Source of the DNA: Firmicutes bacterium ADurb.Bin182
GTDB lineage: Bacteria > Bacillota > Clostridia > Christensenellales > CAG-138
DNA: 64,000 nucleotides
Assembly (NCBI GenBank): GCA_002070205.1
Contig: MWCU01000032.1
Span: forward strand, 15,123 to 79,122
Reading direction: 5' to 3'
In this document: positions 1 through 64,000 of the stretch, in pieces
Layout of the letters: every line of letters starts with the position of its first letter
How positions within the stretch are numbered: position 1 is the first letter of the stretch
Notes under the pieces: model-generated
The model's database searches: none
Told to the model about the DNA's origin: nothing
What the model saw: the letters and a program-made list of their open reading frames with translations, nothing else
Translations under genes and position numbers: made by a program

Positions 1-2066
1 GGCTTAAAGCTGTCATCAAACGGAACGATGACTATAGGGTTTTCAAGCCGCTTCGGGGAAATAAGCTTTTTTCTTATCTGCCGGGAATTTTTTTGGATGA
101 AGCTCCCCGCGATATCGATAAGCTCCTGTGAATTGCGGTATGTATGGGTGATCTTTAATTCCGTGCCCGATCCCATCAACTCGAGAAAGCGCGTAAACAG
201 GCTGATATCGGAGCCCGCGAAGGCATATATGGACTGCCAGTCATCCCCGACTGCCACAACCTTCGCGTTTGTTATTTCGGAAAGCTTTTTTGTGAGGTTG
301 AACCGCTGGCGGGCAATATCCTGAAATTCATCGATTATTATGTACCGGTACGGCAATTCGATTTGCTGCCGCTCGATTTCCTGAAGATAAAAATGTGCGT
401 CATTTATCATATCGGAAAAGTCGATCTGGTTTTGCTGCTTAAGCGCGCTTTGATAATGAGAATACACCTCCTCCGCGATATCCAGAAACAGCAAAGTTCT
501 CGGATTATCCGTTTTCTTGCGCAAAATCTCAAAGCCGCCCGCGTCATATCCGGAGGTTTTATATTGCTCTATAAAATTCATCATGAACAAAATCAGTTTG
601 ATAATATACTTGTCTTTCCCGGTTTCAACGATTTTTTTATAGACCTCGTCAAGATCTCGGGGCTTAAGCACAAATCCTTCCTGTATCAGCAATTCCCGCA
701 AGTGCTCGATAAGCGGACGCCTGTCGCGATAGACCGACCAGGTTTCTAGCAGAACGGTACAGCGGGCTTTATGCAGTTTTCTTTTATCGGCAATCGCTTT
801 TTTATATTTGGCGATCTGCTTCGGCGTTAAAATACTGCTGTAACCGCTTTCTGTCAGGCTGTAATGCTCCAAATACGCCGAGTGCTCACCCTGCGTTATA
901 TAAAAATCCGGCGTGTATTTTTTTCCTGAACCGGGCAGAGTGCCCGGATATACGGGCTCGTATTCGTAATCCAATCCGTTTAAATAAAGGAAATTGGCTA
1001 TTTGTACCTCCTGAACGGACCGCAAATATTCGCCGGTCAGAGTCTTTATCTGTTTGCTTCTTTGACTTTGGACTTTCTTTACATATTCTCCGAGGCCGCT
1101 CTTTAAAGTTTCATAATCAAGAGAGGCTTTCATTATGTGGTATTGATTGAGCGAATCGAACTTAAAAACGTCCTCCGGCAAATCGAAGTAATAGCCCATG
1201 AACAGAACCAGGTTCCGCATAAGCTGCTTATTATCATAAATACACTTTTCCAGAATATCAAACACGATTTTATAAGCTGAAAAATTCACCTCAGGAGGTT
1301 CGGATGAAAAGCGCCTCACGATTCCGAACGCGAAGGAATGGAAAGTACAGATTTTTGCCGGTATCCTAAGGCGATTTATTATCCTGTCCTTCAATTCGTT
1401 TATCGCTTTGTTCGTATATGAAATTACGATTATATCTTCGGGCATTACGCCCTTCTTTTCCACAAGGTATTTGACCTTCGCCGCCATGGTCGTTGTTTTT
1501 CCCGCGCCCGCGCCCGCTACCAGAAGGCAGTAATCATCATCCGTCACAACTGCCCTTCGCTGCTCGTCATCGAGCATAATGGAAGGGTCGATATCGCCGA
1601 GAAGCCCGTCAAAGTATTCTTTATCGCGTTCCAAAGCGGTTTCGATATAGTTCTCGTTATGCGCTGTAATATCGGACTCGAGCGTCTTGAATTTCCTCAA
1701 GAATGTTTTTGCCGCCGCCATATCGACGCGAAGCTTGGACGCGTTGTTTGCGATGTATTGAAAAATCAGTTTATTGTTGAGGCATTTGTAATAATCTCCG
1801 TAAGTATCGAGCAGACTTTGCCTTTCCCTGCTCGATATATAATGGCCGCCGCTGAAGCAGGAACAATAATCGCGGTCAAACGAAATTAAAATGTTTCCGA
1901 GGTTTTTATAATCGATGGCGATCTGCTCATCCGAGTCTTGCGGCAATGCGGAAGCCGCTTCCGGTTTTCCCGGAGCAAAAAAACTTGACGGAAGCCCGCA
2001 GCGGGGGCAGCTTTCCGCCTTGTCAGAGATTTTATTGCCGCATTCGGGACAATTGATAAGCGACAT
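1..2066 (-). CDS. UvrD/REP-family (helicase IV-like) ATP-dependent DNA helicase with an N-terminal zinc ribbon. Partial: the 3-prime end runs off the window.
   Basis: Hand translation of the minus strand from the ATG at 2066 gives MSLINCPECGNKISDKAESCPRCGLP (CxxC..CxxC zinc ribbon). Walker A LLVAGAGAGKTTTMAAK lies near 1500, IIIDEFQD (motif II) near 350, and a YTPDFY segment is also present. The frame stays open to position 3. It is missing from the ORF track, presumably because it has no stop in the window. Confidence 0.7.
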   Translation of the reverse strand, partial: MSLINCPECGNKISDKAESCPRCGLPSSFFAPGKPEAASALPQDSDEQIAIDYKNLGNILISFDRDYCSCFSGGHYISSRERQSLLDTYGDYYKCLNNKLIFQYIANNASKLRVDMAAAKTFLRKFKTLESDITAHNENYIETALERDKEYFDGLLGDIDPSIMLDDEQRRAVVTDDDYCLLVAGAGAGKTTTMAAKVKYLVEKKGVMPEDIIVISYTNKAINELKDRIINRLRIPAKICTFHSFAFGIVRRFSSEPPEVNFSAYKIVFDILEKCIYDNKQLMRNLVLFMGYYFDLPEDVFKFDSLNQYHIMKASLDYETLKSGLGEYVKKVQSQRSKQIKTLTGEYLRSVQEVQIANFLYLNGLDYEYEPVYPGTLPGSGKKYTPDFYITQGEHSAYLEHYSLTESGYSSILTPKQIAKYKKAIADKRKLHKARCTVLLETWSVYRDRRPLIEHLRELLIQEGFVLKPRDLDEVYKKIVETGKDKYIIKLILFMMNFIEQYKTSGYDAGGFEILRKKTDNPRTLLFLDIAEEVYSHYQSALKQQNQIDFSDMINDAHFYLQEIERQQIELPYRYIIIDEFQDIARQRFNLTKKLSEITNAKVVAVGDDWQSIYAFAGSDISLFTRFLELMGSGTELKITHTYRNSQELIDIAGSFIQKNSRQIRKKLISPKRLENPIVIVPFDDSFK

Positions 2067-2287
2067 ATCGGGTTTCGCTTTGTCTCCGGAATATTATGCT
2101 TATATCTATTTTACCATAATTGAGGAAAAAGCGCGAGCGCGCGGACTTGTACGTTCGAATAGGCGAAAACCACCCCCTGCGATAATTTACGCGCATCTAA
2201 AAATACGATTGACAAATGTGGAATCTTATTGTTTGATAAGGATTATGATTTAGAAACGATTAAGAACGCTGCGGAGGGCATAAATTC

Positions 2288-2782
2288 ATGAAGCTGCTGA
2301 TCCACGACCTGAATGAGGAACAGTTAAGTAAGCTGATCCCGGTAAAACCGGATGATACAACCGTGATTTCTGACGACGGCAGTATCCGCCACTGTCTCGG
2401 CTGCTTCGGCTGCTGGGTAAAAACGCCGGGCACTTGCGTTATCCACGACAACTATGCGGATACGGGTGAGAAGATTTCAAAATGCGAAGAGGTCGTGATC
2501 ATCAGCAAATGCTTTTACGGCGGATTCAGTCCGTTTGTAAAAAACGTGCTGGACAGAGGCATTTCCTATATGCATCCGTATTTTACGATAAGAAACGGCG
2601 AATTGCATCACCGGCGAAGATACGGCAATCACATAGATCTTTCGGTCTGGTTCTACGGCGATAATATAACGGAAGTCGAAAAAGAGACAGCGGAAAGGCT
2701 GATACATGCGAACGCGATAAATCTCGATTGTTCTGTTAAAAGTGTGGGATTTGTGCGTGAAATAGAGCAAGTAACCGTATAA
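2288..2782 (+). CDS. Flavodoxin-like fold / NAD(P)H-dependent FMN reductase family protein
   Basis: 164-aa ORF with a GGAGGG RBS upstream. It has a CLGCFGCW motif and the overall look of clostridial flavodoxin-family oxidoreductases, and it pairs with the next gene. Confidence 0.5.
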   Translation: MKLLIHDLNEEQLSKLIPVKPDDTTVISDDGSIRHCLGCFGCWVKTPGTCVIHDNYADTGEKISKCEEVVIISKCFYGGFSPFVKNVLDRGISYMHPYFTIRNGELHHRRRYGNHIDLSVWFYGDNITEVEKETAERLIHANAINLDCSVKSVGFVREIEQVTV

Positions 2783-2820
2783 GAAATAAATTTTATCCGA
2801 AAGCGGGGGAACAAAGCAAT

Positions 2821-3456
2821 ATGAAAATCGCGTTGATCAACGGAAGCCCAAGACACAAAGACAGCGCGTCCGCGGTTATTTTGCAGATGCTCAAACGGAT
2901 GCTCGCGGAAGAAAATGAGATTTTGGAGTTATACTGCGCAACCCCCGCATTTGCGGAGCATGATTTGAAGCAGATCACATCTTGCGACAGACTGGTATTC
3001 TCGTTCCCTTTATATGTTGACGCAATACCTTCCCATTTGCTCCGCTGCCTGTCACAGCTGGAAGAAGCGTATTCGGCAAAAGCGGGATCGAAGCCTGCCG
3101 TTTATGCGCTTGTGAACTGCGGATTCTACGAAGGGTCGCAAAACTCCGTCGCTTTGGATATCATAAAAAACTGGTGTCATAAAGCGGGTCCAACTTACGG
3201 CCAGGGGATCGGCATGGGCGGTGGGGGAATGCTGCTGGCTATATCCGGTGTACCTGATGACAAAGGCCCGAAAAGAATTGTTTATGAAGCGATAAAAACA
3301 ATGGCAAACAATATCTTAGCAGGCGCTTCGGCGGATAATCTGTTCGTGAGCCCGGGTTTCCCGAGATTTGCGTATAAGCTGTCGGCGGAATTCGGATGGC
3401 GCAAAGCAATTAAAGAGAACGGGTTGAAAGTAAAGGATTTATCCAGGAGAATGTAA
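2821..3456 (+). CDS. NAD(P)H-dependent oxidoreductase / flavodoxin family protein
   Basis: N-terminus MKIALINGSPRHKDS (GSPR FMN-reductase-type loop). 211 aa. Confidence 0.6.
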   Translation: MKIALINGSPRHKDSASAVILQMLKRMLAEENEILELYCATPAFAEHDLKQITSCDRLVFSFPLYVDAIPSHLLRCLSQLEEAYSAKAGSKPAVYALVNCGFYEGSQNSVALDIIKNWCHKAGPTYGQGIGMGGGGMLLAISGVPDDKGPKRIVYEAIKTMANNILAGASADNLFVSPGFPRFAYKLSAEFGWRKAIKENGLKVKDLSRRM

Positions 3457-3818
3457 GGGGAGACAACGGGTTTTGCCAGTTCAGGTGCTTCGATCGATTG
3501 GCAATTAAATGGCTAATTGTTAGTGTTTTGCTGATTGCCAAAGGACAGGGAATGCATAGATCAGTTGTGAGTGTGTTGTCAAAAAAGAGCCGAATCTTTT
3601 CATCAAATAACTGTAAATGTACTACTTTAACTTATCAATAGCTAATTTCAATACACATCAACGCTATTTAGCAAAACATGATATAATAAATATGTCAAGT
3701 GTTGCCAACTATAATTGATTATATCGATAGCAAACATACAATCGAGCTAAAAACAAGCTATTAGCATATACGATGTTTATTATATCAAATCATACTAAGG
3801 AGTTCGGAGAAAGAAAAC

Positions 3819-6800
3819 ATGCTTAAAAATGGACTATATGAATTGGTCATTAGTAAGGCAATTGCGAAAGAACTTGATCGTTACATTGATGGAATCCAAA
3901 AAACTGCTCCTATAGATAGCGCTGAAGCATCCAAGATTTTAACGAAATATATTTCAGAAATAATCGAAAAGAGAATGGATAATGTCAAGGATAATAGTGG
4001 CAATATTCAAGCTCAAATAGATCTTGCTAACAAAATAATCACAACAATTTGGAATGAGACGGACGAAGCTGTCTACAATGCATTAACTGTAGATGAGCGC
4101 GCACAGCAACTCTTAGCTTTATTCGGTCAGAAAAACAATATTTTTGCATTAGATTCAAAGGCACAAATTATACGTCCAGAAACCTCTATTGCGCAAAGTT
4201 CATTGTTCACCGGCTCCATACATGAGCCATGTTTGTATACAGAATTTAAAAAAGAAATTCTATCCTGTGACCGTATCGATATGCTCGTTTCCTTCATTAA
4301 GTGGAGTGGATTAGTGCGTATCATAGATGAACTACGCACCTTTACATTGAATGGTGGGCAATTAAGAGTTATAACCACTTCCTATATGGGCGCAACAGAT
4401 ATGAAAGCAATAGAGGAGCTTCGTGTTCTACCTCATACCGACATTAAAGTTTCATATGATACAAAGCGCACTAGGCTCCATGCAAAAACTTATGTGTTCT
4501 ATCGTAACACGGGATTCACAACAGCTTATGTCGGATCATCTAACCTGTCCAATGCTGCAATTTCAAGTGGCTTAGAATGGAATGTTAAAGTAGCAGCAAA
4601 AGAACTTCCTGATACTATTCAAAAGATCAGTGCTACCTTTGAAAGTTATTGGAATTCTAGCGAGTTCGAAGTATATACGGTTGAACAACAAGAAAAGCTT
4701 AAACATGCACTTCGGGCTGAGAAGTATTTCATTGAGAATATTGATCAATTATATTTATTTGATATATCACCTTATCCATATCAACAGGAAATCTTAGATA
4801 AGCTTGATGCTGAACGTAAGATACGTGGTAAAAATCGAAACTTAGTCGTAGCTGCAACAGGTACTGGTAAAACAGTGATTTCTGCGTTTGACTATAAACG
4901 TTTTTGTAAGGAAAACATAGGTAAACCTTGTCGCTTATTATTCGTTGCTCACAGAGAGGAAATTCTTAAGCAAAGCATAAATTGTTTTAAGGGTGTGTTG
5001 AGAGATAACAATTTCGGTGATTTATTTGTAGGTGGATATAAACCGAATTCTATAGACCATTTATTTATGTCAATACAGACTTTCAATTCTCAACAATGGC
5101 ATAAGAAAACAACACCGGACTTTTATAATTACATTATCATTGACGAGTTTCATCATGCAGCAGCACCTTCTTATCAAGAAATATTAACTTATTATCAACC
5201 TCAAATTTTACTTGGTTTAACAGCAACACCTGAGCGGATGGATGGAAAAAGCATTCTTGAATATTTTGATAACCGAATTGCAGCAGAAATCCGTTTGCCT
5301 GAGGCTATTGATCGAAAACTTTTATGCCCCTTTCAGTATTTCGGTGTAACAGACACAATTGATCTTGACAGTTTAAAATGGACACGTGGTGGCTACGATA
5401 AGGCTGAATTGTCGAAAATTTACACGCTTGATCAAATGGTCGCAGACAAACGATGCAATATGATTATAGCCTCAATCTTGAAGTATGTTACAGATATTAA
5501 CGAAGTTAAAGGGTTAGGTTTCTGCGTATCGCAAGAACATGCAGAATACATGGCAAATTACTTCAATCAACACAACATCCCCTCAATGTATTTAATTGCT
5601 GATTCGCCTGATAGTGAAAGGCACGAAGCAAAAAATAAACTTATCAGCGGTGACGTTCGTTTTATCTTCGTTGTCGATCTTTACAATGAAGGAGTTGATA
5701 TACCCGATGTGAATACAGTTCTGTTTTTACGACCGACAGAAAGTCTAACTATATTTCTACAGCAGCTTGGCCGGGGACTTCGTTTAGCAGATAATAAAGA
5801 ATGTTTGACGGTATTAGATTTTATCGGCCAAGCAAACAAAAAATATAACTTTGAGAATAAGTTCGCTGCTTTGCTTTCAAACACCACACGTGGTGTTCGT
5901 CGCGAAATTGCGGAAGGATTTGTTTCTGTTCCAAAAGGCTGCTTTATCCAGCTTGAACGAAAAGCAAAGGAATACGTTCTTGAAAATATCAGCAATTCTT
6001 TTGATACAAAATTTGGTCTCATCACTCGAATTGCTTCCTTTGAAGAGGATAGCGGACTATCTTTAAGCCTTGAAAACTTTATTGATTATTACCATTTGGA
6101 CACACGCAGTATTTATATTCGTGATAATTTCTCACGATTATGTGTTTTAGCCGGCGTCAGAGATGACTTTTTCGAACCAATAGAGCAGACTATGACAAAG
6201 GCGTTCTCAAGAATATGTGCGATTGATTCTCGAAGATGGATTACCTTTTTACTAAAAGCATTTGATACTCTTGATTCTTGGGAGGTAGGTGCGCTTAGTG
6301 ACGGTGAAAGGCGCATGCTACAAATGTTTCAATTCACCGTTTGGCAAAATTCTGTTGAAGCTTGTGGATTTACTGATATAAAAAACGGGCTGAAAATAAT
6401 AAAGGATTGTCCCGTACTATATAAGGAATTAATTGAATTATTGAAATACAATTATAGCCATATAGACTTTATTGACCAACATGTTGACCTCGGTTTTGAT
6501 TGTCCGCTGGATGTACACTGTCAATATACAAGAGATCAGATATTTGTTGCATTGGATTATTTGACGCCGGGCGCAATACGTCAAGGTGTAAAGTGGTTAC
6601 CAGACAAAAAACTGGATGTATTTATTAACACTCTTAATAAAGCAGAAAAGGACTATTCGCCGACAACGATGTATAACGACTATTCCATAAACGAATGGTT
6701 ATTTCATTGGCAGAGCCAAAGCACAACTTCGGAAAGTTCGCCGACAGGTCAACGTTACATCCATCATGCTACTCGCGGTAGTAAGGTGCTGTTATTTGTA

Positions 6801-6965
6801 CGCGAATATAATGAAGATATTGCTGGAACGGCACCATTTACCTTCCTCGGCATAGCAAATTATGTAAAACATGACGGTTCATGCCCGATGAACATTACAT
6901 GGAAATTGGAAATTCCAATTCCAGCTAAGTTTATTAAGAAAACAAATAAGTTGGTGGTGGGTTAA
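3819..6965 (+). CDS. SauUSI-like Type IV (modification-dependent) restriction endonuclease: N-terminal PLD-family nuclease, SF2/ResIII helicase, C-terminal DUF3427
   Basis: PLD motif RLHAKTYVF...GSSNLSNAA. Helicase motifs are VVAATGTGKT (I), IIDEFHHAA (II), LGLTATPER (III) and LQQLGRGLR (VI). The C-terminus FHWQSQSTTSESSPTGQRY...VLLFVRE...FTFLGIANYVKHDGSCPMNITWKL is typical of DUF3427. The gene is AT-rich relative to its neighbours. Confidence 0.8.
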   Translation: MLKNGLYELVISKAIAKELDRYIDGIQKTAPIDSAEASKILTKYISEIIEKRMDNVKDNSGNIQAQIDLANKIITTIWNETDEAVYNALTVDERAQQLLALFGQKNNIFALDSKAQIIRPETSIAQSSLFTGSIHEPCLYTEFKKEILSCDRIDMLVSFIKWSGLVRIIDELRTFTLNGGQLRVITTSYMGATDMKAIEELRVLPHTDIKVSYDTKRTRLHAKTYVFYRNTGFTTAYVGSSNLSNAAISSGLEWNVKVAAKELPDTIQKISATFESYWNSSEFEVYTVEQQEKLKHALRAEKYFIENIDQLYLFDISPYPYQQEILDKLDAERKIRGKNRNLVVAATGTGKTVISAFDYKRFCKENIGKPCRLLFVAHREEILKQSINCFKGVLRDNNFGDLFVGGYKPNSIDHLFMSIQTFNSQQWHKKTTPDFYNYIIIDEFHHAAAPSYQEILTYYQPQILLGLTATPERMDGKSILEYFDNRIAAEIRLPEAIDRKLLCPFQYFGVTDTIDLDSLKWTRGGYDKAELSKIYTLDQMVADKRCNMIIASILKYVTDINEVKGLGFCVSQEHAEYMANYFNQHNIPSMYLIADSPDSERHEAKNKLISGDVRFIFVVDLYNEGVDIPDVNTVLFLRPTESLTIFLQQLGRGLRLADNKECLTVLDFIGQANKKYNFENKFAALLSNTTRGVRREIAEGFVSVPKGCFIQLERKAKEYVLENISNSFDTKFGLITRIASFEEDSGLSLSLENFIDYYHLDTRSIYIRDNFSRLCVLAGVRDDFFEPIEQTMTKAFSRICAIDSRRWITFLLKAFDTLDSWEVGALSDGERRMLQMFQFTVWQNSVEACGFTDIKNGLKIIKDCPVLYKELIELLKYNYSHIDFIDQHVDLGFDCPLDVHCQYTRDQIFVALDYLTPGAIRQGVKWLPDKKLDVFINTLNKAEKDYSPTTMYNDYSINEWLFHWQSQSTTSESSPTGQRYIHHATRGSKVLLFVREYNEDIAGTAPFTFLGIANYVKHDGSCPMNITWKLEIPIPAKFIKKTNKLVVG

Positions 6966-7009
6966 GTTAGAAATGACTTTTATCATTATATTTTTAGGTG
7001 AGAAGCGCT

Positions 7010-7936
7010 ATGGATTACGGTAAAATCTTAAGCTCAGTTGATTATGGATCAATATTGAAAGCTGTTTGGCCTGTTTTTATTTTAATGATAGCCGGCGTTT
7101 TATTTAAAGTATTTTTCCCTAAAATAAAAGGATCACTTGGCGAAAGATACATTAATTCCGTATTATCTTCTTTACCGAAGGATAAATATTACGTGCTCAA
7201 CAATATCATGCTTAAAACCGATAGAGGTACGTCCCAGGTTGATCATATCATTGTATCTGTTTATGGCATTTTTGTTATAGAAACAAAAACCTATAAGGGG
7301 TGGATTTTCGGCAATGAATATGAACCATATTGGACGCAAAATATTTATGGCAAAAAAAATAGGTTTGATAATCCTATAAGACAGAATTACGGACATGTAA
7401 AGGCTTTGGATAGCTTATTAACGGAATATAAAAACATTCCGATTATCCCCATCGTGGCTTTCTCAGGTGAGTGTGATTTAAAAGTAAAGTTAAAACAAGA
7501 AAATGTTGTATATTTTTCAGGTGTTAAAAAGCTCATTAAACAGTACAAATGTGAGTCCATGGATAGAGAAACTGCGCTTAAAATATATGAACTCATAAAA
7601 CACAACAATATTGACTCAATGGAAACTCGCAAAGAACACGTGGCTTCGATTAGAGCAAAGCTTAAAGGAAATCATGAACAAAGCGAAAATAGTATGGATG
7701 AAATGTCGAAAGGGGACTCCAGGGTACTAAACGAGACACATAGTGAACCTCAGATTATCAATTCTAAACCCACACAAGAAGAAATAGCAGTTGAAATAAC
7801 CGCTTCCGGGAAAATGATTTGCTCAAGATGCGGGGCGGAAATGGTAAAGAGGAAAGCAACGAGGGGTGAAAACACAGGAAAGGAATTCTGGGGCTGCTCC
7901 GCCTTCCCCAAGTGCAGGAATATCATCAATATATAA
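7010..7936 (+). CDS. Membrane-anchored NERD (nuclease-related domain) protein with a C-terminal topoisomerase-type C4 zinc finger
   Basis: N-terminal hydrophobic helix AVWPVFILMIAGVLFKVFF. NERD core DHIIVSVYGIFVIETKTYKGWIFG. C-terminal CSRCGAEMVKRKA...FWGCSAFPKCRN. The ATG at 7010, preceded by AGGTGA, is preferred over the GTG at 6998. Confidence 0.75.
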   Translation: MDYGKILSSVDYGSILKAVWPVFILMIAGVLFKVFFPKIKGSLGERYINSVLSSLPKDKYYVLNNIMLKTDRGTSQVDHIIVSVYGIFVIETKTYKGWIFGNEYEPYWTQNIYGKKNRFDNPIRQNYGHVKALDSLLTEYKNIPIIPIVAFSGECDLKVKLKQENVVYFSGVKKLIKQYKCESMDRETALKIYELIKHNNIDSMETRKEHVASIRAKLKGNHEQSENSMDEMSKGDSRVLNETHSEPQIINSKPTQEEIAVEITASGKMICSRCGAEMVKRKATRGENTGKEFWGCSAFPKCRNIINI

Positions 7937-8141
7937 CGTGCTTTGGTTGGACACAATCGCTTCGTTTCTATTTTTCTTTTTGATTTCTTCATATATAATA
8001 ATCCAATAAAGCCGGCGGCAATGAATAAAAAGCGGGTCGCAGGCAATGCTTCATCTGTCAGCAATCGGCCGCGGTTCTGCGGCTTTGGTCACTAAAACCG
8101 GGTGTTGAAGCGAAATATAAAATCGGAACGGAGGGAACTTA

Positions 8142-9263
8142 TTGGCTGAGAATACTTCATGTTTCCCGTACAAGTTCGCTGTTTTGGGCGCCGGCCACGG
8201 CGGAACGGCTGTGGCGGCGCATTTGTCTTTAATGGGCGCGGACGTCAGTTTGTATAACCGCAGCGCCGAGCGTATCAAAGCAATACAGTTTACGGGAGGA
8301 ATCGAGCTTTTAAGCGATGTGGAAACCATACCTACAGGGTTTGCGAATATCAGCATCGTCACGACCGATATCCGCGAGGCGATAGAGGGCAGAGATATTC
8401 TGATGGTAGTTGTGCCTGCATCGGGACACCGTTTTATCGCCGAGGCATTAGCACCTCATATCGAAGACGGCCAGATCATAGTTTTAAATCCCGGCCGCAC
8501 CGGCGGAGCGCTCGAAGTTCTCAACATTTTACGGAACAAAAACGCAAGCGCGGGCTTCGTCGTTTGCGAGGCGCAAACGCTGATATACGCAAGCCGCGCG
8601 ATAAACCCGGCGCAAACGAGAATATTCCGGATAAAGAACAGCATCCCGGTCGCCGCAATACCGGCGCACCTGACTCCGGAAATAATCAAAAAACTGAGGA
8701 CCGCATACCCGCAGTTTGTACCCGGCGACAACGTCATGAAAACAAGCCTCGACAATATCGGCGCGGTTTTTCATCCGGTAATCACGGTATTAAACGCCGC
8801 AAGGATCGAAAGCACAAACGGTGATTTTGACTTTTATACGGAAGGGATCACGTCGTCTGTAGCCGCAATTCTGGAGTGCATAGACAGGGAGCGCGTTACG
8901 ATAGCCGAATCGCTCGGTTTCAGGGCCATGACTGCCAGAGAATGGCTGTACACGGCTTATGACGCGTCCGGGAGGACGTTGTTTGAGGCCATCAGAAGCA
9001 ACAGAGGCTATGACGATATCAAAGCTCCGAAGACGATTTTTAACCGCTACATTACCGAAGATATCCCGATGAGCCTCGTTCCTCTCGCAGCACTGGGATC
9101 GCTTGGAAATGTTCCCACACCGACGATCGACGCGATAATAATGCTCGGCTCCATTCTGCACAAAGTCGATTATGCCAAAGCAGGGCGGTCGCTCAAAGAC
9201 ATGGGTCTTGAAAACATGAATTTGAAGAATATCAGAAGATACATACTGGAAGGGGAATTATAA
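8142..9263 (+). CDS. NAD/NADP octopine/nopaline (opine) dehydrogenase family protein
   Basis: N-terminal Rossmann loop FAVLGAGHGGTAVAAHL. 373 aa. TTG start with a GGAGGG RBS. Confidence 0.65.
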   Translation: MAENTSCFPYKFAVLGAGHGGTAVAAHLSLMGADVSLYNRSAERIKAIQFTGGIELLSDVETIPTGFANISIVTTDIREAIEGRDILMVVVPASGHRFIAEALAPHIEDGQIIVLNPGRTGGALEVLNILRNKNASAGFVVCEAQTLIYASRAINPAQTRIFRIKNSIPVAAIPAHLTPEIIKKLRTAYPQFVPGDNVMKTSLDNIGAVFHPVITVLNAARIESTNGDFDFYTEGITSSVAAILECIDRERVTIAESLGFRAMTAREWLYTAYDASGRTLFEAIRSNRGYDDIKAPKTIFNRYITEDIPMSLVPLAALGSLGNVPTPTIDAIIMLGSILHKVDYAKAGRSLKDMGLENMNLKNIRRYILEGEL

Positions 9264-9272
9264 CGGCGCGCA

Positions 9273-11165
9273 TTACCTTTTATTTGACATGCGGTATTTC
9301 ACCTCAGGAATATTAGCCGCCGCGATTTCAACGAGCTTTTCAGCCGTTATAGGAATCCCGTCTTTGCCGAGGATCTTTACGCCGCCTTTTTCCAGTGACG
9401 TTTTATAGGCCGTTGCATATTCGAACTCGTCAACGCATCCCCAAAGATACGGCACAGGCAAAAACCCGGCCGCGAAAATTAGGTACAATCCGTCCGCCGT
9501 ATAAGGATCGCCTATAAACCTTTCAATGCCGGCGATCACTATTCTCGCTTGCGCAATCAGACGAGCCGTTCGTTCAAAGACGTCGCGATTGTAATGCATA
9601 TCCTCGATTTGCCCTTTGCGGCGCATTTCCCTGTATTTTTTCAGCGCGTACTGCGTGATTTTTACACTTTCGTCAATGATCGCGGGCGTGGCCAAATGCG
9701 ACGCTTCGCTGTAACTGACCACATGGATGACGGGCGGGCTTTTTTCGTTGTGGGGATCGATATCGTCCATTAAAGCCGTCACAGCGGCAAGCTGCGCTTT
9801 TGCTTCCTCCAAATCGGGTTTGAAATAATCAAGGCCCGCTCTCGGCTGGAATATTACCCTGAAATCCTCGTTTTCAAGCTCTTTGATAAGTTTTAGCAGC
9901 GCCCTTGATTTGGCAAGGTCTTGCACGCCCCAGGTCAGTCTTGGCGTATTGAGCATATTTTGGAGCACGAGTGTTTTAATACCGGTCAGTTTAGCGAGTT
10001 TGGCCGCCAGATATGCGGAAACGATATAAGTTATGTCGTCCGCGCCCCGAAACGCGAAATGATGCGGAACGTTCGGCTCGAACGGCTTTTTTGAAGCCGC
10101 GATATATTTCATCGTTTCGATATGCTCTTTCAAATTTGTAATGAGATCGTAGGGTCCTCTGTTATCAAGCTTATTGAACCACCACAAGGAAAGAGCATGC
10201 CAGCAGATGTTCATCGTTTCCTCGTGCATTTTCGCTAAGGCGGGGATATTTTTTGTTCCGGCATAAGTCCTGACGAGAAGCGGTCGTGACGCCTCCCATA
10301 TACTTTGGTATTCCTCCGGTGAGTTTATCGGGACGCCTCCCCCGTTCGGCATCGCATCCCAGTCTTCACCGAAATGCGACTGCGTAAGCTGCGAGGTACC
10401 GATAGAGAGTATGTCGATAAACCGTGTTTCTGATAGACTGCGCGCCCAGCCTATGAATTCCCTTACCGAGTCCGCCCTTTTAGCTAAAGATGAATATGGC
10501 CCGACGTGGGCGCGGATAAGAGGCGCAAACGTATCCAGCATACTGAAGTCGAGTCTTTTCTCGATCGTGTCCTGCCTCGTTCCGTATCCCGCATAACCGG
10601 AGCGATCCGGCGAAACAAATCCCTCGTACCGACCAGAGCGAATGAGATCCCTGCCGAATTCGAGCCTCATGTCATCGTAGCGGCTCCCCTCCGTCACGAA
10701 CGCGGGGATCCTTTCATCCGGGACGCCCATTTTCGCGAGCGTTTCGCGGACGGTCTCGCCGCCTTGAAACGTTCTTACAAACCCTTTGTGCTCTTTTTCT
10801 ATTCTCTCACACGCCTTGGGCAGTCCCGCAAAAAAGACCGCTTTAATTGGCCCGCCCTGATAAGACAGCATCCGTTTCTTCTCAAGCTCGTTCATCATAT
10901 AGCCGACGATCTTTACGGCCTCTTCGGCATCAAGCCTGTAGCTGATGCCGACACAGACAGCGCCTTTTTGCCGGAGCCATTCAGATAAAAGTTCCCGGTT
11001 GGTTTCGCTTTCCAAACCGCTTAGCGCATTTTCGACTGTTTCGTCGCCGACTATGACATCGTAACCGCACGAGCGCAGCAGTTCGGCGGCCTGGTTGATG
11101 CCGAGCGTATGGGCGTCGAGCGATGGTTTGACAAAGACATACGGCTCTTTGTGCAGCGCACTCAT
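9273..11165 (-). CDS. Cobalamin (B12)-binding domain protein of unknown function
   Basis: N-terminus PSLDAHTLGINQAAELLRSCGYDVIVGD contains the DxHxxG B12 lower-ligand motif in a Rossmann-like context. There is no CxxxCxxC radical-SAM motif. The remaining roughly 490 aa was not recognised. Confidence 0.55.
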   Translation of the reverse strand: MSALHKEPYVFVKPSLDAHTLGINQAAELLRSCGYDVIVGDETVENALSGLESETNRELLSEWLRQKGAVCVGISYRLDAEEAVKIVGYMMNELEKKRMLSYQGGPIKAVFFAGLPKACERIEKEHKGFVRTFQGGETVRETLAKMGVPDERIPAFVTEGSRYDDMRLEFGRDLIRSGRYEGFVSPDRSGYAGYGTRQDTIEKRLDFSMLDTFAPLIRAHVGPYSSLAKRADSVREFIGWARSLSETRFIDILSIGTSQLTQSHFGEDWDAMPNGGGVPINSPEEYQSIWEASRPLLVRTYAGTKNIPALAKMHEETMNICWHALSLWWFNKLDNRGPYDLITNLKEHIETMKYIAASKKPFEPNVPHHFAFRGADDITYIVSAYLAAKLAKLTGIKTLVLQNMLNTPRLTWGVQDLAKSRALLKLIKELENEDFRVIFQPRAGLDYFKPDLEEAKAQLAAVTALMDDIDPHNEKSPPVIHVVSYSEASHLATPAIIDESVKITQYALKKYREMRRKGQIEDMHYNRDVFERTARLIAQARIVIAGIERFIGDPYTADGLYLIFAAGFLPVPYLWGCVDEFEYATAYKTSLEKGGVKILGKDGIPITAEKLVEIAAANIPEVKYRMSNKR

Positions 11166-11364
11166 GTTATTCGCCCCTTTACTGTCTTGTTTTCAGATAT
11201 CATACCCGATTTAATATGTAGATTTATAGTATTCGCTGCTCCGCCGTTTATATCCTGTTGCGCGATTTTTGCAATTTATATTCCATAAGTTTCATTTCAG
11301 CAATAGCTAAAAGTAAATTTTGTCGCAAAAACGCTTATTTTGGCTGTTGGTGACAGCATTTATA

Positions 11365-11393
11365 TTGGAACTCAAGCGTATGTATGATATACT
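11365..11393 (+). promoter_or_regulatory. Putative sigma-A promoter for the alpha-oxoamine synthase / SDR pair
   Basis: TTGGAA (11365-11370), 17-nt spacer, TATACT (11388-11393) with an upstream TG (extended -10). Confidence 0.4.
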
Positions 11394-11438
11394 ACTTTAG
11401 CCGGTATTCATATTTTATTTTTTAAAGGGGATTTTTAG

Positions 11439-12632
11439 ATGGATCTGTTTGACAAGTGCAAGAATTTCACACTTGCCCGCGAGTATCGTGAAATGGGGAT
11501 CTATCCCTATTTTCACGAGTTGGAAACACGCCAGGATGTTGAGGTCGTTATGGAGGGGAAGCGCCGCATCATGCTGGGATCCAACAATTACTTGGGGCTC
11601 ACCATCAACAAGGAAGTAACGGACGCTGCCAAAAGCGCCATAGACCAATACGGCTCGGGGTGCTCGGGATCAAGGTTTTTAAACGGAACGCTCAACCTGC
11701 ATGTGCTGCTTGAAAAAGAGCTTGCGGAATTCATCGGCAAGGAAGCCTGCGTTACGTTTTCGACCGGGTTCCAGTCCAACCTCGGCATAATCAGCGCCGT
11801 AGCGGGAAGGCATGACTATTTGATACTGGATAAGGAAGACCACGCGAGCATATACTGCGCCGCGCGCCTGAGCTATGCGGAGATGCTTCGCTATGAGCAC
11901 AACGACATGGAGGACCTTGAGCGCATATTGAAGTCTCTGCCTCTTGACGCGGGCAAGCTTATAGTGACGGACGGCGTGTTCAGCATGGGCGGGGACATAT
12001 GCAAACTGCCCGAAATAGTGACGCTCGCCAAAAAATACAACGCCCGCACTATGGTGGACGACGCGCACGGCCTCGGCGTACTGGGAAAGCACGGCAGGGG
12101 CACCGCGGAGCATTTCGGCCTGACGGACGAAGTGGACATAATAATGGGCACGTTCAGCAAATCGCTCGCGAGCCTCGGCGGCTACATGGTCGCGGATGAA
12201 TATGTTATAGAGTATGTGCGCCATAAATCCAATCCGTTCATATTCTGCGCGTCCATTACGCCCGCAAGCTGCGCTTCAACGCTTGCTGCGCTTAGGGTAC
12301 TCAAAAAGAATCCGGGATTGGTGAGAAGGCTGGAGGAGATCGGCGATTACGTCCGCGCGGGGCTTACCAAAAGAGGAGTTCCCATCCGCCATTCCGACCG
12401 CACGCCCATAGTTCCCATATACACAAAGGAGTTTGACAGGACGCTCATGGTCGCAAAAGCGCTTTATGACGCCGGAGTATACGCAAACCCCGTTCTTCCC
12501 CCCGCGACTCCGCCGACCGACTGCCTTATTAGGACAAGCTATATGGCAAGCCATACAAATGAGCTTTTGGATGAGGCAATGGATATCATAGCGTCGGTCA
12601 TTTCCGAGTTCGGTCTTATTCAAGAGGTGTAA
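11439..12632 (+). CDS. Alpha-oxoamine synthase family PLP enzyme, serine palmitoyltransferase-like
   Basis: GIYPYFHELE...MLGSNNYLGLT N-terminus, PLP-lysine motif GTFSKSLASLGGY, and C-terminal NPVLPPATPPTDCLIRTSYMASHT (the PPATP..R pattern recalled from SPT rather than BioF/Kbl). Confidence 0.75.
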   Translation: MDLFDKCKNFTLAREYREMGIYPYFHELETRQDVEVVMEGKRRIMLGSNNYLGLTINKEVTDAAKSAIDQYGSGCSGSRFLNGTLNLHVLLEKELAEFIGKEACVTFSTGFQSNLGIISAVAGRHDYLILDKEDHASIYCAARLSYAEMLRYEHNDMEDLERILKSLPLDAGKLIVTDGVFSMGGDICKLPEIVTLAKKYNARTMVDDAHGLGVLGKHGRGTAEHFGLTDEVDIIMGTFSKSLASLGGYMVADEYVIEYVRHKSNPFIFCASITPASCASTLAALRVLKKNPGLVRRLEEIGDYVRAGLTKRGVPIRHSDRTPIVPIYTKEFDRTLMVAKALYDAGVYANPVLPPATPPTDCLIRTSYMASHTNELLDEAMDIIASVISEFGLIQEV

Positions 12633-13412
12633 ATGGGCGTTGTAGTTATAAGCGGTGTGTCAAAGGGGATCGGCTTCGTTACTGCAAAGCTGTTCGCACA
12701 AAAAGGACATACGGTATACGGCCTGAGCCGGAGGGGCACAGGATATGAGGGCGCAGAGCACATATCCTGCGATATTACGGACGAGGAAGCTGTCAAAGCC
12801 GCTTTCGCGAAAATCGCGGAAAAGGAAGGACATATCGATATCCTCATCAACAACGCGGGCTACGTCACATCCGGCGCGATCGAGTTTACGGACACCAAAG
12901 ACGCGCAAAGACAGTTTGACGTGAATTTTTTCGGCGGTTTCCGCTGCATAAAATACGCTTTGCCGGCAATGAAAAGCGGCGGCAAAATAATCAACATTAG
13001 CTCTGCTGCCGCGATATTCCCGATCCCGTTCCAGGCATTTTATTCCGCTTCGAAAGCGGCCGTCAACTCGCTCTCTTTTACCCTTGCGAATGAGCTTTCG
13101 CCTTTCGGCATACAGGTTTGCGCGGTCATGCCGGGAGATACGAAGACGGACCCCATAAGGGAAAAAACCGGAAACGGCGCAGAAAAATACGGAGAGCTCA
13201 TCAGAAAATCGATCGAAGTAATGGAGAGGGACGAGCAGAACGGCATGGAGCCGGAGTACGTCGCGTCCTGCATCCTTAAAATCGCGAGGAAAAAGCGATT
13301 AAAACCCCTGTATGTCGCCGGTCCGCAATATAAGTTCTTAGCGTGCCTTATGAAATTTCTTCCGGCCTCGTTTGCCAATGACGTGATCAGATTGATGTAC
13401 TGCCCGAAATGA
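12633..13412 (+). CDS. Short-chain dehydrogenase/reductase (SDR)
   Basis: ISGVSKGIG cofactor loop, NNAG, and the YSASK catalytic motif. Its start codon directly abuts the stop of the upstream gene (12630-12632, then 12633). Confidence 0.8.
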   Translation: MGVVVISGVSKGIGFVTAKLFAQKGHTVYGLSRRGTGYEGAEHISCDITDEEAVKAAFAKIAEKEGHIDILINNAGYVTSGAIEFTDTKDAQRQFDVNFFGGFRCIKYALPAMKSGGKIINISSAAAIFPIPFQAFYSASKAAVNSLSFTLANELSPFGIQVCAVMPGDTKTDPIREKTGNGAEKYGELIRKSIEVMERDEQNGMEPEYVASCILKIARKKRLKPLYVAGPQYKFLACLMKFLPASFANDVIRLMYCPK

Positions 13413-13533
13413 TTTCGCGGAACCTTTTAGATTCCGTAAAAAACATTTGTTTTCACGGAATTTTTTTATTAAGGACCATGATTTATTAAGGTGTCGTCAA
13501 GGCCGGATATTAAGGCGAAAGCGGGTGACGCAT

Positions 13534-14010
13534 ATGCAGCAGAAGACGAACGCGATGAGGGAGCTCGATTCGGCTAAGATAGCGTATACGGCTCACGAAT
13601 ACGATGTTTCGGACGGAGTTTTGGACGCGATCAGCGTTTCGTCAAAACTCGGGGCAAGTCCGGATATAGTTTTTAAAACGCTTGTCACGCAAGCGGAAAA
13701 CAATGAGATATTCGTGTTCGTGATACCCGGCAAGGATGAGCTCGATTTAAAGGTTGCGGCAAAAGCGGCGGGTAAGAAGCGCCTTGAAATGCTTGCGCAA
13801 AAGGAGCTTCTTTTAAAAACGGGGTATATCCACGGAGGATGTTCGCCTATCGGCATGAAGAAAAAATTCGTAACGTTTATCGATTCCTCGGCTTTGAAGC
13901 TTCCGCTCATATATGTGAGCGCGGGCAGACCGGGAGTCAACCTGTCGCTCGAGCCAAAGCGGCTCGCCGGATTTATCGGCGCGAAATTTGAACAACTGGT
14001 AAAGTGCTGA
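13534..14010 (+). CDS. ybaK: Cys-tRNA(Pro)/Cys-tRNA(Cys) deacylase, YbaK/EbsC family
   Basis: MQQKTNAMRELDSAKIAYTAHEYD... with the HGGCSPIG motif. The internal ATG at 13534 was chosen over the long ORF start at 13447. Confidence 0.7.
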   Translation: MQQKTNAMRELDSAKIAYTAHEYDVSDGVLDAISVSSKLGASPDIVFKTLVTQAENNEIFVFVIPGKDELDLKVAAKAAGKKRLEMLAQKELLLKTGYIHGGCSPIGMKKKFVTFIDSSALKLPLIYVSAGRPGVNLSLEPKRLAGFIGAKFEQLVKC

Positions 14011-14036
14011 TCAAGCTAAGTGAAAGGAAACCCTCA

Positions 14037-14900
14037 ATGAGCAACCGTCACCGCGCGACGCTGCAAATGCTCGCATGTGCCATGATGTGGAGCATATCGG
14101 GAATATTTATTAAAATGATCCCGTGGAATCCGCTTGTGATAGCAGGCTGGAGAAGCTTAATCGGCGGAGCGGTAATTTATATTTACATGCGCTTAAAACG
14201 GATACCGCTTATTATAAATCGCAAGTCCCTTCCGGGCGGAGTATTTCTGGCGCTCACGCTTTTGTGCTTTTTAACAACGAATAAAATGACTTCCCCGGCG
14301 AACGCGGTGGTGCTTCAATATACAGCGCCAATATTCATTCTCTTATTTTCCGCGCTGATTTTAAAGAAGAAATTCAGCCCGGCGGATTATGCCGTCGTGC
14401 TTCTGACGGTTATCGGAATCACCATGTTTTTTATCGACGGGCTGACCGCCGCGAACGCCGCGGGCAACGGCATAGGCATTTTATCCGGTATATTCTTCGC
14501 CGCCATGTTCATGACCACAAACGGCATCGACGAGAATACGCGCATGAACGCGTTGTTCATTGGTCAGATCCTGACGGCGGCAGTCGGAGTTCCGCTGACA
14601 TTCGCGTTCGACTCCCCGGCGTCCTTCGCGGCGCTGATGAGCCTTGCCGTGCTTGGCGTCGTTCAGTTGGGAATCCCCTATATACTTTACGGACTCGCGG
14701 TAAAATACTGCCCGCCGCTTTATATCTCGCTCCTCGCGTCCCTTGAGCCCCTTTTGAATCCGCTTTTGGTCTATATCTTTATGGGAGAAGCGCCGGGACC
14801 CTGGGCGCTGCTGGGCGGACTGCTCGTTGTCGCCACAATTGCCGCCTGGTATGTCTGGCAGGAGAGGAAGGCGGCTTCGCAATTAAGCCAATCGCGTTAG
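14037..14900 (+). CDS. DMT-superfamily (EamA-like) transporter
   Basis: About ten hydrophobic segments and an EamA-like N-terminus LACAMMWSISGIFIK. RBS GAAAGGAAA lies before the ATG at 14037. Confidence 0.7.
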   Translation: MSNRHRATLQMLACAMMWSISGIFIKMIPWNPLVIAGWRSLIGGAVIYIYMRLKRIPLIINRKSLPGGVFLALTLLCFLTTNKMTSPANAVVLQYTAPIFILLFSALILKKKFSPADYAVVLLTVIGITMFFIDGLTAANAAGNGIGILSGIFFAAMFMTTNGIDENTRMNALFIGQILTAAVGVPLTFAFDSPASFAALMSLAVLGVVQLGIPYILYGLAVKYCPPLYISLLASLEPLLNPLLVYIFMGEAPGPWALLGGLLVVATIAAWYVWQERKAASQLSQSR

Positions 14901-14921
14901 CGAATGGGTTAATTGCGAAGC

Positions 14922-15030
14922 AGTGGTTAGTGGCTAGTGGCGAGTGGTTAGTGGAGGAAAAATCTGCCTGAGGGCAGATTTAAATTAAATAATGGCCGGG
15001 ATAGTGGATAGTAGCTAGTGACTAGTGAAG
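14922..15030. repeat. Heptamer-array / hairpin element, copy A left half: 5x AGTGGNN, a hairpin, then a second AGTG array
   Basis: AGTGG starts at 14922, 14929, 14936, 14943 and 14950, an exact 7-nt register. The hairpin AAAAATCTGCC-tgag-GGCAGATTT is at 14958-14981. The second array is at 15001-15030. Confidence 0.8.
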
Positions 15031-15281
15031 GAAGAAACTGTCCGGAAATGGGCGGGCGATTCGTGAATCGCCCCTACATATAGATATGACATGTCAACAC
15101 AACATATTGTAGGAACTATCTGGGGCGTCTTGTTTTCTCCCTATAAGCATTAATCAAAGAAAAGGGACGCTTAAAGTGTCGTTCCGCATTTATATTTCCG
15201 GACAACCTCGAGGGCATCAACTTGCAAATTACTTACCACTGATCGCTTAATAAAAAACCGTTTACACCGAAACAATTAAAG

Positions 15282-15341
15282 GCATCTGCGTCAGCAGATG
15301 CTTCATTCACTAATCACTAACCACTGTCCACTATCCACTAA
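15282..15341. repeat. Heptamer-array / hairpin element, copy A right half: a hairpin then 5x inverted heptamers
   Basis: Hairpin GCATCTGC-gtca-GCAGATGC at 15282-15301. CACT starts at 15308, 15315, 15322, 15329 and 15336 (7-nt register). The last heptamer supplies the TAG stop of the minus-strand gene that ends at 15338. Confidence 0.8.
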
Positions 15342-16492
15342 TGCGAAAGCAATTTGAGCATACTCGCAAGGCCGATACCGAGATAATTTCCCACAGCGTA
15401 TCCGAAAACGCCGCAAATAAGCCCGGGGAGTATTACCTCCCTGTTTTTAAGCGCGTTCGCAACCGGCGGAATGAAAGCGGGCCCATATATGCCTGCCGTT
15501 GAGGTGATTAAGCTCGTGTGGCCGTCAATTCCGAACAGTCTGGAAAGAAGCAAATGCAAAAAAACGGAGCAGAACTGCACGAACAAAACCATCACGAGCA
15601 GCATCAGCGAGCCTTTTGATATAAGCGACAAATCAAACGAAAGCCCTATCGCGAACGAGAACATATAGATAAAGTATTGCCCCGCCGCATACGATCCCGG
15701 CGTTTCCCTGACCCGTTTAATAAACGAGAATGCAATGCCGCATGTCGTTACCACAAGCATTACCACCGCGACATTCAGTTCGCCGGTGAACAGGAGCGCA
15801 AGACCCGCCGCGATAAACAGGGAGAGGACGGAAAGAGCGAATACGGGGGCTCTCCTTAAAATCTCTTTGAAGCTGAACGATTGTTTTTTCGGAACGAACT
15901 CGCGCCGGATACTCTCCTCAAGCGATTCATCGCCGGAGCCGCCGCTTTTAAACGGCAGAAAGAACCGCCCGACAAGCCGCGGCATGACGGACAGTAGCAT
16001 CGCAAAATAAATGCCGCCCGCTACCATATCCGCCGTGTTCGCAAGAACTATATTCGTGTCCTTAACTCCGAGGGCCATTCCTATCGCCATTAAATTCGGC
16101 GTTCCGCCCGTATACAGCCCGACCAGCATGCCGCTTATGCTCGGCGCTTCATCGACGCTTGTGCGGAACAGGGCAAATCCCGCGAAGCTCGCGGCCAAAA
16201 CCGCGACTATCACAAGCATGAATGATATCGTGGTTGTTTTTGCAAGATATTTAAGCGACTTTAAATTGGCGCTGAAGAGAATGAGCGGGATCGCTATCGG
16301 AACGAGTATTTCCGCTGCCGACATAGCGATTTTCGTATCGCCGAAAACAAAACTCAAAAGGAATCCGCTCGCGTAGCATAAAAATACCGGCCCAAGAAAT
16401 GAAAAAAATTTGTACTTGCCGGACAGAAGGATCATGAGGCGGGGTATCAGTATGATCATGACAACAATGAGACCGTCTATAAGATATTGCAT
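15338..16492 (-). CDS. DUF819-family integral membrane protein
   Basis: Polytopic membrane protein. The MQYLIDGLIVVMIILIP... start at 16492 is preferred over 16540. Confidence 0.5.
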   Translation of the reverse strand: MQYLIDGLIVVMIILIPRLMILLSGKYKFFSFLGPVFLCYASGFLLSFVFGDTKIAMSAAEILVPIAIPLILFSANLKSLKYLAKTTTISFMLVIVAVLAASFAGFALFRTSVDEAPSISGMLVGLYTGGTPNLMAIGMALGVKDTNIVLANTADMVAGGIYFAMLLSVMPRLVGRFFLPFKSGGSGDESLEESIRREFVPKKQSFSFKEILRRAPVFALSVLSLFIAAGLALLFTGELNVAVVMLVVTTCGIAFSFIKRVRETPGSYAAGQYFIYMFSFAIGLSFDLSLISKGSLMLLVMVLFVQFCSVFLHLLLSRLFGIDGHTSLITSTAGIYGPAFIPPVANALKNREVILPGLICGVFGYAVGNYLGIGLASMLKLLSH

Positions 16493-16641
16493 TCTTTTCT
16501 CCAAAAATCGGGATTTGAGAATCAACGAAATAAAGATCAACTAAAGTATACCAGTTGACCAAATATGCGTCAAGTTTGATAGAACGAGACCCGCGTGCTA
16601 TAATATGTAAAATATCAAGCGAAAGATGTATGCGGCGTAAT

Positions 16642-17832
16642 ATGAGCGATACGGAAAAAATTCGGCATTTACGGAAAAATTTCTGCCGTTTGTTTGAAAA
16701 ACAGCCGGACATCGCCGTTTCCTCACCCGGCAGAGTCGAGCTTATCGGGAACCACACAGACCACCAGCACGGATGCGTATTGGCCGCAGCAATAGAAAAG
16801 GAAACGCTTGCTGCGGCGTCAAGGCGTTTTGATATGCTTGCCGTCATCCACTCTGAGGGATTTAAGCCTTTTCGGGTCGAATTTAACTGCCTTTCCCGGC
16901 AGCCCGGCGAAGAGGGCAGCCCGGCGTCGCTTGTCAGAGGCATCGGGGCTAAGCTTAAGGAGCGGGGCTTTAAAATCGGAGGATTTGACGCTTTCATAAC
17001 GACGGAAGTCCCTCCAGGCAGCGGCCTTTCATCCTCAGCCGCATTCGAGCTCGCGATTTGCTCCGTATTGAATCATTTATACAACGAAGGCTCCGTCGAC
17101 CCTATAACTCTTGCAAAAACGGCGCAATATGCCGAGAACGTTTATTTTAACAAACCCTGCGGCCTTATGGACCAGCTCGCGTGCGCTATCGGCGGAGCCG
17201 CGGCAATTGATTTTTTGGATACCGAGAATCCGGTCGTTTGCAAAGTGCCCTTCGACGCGCGATCAAAAAGCTTTGCGCTTTGCGTAACGGATACGGGAGG
17301 CTGCCACTCCGGCCTGACGGACGAATACGCGGCTATCGCGAATGAAATGCGGTGCGTTGCGGCGTTTTTGGGCAAAGAAGCGCTGAGGTTCGCATCCGAA
17401 AAAGCATTTCGGGAAAAAGCGGACGAAATCGAAAAATGCTGCGGCAGACGCGCGGTTGGAAGGGCAGCGCATTTTTTTGCCGAGAACAGGCGGGCGCAGG
17501 CTGCGGCGGAAGCGCTTGAAAAAGACGATTTTGAGCTGTTTATCCGCTTGATGCGCGAAAGCGGAAGCTCATCGGAGGAACTTCTGCAAAACACGCATAT
17601 ACCGGGCACGCCGGAAAACGAAGGAATACCGCTTGCCCTGGCGCTCAGCCGCAAGATTTTGGAGGGCAGGGGCGCATGGCGCGTTCACGGAGGCGGGTTC
17701 GCGGGCACGATAATCGCATTGGTTCCTTTGAATCTGCTGGAAGCTTATCAGTCGGAAATGGGAAAAGCATTCGGGCCCGGAAGCTGCAAATCGCTGAACA
17801 TCCGGGGCTCAGGCGCAGCGCGAATTCTTTGA
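16642..17832 (+). CDS. galK: Galactokinase (GHMP kinase)
   Basis: Galactokinase signature SSPGRVELIGNHTDHQHG and GHMP motif PPGSGLSSSAA. The ATG at 16642 was chosen. Confidence 0.85.
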   Translation: MSDTEKIRHLRKNFCRLFEKQPDIAVSSPGRVELIGNHTDHQHGCVLAAAIEKETLAAASRRFDMLAVIHSEGFKPFRVEFNCLSRQPGEEGSPASLVRGIGAKLKERGFKIGGFDAFITTEVPPGSGLSSSAAFELAICSVLNHLYNEGSVDPITLAKTAQYAENVYFNKPCGLMDQLACAIGGAAAIDFLDTENPVVCKVPFDARSKSFALCVTDTGGCHSGLTDEYAAIANEMRCVAAFLGKEALRFASEKAFREKADEIEKCCGRRAVGRAAHFFAENRRAQAAAEALEKDDFELFIRLMRESGSSSEELLQNTHIPGTPENEGIPLALALSRKILEGRGAWRVHGGGFAGTIIALVPLNLLEAYQSEMGKAFGPGSCKSLNIRGSGAARIL

Positions 17833-17866
17833 CCGGTTCCAAAATCTGCAAATTACGGGGGATTGT

Positions 17867-18907
17867 ATGTACAGTTTCAGAAACGATTACAGCGAAGGGG
17901 CTCATCCGGACATTCTGGCTGAGCTTGTGAGAACCAATCTTGAACAGACCGTAGGTTACGGATGCGATGAGTACTGCGAAAGGGCAAAGGACGCCATACG
18001 GCGCGAGATCAATAACGAGAACGCGGCGGTGTATTTCATTTCCGGCGGCACTCAGACCAATCTCATTGCCATATCCTCCTTTTTAAGGCCGCATGAAGCA
18101 GTTATAGCGACAAGCTCCGGGCATATCAACGTGCACGAAACGGGCGCCATAGAGGCGACGGGTCACAAAGTGCTCACGGCGCAAGTTGAAAACGGGAAGC
18201 TGACTCCGGAGCTTATAAAGCCCATACTCGATTTTCATTGCGACGAGCATATGGTCAAGCCGCGCCTTGTTTATATTTCAAATTCCTCGGAGGTCGGCAC
18301 CGTTTATAATCGCGGCGAGCTTTCGGCACTCAGCCGGTTTTGCAAAGAGAACGGCCTTATGCTCTATATGGACGGCGCAAGAATCGGCTCCGCCCTGTGC
18401 TCGAAGCAAAACGACTTGACTATGGAGGAGATTGCCAAGCTTACGGACGCGTTCTATATCGGCGGCACCAAAAACGGATTGATGATGGGCGAAGCGCTGG
18501 TTCTCGTCAACGACTGCCTGAAGGCCGACTTTTTGTTCTTCGTGAAGCAGCGCGGAGCGCTTTTGGCAAAAGGAAGGCTGTTGGGCCTGCAATTTTTAAC
18601 GCTTTTCACCGACGGGCTGTTCTATAAAATCGCGTCGCACGAAAACCGGATGGCGGAGCTTTTAAAGGCAGGCCTTACTGAGCTTGGCGTTCCGTTTTTG
18701 ACGGACTCGCCCACGAATCAGCAATTCCCCATATTCGCGGATGATATCGCAGAAAAGATCAAGCTGAGCTATGATTACGAAATACAAAAGAAACTGCCTG
18801 ACGGACGCACCTGCATCCGCCTCGTAACATCCTGGGCAACGCCCGAATGGGCTGTCAATGAGTTTTTAAGGGATGTGGGGGAGATGCTTCGCATTAGTGG
18901 CGAGTGA
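17867..18907 (+). CDS. ltaE: Low-specificity L-threonine aldolase / beta-eliminating lyase family PLP enzyme
   Basis: MYSFRNDYSEGAHPDIL... and GGTQTNL are typical of threonine aldolases. 346 aa. The last four codons and the stop lie inside repeat copy B. Confidence 0.7.
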   Translation: MYSFRNDYSEGAHPDILAELVRTNLEQTVGYGCDEYCERAKDAIRREINNENAAVYFISGGTQTNLIAISSFLRPHEAVIATSSGHINVHETGAIEATGHKVLTAQVENGKLTPELIKPILDFHCDEHMVKPRLVYISNSSEVGTVYNRGELSALSRFCKENGLMLYMDGARIGSALCSKQNDLTMEEIAKLTDAFYIGGTKNGLMMGEALVLVNDCLKADFLFFVKQRGALLAKGRLLGLQFLTLFTDGLFYKIASHENRMAELLKAGLTELGVPFLTDSPTNQQFPIFADDIAEKIKLSYDYEIQKKLPDGRTCIRLVTSWATPEWAVNEFLRDVGEMLRISGE

Positions 18908-19090
18908 TTAGTGGCGAGTGACTAGTGAATGTGAAATTTGCTAAAGCAAATTTTCTTTAATTAATTTACGTCAACGGGTTTTTCCCGAACTGTCCACTAT
19001 CCACTGGTTACTGACCACTATTAAATTTTAAATCTGCCTTGGGCAGATTTTTCCTTCACTAACCACTCGCCACTAACCACTATCCACTGA
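18893..19090. repeat. Heptamer-array / hairpin element, copy B
   Basis: AGTGR at 18896, 18903, 18910, 18917 and 18924. Hairpin AAATTTGC-taaa-GCAAATTT at 18934-18953. An inverted CCACT array at 18989-19021. Hairpin AAATCTGCC-ttg-GGCAGATTT at 19030-19050. A second inverted array at 19055-19090. Confidence 0.8.
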
Positions 19091-19092
19091 GT

Positions 19093-19129
19093 AAAAAACC
19101 GGCTGTCCATTTCGGACAGCCGGTTTTTT
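19093..19129. terminator. Bidirectional intrinsic terminator
   Basis: A6, CCGGCTGTCC, atttc, GGACAGCCGG, T6. It sits between the convergent genes ending at 18907 (+) and 19132 (-). Confidence 0.8.
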
Positions 19130-19131
19130 AC

Positions 19132-20604
19132 TCACATGCTTTTCAATACTCCCGTTGCCTCGTTGAATTCCTCAATAAGCTTATCGATCTCTTTCGCTTG
19201 ATCGTGAATATCCTTCCAGTAATTATCGTCATACCACTGCGCGTTGAGCTCTTCGACACTTCTGCCCTGCTGCTCGACCCAGGTATAGTACTTGAGGTTA
19301 TGGATGCGCTTTCTCGCCGTATAAGTCAGCTCCTCCATGGTATCGGTCCGGATCCCGTGCATATGCTCAGCGTAATCCGCAGCGGCCTTAACGGGCGTAT
19401 ACTCTCCGTTCCTTTCCTCAAGCTCCCTGATGCGGCTTTGATACATTTCCGCGCTGTCCGTAAATACCGTGGCAACGATGTCGTTTTCGGTAAGCTCGTA
19501 GTATTTGGCCATCTTGATGCAGCAAAGCACGTTCGCGATCCCCGAAATGCCCATCAAAGGCAGCTTTTCGATGAAACCGGCCGGAACGCCGACTTCGTCC
19601 CTCAAATATGCCTGACCGACGGGATCGTTGAACAGGCGCAGGAGGTTTTGGCTGTCGTCATCATCGATTGCTATAACCATATCCGTATTTTTAACGTTGT
19701 GGATCCAGGGCACATGCTTGTCGCCTATGCCTTCAATTCTGTGCCCGCCGAAACCGTTGTTCAAAAGGGTGGGGCATTGCAGAGCTTCCCCGACCGCAAG
19801 CTTTGAATAAGGGAACTGTTCCTTTAAGAAATCTCCGGAGCTCATTGTGCCCGCGGAGCCCGAAGTGAAGCACGCGCCGAAGAATCTGCCGTTTTCGCCC
19901 ATTACGGACTTCACGGCGTCATAAATCGCCCTGCCGGTCACGTGGTAATGCCAAACGACGTTGCCCATCTCTTCAAACTGGTTAAATATGACCACGTCTT
20001 CACGAGTGTTGCGAAGCTCCCAGGTTTTATCGAATATCTCCTTCACATTGCTCTCGCAGCCGGGCGTCGCGATGACTTCTCCCGCGATTTTTGAAAGCCA
20101 TTCAAAGCGCTCGCGGCTCATTTCCGCGGGAAGGATGGCTATTGAATCGCATGAGAGGAGCTTGGAGTTATAGGCTCCGCCCCTGCAGTAATTGCCCGTT
20201 GACGGCCATACCGCTTTATGATATGTGGGATCGAACTGACCGGTCACAAGCCGCGGGGCAAGGCAGCCGAAAGAGGCCCCCACTTTATGGCAGCCGGTAG
20301 GGAACCATTTGCCCGTAAGCGCTATGATGCGCGCCTTAACGCCGGAAAGCTGCCCCGGGATTTCGATGAAGTTGGGACCGCCGAAACCGCCGCCGTTCAT
20401 TTTCGGCTCGTTGCGCCAGGTGATCCTGAACAGATTCAAAGGATCGATATCCCACAGGCCCGTTTTCTTCAAGCCCTGCTTTATCTTATCCGGTATCAGA
20501 TTCGGATCGCTCATCTGTGCGAAAGTGGGAATAACGATTTTGTTTTCACGCGCCCTTTTTATTGTGCGCTGCAGTTTTTCGCGATTTACAGTCAAATCAA
20601 TCAT
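19132..20604 (-). CDS. Fold-type II (Trp-synthase-beta-like) PLP-dependent enzyme, long form; specific function unknown
   Basis: 490 aa. Contains CHKVGASFG (candidate PLP lysine) and glycine-rich segments. The assignment is by general resemblance only. Confidence 0.4.
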   Translation of the reverse strand: MIDLTVNREKLQRTIKRARENKIVIPTFAQMSDPNLIPDKIKQGLKKTGLWDIDPLNLFRITWRNEPKMNGGGFGGPNFIEIPGQLSGVKARIIALTGKWFPTGCHKVGASFGCLAPRLVTGQFDPTYHKAVWPSTGNYCRGGAYNSKLLSCDSIAILPAEMSRERFEWLSKIAGEVIATPGCESNVKEIFDKTWELRNTREDVVIFNQFEEMGNVVWHYHVTGRAIYDAVKSVMGENGRFFGACFTSGSAGTMSSGDFLKEQFPYSKLAVGEALQCPTLLNNGFGGHRIEGIGDKHVPWIHNVKNTDMVIAIDDDDSQNLLRLFNDPVGQAYLRDEVGVPAGFIEKLPLMGISGIANVLCCIKMAKYYELTENDIVATVFTDSAEMYQSRIRELEERNGEYTPVKAAADYAEHMHGIRTDTMEELTYTARKRIHNLKYYTWVEQQGRSVEELNAQWYDDNYWKDIHDQAKEIDKLIEEFNEATGVLKSM

Positions 20605-20860
20605 TTGATGTTCACTCCGGTAAAGTATTTTTATATTTCCAGACGTTTTCCTTAACAGTGTAGCCCATTTACCTGTGTTTGTAAACCCTGCGCCATACCA
20701 AAAAACCTTTCTTTGTATTGTATATTGTAACCATAAGGAGCGGCATTAATGTGAAAACAATTCCGTTTGCGGCAAACCGGAGGGCCGACAGCAAAGACCC
20801 CTGTATAAAAGACCTGAGCAAAAGCGTTATGCGATATATAATTCTTGATATCCGAACTTG

Positions 20861-21799
20861 TTATTTTACGGACAATCGAACGTCCTCGCCCTCGAGCATC
20901 AGCACCTTGCAGTATCTTAAAGAAATGAGGCGTGAAAAAACCCTCTCCTCGTATCTGTCCAAAATATCATCATATGAAAGATTCGTGGCGACCACCGTAT
21001 TGAGCCCGGCGTTCAAGCGCTCATTGAGAATGGAGAATATGTATTCGCGGGTTATATTCGTCATCATGGGTTCCGTACCGAGGTCGTCGATGCAGAGGAC
21101 CGGAACGTTCATGACGTCCTCGATATTCGTTCCTTCACGGATGCTTTTTAAAACCCTGCCGATCAGATTATATCCCGTCAGCTTTATTACGTGCACATTT
21201 CGCTGAAAGGCACGATGCGCGATGCAATTAACAAGGTACGTCTTTCCGAGCCCGGTCTTGCCCATTAAAAGGAGGTTCTTTGTTTCCGTAGAGTCCGGCA
21301 GCCCGTTTGCGTATTGTTCGCAGAGCGCCTTCGCGTTTTTCATAAGGCTGCGCTGACGAAGATCTTTAAAGATATTCAGATCGAAATTTTCGAAGCTCTC
21401 TCCAGAGTTCAAATTGCTCGACGCAAAGTCCCGCGCGGACAATCTCTTAAGATAACAGCTGCAGGGTTTTTGTATGACGTTTCCCAAAAAACCCGTGTCG
21501 GAGCACATACTGCACCGGTATCGCGGCTCAAGATGATCTTTTTCATAGCCAAGCTTCAAGAGGATATCCTCTTCCAGTTTGTTCAGCCTTTGAATTTCGC
21601 TAAGAGCCTTCTCTCTGGCAGCAGCCGGGTCGCCGGACGCTGCCGATATCAATCCCATTTGAAAAATGACGCTCCTGCGCTCCTCGGCGATTCTCTTAAG
21701 TTCGGGCTCAGCTTGATAAGCCGCCTCTCTGCGCTCTGCGGCCTCATCTTCGGCAATTTTGCGAAGCTTTTCGTATTCCTGCTTAAATTCGTTCTTCAT
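20861..21799 (-). CDS. dnaI: DnaI/DnaC-like AAA+ helicase loader
   Basis: Walker A LLMGKTGLGKTYL, Walker B LCIDDLG, and an N-terminal Cys cluster CSMCSDTGF...CSC. The ATG at 21799 with a GAGGA RBS overlaps the upstream gene by 17 nt. Confidence 0.7.
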   Translation of the reverse strand: MKNEFKQEYEKLRKIAEDEAAERREAAYQAEPELKRIAEERRSVIFQMGLISAASGDPAAAREKALSEIQRLNKLEEDILLKLGYEKDHLEPRYRCSMCSDTGFLGNVIQKPCSCYLKRLSARDFASSNLNSGESFENFDLNIFKDLRQRSLMKNAKALCEQYANGLPDSTETKNLLLMGKTGLGKTYLVNCIAHRAFQRNVHVIKLTGYNLIGRVLKSIREGTNIEDVMNVPVLCIDDLGTEPMMTNITREYIFSILNERLNAGLNTVVATNLSYDDILDRYEERVFSRLISLRYCKVLMLEGEDVRLSVK

Positions 21800-23009
21800 C
21801 GGTTTCCTCATCGGCAAGACTGACGGCAATATGCGCCAGTTCCTCGGCTGTGTATTTTCGCTGAGGATAATTATATTTGGCATGCGATGTCTTTACGGGA
21901 GGACGCTGCTGTGATTGCGCCTCTTCATGGTGCGCCCTTGCCGCCTTTACGGTTTTCACTCCCGCCTTGTGCCATTCCTCTATCAGCTTTTTGATCATAA
22001 GGAAAGGCTTCGCGGCTCCGATCGAATACTCGGCTGCGAGCAGGACCATTTCCCGGGGAATATTCATTTCATCGACCCATGAGCCGATAAGTTCCCGTTC
22101 GTCGAAAGTCGGTGAGCGCTTGATGTGAGCGCGCTTGAATGTGAGCCTCGCCATTTCGGCGCGCATATCCTTGTCCCTTCTGTGTTCGGCAATCGACTCT
22201 TCGTCCGTTATGCCCTCCTCCTTATAGGAGAGCAGCACGGCGTTAAGATAGTCGAAAGAGGGACGGGAAGCGCCCGTTGTAACCGCCGCCGCGGCAAATA
22301 TCGCGTTATCGTCAAATCCCCATTCACGCGTCCACACGGCGTACATTTTCAGCTCATCCTCGGTCGGGCGGCGCCCGGCGCGCCAGCGTTTCAAAAGCTT
22401 TGCGGCGCCGCTGTTCAATTCCTCATATTCTTCGATCTGCCGCATTGCCTGCTCTACGGTATTCACGCCCGAATCCGCCCAGGCTTTGGCAACGGTATCC
22501 ATATAATTAATGCTTACTTTGGCGCCCTTTTTCCTGTTGTTCACGCAATAATCCGCGAGCAGAACAATGGTATCCTGCTCAAACCCGAAGACCTCCGCCC
22601 AGTCATAGACTTTTCGAAGCTCATTCATGCTGAGCACGCGCCCGCTCATGACGGCGGACAATCTTTCAATAAGCTCCGTATAGCGGCAGGGCTGTAATGA
22701 AGGTTCGGCGCTCAGCTGTATGCGCTTGCAGTTACGGTATTCGACTTTAAGAGGATCATTATTCGTTATGCGGACAAGCCCGAGATTTTGCCAATAGCAA
22801 AAAGCGTCATATATATCTTCAGCGCATAACCCGGTTGCCTTTTCGATATCGTGTGAGCTCAGAGCGGGGGAATAACACTGCATGAGCCCGCACAGATACA
22901 CCTTTACGTATTCGCCGGGCGCACCCCGCATATATTCGAGTATGAACATGTTTTCCACAGGCGTGATGTCCATCATTGCCGAATCTTTTGAAAAAGTGCA
23001 ATCAGGCAT
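21783..23009 (-). CDS. DnaD-domain replication initiation / primosome protein (Bacillus DnaB/DnaD-like)
   Basis: 408 aa with repeated DnaD-like segments (YLCGLMQ..., FGFEQDTIVLLADYC, WGFDDNAIFAAAA). It is operonic with the dnaI-like gene. Confidence 0.65.
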   Translation of the reverse strand: MPDCTFSKDSAMMDITPVENMFILEYMRGAPGEYVKVYLCGLMQCYSPALSSHDIEKATGLCAEDIYDAFCYWQNLGLVRITNNDPLKVEYRNCKRIQLSAEPSLQPCRYTELIERLSAVMSGRVLSMNELRKVYDWAEVFGFEQDTIVLLADYCVNNRKKGAKVSINYMDTVAKAWADSGVNTVEQAMRQIEEYEELNSGAAKLLKRWRAGRRPTEDELKMYAVWTREWGFDDNAIFAAAAVTTGASRPSFDYLNAVLLSYKEEGITDEESIAEHRRDKDMRAEMARLTFKRAHIKRSPTFDERELIGSWVDEMNIPREMVLLAAEYSIGAAKPFLMIKKLIEEWHKAGVKTVKAARAHHEEAQSQQRPPVKTSHAKYNYPQRKYTAEELAHIAVSLADEETDEERI

Positions 23010-23098
23010 AAACCGGCCCCCGAATTCATTATTATATTATAATATCATAAATTGCTAAGCGGCGGAATGTATTGTTATAATATGGAAGGGGGTGCGGC

Positions 23099-24652
23099 AT
23101 GACTTACCATTCGCGAAAAATAAAAAAACACCGGCTTATCCTTTTTATTTGCGCTGCAGGCACGCTTTTGATCGGCGTTATCCTTTTATTTTTGTTCCGC
23201 CAAAACAGCTTGTTTGCATTAAAGGAGACTACGGAAGATCCCGTAAAAACGCCGGCAACGGCTTTGGAAGCGCCCCGCTCGACGCCCGCCGAGCCTAAAA
23301 AGAAAGGCCCCGAACGTTCATTATACGAGATCGCGGCGAAGCTTTCGAAAGACGGAAGCACGCTAAGCTGTATAGAGCGAATTACATATGTAAATACATC
23401 GAATGATACTCTTTATGAGATAGTGCTCAACACATACGCGAACGCGTTTTTAAGCGAAAAGGCAGTCAGCGAAAAAGAATTCAAGAACGTTTACGGCAAA
23501 GAGTTCTCCATAGGCGGAATTGAAATAGAAAGAATGTCTCTGAACGGTTTTCCCTGCTTTTATAAATATAAAAACCCGGACAAAACTCAGCTTGGCGTTC
23601 CGCTCTTTCTTGAGCTTGAGCCCGGCGACCGGGCAGAGATTATACTGGAATTCAAGCTGACAATACCCAAAGCGAACAACCGTTTCGGAGCGGGAAAAAA
23701 CGCGACTATGCTCGGCAACGTATTCCCTATAGCGGCGGTATATGAGAACGGGTGGCGATTGGACGATTATATTCCTATCGGCGATCCGTTTTTCAGCGAA
23801 ACCTCGGATTACAAACTTGCCGTGCAGCTTCCGAAGGAATATATGCTTTTGTCGACAGGCAGCATAGTATCAACTTCCGCTTCGGATGAAACGGTAACGT
23901 ATTACATCGCGGCGCCCGGAGTGCGGGAAGCGGCCCTCGCGTTCGCGGCGGACTATGCTTTTGTTTCCAGACAGTCCGGAACCGTAACCGTCAATTCCTC
24001 AGCAAAAACGGAATCCCGGGCATTATTTGCGGCGGAGGCCGCATGCGAAGCTCTAAGCGTTTTTTCCGGGCTCATAGGTCCTTATCCGTATGAAAGCCTT
24101 TCCGTTGTACAATCGGATATCGGAGGAGGAATGGAATACCCCGGGCTTATCATGATAGGCGAGGAATGCTACGGCAAATATAACAAAGAATTCGGAGAGT
24201 TTTGCATCGCCCACGAAACGGCGCATCAATGGTGGTATGCGGCGGTAGGCAGCGACCAAATCAACACCCCGTGGGTTGACGAGGCGCTGGCCGAATACAT
24301 GGGTTTCGTATATTGGCGTGAAAAATACGGGGAGAAAGAATTTGAGCGGTTGTGGGCAAGGTATATCGGTCCGAAGCCCGATCATCTGAATCATCCGATA
24401 GACGCGCCTCTTTTTGAATTTTCAAGCGTGTCCGATTACGCCGAATCGGTATACCGCCAGGGAGCGAGGATGCTGCGCGCCTTGAACGAGAAAATAGGCG
24501 ACAAAGTCTTTTTTATGGCGCTGAAAAAATATTACGAACGGAATTTCGGCAAAACCGCTTCGGAACGGGACCTCGCGGGCGCGTTCATGGAGGCTTCGGG
24601 CGAAGATTTGACCGGCTTTTTTGCGGACTGGGGAATCGATTTGAATGATTGA
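23099..24652 (+). CDS. M1-family zinc metallopeptidase (aminopeptidase N-like), membrane anchored
   Basis: HEXXH (AHETAHQWWY) plus the downstream WVDEALAEY glutamate. N-terminal TM helix. Confidence 0.75.
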   Translation: MTYHSRKIKKHRLILFICAAGTLLIGVILLFLFRQNSLFALKETTEDPVKTPATALEAPRSTPAEPKKKGPERSLYEIAAKLSKDGSTLSCIERITYVNTSNDTLYEIVLNTYANAFLSEKAVSEKEFKNVYGKEFSIGGIEIERMSLNGFPCFYKYKNPDKTQLGVPLFLELEPGDRAEIILEFKLTIPKANNRFGAGKNATMLGNVFPIAAVYENGWRLDDYIPIGDPFFSETSDYKLAVQLPKEYMLLSTGSIVSTSASDETVTYYIAAPGVREAALAFAADYAFVSRQSGTVTVNSSAKTESRALFAAEAACEALSVFSGLIGPYPYESLSVVQSDIGGGMEYPGLIMIGEECYGKYNKEFGEFCIAHETAHQWWYAAVGSDQINTPWVDEALAEYMGFVYWREKYGEKEFERLWARYIGPKPDHLNHPIDAPLFEFSSVSDYAESVYRQGARMLRALNEKIGDKVFFMALKKYYERNFGKTASERDLAGAFMEASGEDLTGFFADWGIDLND

Positions 24653-24743
24653 CCGGGCTTGATAGGAAGCGCGTTGATAAAAAAACGTTGAAACCGTATC
24701 TTTCGGCACAGACTAACGCTATATCAAGCAAAAGGTCAATAAC

Positions 24744-25379
24744 ATGAACAAAGGATTTTTTAAAATCATGGCGGTGATTTGCGTATTGCTTGCGGGCACC
24801 GGATGCGGCAAAGCCGAAAAACGGCTGGAGGCGACTCCGGACGATAAGGATTCAAAAAACCCCGTTTCTCAGCAGACGCATGAAGAAGCGATCAATCCGG
24901 GTCCGAATGAGCGGGCCGGGGAACCTATGATAGTCGTTTTCAAAAGAGAGCGCATACTTGAACTCTACAGCGGCGACAGCCTCGTCGGCCGCTATCCTAT
25001 AGACCTCGGGCGGGATCCCTCGGGGGACAAACAAAAAGAGGGAGACGGGCGAACTCCCGAAGGAACCTATTACGTTTGCACGCGCAATGAGCAAAGCCGC
25101 TACTACTTATCGCTGGGCGTTTCTTACCCCAATGAAGAGGATGCAAAGAAAGCCCTGGAAAACGGCATTATAGAAGAAGAAACCTATGAGAGGATCAAAG
25201 CCGCGGAGGATAATTTATCAAAACCGCCGTGGGATACGCCCATGGGCGGAGAAATAATGATACACGGCATGGGCACGGGGGAGGATTGGACCGCAGGATG
25301 CATCGCCGTAAAAAACGACGTAATGGATATCCTCTGGCGGAGCTGTCCGCTGGGTACGCCGATTATCATCCATCCTTAA
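24744..25379 (+). CDS. L,D-transpeptidase (YkuD) family lipoprotein
   Basis: Lipobox LLAGTGC. Catalytic region IMIHGMGTGEDWTAGCIAV (His ... Cys). Confidence 0.8.
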   Translation: MNKGFFKIMAVICVLLAGTGCGKAEKRLEATPDDKDSKNPVSQQTHEEAINPGPNERAGEPMIVVFKRERILELYSGDSLVGRYPIDLGRDPSGDKQKEGDGRTPEGTYYVCTRNEQSRYYLSLGVSYPNEEDAKKALENGIIEEETYERIKAAEDNLSKPPWDTPMGGEIMIHGMGTGEDWTAGCIAVKNDVMDILWRSCPLGTPIIIHP

Positions 25380-25429
25380 AAACCCTGCGGCAACAGACAC
25401 GTGCGTTTTAAAAGCCTTTGATGCCCGGC

Positions 25430-26500
25430 TTATGAACAGCGGGATATCACGTCTTCGAAGCAGCGGTCCGCCGCGCCGAAATCCATGCTGCTCACATAAT
25501 AGGTTTCAAGCTGCCGGTGCAGCTCGCGTGCTTCAGAAAGCTTTTTGATAGCTTTATCGATCATTGCGTCAAAAATATTTCCGTTATCCTCAATTTCCGA
25601 AGAACAGGCGTTAAGCTTTTCAATATCGAGAAGCCGGCGCATATCTATGATCTCGTCAAAATCCCTGCTTGAAGCGCTTACTGCGCTCCTTATCAGAACA
25701 TTAAGCTTCGGAATTATCAAATGCTGGAGCATATCAGGGTACAAAGGCATACAGCAGCAAACGACCTCAAGGCCGATGCTTTCGGCAAACGCGGCAAGCG
25801 CGATAAGCAGGCTTGAAACCGAACGGATGTTTTCGCCGATAACGCCGATCACCTTTTTGCCGTCGGAGAACGAATCAGTGAAATTGCAATAGCCGTCCGC
25901 GGTATAAGCTTCCGTAAACAACATCCTTCTTCCGTTTTCTTTTTTAAAACTTCGTAGTATCGCGTCGGGAAAAACTTCCGCCGCGGCTTCTTCCTTAAGC
26001 AGCGCAAGCTTTGATTCATCGGTTATTTTATTGTATGCTTCGCTTATCTCCGTTCCCAGCGCGCCCGCGCACTGAAGATAACGGTACGCGCTTTGATAAA
26101 GGTATGCTTTTTCGTTATTGATTTCAACGATCTGCCGCTTATGCTCCCTTAAATTCGAGCTGTCTAAAAAAGCTCCCAAATTTAATATCTCATCCGCGGC
26201 GCCCGGAAGCAGGGGATCCAAAGTGTGCGGCGCAGTGCCGTCCACGAGCAAGACCCGAAGCTTGGGTATCATAACTCCATCCAAGCTGGCCGGATCGCTT
26301 GAACAATGGATGTATTCGATATCCAGTCCGCGGCCTTTAAAAACGGACGCGAATTTTCTCATAAATGTGCTTTTACCGACTCCCGGTCCTCCTTTGAGAA
26401 TGTAGATCCTTTCGGCTTGTTTCGGATCGACAAACGTTTTGAAATAGCTTACAAAGCCGCTCGAAGTATTGCCGCCGGCGAAAAAATGCGCTTCCCTCAT
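25430..26500 (-). CDS. P-loop NTPase of unknown function
   Basis: Walker A LKGGPGVGKST near the N-terminus. 356 aa. No other domain was recognised. Confidence 0.5.
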   Translation of the reverse strand: MREAHFFAGGNTSSGFVSYFKTFVDPKQAERIYILKGGPGVGKSTFMRKFASVFKGRGLDIEYIHCSSDPASLDGVMIPKLRVLLVDGTAPHTLDPLLPGAADEILNLGAFLDSSNLREHKRQIVEINNEKAYLYQSAYRYLQCAGALGTEISEAYNKITDESKLALLKEEAAAEVFPDAILRSFKKENGRRMLFTEAYTADGYCNFTDSFSDGKKVIGVIGENIRSVSSLLIALAAFAESIGLEVVCCCMPLYPDMLQHLIIPKLNVLIRSAVSASSRDFDEIIDMRRLLDIEKLNACSSEIEDNGNIFDAMIDKAIKKLSEARELHRQLETYYVSSMDFGAADRCFEDVISRCS

Positions 26501-26693
26501 CGTTAAGCCTCCCGCTTTTTATATGAAGTATCATATGAAATTACCGGACCCGGTGTTCGCGGGCAGCCGATAAATAACCCGTCAATAACCTGACGGCAGC
26601 CAAGCCGCGCGAAGCTTAGTGTTCCCCGATTTAAAAAAATCTGCCCTGAGACAGATTTTTCATAAGCTTTTAAATTTTAACTTAAAACGTAGT

Positions 26694-27383
26694 TTACGAT
26701 ACCAGATCTCCCTGGTGGCTTATGAGGGTAGCGTCGAAGACGCCTTCCACCCTCAAAAACTTTTCAACGAATCCTGTTTCATCTTCCCTTATCCTGATTT
26801 CAACGGTGAGCTCTATGCCGTCGCGCTGAACGGTTTTGCTTTTAAGCCTTGCCTTCGGCAGCTTTCTGACCATTTGCGAAACTGTCTGAGACGCGGCTTC
26901 ATGGAAATGCAGAACAAGAAGATAAGGCATTGACGACCTCCCTTTGAAACCGCTTACCAGAACCATAATAAGCCCGATCACAAGGCCGCCTATTACCGCC
27001 ACGTCGTAGAAATGCGCGCCGAGCGCAATACCTTCCGTAACGGCCCAAAACATGAATACGGTATCGATAGGATCCTTTACCGCCGTTCTGAAACGGATTA
27101 TGGACAGCGCGCCCACCATGCCGAGGCTCAATGTCACGTTATGCGTAATGACCATCATTACGAGGGAGGTTACAAGCGTAAGCATCACAAGGCTCAGATT
27201 AAAGGAACGCGAATACATTACGCCGCCGAAAGACTTTTTATAGATAAAAAATATATACAACCCCGCGATCAGCGAAAGCCCGAGCGTCAGCAGCACCTGT
27301 AAAGGATTAAGCTTGCTTGAAAACAAAGATGTCAAGGAAACTGCTTCGCCGATGGGATCGGGTACGGTTATAGGGTCGGTCAT
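26694..27383 (-). CDS. DUF4956-family integral membrane protein
   Basis: Four or five TM segments followed by a soluble C-terminal domain. It sits downstream of a VTC-domain gene, as in the conserved CotH/VTC/DUF4956 triad. Confidence 0.55.
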   Translation of the reverse strand: MTDPITVPDPIGEAVSLTSLFSSKLNPLQVLLTLGLSLIAGLYIFFIYKKSFGGVMYSRSFNLSLVMLTLVTSLVMMVITHNVTLSLGMVGALSIIRFRTAVKDPIDTVFMFWAVTEGIALGAHFYDVAVIGGLVIGLIMVLVSGFKGRSSMPYLLVLHFHEAASQTVSQMVRKLPKARLKSKTVQRDGIELTVEIRIREDETGFVEKFLRVEGVFDATLISHQGDLVS

Positions 27384-27409
27384 GGAATATCGCCTCCTGC
27401 ATAAAAATA

Positions 27410-28099
27410 TTACAGCTCAAATTTTCTGCACAGACAGTACTTGCTTATCGCGCTGTGCTGTGCCGACGAGATCTGTATAAGATCCCGAATATATGTCGAA
27501 AGATATCGATTGAATTTAACCTCCATAATCATATCATAATCCTGCACAACGGGGTAGGTGGGAATCGCGCGTTCAAAAAGATCGGTGGTACGGAAAGCGG
27601 TGCGCACGTTTTTGTCAAACGTAACCCTTATGTCCTCAAGCGGAAAAACATAAGCCTCGCGCGAATAATCCACTATGACCCGCGGCTTCAGAAGCTTAGT
27701 ACGGAAGTTAAAATACATAATTTTCGCAAAAGGTTCCGGCCTTTGCAGCAGAAAATCGAAGTCGCCCGCAATCAATGATTCCGCCTCTTCGCGGGTTATC
27801 ATGAGGGAATTTTTCAATATATAAGAATTCTCTTTGTGCTTGCACTCGAGCTTTATTGCGCTGTCCGTAAAGTTATATATCCTTATGCGGTATTTATCCC
27901 TGTCGTCCACGCCTTCGAGCTTTGTGCGGAAAGCGTTGTTGTCCCAGTCGTCAAAATAAAGGCTTCGAATAAAGTACTCTCCGTTTTTCCTGCAATACTT
28001 ATCGAGCTCCATAGTAAGCCTGAGCCGATTGGACAGCAGCGTATAATTGCCCTGATTGATGTAATATTTCAATTCATGTCTGTAGCCGGGTTGTTTCAT
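27410..28099 (-). CDS. VTC-domain (polyphosphate-polymerase-like, triphosphate tunnel) protein
   Basis: MKQPGYRHELKYYI... and RSLYFDD..., KLRIRxY-type motifs typical of VTC/CYTH-like tunnel proteins. 229 aa. Confidence 0.6.
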   Translation of the reverse strand: MKQPGYRHELKYYINQGNYTLLSNRLRLTMELDKYCRKNGEYFIRSLYFDDWDNNAFRTKLEGVDDRDKYRIRIYNFTDSAIKLECKHKENSYILKNSLMITREEAESLIAGDFDFLLQRPEPFAKIMYFNFRTKLLKPRVIVDYSREAYVFPLEDIRVTFDKNVRTAFRTTDLFERAIPTYPVVQDYDMIMEVKFNRYLSTYIRDLIQISSAQHSAISKYCLCRKFEL

Positions 28100-28118
28100 T
28101 TTTCCTCCGCCGCCGGAC

Positions 28119-31085
28119 TCAATAGGACGCGCCGAACAGCTCGTTGCATTCGGAGTCCGTCAGATTGAAGTATGCTTTTGTGTGCGCAATGAAATACGAG
28201 GGGCGGTTTAGCGCAAATTCGCGCAGCCTGTCCACGCTTTTTTTCCAGCCCGCATAGGACATCCCTTCCCACTTCTCGGTATCGCGCTTCATTTCCTCAT
28301 CGATTGCGGCCTCGCACTCGTTAACTCTCGCGATCACTTTCTCCGGCGCGAACACTTTGTTGACCATATCGGAGCAAGCCTTAAGGAATATCTTTTCAAA
28401 CTCAGGATTTTTAAGAAGCGCCTTAATGAGCTTGTTGGAGAACCCGCCTCCGACTCCGTGGCCTTTCTCCGAAAAATATTTCTCCATTGCGTTCCATTGA
28501 TAGCCGACTGTACTGCTCGAATTCATCGCCCAGCAAAAGTCGTATGTGATCCATTGCCATTTGCGGCCGGGAGCACGCCAATATTTGATGTTGCCGGAAT
28601 CGGTATTGCCGACGTATATTTCCATGGCGGTATACTCGGCAAGATTTTTTACATCCACAAGCGAGCTTATATAATCATAATGCTCCTTTTGTGAAAGATC
28701 GTGCGAAGTCGCGTATTCGAGCATTTCCTTATAAGCCGTGTTGGCGCCGCTCAAAGCGGTGCCGTTTCCGACAAGAAGGTCGATGGTATCGGGATCGGAT
28801 ATCCCGTAATGCTGGGCAAGAAAATACTTGTTGATCTTCTCGCGAAGATTATAAACGCCCCAGTACTTGCCGTTGAGATAAACCACACACTGGCGGTAAG
28901 CCTGAACGACAAGGTCGGTCGAATCGCCGACGAGGCTCGTAATCACGATATCCCGCATGCGCGTTATTGTGCTGTCCTGACCGGAAGCCCGAAGCACAAC
29001 GGATTTATATGAATCAAACTCCCTGTCGTCAAACAGAGGATAATCGATGGCAGATCCGCCGTAGCCGGCTCTCGCCACGATCGCAAACGCTTTTTGCTCT
29101 TTGCCCCGCGAATAGTCGCCGAATATCCTGAAAATCGCGTCCCGGCCTATCTCCAAATTGCCGTCCTCGCCGATCACGTCAAAATAAACAGGCCTTTCCC
29201 ATTCCATAAAAAAGTTGGCTTTATATTCGTTCGTTTTATACGGATATTCGGCGTCCGCAGGCACCTGCGGCCCGAGCGTATATATGCCGGTGTGTTCGTC
29301 CCATAAATTCGGCGGATCCGTAACCAAACTGACAACGGGAAGCGTATGGGGACTGTCTATAAGATAAGTTGCGGTCGCTATATCGCCCGCGTACAGCCCG
29401 TCTTTAAATGTCCTTACCCTTAAAACGGAAGTTTTGTCGATTGTGATCGGTCCGCTGACAGCCGGGTCGTCCTTCTGAGGAACGCTTCCGTCCAGGGTGA
29501 ACGTTGCAAGGCAGCCGTCCGGCACATCCACAAAAACCTCCTGCGGGCCCGAATATGCTCCGGCCTCGAGGTTTATCAGCGGTTTCGGAGCGTAGCCCGG
29601 CAAACCGTTGCTGTTAGGTTCTCCCGGGGTAGGGGCGGAGTAGTAAAGGGGTATCCCGTCCGTCCTCCCGTAGGACACGTCGGCGCGCGATTGTCCGAGC
29701 TGCAGCTTGTCCAGACACTTTCCGTCTTTGTCGAACAGAAGCAATATATCTCCGTCCGCGGACAGCTTAAAATTGGTCTCCAAATATTTTTTTTTTGTAT
29801 CCTTTACATCGTTGCCGGAGGCGAGGACAATCAGGTATTCGCCCGGTCCGATTTCCTTTGCGGGGAACACCCATTTGGCGGGGTTGTTCGGATTGTCGGT
29901 GAGGGCGAATCCCTCAAGCGAAACTGCTTCGGCTCCCTTGTTGTGCAACTCTATAAAATCATAAAATTCGCCGTTTTCGGCTTTCAGATAAGTATAGTTC
30001 GCGGTAAGGACCTCGCTTATGTATACGTCTCCAAGCGCGCTCATATTGGTTGCCTGAAACAGGTTAAAGCCCTCCTCGGTATTCGGATAGCCGGGGGTCG
30101 GGCGGGCGGATTCCTCAAAATCGCCCGTGCCGTCGGGCTGACGCGCAATCGACCTGTCGTTTTGCTGCCTTAAAAAATCAACGCTGTTCACGATTCTGCC
30201 GTTCGGCGCGCACAGCACCGCCGATTCCTCATACGCCCTGAGCGAAAACGAAGCGTGGAGCTGGTCATCGACCGTAGTCTGGCCGGAGCAGAACACCAAA
30301 AGGAAGCCTTTTCCGGGTATTTTTGTTCCTTCGGGAAAAGTCCAGCGCATGGGGCGGCCGGTATCATCCGAAAGGCCGAAACCGGAGAGGTCGAATTCAG
30401 CCCCGTTCGAGTTGTAAAGCTCGATCCAATCCGAATATACTCCGTATTCGTCCATTATGGTGGTGCTGTTTGACGCCATTACCTCGTTTATGAAAACGCC
30501 GACATCAGCACCGGAAAGAAGCGTTGCCTCAAACGCGGCGGCTCCCTCGGCCGTATTTTCAAAGCCCGGGGAAGGTGACATTTCTTCCCATGAGCCGTTC
30601 ACCAATGACAGGGACTTTCCGGACGCGACTGCTTTGAGACCGATGGTGCTGATGGGATTGCCCATTGTGTCGGAAAAAATCAAATCGTCAGCGGCGGATA
30701 GCTTGAACCCCGTATGCATCGGGCCGTCGTTAGCATTCCCCGAGCAGTATACGATAAGGTAACCGTGCGGCTTTATTATGCTGCCCTCGGGGAATACCCA
30801 CTTGACGCCTTTGAGTATGTCGTCGGATAAACCGTATGCGGATATATCAACTTCTTTGGATGTGGTATTGTAGAATTCGACCCAGTCCGGATAATTGCCG
30901 TTGCCGTCGGGAACCGCGCCCTTGTTCGAGGTCATGATCTCGTTGATTACCACGCCCGACTCCGTGGATTCGGGCAAAGGCACATTTGAAGAAGTAAATA
31001 TATATATCAGCGCAGCAGTCAGGCAGACGGCAAGCAGCAGTACCGATATGAACGAGCCTCTTTTCATGCGGTTCCTCCTTTGCAT
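28119..31085 (-). CDS. CotH-family (atypical kinase) protein with three lamin-tail domains; secreted or membrane anchored
   Basis: N-terminal signal/anchor. Three LTD-like repeats (VVINEIMTSN..DWVEFYN, VFINEVMASN..DWIELYN, VYISEVLTAN..DFIELHN). The C-terminal roughly 450 aa is CotH-like. Confidence 0.7.
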   Translation of the reverse strand: MQRRNRMKRGSFISVLLLAVCLTAALIYIFTSSNVPLPESTESGVVINEIMTSNKGAVPDGNGNYPDWVEFYNTTSKEVDISAYGLSDDILKGVKWVFPEGSIIKPHGYLIVYCSGNANDGPMHTGFKLSAADDLIFSDTMGNPISTIGLKAVASGKSLSLVNGSWEEMSPSPGFENTAEGAAAFEATLLSGADVGVFINEVMASNSTTIMDEYGVYSDWIELYNSNGAEFDLSGFGLSDDTGRPMRWTFPEGTKIPGKGFLLVFCSGQTTVDDQLHASFSLRAYEESAVLCAPNGRIVNSVDFLRQQNDRSIARQPDGTGDFEESARPTPGYPNTEEGFNLFQATNMSALGDVYISEVLTANYTYLKAENGEFYDFIELHNKGAEAVSLEGFALTDNPNNPAKWVFPAKEIGPGEYLIVLASGNDVKDTKKKYLETNFKLSADGDILLLFDKDGKCLDKLQLGQSRADVSYGRTDGIPLYYSAPTPGEPNSNGLPGYAPKPLINLEAGAYSGPQEVFVDVPDGCLATFTLDGSVPQKDDPAVSGPITIDKTSVLRVRTFKDGLYAGDIATATYLIDSPHTLPVVSLVTDPPNLWDEHTGIYTLGPQVPADAEYPYKTNEYKANFFMEWERPVYFDVIGEDGNLEIGRDAIFRIFGDYSRGKEQKAFAIVARAGYGGSAIDYPLFDDREFDSYKSVVLRASGQDSTITRMRDIVITSLVGDSTDLVVQAYRQCVVYLNGKYWGVYNLREKINKYFLAQHYGISDPDTIDLLVGNGTALSGANTAYKEMLEYATSHDLSQKEHYDYISSLVDVKNLAEYTAMEIYVGNTDSGNIKYWRAPGRKWQWITYDFCWAMNSSSTVGYQWNAMEKYFSEKGHGVGGGFSNKLIKALLKNPEFEKIFLKACSDMVNKVFAPEKVIARVNECEAAIDEEMKRDTEKWEGMSYAGWKKSVDRLREFALNRPSYFIAHTKAYFNLTDSECNELFGASY

Positions 31086-31202
31086 TCTGTTTTAGTCTAT
31101 CATAACGCTCATGCTAAAAAAAGCAAGTAATATAAATTTTACAAATCAAGATTATAAAGGCGATGAAGATTGCCGGGCATGAATCATATATGCATGTAAA
31201 CA

Positions 31203-31240
31203 TTCAAAAGCCGGCGGCGCCGCATACGATGCGGCGCCGC
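31203..31240 (-). terminator. Intrinsic terminator downstream of gdhA
   Basis: GCGGCGCCGCAT-acg-ATGCGGCGCCGC 12-bp stem, followed on the minus strand by a CTTTTG run. Confidence 0.6.
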
Positions 31241-31269
31241 TTCGAAAATACAAGGTTTATCTCATTTGC

Positions 31270-32616
31270 TTACACTATGCCCTGCGCTATCATCGCGTCC
31301 GCGACTTTCTTGAATCCCGCAAGATTGGCTCCTGCAACAAGGTCATAACCAAGGCCATACTCGGCGGCCGCCTGCTCGGAAGCGTCGTGGATATTCTTCA
31401 TTATGGCTTTCAGCTTGGAGTCAACCTCCTCCGCGGTCCAGGAATAACGCATCGAGTTTTGGCTCATCTCAAGCGCGGATGTCGCAACGCCTCCTGCGTT
31501 TACAGCCTTTGAGGGAGCTACGACAAGGCCGCTCTGCTGCAGATAGGAAAGCGCTTCGTTGGTCGTGGGCATATTTGAAACTTCGATATAATACTTCGTT
31601 CCGTTTGCCACGATCTTTTTCGCTTCTTCCATATCGACTTCATTCTGTGTAGCGCACGGCATCGCGACGTCGACTTTGACTTCCCAGGGCTTGGCTTTGG
31701 GAACGAACTTGCACCCGAATTTATCCGAATAGTCCTGCACCCTGTCACGGCCGGAGTTGCGCATTACGAGCAAATAATCGATCTTATCCTGCGTATTGAT
31801 CCCGTCGGGATCGTAAATATAGCCGTCGGGCCCGGACAAAGTTACGACCTTGCCGCCGAGCTCCGTAATCTTCGTCACCGCGCCCCAGGCAACGTTGCCG
31901 AAGCCGGAAAGCGCGAACGTCTTCCCGGAGAAGGAATCGTTTTCATGCTTAAATACTTCTCCGACGTAATATGTCGCGCCGAAGCCGGTAGCTTCCGGCC
32001 TGATAAGGCTTCCGCCGTAGCTCAGGCCTTTACCCGTCAGCACGCCGTTTTCATATGCGCCGACGATCCTTTTATACTGGCCGAAAAGGTAGCCGATCTC
32101 TCTGCCGCCGACGCCTATATCGCCTGCGGGAACGTCCACATCAGGACCGATGTGGCGATATAATTCGGTCATAAACGCCTGGCAGAAACGCATGATTTCG
32201 CTGTCGCTCCTGCCCCTCGGGTCAAAGTCGCTTCCGCCCTTGCCGCCTCCTATCGGAAGGCCCGTGAGGCTGTTTTTGAATGTCTGCTCAAAGCCGAGGA
32301 ACTTCATAATACTGAGATTTACGGACGGATGAAACCTGAGACCTCCCTTGTAAGGACCGATCGCGCTGTTGAACTGGACCCTGTATCCGCGGTTGACGTT
32401 CACCTTTCCGGCGTCATCCGTCCAGCATACGCGAAACTCTATGACGCGTTCCGGCTCGACCAAACGCTCGAACAAAGAAATTTTCTGATATTCCGGATGT
32501 TTGTCCACGACAAGATCGAGCGATTTGAACACTTCTTCGACGGTCTGTAAAAATTCCGGTTCATTCGCGTCGCGCTTTTTGACGTTGTTCAATACATCCT
32601 GCAAATAGGCATTCAT
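31270..32616 (-). CDS. gdhA: NADP-specific glutamate dehydrogenase
   Basis: MNAYLQDVL...EPEFLQTV..., KGGLRFHP and GGGKGGSDFDP motifs. The ATG at 32616 has a GGAGGA RBS. Confidence 0.9.
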   Translation of the reverse strand: MNAYLQDVLNNVKKRDANEPEFLQTVEEVFKSLDLVVDKHPEYQKISLFERLVEPERVIEFRVCWTDDAGKVNVNRGYRVQFNSAIGPYKGGLRFHPSVNLSIMKFLGFEQTFKNSLTGLPIGGGKGGSDFDPRGRSDSEIMRFCQAFMTELYRHIGPDVDVPAGDIGVGGREIGYLFGQYKRIVGAYENGVLTGKGLSYGGSLIRPEATGFGATYYVGEVFKHENDSFSGKTFALSGFGNVAWGAVTKITELGGKVVTLSGPDGYIYDPDGINTQDKIDYLLVMRNSGRDRVQDYSDKFGCKFVPKAKPWEVKVDVAMPCATQNEVDMEEAKKIVANGTKYYIEVSNMPTTNEALSYLQQSGLVVAPSKAVNAGGVATSALEMSQNSMRYSWTAEEVDSKLKAIMKNIHDASEQAAAEYGLGYDLVAGANLAGFKKVADAMIAQGIV

Positions 32617-32875
32617 GATAAATTCCTCCGAAAAGTAATATTTGAAATGACGGAAACCCTGCAATGCTTATGATAGTATTGAAAAATTAGGATGTCAATA
32701 GAATATTGCCAAATATACAAAACGGAAAAAAGAACCCCGCTTCCTTATTAAAAAATATTATTATTTATGCTTTTTCGCCGCGGGGCGCAATGAAGGATTT
32801 GCTTCATTTTACGTTTTAACATTAATAAATCCGTTTGAAACACGGGCGCACGACACTCAACGCGAGAGGACGGCC

Positions 32876-33334
32876 TCATGTTTTTCTGTAGTAATCCCTC
32901 GCGCGATAATACTGGACCAAAAGCGCGCCGCCAAGCAGAAGCAAAGTCCATCCGGATATATTAACAAGCATATACATGCTGTCCGGCGTTTGAACGACGG
33001 CACGGGAAGGTTCTTCCGGGTCATAATAAACGGTCAAGACCGACCCTTCGGACAGATTTTGAGAATAATAATCGGCTGATACCGTGTATTTTCGGCCGCC
33101 CGCCTCATATTCCACAACGATTGACGGCTCCGTCGTTTCGCCGCCGCCTTTATCTATGCCGATAACCTTGCCTTTTACGGGCTTAGCCTGCGCAATAAAC
33201 CGGCTCGTTTCATCGGGGAATATTATCCCCGTCAGCAAAATCAGGCTCCCGAGAGCGAAAAGAACGATTGGGACAGCGATGGGTATTCGAGTCGGCGCTC
33301 TTTTTTTACGTTTGAATTGATCGAAAAAACCCAT
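32876..33334 (-). CDS. DUF3592-like small membrane protein
   Basis: An N-terminal TM helix, a beta-rich middle region, and a C-terminal TM helix. 152 aa. Confidence 0.45.
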   Translation of the reverse strand: MGFFDQFKRKKRAPTRIPIAVPIVLFALGSLILLTGIIFPDETSRFIAQAKPVKGKVIGIDKGGGETTEPSIVVEYEAGGRKYTVSADYYSQNLSEGSVLTVYYDPEEPSRAVVQTPDSMYMLVNISGWTLLLLGGALLVQYYRARDYYRKT

Positions 33335-33349
33335 TTTATTCTCCTTACT

Positions 33350-33895
33350 CTATGGCCGGAGGACCCTTCCCGGCCTTCTTTCGATATTGCGCGGCTCGCC
33401 GTCGGCAAAACCGAGCGCCGCCGAGCCGTAAACTATGTGGTCCTTCGGTATTTTGAACTCGTCAAAAAGGGCACGGACCAAAGGGGCGTCCGACGTATTC
33501 CGAGGCTGATTAATCCAGCAGGACGCTACGCCGAGCGAAGCCGCTGCCAGAAAAATATTTTGAAGAGCGCACGCGCAGTCCGAATTGCCGTTGAAGTTAT
33601 TCCTGTCCTCGCTTACAAGTATAAGCGTGGGCGCATTGTAAAAGCATACATAATCGTCCGGAACGTCCCGCTTTTCGCAGCACTCACCGCGGCGAAAGGC
33701 TTCCCGGACGGCATCGCCGAGCCTTTTTAAGTTCTCGCCCTGAAGGACCGTGAAAATGCAACCCTGCCTGTTGTTTCCGGTAGGCGCGTAAAGTCCCGCT
33801 TCAAGTATCAGCTGAAGCTGCTCTTCCGATATCTGCTCCTTTTTGAACTGCTTGAAGCTTCGTCTTTGTCTGATGTTTTCAAGAACCGGGTTCAT
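33350..33895 (-). CDS. Nitroreductase family protein
   Basis: IRQRRSFKQFK...APTGNNRQ N-terminal motif. Confidence 0.75.
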   Translation of the reverse strand: MNPVLENIRQRRSFKQFKKEQISEEQLQLILEAGLYAPTGNNRQGCIFTVLQGENLKRLGDAVREAFRRGECCEKRDVPDDYVCFYNAPTLILVSEDRNNFNGNSDCACALQNIFLAAASLGVASCWINQPRNTSDAPLVRALFDEFKIPKDHIVYGSAALGFADGEPRNIERRPGRVLRP

Positions 33896-34742
33896 AGCTT
33901 CTTCCCTCCAAAAGCGACGGATCTATCTCTCCGTCAAATACGGCTTCGGCAGGCCCGGACATAGTAACCCTGCCGTCGTCAAGCCATTCGATATTAAGAA
34001 TGCCGAGTTTAAGATGAGCATCGACTTTTCGTCCCGTCAGCCCCGACAGAGCGCACGCTACCGCGGACGCCGACGTGCCGGTTCCGCAGGCAAGCGTCGC
34101 TCCGCATCCTCTTTCGAATGTTCGGACCTCAATGCTGTGTTCGTCCGTTACATGCACAAAATTGACGTTGGTGCCTTTGGGGAAAAGTTCGTTCTGCTCG
34201 ATATCCCGCCCGTAACGGACGATATCCTCATTCCGGACGTCCTGAACGAACACGACGGTATGCGGAACGCCGAGGAGCATCGAAGTCGCTTTGAACGTTT
34301 TATTAAGAACCTTTAATTCCTGCATGATGAACGTCCCTCTTCCCGTCATGGGAATATCCGCTCTGTCGAACGAAGGTTTTCCCATGTCGACCGTTATTCC
34401 GGTTACCGTACCCGCGCTTATCGTGAGCTTCGGCCGCATCACGCCCGCAAGCGTTTCAACTTCAAATTCCGGTTTGTTAACGATACCGCGCTCATAAACG
34501 TACTTTGAAAAAACCCTTATTCCGTTTCCGCACATCTCGGCTTCGGATCCGTCCGAATTGATGATCCGCATCCGCGTATCGCATATGTTTGAATTGCATA
34601 CGGCGATAAGTCCGTCGGCGCCTATTCCCGTCCGCCTGCCGCACAAGAGTTTCGCTGTCCGCGAATAATCATTCCTTTCATCCCGCCGGGCGTCAAAAAC
34701 GATAAAATCGTTGCCAAGCCCATGCATCTTCGTGAACCTCAT
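33879..34742 (-). CDS. dapF: Diaminopimelate epimerase
   Basis: MRFTKMHGLGNDFIVFD plus the two catalytic Cys contexts (EMCGNG, GTGTSASA). Confidence 0.9.
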   Translation of the reverse strand: MRFTKMHGLGNDFIVFDARRDERNDYSRTAKLLCGRRTGIGADGLIAVCNSNICDTRMRIINSDGSEAEMCGNGIRVFSKYVYERGIVNKPEFEVETLAGVMRPKLTISAGTVTGITVDMGKPSFDRADIPMTGRGTFIMQELKVLNKTFKATSMLLGVPHTVVFVQDVRNEDIVRYGRDIEQNELFPKGTNVNFVHVTDEHSIEVRTFERGCGATLACGTGTSASAVACALSGLTGRKVDAHLKLGILNIEWLDDGRVTMSGPAEAVFDGEIDPSLLEGRSYEPGS

Positions 34743-34954
34743 AACCCGTCACCGCCCTTTTTTCCCATTATACACCTGTGCCGGGATCGGCGCAACGAAA
34801 CCGGGTAAAGCGGCCGCCGTCACGTTAATAAACTATGTCTTTCTGTACAAATTCCTTAATTTAGGCTATTATTATAAATATTAAGCATGCGGTTAAAGCC
34901 CCGGAACGGTCCGGAGCTCAGACCGCGGTATTTTACGGATGAAATGGGAGTCGC

Positions 34955-35842
34955 ATGGACAGATACTTTTTTATAATCAACCCGGTAGCGGGCACCGGCA
35001 AAGCTTCCAAGGCCTTTGACCTTATCGAAAGCGAGCTTAAGGAAAGAAACATCGACTACGATTACGCCGTTTCCCTTTATGCGGGTCACACCGTAGAACT
35101 TACAAAAACCGCGCTTGAAAACGGTGAGAAGTGCATCGTATCCGTGGGAGGTGACGGTACTCTTCGAGAGATTGCCGGAGCGATGGCAGGGTCGGGGGCA
35201 ACGCTCGGCATAGTGCCCTGCGGAACAGGCAATGACTTTGCTAAAGCTCTGGGCATTCGCCCCAACGACGCGTCGTTCGCCCTTAAAACGCTTCTTTCGG
35301 GCCGGCCGAAACGGGTGGATGCCGGAATGGCAAACGAAGAATTTTTTATAAACGTATCCGGATTCGGCTTTGACGCCGACGTGATCGCAAATACCGAAAA
35401 ATTCAAAAAGAAGCTCAACGGAATGCTTCCTTACATGATGGGCATTATACAATCCCTCATCAAACTGCGCACGCTTGACCTCACGATAACCGCGAACGGG
35501 CAAACGATGAGCCAAAAAGCTATTATGATCGCCGTTGCAAACGGCACGCATTACGGCGGCGGCATGAATGTTGCTCCTTTCGCCGACCCTTCCGACGGAA
35601 TGCTGGATATATATATCGTTAAAGCCGTATCGAAACTTACTTTCTTAGCTCTGCTTCCGAAATTCATCCGGGGAAAGCATACGAAGCTCCGCCAAATAAT
35701 CTATTTTAGGGCTTCCGAGGTTTCCGTCGACTGCAAGCAGCATTCACTCATCAATCTGGACGGAAGTCTCGGTTCCAAGACGCCCGCATCCTTCAAAATT
35801 TTGAAGGACGCGCTGGAAGTTATGGTTCCGGGGGAACAATGA
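34955..35842 (+). CDS. Diacylglycerol/lipid kinase (YegS/DagK family)
   Basis: FFIINPVAGTGKA and GGDGTLREI motifs. Confidence 0.8.
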   Translation: MDRYFFIINPVAGTGKASKAFDLIESELKERNIDYDYAVSLYAGHTVELTKTALENGEKCIVSVGGDGTLREIAGAMAGSGATLGIVPCGTGNDFAKALGIRPNDASFALKTLLSGRPKRVDAGMANEEFFINVSGFGFDADVIANTEKFKKKLNGMLPYMMGIIQSLIKLRTLDLTITANGQTMSQKAIMIAVANGTHYGGGMNVAPFADPSDGMLDIYIVKAVSKLTFLALLPKFIRGKHTKLRQIIYFRASEVSVDCKQHSLINLDGSLGSKTPASFKILKDALEVMVPGEQ

Positions 35843-36945
35843 TAAGAAGAAAGCTGAAAGTTAAGAACAAAACAAGGGCCGTACGCCGAATAGGACTGCT
35901 CGTGCTGGCGCTTGTTCTTGCAGCCGGCGCCGTTACCGCGGCCGTATTGCTGCTGAGATCGGCCGGAACGTTTTCTTCGTTAAAGGAGTTGCCGTTTACG
36001 GCCGAATCGGTATACGAATATACCGGAACCGGGTTTTTGTATGTCGAGAATAAAAAATTATTTTATTGCGATAACAACGACGAAAAAAAGAATTATTCGG
36101 TCGAACTTTCCGCACCCGATGTTATGCTTGCGGGGTCGCCGTCCATAACGGCCGTATACAACGGCTACGCTATGCAAATAGTCGGAGCAGAGTATCCTAT
36201 CGAATTTTCGGGACAGGTGAGAAAAGTAAGGTGCGGCGGGGAGTTTGTCGCGGTGCTCAAATCCGAAAACGGAGCAGAAACGCTTCAGATATTCAACGGC
36301 AGCGGTACGCAGGTCGACCAGATATCGTTCGAAAGCTCGTTTTTGATAGATTTCGGCTTTTATACATCCGAAAGCGAAATTTTATGGACTTTATCGATGG
36401 AAACTTCGGGCTCGGAACCGATTTCAACGATCACGACCTATGATTTGACCAAATCCGCCACCACCGGAGTTATCAACATCCAAAGCCATTTGATCGAAGA
36501 GATAAAATACAGCCGCAACAGCCTGTTTGTAGCCGATACGAACCACCTGACAAGGTTTAATCCGGTAAGAAACAACGAAAGCTGGCGAATAATGATTTAC
36601 GGCTGGCGGCTCGCCGACAGCATAATTGCGGATAAACCGTATTTTTTGCTGATACCGCGCGGAGCAACCTCGCTCAGCACGGTTAAGCTGTTATCCGTAA
36701 AAGAGGGGGATATACCGGACGAAACCGAGTCGGTGATACACCTTCCCGTAAATACCGTCGGAGCTTATCTCTGCTCCGATAAGCTTATTGCCGTAACGCC
36801 GAATGAAATATTGACGCATAGCACAACAGGGAATGCTGAGGGTAAGGCCGCACTTGAAACAACCGTTGACCGGGCGGAAAAACTGGACTCTGCGCATATA
36901 TTGCTGCAAAGCGGCAGCAAACTGTTCATCGTAACGATAAAATAG
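35839..36945 (+). CDS. Hypothetical membrane-anchored protein
   Basis: 368-aa ORF with an N-terminal TM helix and a 4-nt overlap with the upstream gene. No motif was recognised. Confidence 0.45.
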   Translation: MIRRKLKVKNKTRAVRRIGLLVLALVLAAGAVTAAVLLLRSAGTFSSLKELPFTAESVYEYTGTGFLYVENKKLFYCDNNDEKKNYSVELSAPDVMLAGSPSITAVYNGYAMQIVGAEYPIEFSGQVRKVRCGGEFVAVLKSENGAETLQIFNGSGTQVDQISFESSFLIDFGFYTSESEILWTLSMETSGSEPISTITTYDLTKSATTGVINIQSHLIEEIKYSRNSLFVADTNHLTRFNPVRNNESWRIMIYGWRLADSIIADKPYFLLIPRGATSLSTVKLLSVKEGDIPDETESVIHLPVNTVGAYLCSDKLIAVTPNEILTHSTTGNAEGKAALETTVDRAEKLDSAHILLQSGSKLFIVTIK

Positions 36946-36954
36946 GAGAGCGCT

Positions 36955-37665
36955 ATGAATTTGCTTGATTTAGCCATACTTGCCGTATTCTTGTTGTTCG
37001 TATTGGCGGGCCTGTACCGGGGCTTTCTCTACAACGCATTTTGCATAGGCGCTTATATCATTTCGTGGATACTGGGGATGCTCCTTATGCCGGTCGCTGC
37101 AGATTACGTTAAAAACGATCACGATTTGATGAACATGATGCTCTACTACACGGAAGGCTCGGAAGCAATAAACGACGTCGAACTGTCCAGAATGAATATT
37201 TCTTTGGTAAGCTCCGATCAGCTCAACGAAATACTCGGCGCCGCCCAGCCTAAGGTCCCTTTCCCCATGGGCGAGAGGATCAGGGAAAATATAGCGAAGG
37301 AAGCCTTCAGCGGGGAGGGGATCACAACGCTGGGAGAATACTTCAACCAGACCATCGTATTGGTAGCTATCAATATAATAGTGTTTATTGCGATATTTAT
37401 GGCCGTAAGACTTTTGCTCGCTTTTATTCTGAACGGAGTGGACTATGTGTTTTCTTTGCCGGTTCTCAGGCACAGCGATGCGCTTATCGCCGTCAACTGC
37501 GGGCTGATCCGGGGCGTTTTAAGCCTGTTTTTGGCGTTTATGACAGTGCCCCTTATTCTGACCGTATTGCCTTTTGAGTTTATTCATACGCTCATAGAAG
37601 ATTCTCTTTTCGGACCCTTTTTCTATCATTCCAATTTCCTTTTGAGCCTGATACCGGGCGTGTAA
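36955..37665 (+). CDS. cvpA: CvpA-family membrane protein
   Basis: MNLLDLAILAVFLLFVLAGLYRGF is a typical CvpA N-terminus. Several TM helices. Confidence 0.6.
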   Translation: MNLLDLAILAVFLLFVLAGLYRGFLYNAFCIGAYIISWILGMLLMPVAADYVKNDHDLMNMMLYYTEGSEAINDVELSRMNISLVSSDQLNEILGAAQPKVPFPMGERIRENIAKEAFSGEGITTLGEYFNQTIVLVAINIIVFIAIFMAVRLLLAFILNGVDYVFSLPVLRHSDALIAVNCGLIRGVLSLFLAFMTVPLILTVLPFEFIHTLIEDSLFGPFFYHSNFLLSLIPGV

Positions 37666-37785
37666 TCAGGGGCTTGCGCCGCGGACGGTCCATCCGGGAT
37701 AAAGGGCGGGGGAATGACAGCGTACTCCGGCGGCAATGCCTGCAATTCGCCGCGGATAATATATTCTATATTGTGAAAAAAACTG

Positions 37786-37814
37786 TTGACTTTGTTAATT
37801 GTTTGTCATATATT
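37786..37814 (+). promoter_or_regulatory. Near-consensus sigma-A promoter with no adjacent CDS
   Basis: TTGACT (37786-37791), 17-nt spacer, TATATT (37809-37814). Confidence 0.5.
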
Positions 37815-38122
37815 CTATGAGGCAAAATTCGGAGCTGAAGGAAGTGCTGCAATGCAGAACAAAAAATTGGATATCCTCAACTGAATACTTTACCGGATCA
37901 GGGATGATCCACAATGACGAAGCAGCTTGAATATGTGCAAACATAACACGCGGCAGCGTGTTTTTTCATGCTTTTGCACAGGGGGAAGAAACGTTTCTTC
38001 CGGTTCCGCAGCTAATCGTTCTGCGGATTTTTTATGCCCGGGACCCGCCTTACAGGATAACGAAAGCGCATGCCCGGATAACGACGTCAAAAATAATTTT
38101 AAATATTTAAGGAGTGAGAATT

Positions 38123-38341
38123 ATGGAAACTTTTGAGAACACGGCGCTGAGATACTACTTGGCCAATTATCCGAATTTTACCGACGGAACCGTCCCGGCG
38201 GCCATTATGATTGCGGACGGGATGGCAAGAAGCTGTTGCGGCGGGAGCGGAACCGTGAAAAAGGCTGTCAAAAAAGCAGCGGCCGCAATACGGGATTCTC
38301 TTAACCGGTTCACGGCAAAAGCGACGAAAGCGGCCGAATGA
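38123..38341 (+). CDS. Small hypothetical protein (72 aa)
   Basis: AAGGAG RBS 7 nt before the ATG at 38123. No homology was recognised. Confidence 0.35.
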   Translation: METFENTALRYYLANYPNFTDGTVPAAIMIADGMARSCCGGSGTVKKAVKKAAAAIRDSLNRFTAKATKAAE

Positions 38342-38443
38342 TCAAAGCTGAAAAGAGCGGAGGCGGCTTTACGATCCGAAAACCCGGATATAACGAATAG
38401 GCTTAGGCCGTATGTATGCCGGAAATGAAAACTTCAACAGATT

Positions 38444-38485
38444 AAAAACACGCTCTCGGCGCATCCGCATCGAGAGCGTGTTTTA
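38444..38485. terminator. Bidirectional intrinsic terminator
   Basis: A5, ACACGCTCTCG, 12-nt loop, CGAGAGCGTGT, TTT. It sits between convergent genes. Confidence 0.7.
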
Positions 38486-38528
38486 TCCTTTTCGCGTTAT
38501 TTCGGTACAAAGGACATGAGGTCCGCTT

Positions 38529-39407
38529 CTACCGCGTCTTTCTCCACGTGGAATTTTTATACCCGTCGGAATTATAATAATCCTCCACATCGTCACGGTA
38601 ACCGGGCAGGCGCTTCAATACGCCTTCCAAATTGATGTTGAATTCTTCTCCGCTTATGTTGATTATGACTTTGCGCTGCGCGTTCGATTCCGCGGAATCG
38701 GGCTCAACGTTGATGACATAGTTCACGTCCAGCAGGTCTCCGGCCGAGGCGTCCGAATAATCGAGCCGTTCGCCCTGCGCTCCTTGAGCATGGGCTTCAA
38801 GGTATACGTTTTTTGAAACCGCGACAAAACTGCCTTTGGCAACCGGATAATCCTGCGCAAGAGGCAGCGGCTCTCCGTTTTCATCTTTGATGGTATAGTC
38901 CACCCAGGCTTTGTCATCCGTCGTATTCAGGTAAATTCCGAGCGTATCGCAAAGCACCTCGCCGCCTGCCCCGAAGTCGACGGAGGCCGGAGCGTCGCCT
39001 ATCATCTGCTGAATGAAATCATCCGCATCCATTGTAACGTTCATCCAGAAAACGCCCTGGTAATCTCCCGCCGTTACCCTGTTATCGTTTTGATCGATTT
39101 TATGAAGATAAATTTCGCACTCATAGTTTCTATAATATCCCGGCGCAAGCTCTTGCTTATACGTTCCGGACGCTTCTATTACAAAAATGCTCGGATCGTA
39201 CAGGTTGCTTTTATAGGGCGTGGGTTCGGGAGGTTGCGTCTCGTTATCCCCGGACTCTTCACCGCCGTTAAATCCGCCCGGCAAAATCACGGGCTCGGCA
39301 GTCGGGGTAGGGGAAGCGCCAATTAAAGTATTCTCCGCAGGCGCTCCGCTGCAGGCGCCAAGCAAAAGCATCACGCACAAAATGACCGAAATTATAACCT
39401 TTTTCAT
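38529..39407 (-). CDS. Hypothetical lipoprotein
   Basis: Signal peptide plus lipobox LLLGAC. 292 aa. Confidence 0.5.
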   Translation of the reverse strand: MKKVIISVILCVMLLLGACSGAPAENTLIGASPTPTAEPVILPGGFNGGEESGDNETQPPEPTPYKSNLYDPSIFVIEASGTYKQELAPGYYRNYECEIYLHKIDQNDNRVTAGDYQGVFWMNVTMDADDFIQQMIGDAPASVDFGAGGEVLCDTLGIYLNTTDDKAWVDYTIKDENGEPLPLAQDYPVAKGSFVAVSKNVYLEAHAQGAQGERLDYSDASAGDLLDVNYVINVEPDSAESNAQRKVIINISGEEFNINLEGVLKRLPGYRDDVEDYYNSDGYKNSTWRKTR

Positions 39408-39562
39408 GACTTCTCTCCGTTTCTTTATTGGATTGGTATTAGAGGATTTATTTTCCCGCTAAACTATCATATTTGAGCTCAGGCGCAATGTCAATCGCGG
39501 AAGGTGAGCGCGATCGACAAAATGCCGCGGGGTTCGGCTTCCTGCTGCGGAGTTTCTCCGCG

Positions 39563-39590
39563 CGTAAAATCCGGCGTCACCGCCGGATTT
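39563..39590 (-). terminator. Intrinsic terminator downstream of spo0J
   Basis: AAATCCGGCG-tcac-CGCCGGATTT, followed by a T-run on the minus strand. Confidence 0.6.
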
Positions 39591-39609
39591 ATTCAACTCT
39601 TTTTTTAAA

Positions 39610-40467
39610 TCAACTGCCGCTTATGACATCATAAATCCTGAGTAAATCTTCACCGGAATAGTATTCTATCACGATCTTGCCTTTTTTCTCATTGCCCTGA
39701 ATGCTTACGCGGGTGCCGAACCTTTCCCGAAAATGCTCCTGCACGTCAAGCAGCTCGGGCTGCAGGCCGGGTTTGAGCTTCTCTTTTTTTTCCGTCTGCC
39801 GCTCGTTTATCCGCCGGACCAATGCCTCCAGCTCCCTGACCGATAAAGACTTTTTTATCGCCTCCGAAGCAAGCTTTAATTGAGATTCCTCATCCTTGAC
39901 TGAAACTATAGCTCTCGCCTGACCCGCGGAAAGCTTGCCTTCGCGGACCATCTTCTGAACGGGACCCGCAAGAGATAAAAGACGCAGCGCGTTTGCAATA
40001 GCGGGCCGGCTTTTGCCGAGCCTGTCCGACATCTCCTCCTGCGTTATGTCGTATTCCTTTATAAGCGCCCGGATAGCCAATGCTTCTTCCATCGGGTTCA
40101 AATCCTCGCGCTGTATGTTCTCAATCAAAGCGACCTCGTTGATGCGCTCTTCATCGATGTCCTTCAATACCACCGGGACCTTGCTCAATCCCGCCATCCG
40201 GGCCGCGCGGTAGCGGCGCTCCCCGGCAATTATCGAGTATCTCGCGCCGTTTTGCCTTACGACTATGGGCTGAATGATTCCGTGCTGCTTGATCGATTCC
40301 GCAAGCTCCTGGAGTTTTTCTTCGTCAAAATCCAATCTCGGCTGATTCAGATTCGTATCCAAAAGCAGTATATCCGCTTCGTATACGCCGGCTTGCGTTT
40401 CAGGTGAGGCGGAATAATCTCCTATCAAGGCGTCCAGCCCTTTCCCCAGACCCTTTTTAACTTGCAT
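39610..40467 (-). CDS. spo0J: Chromosome partitioning protein ParB/Spo0J
   Basis: KGLGKGLDALI N-terminus, the ParB box GERRYRAA, and an HTH region. Confidence 0.9.
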   Translation of the reverse strand: MQVKKGLGKGLDALIGDYSASPETQAGVYEADILLLDTNLNQPRLDFDEEKLQELAESIKQHGIIQPIVVRQNGARYSIIAGERRYRAARMAGLSKVPVVLKDIDEERINEVALIENIQREDLNPMEEALAIRALIKEYDITQEEMSDRLGKSRPAIANALRLLSLAGPVQKMVREGKLSAGQARAIVSVKDEESQLKLASEAIKKSLSVRELEALVRRINERQTEKKEKLKPGLQPELLDVQEHFRERFGTRVSIQGNEKKGKIVIEYYSGEDLLRIYDVISGS

Positions 40468-41233
40468 TTGTTTCTTCCTTCCTGATCAGTTCCCCGGCAA
40501 GCTCGACATATGCAAGAGCCCCCGCCGATTTTGCATCGTATAGCGTGATTGGAAGCCCGAAGCTGGGCGCTTCACCCAAACGGACGCTCCTCGGAATGAT
40601 CGTGTTATAAACCTTATGCTTAAAATACTTCTTGACCTCCGCAACGACCTGCGTCGAGAGGTTTGTCCTTGCATCGAACATAGTCAGAACCACGCCCTCC
40701 ACGCTCAGCTGAGTATTAAGCCGCCTTTGCACCAGATGAACGGTATCCATCAGCTGGCTGAGCCCCTCCAGAGCGTAATATTCGCATTGAATGGGAACAA
40801 GCAGCGTATCCGCGCAGGTGAGCGCGTTGATGGTCAAAAGGCCGAGGGACGGAGGACAATCTATAAAAATATAATCATATTCGCTTTTTATTGAGCTTAA
40901 AGCGTTTTTTAAGACATGCTCGCGGGCAATCTCAGATACAAGCTCCACTTCCGCGCCCGCCAAATCGATTTTGGAGCATATACAGTATAATCCCGGCACT
41001 TTCGTTTTCAGCACCGCATCTTTTGCGTCGATATGATTTATCAATACGTCATAAACCGAGTATTCGGCGGTTTCCTTATCCAAACCGAGTCCGCTGGTGC
41101 AGTTTCCCTGCGGATCAAAATCAACGGTAAGAACCTTTTTCCCGGCCTGTGCCGCACAGGCGCTGAGGTTAACGGTTGTGGTCGTTTTTCCTACACCGCC
41201 CTTCTGGTTTGCGATCGCGATGATTTTAGCCAC
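40457..41233 (-). CDS. soj: Chromosome partitioning ATPase ParA/Soj
   Basis: Deviant Walker A IAIANQKGGVGKTTT. The GTG at 41233, preceded by GGAGGAAG, is preferred over 41266. Confidence 0.9.
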   Translation of the reverse strand: MAKIIAIANQKGGVGKTTTTVNLSACAAQAGKKVLTVDFDPQGNCTSGLGLDKETAEYSVYDVLINHIDAKDAVLKTKVPGLYCICSKIDLAGAEVELVSEIAREHVLKNALSSIKSEYDYIFIDCPPSLGLLTINALTCADTLLVPIQCEYYALEGLSQLMDTVHLVQRRLNTQLSVEGVVLTMFDARTNLSTQVVAEVKKYFKHKVYNTIIPRSVRLGEAPSFGLPITLYDAKSAGALAYVELAGELIRKEETNAS

Positions 41234-41299
41234 GGATACTTCCTCCAACAACTTTATCTTTTTCAATTATACGGTAAATTCAAAGTTTTAACAATGGAA

Positions 41300-41521
41300 A
41301 ATAAGTAATCAGCAATAAGTTGTGAGTAATAAGTTAAGGAAAATCCGCTTGAAGCGGATTTACTGATTAAACAATACGCAATAATATTACTCTATATAAT
41401 GTTTCACGTGAAACATATCGCAAGGCCGGTAATTAGTTGTAAGTCCATTCTTAAATCAGCAAATCCGCATCAGCAGATTTTACATAAACTGTCAACTTAT
41501 TACTCATAACTCAATACTGCC
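41300..41521. repeat. Two tandem copies of a sequence-diverged heptamer-array / hairpin element (copy C)
   Basis: NAGT/NAGC at 41303, 41310, 41317, 41324 and 41331 (7-nt register). Hairpin AAATCCGC-ttga-GCGGATTT at 41341-41360, then an inverted arm to about 41392. The second unit spans 41430-41521 with its hairpin at 41461-41480. The 18-mer GCAGATTTTACATAAACT (41473-41490) is identical to 61859-61876. Confidence 0.7.
41400..41415. promoter_or_regulatory. parS: parS centromere-like site
   Basis: Perfect palindrome TGTTTCACGTGAAACA, one mismatch from the Firmicute parS consensus TGTTCCACGTGAAACA (equivalent to TGTTNCACGTGAAACA). It lies 167 bp upstream of soj. Confidence 0.85.
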
Positions 41522-41526
41522 GCTAT

Positions 41527-41542
41527 TGTTTCACGTGAAACA
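41527..41542. promoter_or_regulatory. parS: parS centromere-like site (second copy)
   Basis: The identical 16-mer TGTTTCACGTGAAACA, 127 bp from the first. Confidence 0.85.
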
Positions 41543-41563
41543 ATATATATGAGCAATGAATGA

Positions 41564-43387
41564 TCAGCCTTCCGTTCTGGAAGCCTTTTTCAATCTCTGC
41601 TCCTTGGATAAGATCTTTTTTCGCATGCGAATGCTCTTGGGCGTGACCTCGACGAGTTCGTCGTCCGCGATGAACTCTAGGCACTGCTCGAGGCTCAGCT
41701 GCGCCGGCGGCGTCAGCCTCAGCGCTTCGTCGGATCCCGCAGCGCGCATGTTTGTGACATGCTTCTTTTTGCACACGTTGACAGTGATGTCCTCCGCTCT
41801 CGAGCATTCGCCCACGATCTGTCCCTCGTAAACGGGGATGCCGGGACCTACGAACAGCCTGCCGCGTTCCTGCGTGTTGAACAGGCCGTATCCCGTCGTT
41901 TCGCCTGTTTCGTGCGCCACAAGGCTTCCGCGGGTACGCTCGCCGATATCGCCTTTATAAGGCTCATAACCATGAAATACATGGCTCATCACTCCATTGC
42001 CGCGGGTATCCGTCAGAAGCTCGGAACGGTAACCCAAAAGCGAGCGGGCGGGGATGAGGAACCGAAGCCTTACGCCGCCGCTTACGTCGTTGTGCATATC
42101 GATAAGCTCCGCCTTGCGGTTTCCGAGTTTTTCGATTACGGTTCCCACATATTCCTGCGGAACGTCGACGGTAAGCTCCTCGACAGGTTCCAGCAGCTCT
42201 CCGTTTTCGCCGCTTCTCATAATGACCTTCGGTCTTGATACGGCGAATTCATACCCCTGTCTTCTCATGGTTTCAATCAAAATGGACAGGTGGAGCTCTC
42301 CGCGCCCGTTGACCTCAAAGGCGTCCGTTGAATCCGTTTCCTTGACCCGCATGGAGATATTGGTCAACACCTCCCTGAAAAGCCGTACGCGCAAATTGCG
42401 AGAGGTGACATATTTCCCTTCGCGTCCGGCAAAAGGGCTGTCGTTAACGATAAAAAGCATACTGACAGTGGGCTCGTCGATATGAACGAACGGCAGCGGC
42501 TCGATGCAGCAGGTATCGCACGCGGTCTGGCCTACGCTCAGACCTTCCACTCCGGCTACCGCTACGATCTCTCCGGCCGAAGCGGACTCGATCTCAATGC
42601 GCTTAAGCCCTTCGAAGCGGTAAATGCGGGTGAGCTTGACGTCATGCGGCTGTGCTCCTCCTCCGCATAAAGTCACGGCCATGCCGCGCTCAGCCTTTCC
42701 GCGCTCGATCCGTCCGATACCAATCCTGCCCACGTATTCATCATAATCGATTGTTGAAAAAAGAATCTGAAGCGGCGCCGACTCGTCCCCGGCCGGAGCG
42801 GGTATGGCGTTTATTATGGTTTGAAACAGCGGCCGCATGCTGCTTTCCAGCTCATCCGGCTCCATGCCCGCATATCCTTCGCGGCCGGATGCGTAAACGA
42901 CGGGAAAATCAAGCTGGTCCTCTGACGCGCCAAGCTCGATAAAAAGATCCAGCGTTTCGCTGACGACCTCAAAAGGCCTTGCTCCCGGCCTGTCCACCTT
43001 ATTGACCACGACGACAGGGACCTTGCGGAGTTCAAGGGCCTTCCTCAAAACAAAACGCGTCTGGGGCATACAACCCTCAAATGCGTCGACAAGCAAAAGA
43101 ACTCCGTCCACCATTTGAAGTATGCGCTCAACTTCGCCGCCGAAATCAGCGTGACCCGGCGTATCGACGATATTTATACGAACTCCGTTATAGTTTACCG
43201 CTGTATTTTTTGAAAGTATTGTGATTCCGCGCTCGCGTTCCAGCTCGTTTGAATCCATTACCCTTTCAACGACCTGCTCATTGGATCTGAATACGCCGCT
43301 TTGCCGCAGCAGCTGATCCACCAGCGTGGTTTTTCCGTGATCGACATGCGCTATTATTGCTATGTTTCTGATATTCTTATTCTGCAT
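41564..43387 (-). CDS. typA: Translational GTPase TypA/BipA
   Basis: IRNIAIIAHVDHGKTTLVD, DTPGHADF and NKVDR G-motifs. 607 aa. Confidence 0.9.
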   Translation of the reverse strand: MQNKNIRNIAIIAHVDHGKTTLVDQLLRQSGVFRSNEQVVERVMDSNELERERGITILSKNTAVNYNGVRINIVDTPGHADFGGEVERILQMVDGVLLLVDAFEGCMPQTRFVLRKALELRKVPVVVVNKVDRPGARPFEVVSETLDLFIELGASEDQLDFPVVYASGREGYAGMEPDELESSMRPLFQTIINAIPAPAGDESAPLQILFSTIDYDEYVGRIGIGRIERGKAERGMAVTLCGGGAQPHDVKLTRIYRFEGLKRIEIESASAGEIVAVAGVEGLSVGQTACDTCCIEPLPFVHIDEPTVSMLFIVNDSPFAGREGKYVTSRNLRVRLFREVLTNISMRVKETDSTDAFEVNGRGELHLSILIETMRRQGYEFAVSRPKVIMRSGENGELLEPVEELTVDVPQEYVGTVIEKLGNRKAELIDMHNDVSGGVRLRFLIPARSLLGYRSELLTDTRGNGVMSHVFHGYEPYKGDIGERTRGSLVAHETGETTGYGLFNTQERGRLFVGPGIPVYEGQIVGECSRAEDITVNVCKKKHVTNMRAAGSDEALRLTPPAQLSLEQCLEFIADDELVEVTPKSIRMRKKILSKEQRLKKASRTEG

Positions 43388-43501
43388 TCTGACCGTCCTG
43401 AACGTAAAATTTCACAACAAGCTATTATATGCTTATCATCGTCATTGCACAAGTAAAAATTCAAGGAAGCGGGCGACAAGAACGTTCCAGACATTTTGAA
43501 C

Positions 43502-43531
43502 TTGACTCTCCGATTGCAGATGGAGTATAAT
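43502..43531 (+). promoter_or_regulatory. Putative sigma-A promoter for the TPP riboswitch / thiT
   Basis: TTGACT (43502-43507), 18-nt spacer, TATAAT (43526-43531). Confidence 0.5.
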
Positions 43532-43548
43532 TTTCATCGGAAAGACAA

Positions 43549-43695
43549 CCCGCTGGGGGTGCCGAAAGGCTGAGAAATACACCCTTGGAACCTGTGAAGT
43601 TAGTACTTGCGTAGGGAAGCGGAAGCATGAAGGACCAATGTAATCAGCACATGTTTTCGTTTTCCCGTACCCCGAAGGGGTGCGGGTTTTCTTTT
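43549..43695 (+). promoter_or_regulatory. TPP (THI-box) riboswitch with a terminator expression platform
   Basis: CGCTGGGGGTGCC..GGCTGAGA..ACCCTTGGAACCTG..GCGTAGGGAAGCG matches the THI element core. It is followed by CCCGTACCCC-gaag-GGGTGCGGG and TTTTCTTTT (43664-43695). Confidence 0.85.
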
Positions 43696-43861
43696 GCAAA
43701 GGCGCTCTAAAGGTGTAAGCCCGATGACCGGGGTCCTGCGGGAAAACAAAAACCAAAAGCTTAAGAGGGGCCGAAATCGAAGAAACAGCGCTCCGATGCG
43801 GGAATGCCGCGCGAAGCCGGCTTTATCTGAGCTTTTAAATTAAAAATAAAAGGAGAAAAAA

Positions 43862-44515
43862 ATGGAATTTACGCTGATTTCCGAATTTAAAGATCTCGGA
43901 CTCCTTACATGGATCTGCCTCGGTACGGCGCTGATAATGACGGCCGTGCTCATATCCGTGCTCGCCCGGAGCAAGAAGGCGGGGGAGCCGCCCGATGAAA
44001 TCAAAAAAAGCGCGACGCGCGCACTCGTATACGGCGCGTTGTGCGTCGCGCTTTCCTTCCTGTTATCCTATATCAAACTGTTTTCGATGCCTCAGGGCGG
44101 TTCCATTACCCTCGCAAGCGTACTGCCTCTGGCACTTTACGCATACCGGTTCGGGCCGAAATACGGAATAATAGCGGGCATGGCGGCGGGCGTGCTTCAA
44201 TTCATACAGCAGCCCGAAGTGTATCATCCCGTTCAGCCGTTTCTCGATTATGTCCTTGCCTTCGGATGCTTCGGCCTTGCCGGATATTTCAGAAGAAGCC
44301 TGCCTTTGGGGCTTATTGTGGGCGGCATAGGAAGGATCCTTTTTTCAACGCTTTCCGGCGGACTTTTCTTCTATATGTACGCGCCGGAAGGAATGAACCC
44401 GTGGATATATTCGGTGGCATATAATACCGTCGTGCTGGGTCCCGACGTGCTTTTATGCGCGTTCATCGCAGTTCTGCCGCCCGTAAAGAAGCTTATGGAT
44501 AACATAATGAAATAA
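43862..44515 (+). CDS. thiT: ThiT-family thiamine transporter (ECF S-component)
   Basis: Six-TM protein with IKLFSMPQGGSITLASVLPL. It lies downstream of the TPP riboswitch. Confidence 0.7.
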   Translation: MEFTLISEFKDLGLLTWICLGTALIMTAVLISVLARSKKAGEPPDEIKKSATRALVYGALCVALSFLLSYIKLFSMPQGGSITLASVLPLALYAYRFGPKYGIIAGMAAGVLQFIQQPEVYHPVQPFLDYVLAFGCFGLAGYFRRSLPLGLIVGGIGRILFSTLSGGLFFYMYAPEGMNPWIYSVAYNTVVLGPDVLLCAFIAVLPPVKKLMDNIMK

Positions 44516-44531
44516 TAAATCGCGATGGCGA

Positions 44532-44572
44532 AAGGACATTTCGGCAATCAGGAATGTCCTTGATTTTATTTT
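44532..44572 (+). terminator. Intrinsic terminator of thiT
   Basis: AAGGACATT, 12-nt loop, AATGTCCTT, then GATTTTATTTT. Confidence 0.7.
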
Positions 44573-44685
44573 CCGGGAAATTTTCGCTGTCGCAGTAATC
44601 GGCTGCCTGTATCAGCGTGTTTCCGATATGCGTTCAATATCTTCAAAATCAGCAATGAGTAAGCTGTTCTTTGATTGAAACCGAT

Positions 44686-45056
44686 GATTACTGACGACAT
44701 GCGCGTCAGTAATCATACCTTGCGCGGTCACTGCCCGAAAATTACCGCAGTAATTTTAAGTGACCGTGTAACATCCTTTGTTAATAAACGCTTTCAATTA
44801 TTTTTTACGACGTAAACGTCAATTAACTAAACTCGTGAACAATGCCACAGCATTGTTCACAAAAAGCAAAGCCGTTCCCCGCCGAGTTGTCGACGAGGCG
44901 GACGTACCAATAAAATTCAAAAAACGTGGCGACATGCGCGCCGCGTTTTATACCTTGCGCCAACATCTCCCGAAAATCACCGCAGTGATTTTAGATGTTG
45001 GCGTAAAAACTCGTCCAAAATTCGCTTACATGACCGCAGTCATGTGAGCGACAGCG
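44686..45056. repeat. Tandem pair of multi-hairpin units with conserved loops and linkers and covarying stems
   Basis: Unit A starts at about 44686 and unit B at about 44920. Both share loop ACATGCG, linker ATACCTTGCGC, core CCCGAAAATYACCGCAGTRATTTTA, and AAACTCGT followed by a third hairpin. Confidence 0.7.
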
Positions 45057-45062
45057 GAGCGC

Positions 45063-46382
45063 CTATTTGCCGACGCAGAACCTTTCAAATATCCTGTCCA
45101 AAACCTTTTCGTCGACGGTTTTCCCCGTGATCTGCCCTATATGATCAAGCGCAGTCTTGATATCCGTCGCTGCGCAGTCCGGTTCGTTCGTTAAAAGAGC
45201 GCTCTCGAGCGATTCATGAGCGGTCTTAAGTAACGCTATATGCCTTTTGTTCGTTACCAGCGGACTCTCCTCAGAGGGTGCAACCTTTTTCAGGATATTC
45301 CCTTTAAGCTCCTCGATCCCTTCGCCCGTTAACGAACTTACGGTGCAGACTTCTAGCCCCGTTAGAACACGCAATTCATTCTCGCTGATTTTCGGCTCAA
45401 GATCGCTTTTGCACAGCACCGCGATCCTTTCTTTGCCCCTTGTTTCATTCAGGAGCGACTCATCTTCAGTAGACCACTCGCCGGCCGAATCGAACGCGAG
45501 CAGCAGCAGGTCGGCGTTTTCCTTCGCCTCTTTCGCGCGCTGTATGCCGATGTTTTCCACAAGATCATCCGTTTCGCGAAGTCCCGCCGTATCCGCGATC
45601 CGAACTGGAACTCCGTTAAAGCTCGTCTGTTCTTCAATAATATCGCGCGTCGTTCCGGGCACAGGGGTGACAATAGCGCGCGAATGCCCGATGAGCGCGT
45701 TCATAAGGGACGATTTGCCCGTATTGGGACGGCCGAGTATTACAATACTCGCTCCCTCGCGAAGAACCGCCGCGTGCTTTGCGCCTTCGAGCAGCTTTGA
45801 GATTCCGAGGGCGGCTTCGTTTAAAGCTGCGGGCAATCCAGAGAACACATCTTCCTCGAGCTCATCGGGATAGTCTATTGCCGCGTCTATCCCCGACAGC
45901 GCATCTACAAGAATATCCTCAATGCGTGAAAGTTCTCTTGAAAGGGAACCTTCCAGTTGCATAACCGCCGCTTTCGCGCTTCTTTCGGCAGAAGCGCTTA
46001 TGACGTCCATAACGGCTTCCGCCTGCGCAAGGTCCATTTTTCCGTTAATGTATGCTCTGCGGGTGAACTCGCCCGGTTCCGCCGGACGAAGGCCCTTGCT
46101 CTGCAGAAGGTCAAGGGCTCTTGATACCACGGCAGCACCGCCGTGAGTATATAATTCCGCCATGTCTTCGCCGGTATAGGTTTTGGGCGAGGGGATGTAG
46201 ACCGCCATTATATCGTCAACGGTTTCGCCGCCGTCCAGAAGCTTTCCGTGCGATACGGTCCTCGGCTTGACATCGCCCGAAAAAACGCTCGTCAAAGTCT
46301 CAAGAGCTTCGTTTCCGCTTATCCTTATAACGGCAATCGCTCCTCCGGCGGGTGAGGAGAGCGCGAAAATCGTATCGTTCAT
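45063..46382 (-). CDS. mnmE: tRNA modification GTPase MnmE (TrmE)
   Basis: DTIFALSSPAGGAIAVIRISG, GRPNTGKSSL, and the C-terminal FCVGK. The ATG at 46382 was chosen. Confidence 0.9.
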   Translation of the reverse strand: MNDTIFALSSPAGGAIAVIRISGNEALETLTSVFSGDVKPRTVSHGKLLDGGETVDDIMAVYIPSPKTYTGEDMAELYTHGGAAVVSRALDLLQSKGLRPAEPGEFTRRAYINGKMDLAQAEAVMDVISASAERSAKAAVMQLEGSLSRELSRIEDILVDALSGIDAAIDYPDELEEDVFSGLPAALNEAALGISKLLEGAKHAAVLREGASIVILGRPNTGKSSLMNALIGHSRAIVTPVPGTTRDIIEEQTSFNGVPVRIADTAGLRETDDLVENIGIQRAKEAKENADLLLLAFDSAGEWSTEDESLLNETRGKERIAVLCKSDLEPKISENELRVLTGLEVCTVSSLTGEGIEELKGNILKKVAPSEESPLVTNKRHIALLKTAHESLESALLTNEPDCAATDIKTALDHIGQITGKTVDEKVLDRIFERFCVGK

Positions 46383-46482
46383 AATCCGCACCTTTTAGAT
46401 TTTAAAGTTATTATACCACAAAAGAGATCAAATCAGGATTCTCATAAAGCTCCGGAAAACCCGGTGCCGTCATAACTATAAT

Positions 46483-46522
46483 CGAAAAACGCTTCCGGTT
46501 TAATACCGAAAGCGTTGCTTTT
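46483..46522 (-). terminator. Intrinsic terminator downstream of jag
   Basis: An 11-bp stem with one mismatch, followed by T5 on the minus strand. Confidence 0.6.
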
Positions 46523-46568
46523 TGAACCTGCGCCCTAAGGATCACGGTCAAGCCTAATATCGCGTTGC

Positions 46569-47408
46569 TTAGACGCCGTTCTGTTTGGGGGAAATGACCA
46601 CCCTGCGGTTAGGCTCGGTCCCTTCCGAGCAGGTGGATACATAGGGATTGTTTTGCAGCGTCGCGTGCAGAACCCTGCGCTCATAAGGATTCATCGGCTC
46701 GAGAGCGCGCGGCCTGCCCGTCGCTTTTACCTGCGAAGCGATTTTTCTCGCAAGCCGCTGCAGGGTTTCTTCCCGCTTTAACCTGTAATTTTCGGTATCC
46801 AAAGTCACGCGTATAAAGCCGTCGTCCTTGCGGCCGCGGTTGACCGCAAGGGAAGTGAGATATTGCAGGGCATCCAGCGTTTCGCCCCTATGTCCTATCA
46901 GTATGCCCATTGTATCGCTGTCGATGCGCAGCCTTATATCGTTATCCTGCACGAAAGCGAGCACGCTGCATTTTATCTGCATTTTATCAAGCAGCTCTTT
47001 AAGAAAAAGCGCAGCCGGGTTATCTTTTGCGGCGTCAAGGCTGTAATCGAAAGACGGGCGGGGGGTGCGATCCGCATGCTGCTTTTCGCCGCGGGTCTTG
47101 CCGCCTCTGCTTTTGCCGTATCTTTCCCTTTGACGCTGACCTGCCCGCTCATCGCTTTTGCGGGCCGCGCCGCGCCTTAAATCGTTTTGTTCATCCTGTA
47201 TATCCGGTTTGATATCATCGAATAAAATCCGTTCCTCTTCACGCTCGGTAAGGCGCACCACGGCGGGCTTTGAACCGATTCCGAATACGCCTTTGGACTC
47301 GTGCTGAAGAATTTCTATCTCTACCTGATCGATAGATATTTCCATCTGCTGCAAGCCTTTGAAGATCGCTTCATCTATGGACTTGCCGGTAGCTTCAATC
47401 GTTCTCAT
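46569..47408 (-). CDS. jag: Jag/KhpB RNA-binding protein (Jag_N, KH, R3H)
   Basis: MRTIEATGKSIDEAIFKGL (Jag N-terminus) and a C-terminal R3H region (ERRVLHATL). Its position is conserved after yidC. Confidence 0.8.
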   Translation of the reverse strand: MRTIEATGKSIDEAIFKGLQQMEISIDQVEIEILQHESKGVFGIGSKPAVVRLTEREEERILFDDIKPDIQDEQNDLRRGAARKSDERAGQRQRERYGKSRGGKTRGEKQHADRTPRPSFDYSLDAAKDNPAALFLKELLDKMQIKCSVLAFVQDNDIRLRIDSDTMGILIGHRGETLDALQYLTSLAVNRGRKDDGFIRVTLDTENYRLKREETLQRLARKIASQVKATGRPRALEPMNPYERRVLHATLQNNPYVSTCSEGTEPNRRVVISPKQNGV

Positions 47409-48349
47409 TTTTTTACTCCCTCCGCGGGTAAAGAACGCGGGTATTTCTTGTTGAGCAATAAGTTGATCCCGAGGGTAACAATACTGCTGATAGTCCAGTA
47501 TATCGCAAACGACGTATTGTAATTAAGGCAGAAAACAAAGCTCATTATGGGAAAAACATAAACCATGAATTTTCCGGTACCGCCGGCGGCATCGTTCTTC
47601 GGCTGCCCTTTCTGCATTATCCAGGAGGAAAGGAACATGGTCGCGCCCGCGAGCAGCGGCCAGATGAACCAGCCGTTGTTCTTGCCGGGATACAAATCAA
47701 GAAGAGGCTTTACAAGCTCATTGTATTTATCTATGGAGGCCTGCGGTATGTTTTTGACATCCTCTATTATAAACCCGAGGTTTCGGAATATCTGAAGCGC
47801 TTCGGGGTTCTGCTGAAAATAAAGAAGTTTCGGAAGCTCTTTGATCGCGAGGAAATTTTCCGCCTTCATTATTACCGGTACCATTCCGTTGTCGGGCTGC
47901 CATATGTTGTGCACCCATAAAAACCTGAAGGACTCAAATATCTCGGTGTTGTTCGGATTTTCGTTCATGGAGATCAACAGCTTTACCATCTGTTCATACC
48001 CCCAGAAACGGAATGCGGCGATAAAGCAGAAAAACAGCGGCATCATTATGAGCATGGGAAGGCATCCGCCCCACATGGAAATTCCGCGCTCCTTCATGAG
48101 CTTTTGCTGTTCTTGCTGAGCACGCCTGGGATCATCTTTATATTTTTTCTGTATCTTAGATATTTCGGGCTGAATTGCCGACATCTTCATGCTGGATTTT
48201 CTTGACGCAATATCTGAGAATATTGTTATACCTTTTATAAACAGGGTCGATATCAGTATTGTGAGGACGGCGTTATGCGCCGTGACGTTTTCATATATCC
48301 ATTTCATGCCCTCGAAAAACCATGTGGTCAGAAAAAAATCACCCTGCAA
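47405..48349 (-). CDS. yidC: Membrane protein insertase YidC/OxaA
   Basis: Polytopic protein with the conserved GGCLPMLIMMP segment. TTG start with a GAGGT RBS. Confidence 0.85.
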   Translation of the reverse strand: MQGDFFLTTWFFEGMKWIYENVTAHNAVLTILISTLFIKGITIFSDIASRKSSMKMSAIQPEISKIQKKYKDDPRRAQQEQQKLMKERGISMWGGCLPMLIMMPLFFCFIAAFRFWGYEQMVKLLISMNENPNNTEIFESFRFLWVHNIWQPDNGMVPVIMKAENFLAIKELPKLLYFQQNPEALQIFRNLGFIIEDVKNIPQASIDKYNELVKPLLDLYPGKNNGWFIWPLLAGATMFLSSWIMQKGQPKNDAAGGTGKFMVYVFPIMSFVFCLNYNTSFAIYWTISSIVTLGINLLLNKKYPRSLPAEGVKK

Positions 48350-48585
48350 AACAATTACCTCGCTTTCACAGCTTATATTTTGGCAAAACCTGAATGACGG
48401 CCTATCTATTATATTACGAGGTCAATGCCCGGTCCCGGATATTTAAGAACAGTCAATATAAGCGGTCGGCCGTCCCGGGATTTATTCGGTTTAAAAACAA
48501 ACCGCCCGCATATCGGGCACCGTCATGCTTCGCTCCCTGAAAAAACTGCGGGGGCGGCGTCAAAGTAAAACCGGCGATTTCCCGG

Positions 48586-48795
48586 TTAAGGAACAGGATC
48601 AAAACCTCCCCTGAAGAAGGGATTGCACCTCAAGATACGCTTGAAAGCCAACCAGGAGCCCTTTGCTGCGCCATACTTTTCAATTGCTTCCGCGGCATAC
48701 TGCGAACAGGTCGGCTGATATATGCAGCTTGGCGGCAGCAAAGGAGAGATGTATCTTTGGTATCCATGAATGATACCCGTCAAAAGGTGCTTCAC
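48586..48795 (-). CDS. yidD: Membrane protein insertion efficiency factor YidD
   Basis: [22 protein letters not shown]...RILRCNPF signature. Confidence 0.85.
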
Positions 48796-48798
48796 GGC

Positions 48799-49143
48799 TC
48801 AATCTTCCTTCTTCAAAAGGTTCGCTTTGCGCAAAAGCTCGCGCACAGAATTTTTGATATTTTCGAATTCTTCATGCACAACCGGCTCTCGAGCTATAAG
48901 TATAATATTGTATCCGCTTTTCACGATCGGAATCATCGGGCGGAAAGATTCCCTCAGCCGACGTTTGACGCGGTTGCGCACAACGCTGTTTCCGATTTTT
49001 TTGCTGACCGTAATACCTACATGAAGCTTGTTCGTGTTGTTTCTCGTGAACAGCAGCACCATCAGCCTGCTGCTTTCCGACTTTCCGGCACGGTATACGT
49101 ACCTGAATTCTTTGTTTCGTTTTAACGAATAACAGCGTTTCAC
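48799..49143 (-). CDS. rnpA: RNase P protein component
   Basis: LKRNKEFRYVY...GITVSKKIGNSVVRNRVKRRLRE (RNR motif). It lies immediately downstream of rpmH. Confidence 0.85.
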   Translation of the reverse strand: MKRCYSLKRNKEFRYVYRAGKSESSRLMVLLFTRNNTNKLHVGITVSKKIGNSVVRNRVKRRLRESFRPMIPIVKSGYNIILIAREPVVHEEFENIKNSVRELLRKANLLKKED

Positions 49144-49222
49144 TTCGTTTTTCCAGCGAAAACCTTATTTTTTTCCCGCGCGGACACAGGCGGGGCGGCA
49201 CATACCGATTATGCCGTGACGA

Positions 49223-49357
49223 CTAAGCGCTCAGTTTCTTGCGGCCTTTCAAGCGCCTGCGCGCGAGGACGTGCTTGCCGCTCAGAGTCTTCATGCGTTT
49301 TCTGAAGCCGTGCACCTTTTTTCTTTGTCTTTTCTTCGGCTGATACGTATTGAGCAT
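49223..49357 (-). CDS. rpmH: 50S ribosomal protein L34
   Basis: Hand translation gives [44 protein letters not shown] (44 aa). RBS GAGGTG. It is below the ORF-track size cutoff. Confidence 0.9.
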
Positions 49358-49430
49358 TGTTTTTCACCTCTTCTCTTATTGACTTCACCCGGGGGTTTTC
49401 CCCAGAGCACTTTTGTGCTGTCAATTGTTT

Positions 49431-49460
49431 ATTATAATTGAATCTCAAATCAAATGTCAA
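49431..49460 (-). promoter_or_regulatory. Putative sigma-A promoter of the rpmH-rnpA operon
   Basis: On the minus strand: TTGACA (49455-49460), 18-nt spacer, TATAAT (49431-49436). Confidence 0.5.
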
Positions 49461-49590
49461 GAAATACGGGCTTTTTACAGCTCCCGGATGCACCCGTGCG
49501 ATTTAGTTTTATATTATTTTCAATTGTATTAAACTACATATTTTGATATGATGTGTATAAACTATTCAATATTTCGCCGGGGGTCAAAAA

Positions 49591-50907
49591 ATGGCAAACG
49601 CGCAAGCGGTCTGGGAGCGCTCGCTGGACACTCTCAAACAGGAAATGACTCAATTGAGCTTCAATTCATGGATCAAGGATATCGTTCCGGTGGTCATCAG
49701 GGACGAAGTTTTGGTCCTGCAGGCACAAAGCGAGTTTTACTGCAGCACTCTCAATAACCTGTACTTAAAGTCTATTGTGGACGCCGTAAATGCCTCTAAC
49801 GGAACAAATTACAGCATAAAAATTATTTCGCCGGAGGAAAGGATCCATTATATCGCGCCAAAACCAAAAAAAATCGAGCCGGGATTCTTTCTTAACCCGA
49901 GATACACATTCGAGACATTTGTTATAGGCAGCTCAAATAATTTCGCCCACGCGGCATCGCTCGCGGTCGCCAAGAATCCCGCAAAAGCGTACAATCCGCT
50001 TTTTATATACGGAGGAGTCGGACTCGGAAAAACGCATCTCATGCATGCCATAGGCCACAGCATTTTGGAAAACAACGCTCATTCGAATATTCTTTACGTA
50101 ACGAGCGAAACTTTTCTCAACGAACTGATAGAGTCAATCAGGGAGAACAAAAACGCTCTTTTCAGGGCGCGTTACCGCAATGTGGATGTCCTTCTGGTCG
50201 ACGATATTCAGTTCATAGTCGGCAAAGAAAGCATGCAGGAGGAATTTTTCCACACATTCAACGCGCTCCATGTAGCCGGTAAACAAATCGTTATAAGTTC
50301 CGACAGGCCTCCGAAGGAAATACCGACCCTTGAGGAAAGGCTCAGGTCCAGGTTCGAATGGGGGCTTATTGTGGATATACAGCCTCCGGACCTCGAAACG
50401 CGCATAGCCATATTGAGAAAAAAAGCAATGATCGATAATCTTGACGTCAGCGATTCGGTGCTTCAGTATATCGCGGGGAAAGTTCAGTCCAACATAAGGG
50501 AGCTTGAAGGTTCGCTTACGAGGGTAATGGCATATGCGATACTGGAAAAGCGTCCCGTGGATATAAATCTTGCGGACACTGCATTAAAGGATATACTTCC
50601 CGAATTCGCTCCGAGGAAAATTACTCCCGAATTGATCAAGGAAGTCGTGGCGGATTATTACTCAATAGCTTATTCGGACATGTCATCAAAGAGAAAGGAC
50701 CGCAATATGGCCTATCCGAGGCAGATAGCCATGTATCTCTGCCGGACTATGACGGATATCCCATTAAAGCAAATCGGTTCCCTGTTCGGCGGCAGAGATC
50801 ACGCGACCGTCAAATACGCATGCGATAAAATCGCTTCAGATATTGAAAGCGACAGAGAGCTGGCGGTAAGCATCGACGACATGATAAAGCGGATAAAAAA
50901 TGACTGA
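49591..50907 (+). CDS. dnaA: Chromosomal replication initiator DnaA
   Basis: AAA+ Walker A GGVGLGKTHL, LLVDDIQF, and the C-terminal DnaA signature RQIAMYLCR...GGRDHATV. Confidence 0.95.
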   Translation: MANAQAVWERSLDTLKQEMTQLSFNSWIKDIVPVVIRDEVLVLQAQSEFYCSTLNNLYLKSIVDAVNASNGTNYSIKIISPEERIHYIAPKPKKIEPGFFLNPRYTFETFVIGSSNNFAHAASLAVAKNPAKAYNPLFIYGGVGLGKTHLMHAIGHSILENNAHSNILYVTSETFLNELIESIRENKNALFRARYRNVDVLLVDDIQFIVGKESMQEEFFHTFNALHVAGKQIVISSDRPPKEIPTLEERLRSRFEWGLIVDIQPPDLETRIAILRKKAMIDNLDVSDSVLQYIAGKVQSNIRELEGSLTRVMAYAILEKRPVDINLADTALKDILPEFAPRKITPELIKEVVADYYSIAYSDMSSKRKDRNMAYPRQIAMYLCRTMTDIPLKQIGSLFGGRDHATVKYACDKIASDIESDRELAVSIDDMIKRIKND

Positions 50908-51163
50908 CGGCAAGTGCCTGAAAAGTATTTCTTTCAACATTATAAAAAGGATTGTGAATAAGTTTTATGGTATAAGTTTTTGATAATGTGGAACATGTTG
51001 CCAAAGCGGAATAAACCGGGTTCCGGCTGATATTTGTCCACAGTGTTGTCAAAAGCTATAATCAAGGGCTGAACTGTGTTCGCGGAGTTTATCAACATTT
51101 TCAGCCGTACTATTATTACAACTACTTTAAATAATAAATAACAAAATGAATCAGGAGGTATAT
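50908..51163. other. oriC: oriC segment (dnaA-dnaN spacer): DnaA-box-like 9-mers, trio-like triplets and an AT-rich DUE
   Basis: TGTGAATAA (50953-50961), TGTGGAACA (50987-50995), TTGTCCACA (51034-51042) and TTATCAACA (51089-51097), each 1-2 mismatches from TTATCCACA. CTA TTA TTA CAA CTA CTT lies at 51110-51127. An AT-rich run extends to 51148. Confidence 0.6.
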
Positions 51164-52267
51164 ATGCGATTCTACTTAAACAACCAGGACCTGAATGCGG
51201 GTATAACAACCGTAATCAAAGCGCTGCCTCCGCGATCGACAAATGCCGCCAGAGAGGGAATTTATATCGAGGCTTCAAAGGACGGAATAAGGCTTAAATG
51301 TTCGGATCTGTCCCTGCAGATAGAAACCGTCGTGCCTGCGACCGTGGAGGAAGAGGGAAGCGTCGTTTTGCCGGGGCGTATTTTTTCCGAGCTTGTGAGA
51401 AAGCTTCAGGGGGAAATGACCGAAATCAACTGCGAGAATGAAACTGCGGTAATTAAAAACGGCCGGGTCCAAACGACCATTCAGGGGACGCCCGCCGACG
51501 AGTTCTCGAGCATGTCCGTTTTAACGGGAGATATCCGGTTTTCTTTAAAGCAATGCGTATTGAAGGATATGATAAAACAGAGCATATTCGCGACCGCATC
51601 TGATGAATCAAAACCGATACTCACGGGCGTTCTGTTCGAAATCGATAATGAGGAATTGACAATGGTCGCGCTGGACGGCTACAGGCTTGCCCTCCGCAAG
51701 GAGGAGATTTCTAAGCCCCTCGATCCCGGAAGCGTTGTTGTTCCGGCAAGATCCCTCGCGGAAATAAGCAGGACGCTGCTTGATTCGGAGGAATCGACTG
51801 ATATTGAGATCACCAAGACCCACGTTGTTTTGGATATGGGTCAAACCCGCATAATCACAAGGCTGCTTGAGGGCGAGTTTATTAAATATAAGCAAATACT
51901 GCCTACGGAGCATAAAACAAGGGTGCGCCTGAACAGGCAGGAACTCTCGGACAGCATCGAGCGCGCTTCGTTGATGGCAAGGGAAGGGAAGAGCAATCTT
52001 GTAAAGATGTCATTTTCCATGGATACTCTGACCATTACAGCGAACAACGAATTGGGTAAAATCAATGAAGAGATTAGCATTGAGCTCATCGGCAGCGAGC
52101 TTGATATCGCGTTTAACGGAAGATACTTTATAGACGTTTTAAAAGCTCTGGATGACGAAGAAATATATCTTGATATGAACAGCAACATCAGCCCTTGCGT
52201 CGTAAGGCCGGTGCAGGGCGACAAATTTTATTACCTGATACTTCCGGTCAGGCTGTTTGTTAATTGA
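51164..52267 (+). CDS. dnaN: DNA polymerase III beta sliding clamp
   Basis: Conserved position after dnaA. About 368 aa with the three-domain clamp pattern. The ATG at 51164 has an AGGAGG RBS. Confidence 0.9.
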   Translation: MRFYLNNQDLNAGITTVIKALPPRSTNAAREGIYIEASKDGIRLKCSDLSLQIETVVPATVEEEGSVVLPGRIFSELVRKLQGEMTEINCENETAVIKNGRVQTTIQGTPADEFSSMSVLTGDIRFSLKQCVLKDMIKQSIFATASDESKPILTGVLFEIDNEELTMVALDGYRLALRKEEISKPLDPGSVVVPARSLAEISRTLLDSEESTDIEITKTHVVLDMGQTRIITRLLEGEFIKYKQILPTEHKTRVRLNRQELSDSIERASLMAREGKSNLVKMSFSMDTLTITANNELGKINEEISIELIGSELDIAFNGRYFIDVLKALDDEEIYLDMNSNISPCVVRPVQGDKFYYLILPVRLFVN

Positions 52268-52294
52268 AACAGAATTTTATTCCGGCATGAAACG

Positions 52295-52322
52295 AAAAGA
52301 GCGATCGGATTCGCTCTTTTTT
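52295..52322 (+). terminator. Intrinsic terminator after dnaN
   Basis: AGAGCGA-tcggat-TCGCTCT followed by T5. Confidence 0.65.
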
Positions 52323-52452
52323 CATGAACGTTTTCTGCGATATTGCGGATTTTCTTCTTAATTATATAGACAAAACTTGTGTGAAACTTGTTTTTGTGAT
52401 ATACTTTTCTATGATCCTTAGCGGCGCTTTTTTTATGTAAAAGGAATTCCGG

Positions 52453-53553
52453 ATGCGGATAAAAGCGATCAAACTTATCAATTACCGTAATTATTCGCAC
52501 TTGGAGTTTAATCCCTGCGAAGGACTCAATGCGCTCGTCGGTGAGAACGCACAGGGTAAAACCAACCTGCTGGAAGCGGTTTTTCTTTGCGCGTTCGGGC
52601 GTTCCCACAGAATGTCCCGCGATATCGAGCTTATCAAAAACGACCAAAATATGAGTTACATCGGTCTTTCCGTTACGGGGTATACGGGAAGCCGCCAAAT
52701 CGAGGTCAAGCTTTCACGCGGAGAAGGTAAAAAGATCTTGCTGGACTCATGTCCCATAGGCAGGTCCGGAGAACTGCTCGGCGTGTTGAACGCGGTAATG
52801 TTTTCGCCGGAAGACCTTTCGCTTGTAAAGGACGGCCCCGCTATGCGCCGAAGGTTCATGGATATGGAATTGAGCCAGCTCAATCCGTCCTATTATTACA
52901 GGCTGCAGCAATACAATCACGCGCTCAAGCAGCGCAACGCGCTGCTTAAGGATAATTTTGCGCCGTCGTCCCCGGGGCTTTTGGCCATGTGGGACGAACA
53001 GCTTGCAAACTTGGGGGAATCGGTTATCAACGCCCGAAAGGCTTTCATTGAGGAGCTTTCCGGAATTGCGGGAGAACTTCACCGGATGATTTCGGACGGG
53101 CGCGAAACTTTAGGTATCGCTTATGAACCCGATATACGCGCTTCATGCGGCATTTCGCTGCACGACGCTATAATCGAAGCGCTCTCATCATCGGCCCTTG
53201 AGGATATAAGGCGGGGCTTTACGACGGCGGGACCGCACAGGGACGATATAAGCATATCGGTCAATGAATCGGACGCGAGGATTTTCGGGTCTCAGGGCCA
53301 GCAGCGCACGGCCGCGCTGTCGCTCAAATTGTCAGAGATCGAGATAATGAAAAGGCATAAAAGCGAACCCCCTGTGCTGCTTCTGGATGACGTGCTGTCC
53401 GAACTTGACGAAATACGGCAAAGGATGCTCGTAAAGAGCATCGAAGGTGTTCAGGTGCTCTTGACGTGCACTGCGCTCGCCGGCTTAAAAAACGCGGGGC
53501 TTAAAGATGCGAAAGTATACGAGTGCAAATGCGGTACGCTTCGGGAGACATAG
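52453..53553 (+). CDS. recF: DNA replication and repair protein RecF
   Basis: NYRNY...GENAQGKTNLLEA Walker A, the SQGQQRT signature, and LLLDDV Walker B. Confidence 0.9.
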   Translation: MRIKAIKLINYRNYSHLEFNPCEGLNALVGENAQGKTNLLEAVFLCAFGRSHRMSRDIELIKNDQNMSYIGLSVTGYTGSRQIEVKLSRGEGKKILLDSCPIGRSGELLGVLNAVMFSPEDLSLVKDGPAMRRRFMDMELSQLNPSYYYRLQQYNHALKQRNALLKDNFAPSSPGLLAMWDEQLANLGESVINARKAFIEELSGIAGELHRMISDGRETLGIAYEPDIRASCGISLHDAIIEALSSSALEDIRRGFTTAGPHRDDISISVNESDARIFGSQGQQRTAALSLKLSEIEIMKRHKSEPPVLLLDDVLSELDEIRQRMLVKSIEGVQVLLTCTALAGLKNAGLKDAKVYECKCGTLRET

Positions 53554-53748
53554 CGGCGGGTTTTAAGGCACTGATCGGAGCCGGCATTTCACGGGCCGAA
53601 GCGCCGCAAGCGGCAGGCTAAATAAAATAACGATAATCTGCGGGCCGCATGCGAAAGCGCTTGTCGTATGTGCCCTGTTTTAAAAGGGAATAAACAAACT
53701 ATATATGCGTATTTGCCGCTGCGAAACGCTGATGAAAAGAGGTCATAA

Positions 53749-55683
<1,935 letters not shown>

Positions 55684-55718
55684 CGCACGCTTTTTGCGGC
55701 CGATAGGAGCTGACTTAT

Positions 55719-58172
55719 ATGAACGACGAAATTTCCCGCATAATCCCTTTGGATATAGAGGATGAAATGAAAAAATCCTTTATTTCCTACGCCATGGCGG
55801 TCATAATCAATCGTGCGCTGCCCGATGTGCGGGATGGCTTGAAGCCGGTGCACAGGCGTATTTTATATTCAATGGACGAGTTGGGCCTGCATCCCGACAA
55901 ACCGTTTCGCAAAAGCGCAAGGATAGTGGGCGACGTTTTGGGAAAATACCACCCGCACGGCGACTCTTCCGTATATGACGCTATGGTCCGCATGGCTCAG
56001 GATTTCAATATGCGCGCCCCCCTCGTTGAAGGGCACGGGAACTTCGGCTCCGTGGACGGGGACGAAGCGGCGGCGATGCGTTATACCGAAGCGCGCTTTT
56101 CAAAAATGGCCGTGGAGATGATGAGGGATATCGACAAGAATACGGTCGATTTCTATCCGAACTTCGACGAGACTCTGATGCAGCCCGCGGTCCTTCCGTC
56201 GCGTTTTCCCAATTTGCTTGTGAACGGTTCGGGCGGAATAGCCGTCGGCATGGCTACGAATATGCCGCCGCATAATCTCGGCGAGACCATCGATACGTTC
56301 GTTGCATATATCGATAGCCCCGATATCACAACGGAGGAGCTTATGGCCTATCTTCCGGGACCGGATTTCCCGACCGGCGGCATCATTATGGGCACTTCCG
56401 GAATCCGCCAGGCATACAGGACCGGAAGAGGCAGAATAGTCGTGCGCGCGAAAGCCGAAATCGAGCAGGTCACCTCGAGCAAATCGCGGATTATAGTAAC
56501 CGAACTGCCCTATCAGGTCAATAAGGCAAGGCTTGTGGAGCGCATCGCGCAGATGACGCACGAGAAGAAGATCGAAGGCATCTCGGATCTTCGGGACGAG
56601 ACCGACAGAACCGGTATGCGCATAGTCATTGAACTTAAAAAGGACGTAAACGCCAATGTCGTTTTGAATCAGCTTTACAAACATACGGCGATGCAGGACA
56701 CGTTCGGAGTCATCAATCTAGCTCTTGTAAACGGGGAACCGAAGGTACTCAACCTTAAAGAGATACTGTACCATTACCTCAAATTCCAGGAAGAGGTCGT
56801 TACCCGCAGGACCAGATTCGACCTTGAGCGCGCAAGGGAGCGTCTTCACATATTGGAAGGGCTGATAATCGCCCTTGACAATATCGACGAAGTGGTTGAA
56901 ATCATAAAGAAATCCCCCAACGGGCCCGAAGCGCGGACGCGCCTGATGACGAGGTTCGGCCTTTCAGAAAAACAGGCGCAAGCGATACTGGATCTTCGCC
57001 TCCAGAGGCTTACGGGTCTTGAACGGGAAAAGATACTTTCGGAGCACGATGAGCTGATCAAGACCGTCGCTTACCTTGAAAGGGTTTTGAATGACGAGGG
57101 ATTGCTGCACCAAATCATCAAGGATGAAATTTTGAGCATCAGGCAGCGCTTTTCGGACGGCAGGCGTACGGAGATTACCGAGATCGTCGATGATATCGAC
57201 ATGGACGATATCATTCAGGAAGAGGAAATGGCGGTTACGCTGACCCATCTCGGCTACATAAAACGCATCTCTTCGGACAGCTACCGCAGCCAGAACCGCG
57301 GCGGACTGGGCGTAATCGGCCAGGCGACGCGCGAGGAGGATTTTGTTAAAAATATTTTCGTTACGTCCACGCACAGCCATATAATGTTCTTTACGAATAA
57401 GGGGCGCGCGTTCAGAATCAAGTGCTACACGATCCCCGAAGCCGGCCGCATCGCGAAAGGCACCGCTATTGTCAACCTTCTCTCCCTTCAGGGCGGCGAG
57501 AAGGTAACCGCCATGTTCCCCGTTACAAAGGAGGCGGAGGGGGGATATCTCGTTATGGCGACGAGGAACGGCGTCATCAAAAAGACGCCGATGAGCGAAT
57601 TTGACAATATCAGAAAAGGCGGAATAATTGCCCAGTCGCTCAGGGAAGACGACGAGCTTATAAGCGTGCTGCTCTCCTCGGGAGAGGATGAAATTTTGGT
57701 CGGCACGCGAAAAGGCTTATGCATCAGATTCCGCGAGGAAGATGTTCGTCCTATGGGGAGGACCGCGACCGGCGTAAGGTCCATTCACCTTTCCGAAGGC
57801 GACAGCGTAGTGGATATGGAGAAGGTCATTCCCGGCGCAGACGTTTTGACCATCAGCGAAAACGGTATGGGCAAGCGCACTCCCGAAGAAGCGTACAGGG
57901 CTCAAAGAAGAGCCGGGAAAGGTATAATTGCCATGAACGTTACCGAAAAAACCGGCGACCTTGCGTGCATGAAGATGTGCAAAGGAGACGAGGACATAAT
58001 GCTTGTGAGGGATGACGGGACGGTAATCCGGATGCCGGCGGAGCAGATCAGCCGCATCTCAAGGGCGACTCAGGGCGTAAGGCTGATGCGCGTGGACGAA
58101 GGCACCCGCGTTGTCGGAATAGCGCTGGTCGAACACAGCGAAGAAACGGAAGAAATCAAAGAAAGCAACTGA
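55719..58172 (+). CDS. gyrA: DNA gyrase subunit A
   Basis: [16 protein letters not shown], the [14 protein letters not shown], the active-site AAMRYTE, and a C-terminal beta-pinwheel. Confidence 0.95.
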
Positions 58173-58183
58173 AAATCAAAGTT

Positions 58184-59638
58184 ATGGACAGATTGACGGA
58201 GCATACCGTTCCCGCGGCTATAAAGGAGCTTGCCCGCCTTTTTCAAAATGCCGGCGCCCGGCTGTACGCGGTGGGCGGCATGGTGCGCAATCCGTTGCTC
58301 GGTTTGCCCGTCAGCGACGTTGACGTATGCTCGTCGCTTCGCCCGGACTCCGTGCGGTCGCTTTGCGAAAATAACGGACTCCGGATGGTGCCCAAGGGGA
58401 TCGACTACGGTACGGTTGAGATCATGGTGGGGGATGGTAAGGGGACTATCGGCGTTGAGCATACGACTTTCCGCGGCGATACATACGCACCCGGCGGCTC
58501 GCACAGGCCTTCCGCCGTTTCATTTTCGGATTCGCCGGAGGAGGACGCGTTCAGGCGGGATTTTACAGTCAATGCGCTTTACCTGGATATTCTGCGCGGC
58601 GAGCTCATCGACCCGACCGGCGGAATGGAGGACATCAGAAAAAGGCAGATAAGGGCTACTTCGAAGGACCCGCGCGAGATCATGCGATCCGACGGACTGA
58701 GGCTGCTTCGCATGGTCCGGTTCGCCGCGGAGCTTAGTTTTTCGGTCGAGGAAAAAACGCTTGCGGCGGCGAAGGAATGCATAACAGGGCTTAAGGATAT
58801 AGCATTTGAGCGCATACGGGACGAGCTTTTCAAAATACTTCTTTCGGATGCGCGATACCCGAAAGCCGATACGGAAGGCAATCCGGTGCTGGATGCGCTT
58901 GTGACGCTTAACGAGATCAAAGCTCTCGACGTGATTCTGCCGGAACTCGCAAAGGGCAGGGGGATAGCGCAGAATCCCGTATATCACGCGTTCGACGTAC
59001 TTACGCACGCGCTTCACGCCTGCTCTGAGGCTCCGCCGGTTCTCGATCTTCGTCTCTCGGCGCTTCTTCATGATATCGGGAAGCCGTACGCGATCGAGCG
59101 GAACGGCTTATCGGCTGTGACCGTACCGGACGGCGTACGGCACTCTCCCATGCTGTATCACGAAAAAATAGGCGCATCGATTTCCCGGGAAATTCTCTCG
59201 AGGCTTTGCTGCCAAAATGAACTCATCGATACGGTTTCGTCGCTTGTGCTGTGGCACATGTACGATATAAACGCAAAGGCCAAAGAGAGCACCCTCAGGG
59301 TCCGTTTTGCGCAATGGGGGGAAGAGTTTACAAAGAAGCTGATATGCCTTCGCGAAGCGGACGTGCGAGGGTCCGGTCTCACGACGGGTCCGGTTGCGAG
59401 CGCCGAGCGGTGGAAGCGGATACTTAAGGGCATGAAAGAGCAAAACGCGCCTTTTTCGGTGAATGAGCTTCAATGCGACGGAAATGACATTATGGAGTGG
59501 CTGGGGATAGGCCCGTCCGCCGCGGTGGGCGAGATCAAAAAAAAGCTCCTGCGCCACTGCGCAAAGTTTCCCAAAGACAATACTTGCGAGCGTCTGAAGC
59601 GGATAGTTAAGGGAATGGCTGAGGCCGGCGGGCGGTGA
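58184..59638 (+). CDS. cca: CCA tRNA nucleotidyltransferase / poly(A) polymerase family with an HD domain
   Basis: LYAVGGMVRNPLLG..DVDV head-domain motif, RDFTVNAL, and the HD motif LLHDIGKP. Confidence 0.75.
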   Translation: MDRLTEHTVPAAIKELARLFQNAGARLYAVGGMVRNPLLGLPVSDVDVCSSLRPDSVRSLCENNGLRMVPKGIDYGTVEIMVGDGKGTIGVEHTTFRGDTYAPGGSHRPSAVSFSDSPEEDAFRRDFTVNALYLDILRGELIDPTGGMEDIRKRQIRATSKDPREIMRSDGLRLLRMVRFAAELSFSVEEKTLAAAKECITGLKDIAFERIRDELFKILLSDARYPKADTEGNPVLDALVTLNEIKALDVILPELAKGRGIAQNPVYHAFDVLTHALHACSEAPPVLDLRLSALLHDIGKPYAIERNGLSAVTVPDGVRHSPMLYHEKIGASISREILSRLCCQNELIDTVSSLVLWHMYDINAKAKESTLRVRFAQWGEEFTKKLICLREADVRGSGLTTGPVASAERWKRILKGMKEQNAPFSVNELQCDGNDIMEWLGIGPSAAVGEIKKKLLRHCAKFPKDNTCERLKRIVKGMAEAGGR

Positions 59639-59880
59639 GGGCAGCCCGTTTATGAAAATTGCCGGTTTGTGAACCGTTGAAAGGCATTGTTTCGTTATAT
59701 TCGTGATCATAGTGTCGTTGCCCAAAATGATATGAATCGTTTTGAGAGCCCCCTTTGCAATGCGATGATTTTTAAAATCCGCCAAAAGGCGGTTTTATCG
59801 TGGGCCGCTGTTCACAGGCAATCGGTCATTGATACACGACAAGAAGTTCGATCAACAAACCAAAGAAGAGGAGAGCGCGT

Positions 59881-60528
59881 ATGAAAAGACCTATAATAGG
59901 GATCACTTGCGGGCTGAAGGAAGACTGTTATGAACTCAACAAAAAGTATGTCGAACAGATCGCTGAGGCGGGAGGTGAGCCCGTAATACTGTGCCGGGGA
60001 TTTGACTCGCTTGAAATGCTTGACGGACTCCTTCTGACCGGCGGTGGGGACGTTGCGCCGGGGCTTGCGGGAACGCCTGAGTCGCCGCTTGTAAACGGCA
60101 TCGATCATGAACGCGATGAACTCGAGTTCAAGCTGTGCAGAAGCGCCGGAAAGCTCGGAATGCGCGTTTTGGGTATTTGCCGCGGCGCGCAGGTGATAAA
60201 CTGCGCGATGGGCGGATCGCTTTATTATGATATCGAGGAATGCCTGCGGGTAAATGAAGGTCATAAATACCGCGGAGAGGTCATATATCATGAGATTTCG
60301 GTAAAAAAGGATACGCTGCTCCACAGGCTGCTCGGCGGCAATGTCAAGGTCAACAGCTATCACCACCAGGCCGTGCGCGACGCGGCGCCCGGATTTACTG
60401 TAAGCGCCCTTTCTCCCGAAGGAATCGTCGAAGCAATCGAGAACAAAGAGGAAAATATATTAGGCGTCCAGTGGCATCCAGAAAGGATGGATATGGGCGG
60501 ACTGTTTGCGTGGCTTATCGGGGGTTAA
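59881..60528 (+). CDS. Class I glutamine amidotransferase-like, peptidase C26 (gamma-glutamyl hydrolase) family
   Basis: LLLTGGGDV, the nucleophile context GICRGAQ, and SYHHQA / WHPE. Confidence 0.75.
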   Translation: MKRPIIGITCGLKEDCYELNKKYVEQIAEAGGEPVILCRGFDSLEMLDGLLLTGGGDVAPGLAGTPESPLVNGIDHERDELEFKLCRSAGKLGMRVLGICRGAQVINCAMGGSLYYDIEECLRVNEGHKYRGEVIYHEISVKKDTLLHRLLGGNVKVNSYHHQAVRDAAPGFTVSALSPEGIVEAIENKEENILGVQWHPERMDMGGLFAWLIGG

Positions 60529-60773
60529 TTCATATACTGTTAACATCTATTAATTTTGCGCAACCTTGCAAATGAGCCCGAAATGGTTTAATATGAAATA
60601 ACTATGAACAGCGGAAGTATTGATTAAGCCTTTACTGCCGCACCTTAGGTTTTCCGCCCGGCTTTTTGCGGCATCGCCTCAATTTCGGCGTTTCGGGCGG
60701 GCGGCCGGGAACCGGTTCCGTTCCTTAATCAATAATTCCAAGTATCACCGGCAAAGGCCTTAGGAGGATATTC

Positions 60774-61799
60774 GTGAGTCTCGCCCTGCAAGTCAAAAAA
60801 TTCATTAACTCGGAGCATACAGGCGCTTTTATTGAAATCGAGCTGCCGAAAGATATCGACATCCCCCGTGAAAGGGTCAAGAAAACGGTTGTCAAAGAAG
60901 ATGCGCGCCGGGAAGACATCGAGTCTGTTCCCGGTGATGCCGAACCCGCCGAGGGCGCTTTTCAAAGCGAGGGCCAAACCGAAGAGGCGCCTGCCATAAA
61001 GGGGGACGCTGAAACCGTCAGGTTCCATTATATGGAGGCTGGAAGCGGCGAGCCTCTGATTCTTGTGCATACTATAGGGCAGTCCCTTTATACATGGAGA
61101 AATGTATTTTTCCGGCTCAGCGAACATTACAGGGTAATCGCCGTAGATCTTTTGGGGCACGGCTATTCCGACAGACCGAGGAATTTTGATTATACCATTT
61201 CTGCGCATTCGGCTTCGCTTATCAATTTTATGGATGCGATGGGGATCGAAAGCGCGCACTTCATCGGTTTTTCTATGGGCTCTATGTATGTGCTGGATCT
61301 CGTAGAGAAGCATCCGGAAAGGGCCGGCAAGGTAATTCTGATTTCCCCCGGAGGATTGACTCCTCAAATGCCGCTTGCTGTGCGAATGCTGGACAGTTCT
61401 TTGTTCGGAGGCCTCGCCAGCGTGCTTTATTCATTGAGGACCGTTGAGAATATATTGGAGGAGTGCTTCTTTGACTTGACTTCAATAACGCCCGAAGTCG
61501 TTCAAGAATACTACGTGCCCGCGTCCGACGGCGAAGCAAGGCGCTCCATCAGGCGCTCCCTCAACCGTTTTTATCAGGATGACGTCATATCGAGGCTGAG
61601 AGAAGTTATGAACGGCGTTTTGATACTGTGGGCCGCGGATGATAAATGGCATCATATAGAAATCGGTGATTTCTTCCATGCGGCGCTCCCCAGTTCGCAG
61701 CTTGCCGTAATCAGAAACGCCGGGCATCTCGTCCATGAGGAAAAACCTGAAAAGCTGATCACGTCCGTTATGGAATTCATACCGGCGGTGGGGGAATGA
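60774..61799 (+). CDS. Alpha/beta-fold hydrolase
   Basis: LILVHTIGQS (oxyanion region), the nucleophile elbow GFSMGS, and a C-terminal GHLVHEEKPE. GTG start with an AGGAGG RBS. Confidence 0.75.
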   Translation: MSLALQVKKFINSEHTGAFIEIELPKDIDIPRERVKKTVVKEDARREDIESVPGDAEPAEGAFQSEGQTEEAPAIKGDAETVRFHYMEAGSGEPLILVHTIGQSLYTWRNVFFRLSEHYRVIAVDLLGHGYSDRPRNFDYTISAHSASLINFMDAMGIESAHFIGFSMGSMYVLDLVEKHPERAGKVILISPGGLTPQMPLAVRMLDSSLFGGLASVLYSLRTVENILEECFFDLTSITPEVVQEYYVPASDGEARRSIRRSLNRFYQDDVISRLREVMNGVLILWAADDKWHHIEIGDFFHAALPSSQLAVIRNAGHLVHEEKPEKLITSVMEFIPAVGE

Positions 61800-61807
61800 A
61801 AAGTTAA

Positions 61808-61907
61808 AGTGGTAAGTGGTTAGTGGCGAGTGAACAGTGAACGAAAAATCTGCCGTCGGCAGATTTTACATAAACTAACCACTAATCACTAACCACTAAA
61901 CACTAAT
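61808..61907. repeat. Heptamer-array / hairpin element, minimal copy D
   Basis: AGTGR at 61808, 61815, 61822, 61829 and 61836. Hairpin AAAATCTGCC-gtc-GGCAGATTTT at 61845-61867. NACT/CACT at 61873, 61880, 61887, 61894 and 61901. Confidence 0.8.
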
Positions 61908-61910
61908 AAC

Positions 61911-61939
61911 AAAAAAAGAGCCGTTTCCGGCTCTTTTTT
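61911..61939. terminator. Bidirectional intrinsic terminator
   Basis: A7, GAGCCG, tttc, CGGCTC, T6. It sits between convergent genes. Confidence 0.8.
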
Positions 61940-61946
61940 ATTCAGT

Positions 61947-64000
61947 CTACATTTCGCTGAGCTTTTTGTAATACTCGAATTTTTCTCTGGCCTCGTTCTC
62001 TGCCTTTTCAAACAGTTTATCGGCCTCCTGAGGGAATGCCTGCTTGAGCGAGGAATAGCGCACCTCTCCCATTATGAACTCCTTATAATCCTTTTTCGCG
62101 GGCTTGCTGTCCAAAATGAAGGGGTTTTGTCCGTTTTGGGCAAGCTCGGGATTGTAGCGGTACAGCGGCCAATAGCCGGATTCTACCGCGGCTTTTGCTT
62201 CCGCCTGGCTTCTCCCCATATTGATTCCGTGGTTTATGCAGGGCGCATAAGCGATAATCAGGGAGGGGCCCTTGTATTTTTCGGCCTCGGTAACAGCCTT
62301 GATGAGCTGGTTCGCGTTGGCGCCCATGGAAACCTTCGCGACATATACGTATCCGTAGCTCATCGCCATAAGGCCGAGGTCCTTTTTCTGAGTGCGTTTG
62401 CCGGCGGCCGCAAACTTCGCGACGGAGCCAGTCGGCGTCGCTTTGCTGGACTGACCGCCCGTATTTGAGTATACCTCGGTGTCGAGGACAAGCACGTTGA
62501 CGTCCTCGCCCATTGCCAATACGTGGTCGAGACCGCCGTAGCCTATATCGTATGCCCATCCGTCGCCGCCGAAAACCCATACGGATTTTTTGACCAGAAG
62601 GTCGGCCATATCATAAACCTGTCTGCAGAGAGCGTCGCAGTCGCAGCCGCAGTCTTTGCACTCCGTTACAAGTTTCAGCAGCTTGGCCGAAGCGGCTTTT
62701 GATCCTTCGGCGTCGTCTTTATTTAGAAGCCATTCGTCGCAAAGCGCTTTTTGTTCCGGCCATTCGTTAAGCTTCTGAGCGAGCTCCGCAACGACGCCCG
62801 CAAGCTTTTCGCGGCGCTGAGTGACGGCAAGGTTTATCCCGAACCCGAACTCCGCGTTATCCTCGAACAGGGAGTTCGCCCATGCGGGGCCGTGCCCTTT
62901 GGCGTTGGTCGTATAGGGGCAGGTGGGAGCGCTTCCCCCGTAGATCGAGGAGCAGCCGGTAGCGTTCGCTATTATCATTCTGTCCCCGAAGAGCTGGGTA
63001 ATAAGCTTTATATACGGGGTCTCGCCGCAGCCTGCGCATGCGCCCGAGTATTCGAACAGCGGCTGGAGGAACTGACTTCCCTTTACGGTCGCGCGATTGA
63101 TATTGAGCTCCGTTTCGGGCAGGGTGAGCGCAAAGTCCCAGTTTTGTTTTTCTTTTTCCAAATCCTCCTGCGCGGGCACCATGACCAGCGCTTTTTCCTT
63201 GGCGGGGCATACGTCGGCGCAGTTGCCGCAGCCCGTGCAGTCCAAAGGCGTTATCTGAATACGGAACTGAAGTCCGCCGAGCTCTTTGCCCTTCCCTTCG
63301 ACTGTGACAAACGTATCGGGAGCGTCTTTAAGCGCTTCTTTCGGCGCAGCTATCGGGCGGATGACGGCGTGAGGACAAACCAGCGAGCACTGGTTGCATT
63401 GGATGCAGTTTTCCGGTATCCATCTCGGCAGATCGACCGCGATGCCTCGCTTTTCGAATTTCGTGGTGCCCGTCGGTATGGAACCGTCGGGAGCAAAAGC
63501 GGAAACTGGCACCGAGTCGCCTTCCTGGGCAAGTATGGGCTTAATGAAGCCCTGATAATAAGAGTCGCTCGTTACGGAAACATAGTCCGCGCCTTCCGTG
63601 GCGTTTTCCCAGGATGCGGGGTAATTTATTTGTTCGACTGCGTTTACCCCCGCGTCGATAGCGTCGAAATTCATCTTAACTACCTTTTCGCCCTTGCGCC
63701 CGTATGACTTTTCGGCAGCTTTTTTCATGAAACCGATCGCGTCATCAACGGGGATCACATTCGCAAGCTTAAAGAAAGCGCTCTGCATGATTGTGTTGAT
63801 ACGCCCGCCCATACCGACTTCTTTTGCGAGCTTGATCGCGTCGATATTATAGAAGCGGAGCTTCTTCTTTGCGATAGCGCGCTTCATGGATGCGGGAAGC
63901 TCCTTTTCCATGTCCTGTAAAGACCAGGGAGAGTTTAAAAGGAATACCCCGCCTTCTTTGATTCCTTCGGCAACCGCGTAGCGGGTCACATACGAGGGGT
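61947..64000 (-). CDS. nifJ: Pyruvate:ferredoxin (flavodoxin) oxidoreductase, C-terminal part. Partial: the 5-prime end is beyond the window.
   Basis: Two 4Fe-4S ferredoxin motifs (CIQCNQCSLVCP, CTGCGNCADVCP), the TPP-binding region GGDGWAYDIGYGGLDHV, and GCGETPY. The frame is open to position 64000. Confidence 0.9.
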   Translation of the reverse strand, partial: PSYVTRYAVAEGIKEGGVFLLNSPWSLQDMEKELPASMKRAIAKKKLRFYNIDAIKLAKEVGMGGRINTIMQSAFFKLANVIPVDDAIGFMKKAAEKSYGRKGEKVVKMNFDAIDAGVNAVEQINYPASWENATEGADYVSVTSDSYYQGFIKPILAQEGDSVPVSAFAPDGSIPTGTTKFEKRGIAVDLPRWIPENCIQCNQCSLVCPHAVIRPIAAPKEALKDAPDTFVTVEGKGKELGGLQFRIQITPLDCTGCGNCADVCPAKEKALVMVPAQEDLEKEKQNWDFALTLPETELNINRATVKGSQFLQPLFEYSGACAGCGETPYIKLITQLFGDRMIIANATGCSSIYGGSAPTCPYTTNAKGHGPAWANSLFEDNAEFGFGINLAVTQRREKLAGVVAELAQKLNEWPEQKALCDEWLLNKDDAEGSKAASAKLLKLVTECKDCGCDCDALCRQVYDMADLLVKKSVWVFGGDGWAYDIGYGGLDHVLAMGEDVNVLVLDTEVYSNTGGQSSKATPTGSVAKFAAAGKRTQKKDLGLMAMSYGYVYVAKVSMGANANQLIKAVTEAEKYKGPSLIIAYAPCINHGINMGRSQAEAKAAVESGYWPLYRYNPELAQNGQNPFILDSKPAKKDYKEFIMGEVRYSSLKQAFPQEADKLFEKAENEAREKFEYYKKLSEM

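Follow-up and report, generated by a model that had tools for sequence, protein, structure and literature searches.

Bacterial MITEs with a folded interior include Correia/NEMIS in Neisseria, ERIC, RUP and BOX in Streptococcus pneumoniae, and bcr1 in Bacillus cereus. The element described here resembles them in being short, non-coding, multi-copy, intergenic and strongly folded when single-stranded, in lying often at gene ends, and in having terminal inverted repeats and target duplications in its young copies; its modular build and tandem arrangements are also like those of BOX. It differs from them in that it duplicates a whole terminator hairpin (16-44 bp), whereas their duplications measure 2-9 bp, and in that its own hairpin apex and linker are invariant across genera while the stems turn over with compensation. 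REP/BIME repeats and REPINs are likewise hairpin repeats that lie scattered at the 3' ends of genes, in many cases in tandem, and they can act as mRNA stabilisers or terminators. A REP, however, consists of one hairpin of 20-40 nt and depends on RAYT (Y1) transposases; terminal repeats and target duplications are not known from REPs, and the present element, unlike REPs, does not co-occur with Y1 genes.

A third comparison is offered by the IS1182 family, of which IS1272 and TnSha1 insert into terminator hairpins without a sequence consensus, deleting part of the hairpin and making no duplication (Furi et al. 2016, PMC4923244). According to the citation of Siguier et al. 2015 in PMC4923244, palindromes are the targets of some members of the family. 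The element has in common with IS1272/TnSha1 (PMC4923244) the targeting of hairpins or terminators in the absence of a primary-sequence consensus, and its ends match the CAGACTGT... termini of IS1182-family insertion sequences in related Oscillospiraceae genomes. It differs from these insertion sequences in encoding no transposase and in sharing only about 9-12 nt of the terminus with them, and it duplicates its hairpin target, which IS1272/TnSha1 are reported to delete in part (PMC4923244).

The locus lies in a stretch of 64,000 nt of contig MWCU01000032.1 of Firmicutes bacterium ADurb.Bin182, which we refer to as the window. The thiT-mnmE intergenic region (547 nt) contains a block that begins about 10 nt downstream of the thiT terminator, and its right end directly adjoins the TAG stop codon of mnmE (45063-45065). 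We consider it likely that positions 44585-45062 hold two adjacent, old copies (A and B) of a non-coding mobile element of about 160-240 bp, a MITE. What looks like a new RNA gene is probably a hairpin-rich MITE of a known kind, one that occurs dispersed in genomes of uncultured Oscillospiraceae. The features are listed in Table 1. In the surrounding region (41564-46391), mnmE is not followed by mnmG and rsmG, unlike in many Firmicutes; typA, the TPP riboswitch with thiT, and the element block are found there.

Table 1. Features of the thiT-mnmE region, in window coordinates.
Feature	Position	Strand	Remarks
TPP riboswitch	43545-43634	+	RF00059; 58 bits, exceeding the gathering score; precedes the thiT-type transporter gene; the one real Rfam match nearby
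thiT	43862-44515	+	Pfam Thia_YuaJ
thiT intrinsic terminator	44532-44575	+	Hairpin AAGGACATT/AATGTCCTT, then a T-tract
Copy A, apparently old and decayed	44585-44873	+	R1 match 44684-44771, 106.4 bits; order: long 5' region ending in box ATTGAAACC, H1, ACC, H2, 57-nt insert, AAACTCGT, H3, degenerate tail
Probable left terminal inverted repeat, copy A	44585-44593	+	CGCTGTCGC; perfect inverted match to 45048-45056
H1, unit A	44684-44716		Arms 44684-44696/44704-44716
H2 outer stem, unit A	44720-44732/44759-44771		
H2 inner stem, unit A	44738-44745/44750-44757		
57-nt insert, copy A only	44772-44828		Between H2 and H3
89-aa ORF, spurious	44778-45047	+	Without Pfam family; spans repeat copies
H3, unit A	44835-44845/44850-44860		
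Copy B, full length	44874-45062	+	R1 match 44919-45006, 107 bits; order: 5' module, box AATAAAATTC, H1, ACC, H2, AAACTCGT, H3, right terminal repeat, tail GAGCGC
Left terminal repeat in 5' module, copy B	44879-44901		CCGCCGAGTTGTCGACGAGGCGG
H1, unit B	44919-44951		Arms 44921-44931/44939-44949
H2 outer stem, unit B	44955-44968/44993-45006		
H2 inner stem, unit B	44973-44980/44985-44992		
H3, unit B	45022-45034/45039-45051		
Right terminal repeat, copy B	45048-45056		GCGACAGCG
mnmE	45063-46391	-	Pfam TrmE_N / MnmE_helical / MMR_HSR1

A preliminary description of the window had reported two tandem multi-hairpin units, bracketed by a 9-bp inverted repeat, whose stems differ in sequence and remain complementary. 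All of these hairpins, as well as the bracketing repeat (CGCTGTCGC/GCGACAGCG), were recovered at the positions given for them. The two 88-nt cores (44684-44771 and 44919-45006) align without gaps and have their loops and linkers in common, and the conserved 24-mer CCCGAAAATYACCGCAGTRATTTT would be expected to match nowhere in the window by chance. In a two-hairpin structure of 35 pairs, 97% of the cells of the two-core alignment pair. Twelve of the 35 pairs are changed on both sides between units A and B, with full compensation, a number that none of 500 shuffles reached, and pairing falls to 31-47% when the partners are slid by 1-3 columns. The fold of the intergenic region as a whole is much more stable than that of shuffled sequence (+ strand, z = -9.35; - strand, z = -7.42). 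The earlier description needs correction in two details: TTGCGC, taken there for an unpaired linker, is actually the base of the H2 stem and pairs with GYGTAA, partly via G.U pairs that form on the + strand only, and in unit A H2 and H3 are separated by an insert of 57 nt. This insert holds a GCTTTCAAT box similar to the one that precedes H1 in other genera and, after the box, a small hairpin, GACG-TAAA-CGTC; it may be a fragment of a third, nested copy.

Copies of the element recur both within this genome and in other genera. R1, a covariance model for which the pair of window units was the sole input, found nine copies in this genome, seven of them beyond the window pair, at E-values from 6e-16 to 1e-3, so the further copies to which the preliminary description had tied its proposal do exist. 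BLAST, regular-expression and cmsearch searches of this genome gave extra copies at C30/C17, C72 and C64:6258 (a second tandem copy on C64), for a total of about 12. The source genome is the only species of its genus in the genus-level search, which thus yielded no orthologous empty site. Among 41 relatives searched with R1, 18, 8, 7, 2 and 1 copies were found in five other genera of the same family, the first three figures belonging to the genomes G007 (a lower bound), G014 and G020, respectively. An exact-pattern scan of one genome per prokaryotic species yielded 101 stretches, nearly all in MAGs labelled Oscillospiraceae, Ruminococcaceae, Clostridia or Eubacteriales, with a few chance matches such as one in a Mycobacterium record. 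An exact-pattern search of 200 genomes of the family with the window's own motifs gave no match because the pattern was too strict. Two metagenome scans, one with the junction at the mnmE end and one with an insertion sequence end from the MAG G217 (see below), gave no match either. Viral contigs contained one true copy among 19 pattern matches, and none when the strict pattern was used.

The pairing seen in the window holds across the family. In an alignment of 72 distinct copies, obtained by fitting to the model, 94% of the model's pairs are kept, compared to 67% after shuffling; double changes occur in 34 of the 35 pairs, and pairing in H1 reaches 98%. What stays invariant is the H1 apex GACG-ACATGYG-CGTC with the loop GACGACATGYGCGTC, the linker ACACCTTGC between H1 and the composite hairpin H2, and, 5' of H1, a short box of the AATCC type. 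Copies are homologous over a stretch that starts about 45 nt before H1 and runs to about 60 nt past H2, and a full copy is therefore about 200 nt long. Its parts follow in the order 5' module, box, H1, ACC, H2, AAAC.., H3 and tail, with the left terminal repeat inside the small 5' module, one or two A/T-flanked hairpins of the H3 type, and the right terminal repeat last. Tandem arrangements are common, as on C64 (6069/6258) and in G020, where an array at L017:1772-2541 has five units with a period of 354 and 88% matches. Some units of this array are truncated within H1, as if elements insert into, or recombine at, one another's hairpins.

The evidence for transposition comes from recently spread lineages, in which the element has imperfect terminal inverted repeats and is inserted at intrinsic-terminator hairpins, the whole hairpin (16-44 bp) being duplicated. 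In G217, which with dozens of near-identical copies has the most of any genome, 10 of the 11 examined are flanked by a direct duplication of a terminator-like hairpin of 16-35 bp. When copies of all lineages were considered, flanking direct repeats of at least 14 nt were found at 20 of 84, and at none of 84 in a control in which upstream and downstream flanks were paired at random. These 20 copies come from at least four MAGs, and the duplicated repeats are mostly palindromic terminators with A- and T-tracts, for example AAAAAAGAACGCTTCCGAAGAAGCGTTCTTTTTT. The terminal inverted repeats of the young copies are of the types CAGACTGTCAAAAA / CAGGCCGTCGAAAAA, CAGACTGTCAAAAAAGG / CAGGCCGTCGAAAAAC and CAAATTGTCGGCAAAAGCC / AAATCGTCGACAAAGGC, and between target duplications the element measures 149-236 bp. 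The left terminus of the G217 copies has 47 matches in that MAG with up to three mismatches and 31 with up to two, compared to two for the reversed control. Like other MITEs, then, the element is short and non-coding, has terminal inverted repeats and is dispersed in many copies at unrelated loci.

The window copies are linked to these young copies by homology. R1, which was built from the window pair, scores the duplication-bearing copies at E-values of 1e-4 to 1e-7. The 5' module of copy B, CGAGTTGTCGACGAGGC, resembles the termini CAAATCGTCGACAAAGG of duplication-bearing copies of the CAAATTGTCGGCAAAAGCC / AAATCGTCGACAAAGGC type, and the left terminus of copy A resembles the IS1182-type end of its own genome, CAGGCTGTGTAATAAC. 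Since CGCTGTCGC/GCGACAGCG share a CTGTC core with the termini of duplication-bearing copies, we read the bracketing repeat as element termini, most likely the left terminus of copy A and the right terminus of copy B. Neither the window copies nor the other copies in this genome have a target duplication that rises above background, and the terminal repeats in the window consist of the 9-bp pair and the diverged 5' module. The assignment of the window copies to a MITE rests for this reason on their homology to younger copies. We read them as old copies that have probably lost their target duplications.

No protein appears to be encoded in the block. The 89-aa ORF, which had already been suspected of being spurious, must be so regarded, because the copies do not keep one frame through the 5' module and have no large upstream gene in common, and because the ORF has no Pfam match. 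The same differing frames and lack of a shared upstream gene, together with the lack of a match to PF07282, led us to reject a C-terminal coding remnant or a 3' guide RNA of the TnpB type. A small ORF starting from the ATG in the H1 loop on the - strand was also rejected; its frames are not conserved, and the G007 copies lack the module.

The suggestion that the block is either a functional RNA or a DNA site recognised by its structure stood in so far as it may be a structure-rich DNA element; the candidate systems named for it, attC, REP/RAYT and IS200/IS605, did not. The last two would imply a Y1 HUH transposase that recognises the hairpins in single-stranded DNA and mobilises them, perhaps with a guide RNA of the TnpB type. 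The element is indeed rich in hairpins and adjoins terminators, six Y1_Tnp matches occur in this genome, and the CGCA/CGAA-type loops and GCGAAGC-like mini-hairpins may resemble d(GCGAAGC), a stable DNA mini-hairpin. However, Y1_Tnp (PF01797) is absent from G007, G014 and G020, the three relatives with 18, 8 and 7 copies; this genome has no match to the zinc-ribbon domain of Cas12f/TnpB (PF07282), and there is no conserved 5' tetranucleotide of the GTAG type. What is more, IS200/IS605 elements and REPs are not known to make terminal inverted repeats or long target duplications, and copies of the present element have both. We regard movement by a Y1 enzyme as very improbable.

Integron-like attC sites, that is, recombination sites separating gene cassettes, deserve even less credence. 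The elements do follow stop codons, and in G007 successive genes are separated by copies that all point the same way. On the other hand, the best score for an integron integrase (TIGR02249) in six element-carrying genomes was 48 bits, against a cut-off of 265. The neighbours are housekeeping genes, mnmE here and, elsewhere, ORFs that by eye are lysS-, aldolase- and DEAD-box-helicase-like. Each element is a chain of three to four hairpins with terminal repeats, and not the single R''-L''/L'-R' hairpin of an attC site. We find this reading hardly conceivable.

Under the MITE reading a transposase would act in trans, and the termini point to the IS1182 family. In G217, three contigs break about 140 nt inside another repeat, an insertion sequence end (CAGACTGTCAAAGAACC) that shares its first 12 nt with the element terminus, directly follows three different terminator hairpins and encodes the C-terminus ...YTAMNLKKLA.... 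The interior of this insertion sequence is absent from the bin, and its 38-aa C-terminal fragment matched no NCBIfam model on its own. DDE_Tnp_1_6 matches were found in the source genome (G000) and in G003, G020 and G054, and the full-length element in G054 encodes an IS1182-family transposase (NF033551, 336 bits against a cut-off of 270). The IS1182-type ends are CAGACTGTGTGAAAAC in G054, CAGACTGTGTGAAAAA in G003, CAATCTGTGTAAAAC in G020 and CAGGCTGTGTAATAAC in the source genome. No DDE_Tnp_1_6 match was obtained in G007, which has at least 18 element copies. With this gap, and with the G217 insertion sequence unassembled in its interior and its fragment unclassifiable, the assignment is indirect, and we infer with moderate confidence that the element is moved in trans by an IS1182-family transposase. 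At C105:11940-12000 the source genome also has a mini-element in which two IS1182-type ends, CAGGCTGTGTCAAAAC ... ACAGTCTG, make up the entire length of about 60 bp; its flanks, AACCGT/ACGGTT, could pair together.

In the mechanism that we propose, a DDE transposase of the IS1182 family, whose own insertion sequences carry CAGACTGT... termini and land beside terminator hairpins, would mobilise the element by recognising hairpin or cruciform targets and not a sequence. The element's own hairpins are terminator-like, so that fresh insertions would tend to fall in or beside old copies, and this could account for the tandem pair at the present locus and for the arrays elsewhere. The compensated stems would reflect selection on hairpin integrity in lineages that still transpose, together with exchange between copies.

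The covariation can also be read the other way round, with the core (H1, linker, H2 and H3) being primarily a functional structured RNA and its spread secondary. Such an RNA might serve in the 3' UTR as terminator or stabiliser for whichever gene reads into the core, mnmE in this case, or be a small RNA with its own promoter. The strong covariation of the stems and the invariance of loop and linker across genera speak for it, as do several features of strand and position. The H3 side adjoins a stop codon in about 75% of copies; it is turned towards the end of a convergent gene in 24 of 32 cases, and in a larger set in 51 of 67. The H2 base has its G.U pairs on one strand, the +, and U-rich tracts follow H3 and H1 on the -. 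Given these tracts, and with H3 followed by AUUUUGG on the - strand, copy B probably doubles as the mnmE terminator, a role that under the MITE reading its hairpins at the mnmE stop codon would fill incidentally.

A further argument for an RNA comes from two congeneric species, G007 and G054, which carry elements at orthologous sites. There, H1 and the linker are about 97% identical, compared to about 78% for the coding flanks, and H2/H3 are replaced by other paired stems. However, because the same H1 arms recur elsewhere in G054, these differences can be explained by exchange between copies or by re-insertion. We therefore rejected compensatory evolution in situ as an account of G007 versus G054, since it is not separable from copy-to-copy exchange.

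Other observations stand against an RNA function. The element has no Rfam match, all matches within it being at chance level (E of at least 1.6). Its orientation relative to the flanking genes is not fixed, with about 25% of copies reversed and both copies on a prophage-like contig co-directional with their neighbours. Folding energy shows no strand preference (mean difference -2.1 kcal/mol, p = 0.13), and in loop-anchored H1 stems G.U and A.C mismatches are equally frequent, three each. A promoter at the box upstream of H1 was considered and rejected: the box has an AATCC-like consensus in the family, which offers no credible -10, and with only 2 nt between it and H1 it stands too near for the -10 of a transcript that includes the whole of H1. 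Finally, terminal repeats and target duplications show an origin at the DNA level. As the primary nature of the core, the functional RNA of the preliminary description is in our view unlikely.

The MITE reading, for its part, does not cover everything in the interior. A MITE mobilised by a DDE enzyme needs only its ends, and end-recognition by such an enzyme does not account for an H1 apex that never varies, for the linker or for stems that stay paired in the interior. What is unusual about the element is the duplication of the whole hairpin and an interior in which apex and linker stay invariant while the stems change with compensation; simple end-recognition explains neither. One conceivable explanation, to which we assign a low probability, is that the H1 apex, the linker ACACCTTGC and the always-paired H2/H3 form a functional single-stranded nucleic acid. 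It could be a folded DNA or RNA cofactor of the transposase, in which case IS1182-type enzymes would need it to recognise hairpin or cruciform targets, or a passenger, namely a small RNA or terminator cassette retained by the host. If so, the element would be a structure-guided transposition system or a mobile RNA gene, and not an ordinary MITE; a functional interior would mean that a structured nucleic acid hitch-hikes on, or assists, a DDE transposon.

If the MITE reading holds, the signal of covarying, tandem, RNA-like units is the product of transposon biology, and this should stop its annotation as a riboswitch or sRNA both here and in dozens of Oscillospiraceae relatives. The mechanism by which IS1182-type enzymes choose hairpins is poorly understood, and the element provides a natural data set on their choice of terminator hairpins, with many independent insertions that each duplicate a different hairpin. 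The elements also interrupt the assembly of MAGs and occupy the 3' ends of genes, and so have a bearing on binning and on the prediction of terminators in Clostridia of the gut and of digesters.

Several loci with element copies have features of their own. At C64:6069-9300 of the source genome, three copies flank a 703-aa ORF of unknown family (6794-8905, - strand) and an 83%-identical duplication of 281 nt that overlaps the 3' end of a DEAD-box-helicase-like ORF, which suggests a gene-sized insertion at an element. C22 (14.8 kb), the prophage-like contig of the same genome, encodes a major head protein, an endolysin and a holin (PHROGs). Of its two element copies, one lies behind the major head gene and the other in front of the endolysin gene, and both are followed by the same ribosome-binding stretch, CGAAATACCGGAGGTAT. 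In G007, another repeat (L037:8061-8250, about 185 nt) immediately precedes one of the element copies; this other repeat has more than 50 copies in G007 and G054, both of which are rich in small repeats.

Follow-up and report, generated by a model that had tools for sequence, protein, structure and literature searches.

Dispersed heptamer-array foldback elements in a genome of the Bacillota, a probable ORF-less counterpart of S23p-gene cassettes

The stretch of DNA analysed here (64 kb, hereafter the window) comes from a metagenome-assembled genome of the Clostridia (Bacillota) and spans the dnaA region. At four loci (A to D), it carries arrays of tandem heptamers, which we call arms, together with small hairpins; these and the adjoining genes are listed below by window coordinates and, for the arms, strand.

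14922-14956, plus strand: arm A-L, heptamers AGTGGTT AGTGGCT AGTGGCG AGTGGTT AGTGGAG, starting 21 nt past the stop of an EamA-family gene (14004-14900)
14960-14981: hairpin A1, AAATCTGCC-TGAG-GGCAGATTT, -12 kcal/mol
15003-15030, plus strand: arm A-L2, four heptamers, AGTGGAT AGTAGCT AGTGACT AGTGAAG
15031-15281: insert of locus A, unique, 250 bp, bounded by the inverted repeat CTGTCCGGAAAT/ATTTCCGGACA
15282-15301: hairpin A2, GCATCTGC-GTCA-GCAGATGC, its outer pairs with compensatory changes
15309-15343, minus strand: arm A-R, reading on that strand AGTGGAT AGTGGAC AGTGGTT AGTGATT AGTGAAT and overlapping the stop of a DUF819 gene (15338-16540, minus strand)
18896-18930, plus strand: arm B-L, five heptamers, the second unit containing the stop codon of a beta-eliminating-lyase-family gene (17867-18907)
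18934-18953: hairpin B1, AAATTTGC-TAAA-GCAAATTT, with T-A in place of C-G (compensatory)
18989-19023, minus strand: arm B-R1, five heptamers, its inner junction being a divergent small hairpin, CGGG-AAAAA-CCCG
19030-19050: hairpin B2, AAATCTGCC-TTG-GGCAGATTT
19058-19092, minus strand: arm B-R2, five heptamers
19089-19133: strong, canonical, bidirectional terminator adjoining B, outside the repeat, before a gene at 19132-20604 (minus strand)
41304-41338, plus strand: arm C-L, second-class heptamers AGTAATC AGCAATA AGTTGTG AGTAATA AGTTAAG, immediately before the promoter and start (41266) of parA
41341-41361: hairpin C1, AAATCCGC-TTGA-AGCGGATTT, with C-G in place of T-A (compensatory)
41362-41460: interior of element C, with a perfect parS site, TGTTTCACGTGAAACA, at 41400-41415
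41461-41480: hairpin C2, AAATCCGC-ATCA-GCAGATTT, then TTACATAAACT, a junction also present in D
41488-41522, minus strand: arm C-R, five AGTAATA-class heptamers, pairing well with C-L only
61808-61842, plus strand: arm D-L, heptamers AGTGGTA AGTGGTT AGTGGCG AGTGAAC AGTGAAC, starting 8 nt past the stop of an alpha/beta-hydrolase gene (60774-61799)
61846-61866: hairpin D, AAATCTGCC-GTC-GGCAGATTT, -12 kcal/mol, common to both arms
61874-61908, minus strand: arm D-R, five reverse-complement heptamers
61912-61939: strong, canonical, bidirectional terminator adjoining D, outside the repeat, before the PFOR gene (61947 onward, minus strand)

The ten arms all align in one register across the 64-kb window, and the order of the parts is fixed: first five heptamers in AGT phase, then a junction (G[AT]RAAA) that is rich in purines and resembles a Shine-Dalgarno sequence, and last an A/T-flanked hairpin, making a module of about 60-65 nt. 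Within the aligned arms the AG that begins each unit is invariant and is followed by T everywhere except in one case; nine of the ten arms have exactly five units, the exception being A-L2, in which the outermost unit is missing. Modules stand head to head, with the hairpins inward and the arrays outward, and the two arms of any element always belong to the same heptamer class. In D (100 bp) a single hairpin serves both arms, and A, B and C enclose other DNA. Locus A comprises three arms, two hairpins and the 250-bp insert, which has no relative among the comparison sequences and contains no PF05635 remnant; locus B comprises three arms and two hairpins, A and B being composite, nested forms; in locus C the hairpins lie 100 bp apart with the parS site between them and parAB adjoining. 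A first-pass annotation had described copy D just as we find it (five heptamers, hairpin, five reverse-complement units), and the dispersed family of fixed modular design that it proposed is real. Its claim of one architecture at four loci needs amending: all four exist, but A and B are three-armed and C is built of different heptamers. Likewise, its exactly five heptamers per array describes every arm except A-L2, which has four.

Nothing comparable appears in shuffled sequence. With at most one mismatch allowed, the pattern (AGTGRNN)x2+AGTGR has 21 matches in the window and none in 100 shuffles; a count of period-7 windows gives 46, and 20 shuffles yield 0. Hairpins of the AAATCYGC...GCRGATTT type occur seven times in the 64 kb, every one within loci A-D, and their pairing is kept through compensatory changes (ATCTGC/GCAGAT, ATTTGC/GCAAAT, ATCCGC/GCGGAT and GCATCTGC/GCAGATGC). 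No further copies were found in the 4.5 kb downstream and 3.9 kb upstream of the window, the module pattern had 0 matches in viral contigs, and a BLAST search of plasmids and phages with copy D matched only plain CACTAAC/CACTAAT direct arrays of another architecture (Pseudoalteromonas, Bernardetia). An Rfam scan of the window gave no match at the loci and no rRNA; its single match was a TPP riboswitch (43545-43634).

Convergent pairs of heptamer arrays are spread over many phyla. AGTGRNN arrays of at least four units were found at more than 120 loci in many phyla. Where an AGTG and a CACT array form a pair, the AGTG array is always the 5' one (19 cases, against 0 in the reverse order). The ORF-less inverted pairs (n=59) have a modal arm of five units and a median spacer of 38 nt. 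The same architecture is present in Planctomycetota, Acidobacteriota, Cyanobacteria and the candidate phyla radiation (CPR), and it is also built from heptamers that are free of NAG (AACGTTG, GGGCTTG, ATTGGGA). In two relatives (72-73% amino acid identity) the orthologous spacer between the hydrolase and PFOR genes does not contain copy D.

Among the long simple repeats of bacteria, heptamers are the most frequent kind, and the loci could in principle be ordinary hairpins or terminators accompanied by heptamer microsatellites that grew by replication slippage, with no dedicated function or mobility. That related loci differ between strains in steps of 7 nt is in line with this, as are the plain long arrays of Pseudoalteromonas and Bernardetia and the abundance of heptanucleotide repeats in earlier surveys (cited in the accessible part of PMC4679880). 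However, local slippage predicts neither the conserved order of the heptamer variants between loci (permutation test, 22/5000), in arms of which nine out of ten have exactly five non-identical units, nor the fixed register from array to hairpin, the strict orientation (19 to 0) or the peak of arm length at five units across phyla, all of which we count against it. Moreover, A-L and B-R2, which lie at different loci, match at 17 of 20 variable positions, more than partner arms do, and together with the conserved variant order this argues that modules have been copied whole and not grown in place. We consider slippage as the full explanation quite unlikely.

Of the four loci, three occupy junctions of convergent genes, of which the window has about seven. 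Six arms are near gene 3' ends: four overlap a stop codon or start within 21 nt of one, and the other two, B-R2 and D-R, are 38-39 nt from their respective stop codons, with the neighbouring terminator in between. Small intergenic elements with terminal inverted repeats, present in one relative and absent from another and occurring also in composite, nested forms (A, B), could be classical MITEs or REP/REPIN elements, moved by a transposase or RAYT encoded elsewhere and using the arrays as their terminal inverted repeats. Yet the flanks of the four loci show no consistent duplication that would mark a target site; the hairpins have no GTAG or CGTC tag beside them and are flanked by heptamer arrays instead; and among about 60 pairs no transposase-like ORF was found between the arms, PF05635 being the only gene found there. 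Movement of this kind is, in our judgement, very unlikely.

Partner arms form duplexes of -25 to -41 kcal/mol and whole-element folds reach z = -10.5 and -11.7 (-59.5 kcal/mol and z = -10.5 for element D), which fits the earlier alternative of arm-arm pairing that lengthens the hairpin into a long stem. The covariation that was to accompany such pairing is seen in part: none is partner-specific in the AGTGG class, but at the class level it exists, the C arms pairing solely with C arms. Since partner-arm duplexes are no stronger than same-class duplexes between non-partners, partner arms are not specifically complementary, and selection for a long stem is not demonstrated. Arm pairing of this strength within the predicted 3' UTRs suggests that the elements are RNase III substrates, a role predicted from the folds.

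The small hairpins themselves are poor terminators. A simple terminator scan flags one of the seven (A2, on the minus strand), and it is strong canonical terminators outside the repeat that sit beside B and D. This bears on the first-pass annotation, which had called the hairpins terminator-like and had recognised in the arrays, with an NAG triplet every 7 nt, the binding grammar of HutP, to which that of TRAP is related; on this idea a ring protein of the HutP or TRAP type would modulate termination at the adjacent hairpin. UAG/GAG triplets with 4-nt spacers are indeed present in every unit, each array is followed by a hairpin with A and T tracts, and the organism belongs to the Bacillota. 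HutP targets have NAG triplets in a 3+3 arrangement with 4-nt spacers and TRAP targets have 9-11 triplets with 2-3-nt spacers; the spacing in our arrays is that of HutP, but the count of five per arm is that of neither. Furthermore, (i) the elements are found past gene ends or at convergent junctions and not in 5' leaders; (ii) the same architecture is also built from NAG-free heptamers and is present in phyla that have neither HutP nor TRAP; and (iii) tblastn searches of the window for homologues of HutP, TRAP and omega returned only noise. HutP/TRAP regulation is thus unsupported and, as an explanation of these loci, highly improbable; binding of some oligomeric protein to the arrays is plausible.

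The one gene found between such arrays belongs to PF05635, the family of S23p, the "23S rRNA intervening-sequence" protein, described as a "four helix bundle" and Avd-like; the retroelement protein Avd is itself a member. S23p is a small four-helix-bundle protein for which we know of no nuclease motif. The family is abundant, our search giving more than 7,000 matches at E <1e-20 among only 8,000 scored candidates. At 20 non-redundant, unbiased loci found via the protein, 13 have a period-7 array within 200 nt upstream of the PF05635 gene, compared with about 6% expected, and 8 of those 13 have the reverse-complement array downstream as well. The layout of these cassettes is a forward heptamer array, the S23p gene and a reverse-complement array. 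Clostridial cassettes share the heptamers of the window (AGTGGTT, AGTAATA): AGTGGTT/AGTGATN is used in cassettes L060, L137 and L138, with five units in L137 and L138, and (AGTAATA)6-8 in cassettes L166-175. A Ruminococcus contig with a clostridial cassette also has two ORF-less elements of the 5+core+5 form, each of about 100 bp. In Xanthomonas, GGGAATC arrays stand on both sides of the accB-accC S23p gene, whose product is of the pentameric XCC0516 type, and the PF05635 homologues 2GSC and 2RLD in the PDB have five chains each.

Taken together, the window elements appear to be the gene-less form of PF05635 cassettes. The window has no PF05635 gene (jackhmmer, all ORFs of at least 40 aa), nor do 8 kb of additional contig, and among the loci derived from AGTG arrays only 2 of 120 have an adjacent one. 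The small A/T-flanked hairpin is absent from PF05635 cassettes, so an origin of the window elements by plain deletion of the ORF is not established. Unit number differs between strains at S23p cassettes (4-16 at some, 6-8 at others), the Coxiella cassette has 2-3 units, and the "five" may reflect common descent instead of constraint. As to PF05635 clades and their heptamers, proteins that are 76% identical use AGTGGTT or AGTAATA, and one contig can hold several heptamer families.

In the first-pass annotation the elements were not recognised as any described type; similar arrangements have, however, been published. The Coxiella IVS has tandem heptamers before an S23p ORF and a 28-bp terminal stem that is cut by RNase III, and Xanthomonas S23p is described as a homopentamer (PMC4990558). 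As is predicted for the window elements, the 23S IVSs with an S23p ORF, those of Coxiella burnetii and Leptospira, form a long stem from terminal inverted repeats, and the IVS is viewed as a selfish, horizontally acquired element (PMC4990558). Heptamer-built arms are common to Coxiella, the PF05635 cassettes and the window elements, and the forward-array/ORF/reverse-array layout is also found at most non-rRNA PF05635 genes. In contrast to the 23S IVSs, the window copies have no ORF, a conserved small A/T-flanked hairpin taking the place of the gene; their sites are intergenic, with protein-coding genes on either side, and not in helix 25 or 45 of 23S rRNA; and they form a multicopy family, with ten arms in 64 kb.

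Convergent heptamer pairs as such have been published for Xanthomonas and Geobacter. According to the accessible passages of Rehm et al. 2015 (PMC4692102), Xanthomonas has 186 dispersed GGGAATC arrays and 70 convergent pairs (70-75) on opposite strands, which are intergenic, mostly of four units, located on average 28 nt behind the upstream ORF and mostly transcribed. The window elements likewise have arrays on opposite strands, close together, intergenic, of about 4-5 units and near a gene 3' end. The Xanthomonas pairs are read as G-quadruplex formers in those passages of PMC4692102, whereas the AGTGGNN and AGTAATA units here have no GGG runs and hence no G-tracts; a conserved central hairpin is not described in the same passages, which make no link to an S23p gene; the term 'S23' was not found in that paper. 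Geobacter metallireducens has eight pairs of "class 3 global regulator binding sites" on opposite strands (Aklujkar et al. 2009, PMC2700814), with five tandem heptamers in 15 of the 16 sites, matching our five-unit arms, and with one intergenic pair, Gmet_I301A/B, about 100 bp apart in the part of the source available. These have another heptamer sequence (MTYCTGA), are read as DNA sites of the IHF/HU type and are reported without a hairpin core (PMC2700814). In Beggiatoaceae, Cyanobacteria and Bacteroidetes, intergenic tandem heptamers (TAACTGA, STRR) have been described and an unknown binding factor postulated (PMC4679880). TAACTGA is the reverse complement of TCAGTTA, which includes AGT as the window units do; unlike the five-plus-five inverted pairs around a hairpin seen here, the Beggiatoaceae-type repeats usually consist of one direct array shortly before a start codon. 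Small hairpin repeats embedded in heptamer arrays were reportedly found in Nostoc by Elhai in 2008.

The Geobacter annotation raises the alternative that the arrays are double-stranded DNA sites for a cooperative binder, either an omega-type ribbon-helix-helix protein or IHF/HU, serving nucleoid organisation or global regulation near the origin. Omega of pSM19035 prefers converging heptads, and its operators consist of 7-10 WATCACW heptads in promoter regions, accompanied by an omega ribbon-helix-helix gene. AGTGATT, as the reverse complement of AATCACT, fits this heptad, and the arrays converge as omega favours; but the units are mostly AGTGGNN, which mismatches the omega core and leaves AGTGATT alone in fitting, and tblastn found no omega-like gene in the window. 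Locus C does bracket parS beside parAB, the window includes the dnaA region, and the Geobacter five-heptamer pairs carry their global-regulator annotation (PMC2700814). On the other hand, all loci but one are placed where genes end, away from promoters, with C as a possible exception, and a 7-bp period is out of helix phase for most binders. Finally, the ties to PF05635 cassettes and to an IVS cut by RNase III favour the RNA level over sites in double-stranded DNA, which we regard as unlikely.

The reading that we prefer, and hold to be probable, is that loci A-D are ORF-less, IVS-like heptamer-array foldback elements, the counterpart of S23p-gene cassettes. The element would be transcribed within the 3' UTR of the flanking convergent genes, and its two arrays would zip into a long interrupted stem, with the small hairpin as cap. 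The 7-nt periodicity would allow the arms to pair in several registers, so that the stem would survive the gain or loss of units by slippage. Such a stem would be an RNase III substrate of the type known from the 23S IVSs of Coxiella and Leptospira, and the predicted cutting would process or stabilise the 3' end of the transcript. Copies would be gained and lost between related genomes, having presumably descended from a common five-unit master copy. A protein acting in trans may recognise the heptamers as its units, and the strongest candidate is an S23p homopentamer encoded elsewhere in the genome. Pentameric S23p/PF05635 is a better candidate binder than HutP or TRAP, although that the arms are bound by an S23p pentamer is speculative.

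A broader proposal, which we put forward tentatively and consider possible but doubtful, is that S23p (PF05635) proteins are the long-sought binding factors of heptamer repeats and stand in a RAYT/REPIN-like relationship to the gene-less pairs. One homopentamer would read about five tandem 7-nt units, one per subunit, its target being always the purine-rich 5' arm in single-stranded form, as RNA or DNA; the gene would lie between inverted arrays of its own heptamer, and the protein would maintain, regulate or spread hundreds of gene-less inverted pairs. REP/REPIN-RAYT systems serve here as an analogy only: there, inverted copies of a short repeat flank a single-copy gene and also occur across the genome as doublets without a gene, a pattern matched by the Xanthomonas S23p gene with the GGGAATC pairs (PMC4692102, accessible passages), although the repeats here are tandem heptamers and not tagged palindromes. 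No binding protein for heptamer repeats is named in PMC2700814 or in the accessible parts of PMC4679880 and PMC4692102. If the proposal is right, it would account for the window elements, the Xanthomonas GGGAATC pairs, the Geobacter class 3 sites and the 23S IVSs, and possibly also for the orphan heptamer repeats of Cyanobacteria and Beggiatoaceae.

The window family and its comparisons tie together reports of heptamers from Xanthomonas, Geobacter, Nostoc, Beggiatoaceae and the Coxiella IVS. No function has been assigned to PF05635, a very large family; the link to S23p, if true, would give the S23p/Avd fold a ligand, explain why 23S intervening sequences look as they do and establish a new kind of bacterial partnership between a gene and its gene-less repeats. 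If the link is false, the elements still exemplify cleanly a type of 3'-UTR foldback repeat that is widespread, has been poorly described and deserves recognition by genome annotators.

The four loci A to D form a dispersed, modular and gene-less family. At copy D, the layout described in the first-pass annotation (five heptamers, a hairpin and five reverse-complement units) was borne out:

61808-61842, left array of copy D: AGTGGTA AGTGGTT AGTGGCG AGTGAAC AGTGAAC
61846-61866, hairpin of copy D: AAATCTGCC-GTC-GGCAGATTT
61874-61908, five reverse-complement units of copy D

That annotation also gave all four loci one architecture with exactly five units per arm. All four are real and their arms, once co-oriented and aligned, share a single register (10/10), but A, B and C are more complex than described: loci A and B each carry three arms and two hairpins, A also holding a unique 250-bp insert, and locus C has two hairpins separated by 100 bp, together with a second heptamer class (AGTAATC AGCAATA AGTTGTG AGTAATA AGTTAAG). 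Of the ten arms, nine are five units long and the tenth is four; in the alignment AG is invariant at the unit start and is followed by T in all units but one, A-L2 (the second left arm of locus A) lacks the outermost unit, and each arm runs from heptamers through G[AT]RAAA to the hairpin. The array pattern has 21 matches in the window against none in 100 shuffles, period-7 windows number 46 against none in 20 shuffles, and every one of the window's seven hairpins of this type falls inside loci A-D, where an Rfam scan of the window gave no matches. The inverted repeat CTGTCCGGAAAT/ATTTCCGGACA delimits the insert of locus A (15031-15281), which contains the palindrome GGGCGATTC-GTG-GAATCGCCC; L114, one of the fetched loci, has a near-identical palindrome of 24 nt.

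Loci A, B and D occupy three of about seven convergent-gene junctions in the window. Of the left arms, A-L begins 21 nt and D-L 8 nt past a stop codon; B-L and A-R each overlap one, and a distance of 38-39 nt, taking in the neighbouring terminator, separates the right arms B-R2 and D-R from theirs. A separate strong bidirectional terminator adjoins B and another adjoins D, so that at both loci the whole element is predicted to fall within the plus-strand gene's 3' UTR. The small hairpins look like weak terminators, a simple terminator test flagging one of the seven. Regulation of the HutP/TRAP type through arrays and hairpins, proposed from the NAG triplet every 7 nt, is unsupported and highly improbable: the elements sit at 3' ends and convergent junctions, the architecture is spread across phyla, the hairpins are weak and tblastn found no homologues in the window.

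Element C, situated between typA and the parA promoter, encloses a perfect parS site. Two such sites (TGTTTCACGTGAAACA; 0.04 matches expected from shuffles) stand just upstream of parA (40457-41266, minus) and parB (39610-40467, minus), one within element C (41400-41415) and the other 5 nt outside its right arm, C-R (41527-41542). The bracketing of parS, and an AGTGATT unit that fits the omega heptad, would agree with the arrays being double-stranded DNA binding sites, omega-like or for IHF/HU; most units mismatch that heptad, however, and the loci, apart perhaps from C, stand outside promoters, which leaves this reading unlikely. A TPP riboswitch (Rfam RF00059, 58 bits) is present at 43545-43634 (+), upstream of the gene at 43862-44515, and a 1.2-kb non-coding gap (48350-49590) lies upstream of dnaA (49591-50907), followed by dnaN, recF, gyrB and gyrA. 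This gap and the dnaA neighbourhood are probably the oriC region, which would place all four loci within about 35 kb of the origin.

The order of unit variants along the arm is conserved between loci (identity sum 231 versus 209.6 +/- 6.8 permuted; 22 of 5000 in the permutation test), and A-L and B-R2, from different loci, are 17/20 alike, indicating that whole ~60-nt modules of array, junction and hairpin were copied rather than arrays grown in situ. Pure slippage as the source of the arrays is accordingly quite unlikely, as it accounts neither for this order nor for the fixed register and strict polarity. A classical MITE or REP is very unlikely, there being no tag beside the hairpins, no transposase between the arms of about 60 pairs and no evident target duplication at the window's four loci. 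In two relatives (72-73% protein identity) the orthologous hydrolase-PFOR spacer holds ordinary terminators only, which makes D a lineage-specific gain or loss; named homologues of the hydrolase come from Clostridia, Christensenellaceae and Eubacteriales. Just ahead of arms A-R and B-L stands the motif GCTT(T)CGCA(A)TT (15344-15357, 18886-18895), and at A-L (14870-14921) it forms both hairpin halves (gcttcgcaattaa...ttaattgcgaagc), overlapping the stop of an EamA-family gene; the motif may belong to the outer part of the element or mark a favoured insertion context.

The alternative that the two arms pair survives in altered form. The predicted folds of element D reach -59.5 and -65.2 kcal/mol on its two strands (z = -10.5 and -11.7), pairing in the hairpins is kept via compensatory changes, and the heptamer class is always common to both arms of one element. 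Arm-arm covariation holds at class level (the C arms form duplexes of -25 kcal/mol with each other versus -6 to -15 with other arms) but not between partners within a class: partner arms resemble each other no more than non-partners do, and no partner-specific complementarity beyond heptamer class was found among the window's arms.

A scan for (AGTGRNN)x4, with one genome per species, returned at least 120 loci, the matches listed coming from Planctomycetota, Acidobacteriota (Pyrinomonadaceae), Cyanobacteria, Verrucomicrobiota, Bacteroidota, Chloroflexota, CPR and Bacillota. Neighbouring arrays run AGTG -> CACT in 19 pairs and in the opposite order in none, which is not what pure stem function predicts. 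When all fetched loci were searched for period-7 repeats in general, 59 gene-less inverted pairs emerged (median spacer 38 nt), most often with five units per arm (45/117 arms; four units in 35/117). Scanning metagenomes for the array-junction-hairpin pattern revealed a sister family, laid out as (AGTGGAA)n, AGTTAAG, GAAAAA, ACTGC-loop-GCAGT and a T-run, both as single modules and as five-plus-five pairs. Several contigs (L120, L132, L135, L079) carry two to four closely spaced gene-less inverted pairs; in L079 (Plectonema radiosum, 6391-6716) three five-plus-five pairs stand in tandem with a 126-nt period (starts 6391, 6517, 6643). Plain direct intergenic arrays without an inverted partner also occur: CACTAAC x27 on a Pseudoalteromonas megaplasmid (L176, 2490-2680) and CACTAAT x9 on a Bernardetia plasmid (L177, 2480-2545), the latter ending about 5 nt before the next gene's called start.

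Contrary to the first impression that no described type matched, the architecture is of a known but unexplained kind, convergent heptamer pairs having been published in Xanthomonas and Geobacter. Aklujkar et al. (2009, PMC2700814) give eight opposite-strand site pairs in Geobacter metallireducens, with five tandem heptamers at 15 of 16 sites and ~100 bp between the sites of one pair, annotated for binding by an unknown global regulator; an unidentified heptamer-binding factor was also postulated by MacGregor (2015, PMC4679880) and in a Nostoc preprint.

A candidate partner emerged from a Ruminococcus contig (L060), in which a 122-aa gene between AGTGGTT and CACTAAC arrays encodes a 23S_rRNA_IVP protein (S23p; Pfam PF05635, E = 1e-42), also bAvd-like; one Planctomycete locus repeats this layout. 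Among further PF05635 loci, fetched via the protein and thus unbiased as to repeats, 13 of 20 non-redundant ones carry a period-7 array no more than 200 nt upstream (chance level about 6%, from local background), 8 of these 13 also have a reverse-complement array directly downstream, and several more show, by eye, weaker arrays or other periods. Cassette heptamers vary (AGTGGTT, AGTGGGA, TAGGGTG, ATTGGGA, AGTAGGG, GTTGGCT, AACGTTG, GTAGTCT, GGGCTTG): what they have in common is the 7-nt period, not the NAG motif. The window's unit types recur in the cassettes nearest the Ruminococcus protein, with five AGTGNNN units in L137 and L138 and (AGTAATA)6-8, the class of locus C, in L166-L175. Unit number differs between strains in exact 7-nt steps (L166-L175, ~1440-1490; L178-L183), with 6, 7 or 8 units in the forward array and 4 to 16 in the reverse; in L166-L175 the upstream FtsK gene, too, has called ends that vary from strain to strain (1424-1441), for the most part by steps of 7 nt. 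The Ruminococcus-cassette contig also has two gene-less ~100-bp elements of five units, core and five units. In L178 (Ruminococcus-like) two such elements are near-identical (2487-2585 and 3140-3247) and lie 7 kb from an S23p cassette; in each, a conserved 30-nt core separates five AGNGAAT units from five inverted ones. In three diverged homologues on viral contigs (L137 3-2483, L138 79-1614, L139 3-2477) the PF05635 gene and its arrays are nested, in another reading frame, in a large Eco57I-type (NPPY) methyltransferase ORF that stays open through the entire ~430-nt cassette, an arrangement that resembles an overprinted "intervening sequence" within protein-coding DNA.

In Xanthomonas, the orthologue of XCC0516, the crystallised S23p pentamer, is inserted between accB and accC with inverted arrays on either side:

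1129-1163 in L184 and L188, upstream array: GGGAATC GGGAGTG GAGAATC GGGAATC GGCAAAG
1540-1575 in L184 and L188, downstream array: CCCATTC CCCATTC CCGACTC CCTATTC CC

GGGAATC is the very heptamer reported genome-wide as convergent pairs: the portions of Rehm et al. (2015, PMC4692102) drawn on here count 186 arrays, mostly of four units, with 70-75 convergent pairs and a mean distance of 28 nt behind the upstream ORF, and read them as G-quadruplex formers; in those portions the S23p-GGGAATC link is unmentioned, and the term 'S23' was not found in the paper. The gene and its dispersed pairs resemble the relationship between a RAYT gene and REPINs. The Coxiella 23S intervening sequence (IVS) is an S23p ORF after tandem GACAGAT heptamers of strain-variable number, and Xanthomonas S23p is reported to be a toroidal homopentamer (Warrier et al. 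2016, PMC4990558); PDB 2GSC and 2RLD contain five chains each.

The window loci match the PF05635-flanking arrays in architecture, polarity, arm length and unit types, and we infer that they are ORF-less relatives of these cassettes. In 3' UTRs the arms would pair into a register-tolerant stem, and this would be cleaved by RNase III by analogy with the 23S IVS. Counting against this interpretation are the strain-variable unit number at S23p cassettes, the absence of a PF05635 gene from the window and ~8 kb of adjoining contig, the lack of specific partner-arm complementarity beyond class, and the failure to find a target duplication. The oligomeric binder first envisaged is retained, not as HutP or TRAP but, speculatively, as an S23p pentamer reading five heptamers, one per subunit. 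The chief value of these loci is that they indicate S23p/PF05635 as a partner of bacterial heptamer repeats.
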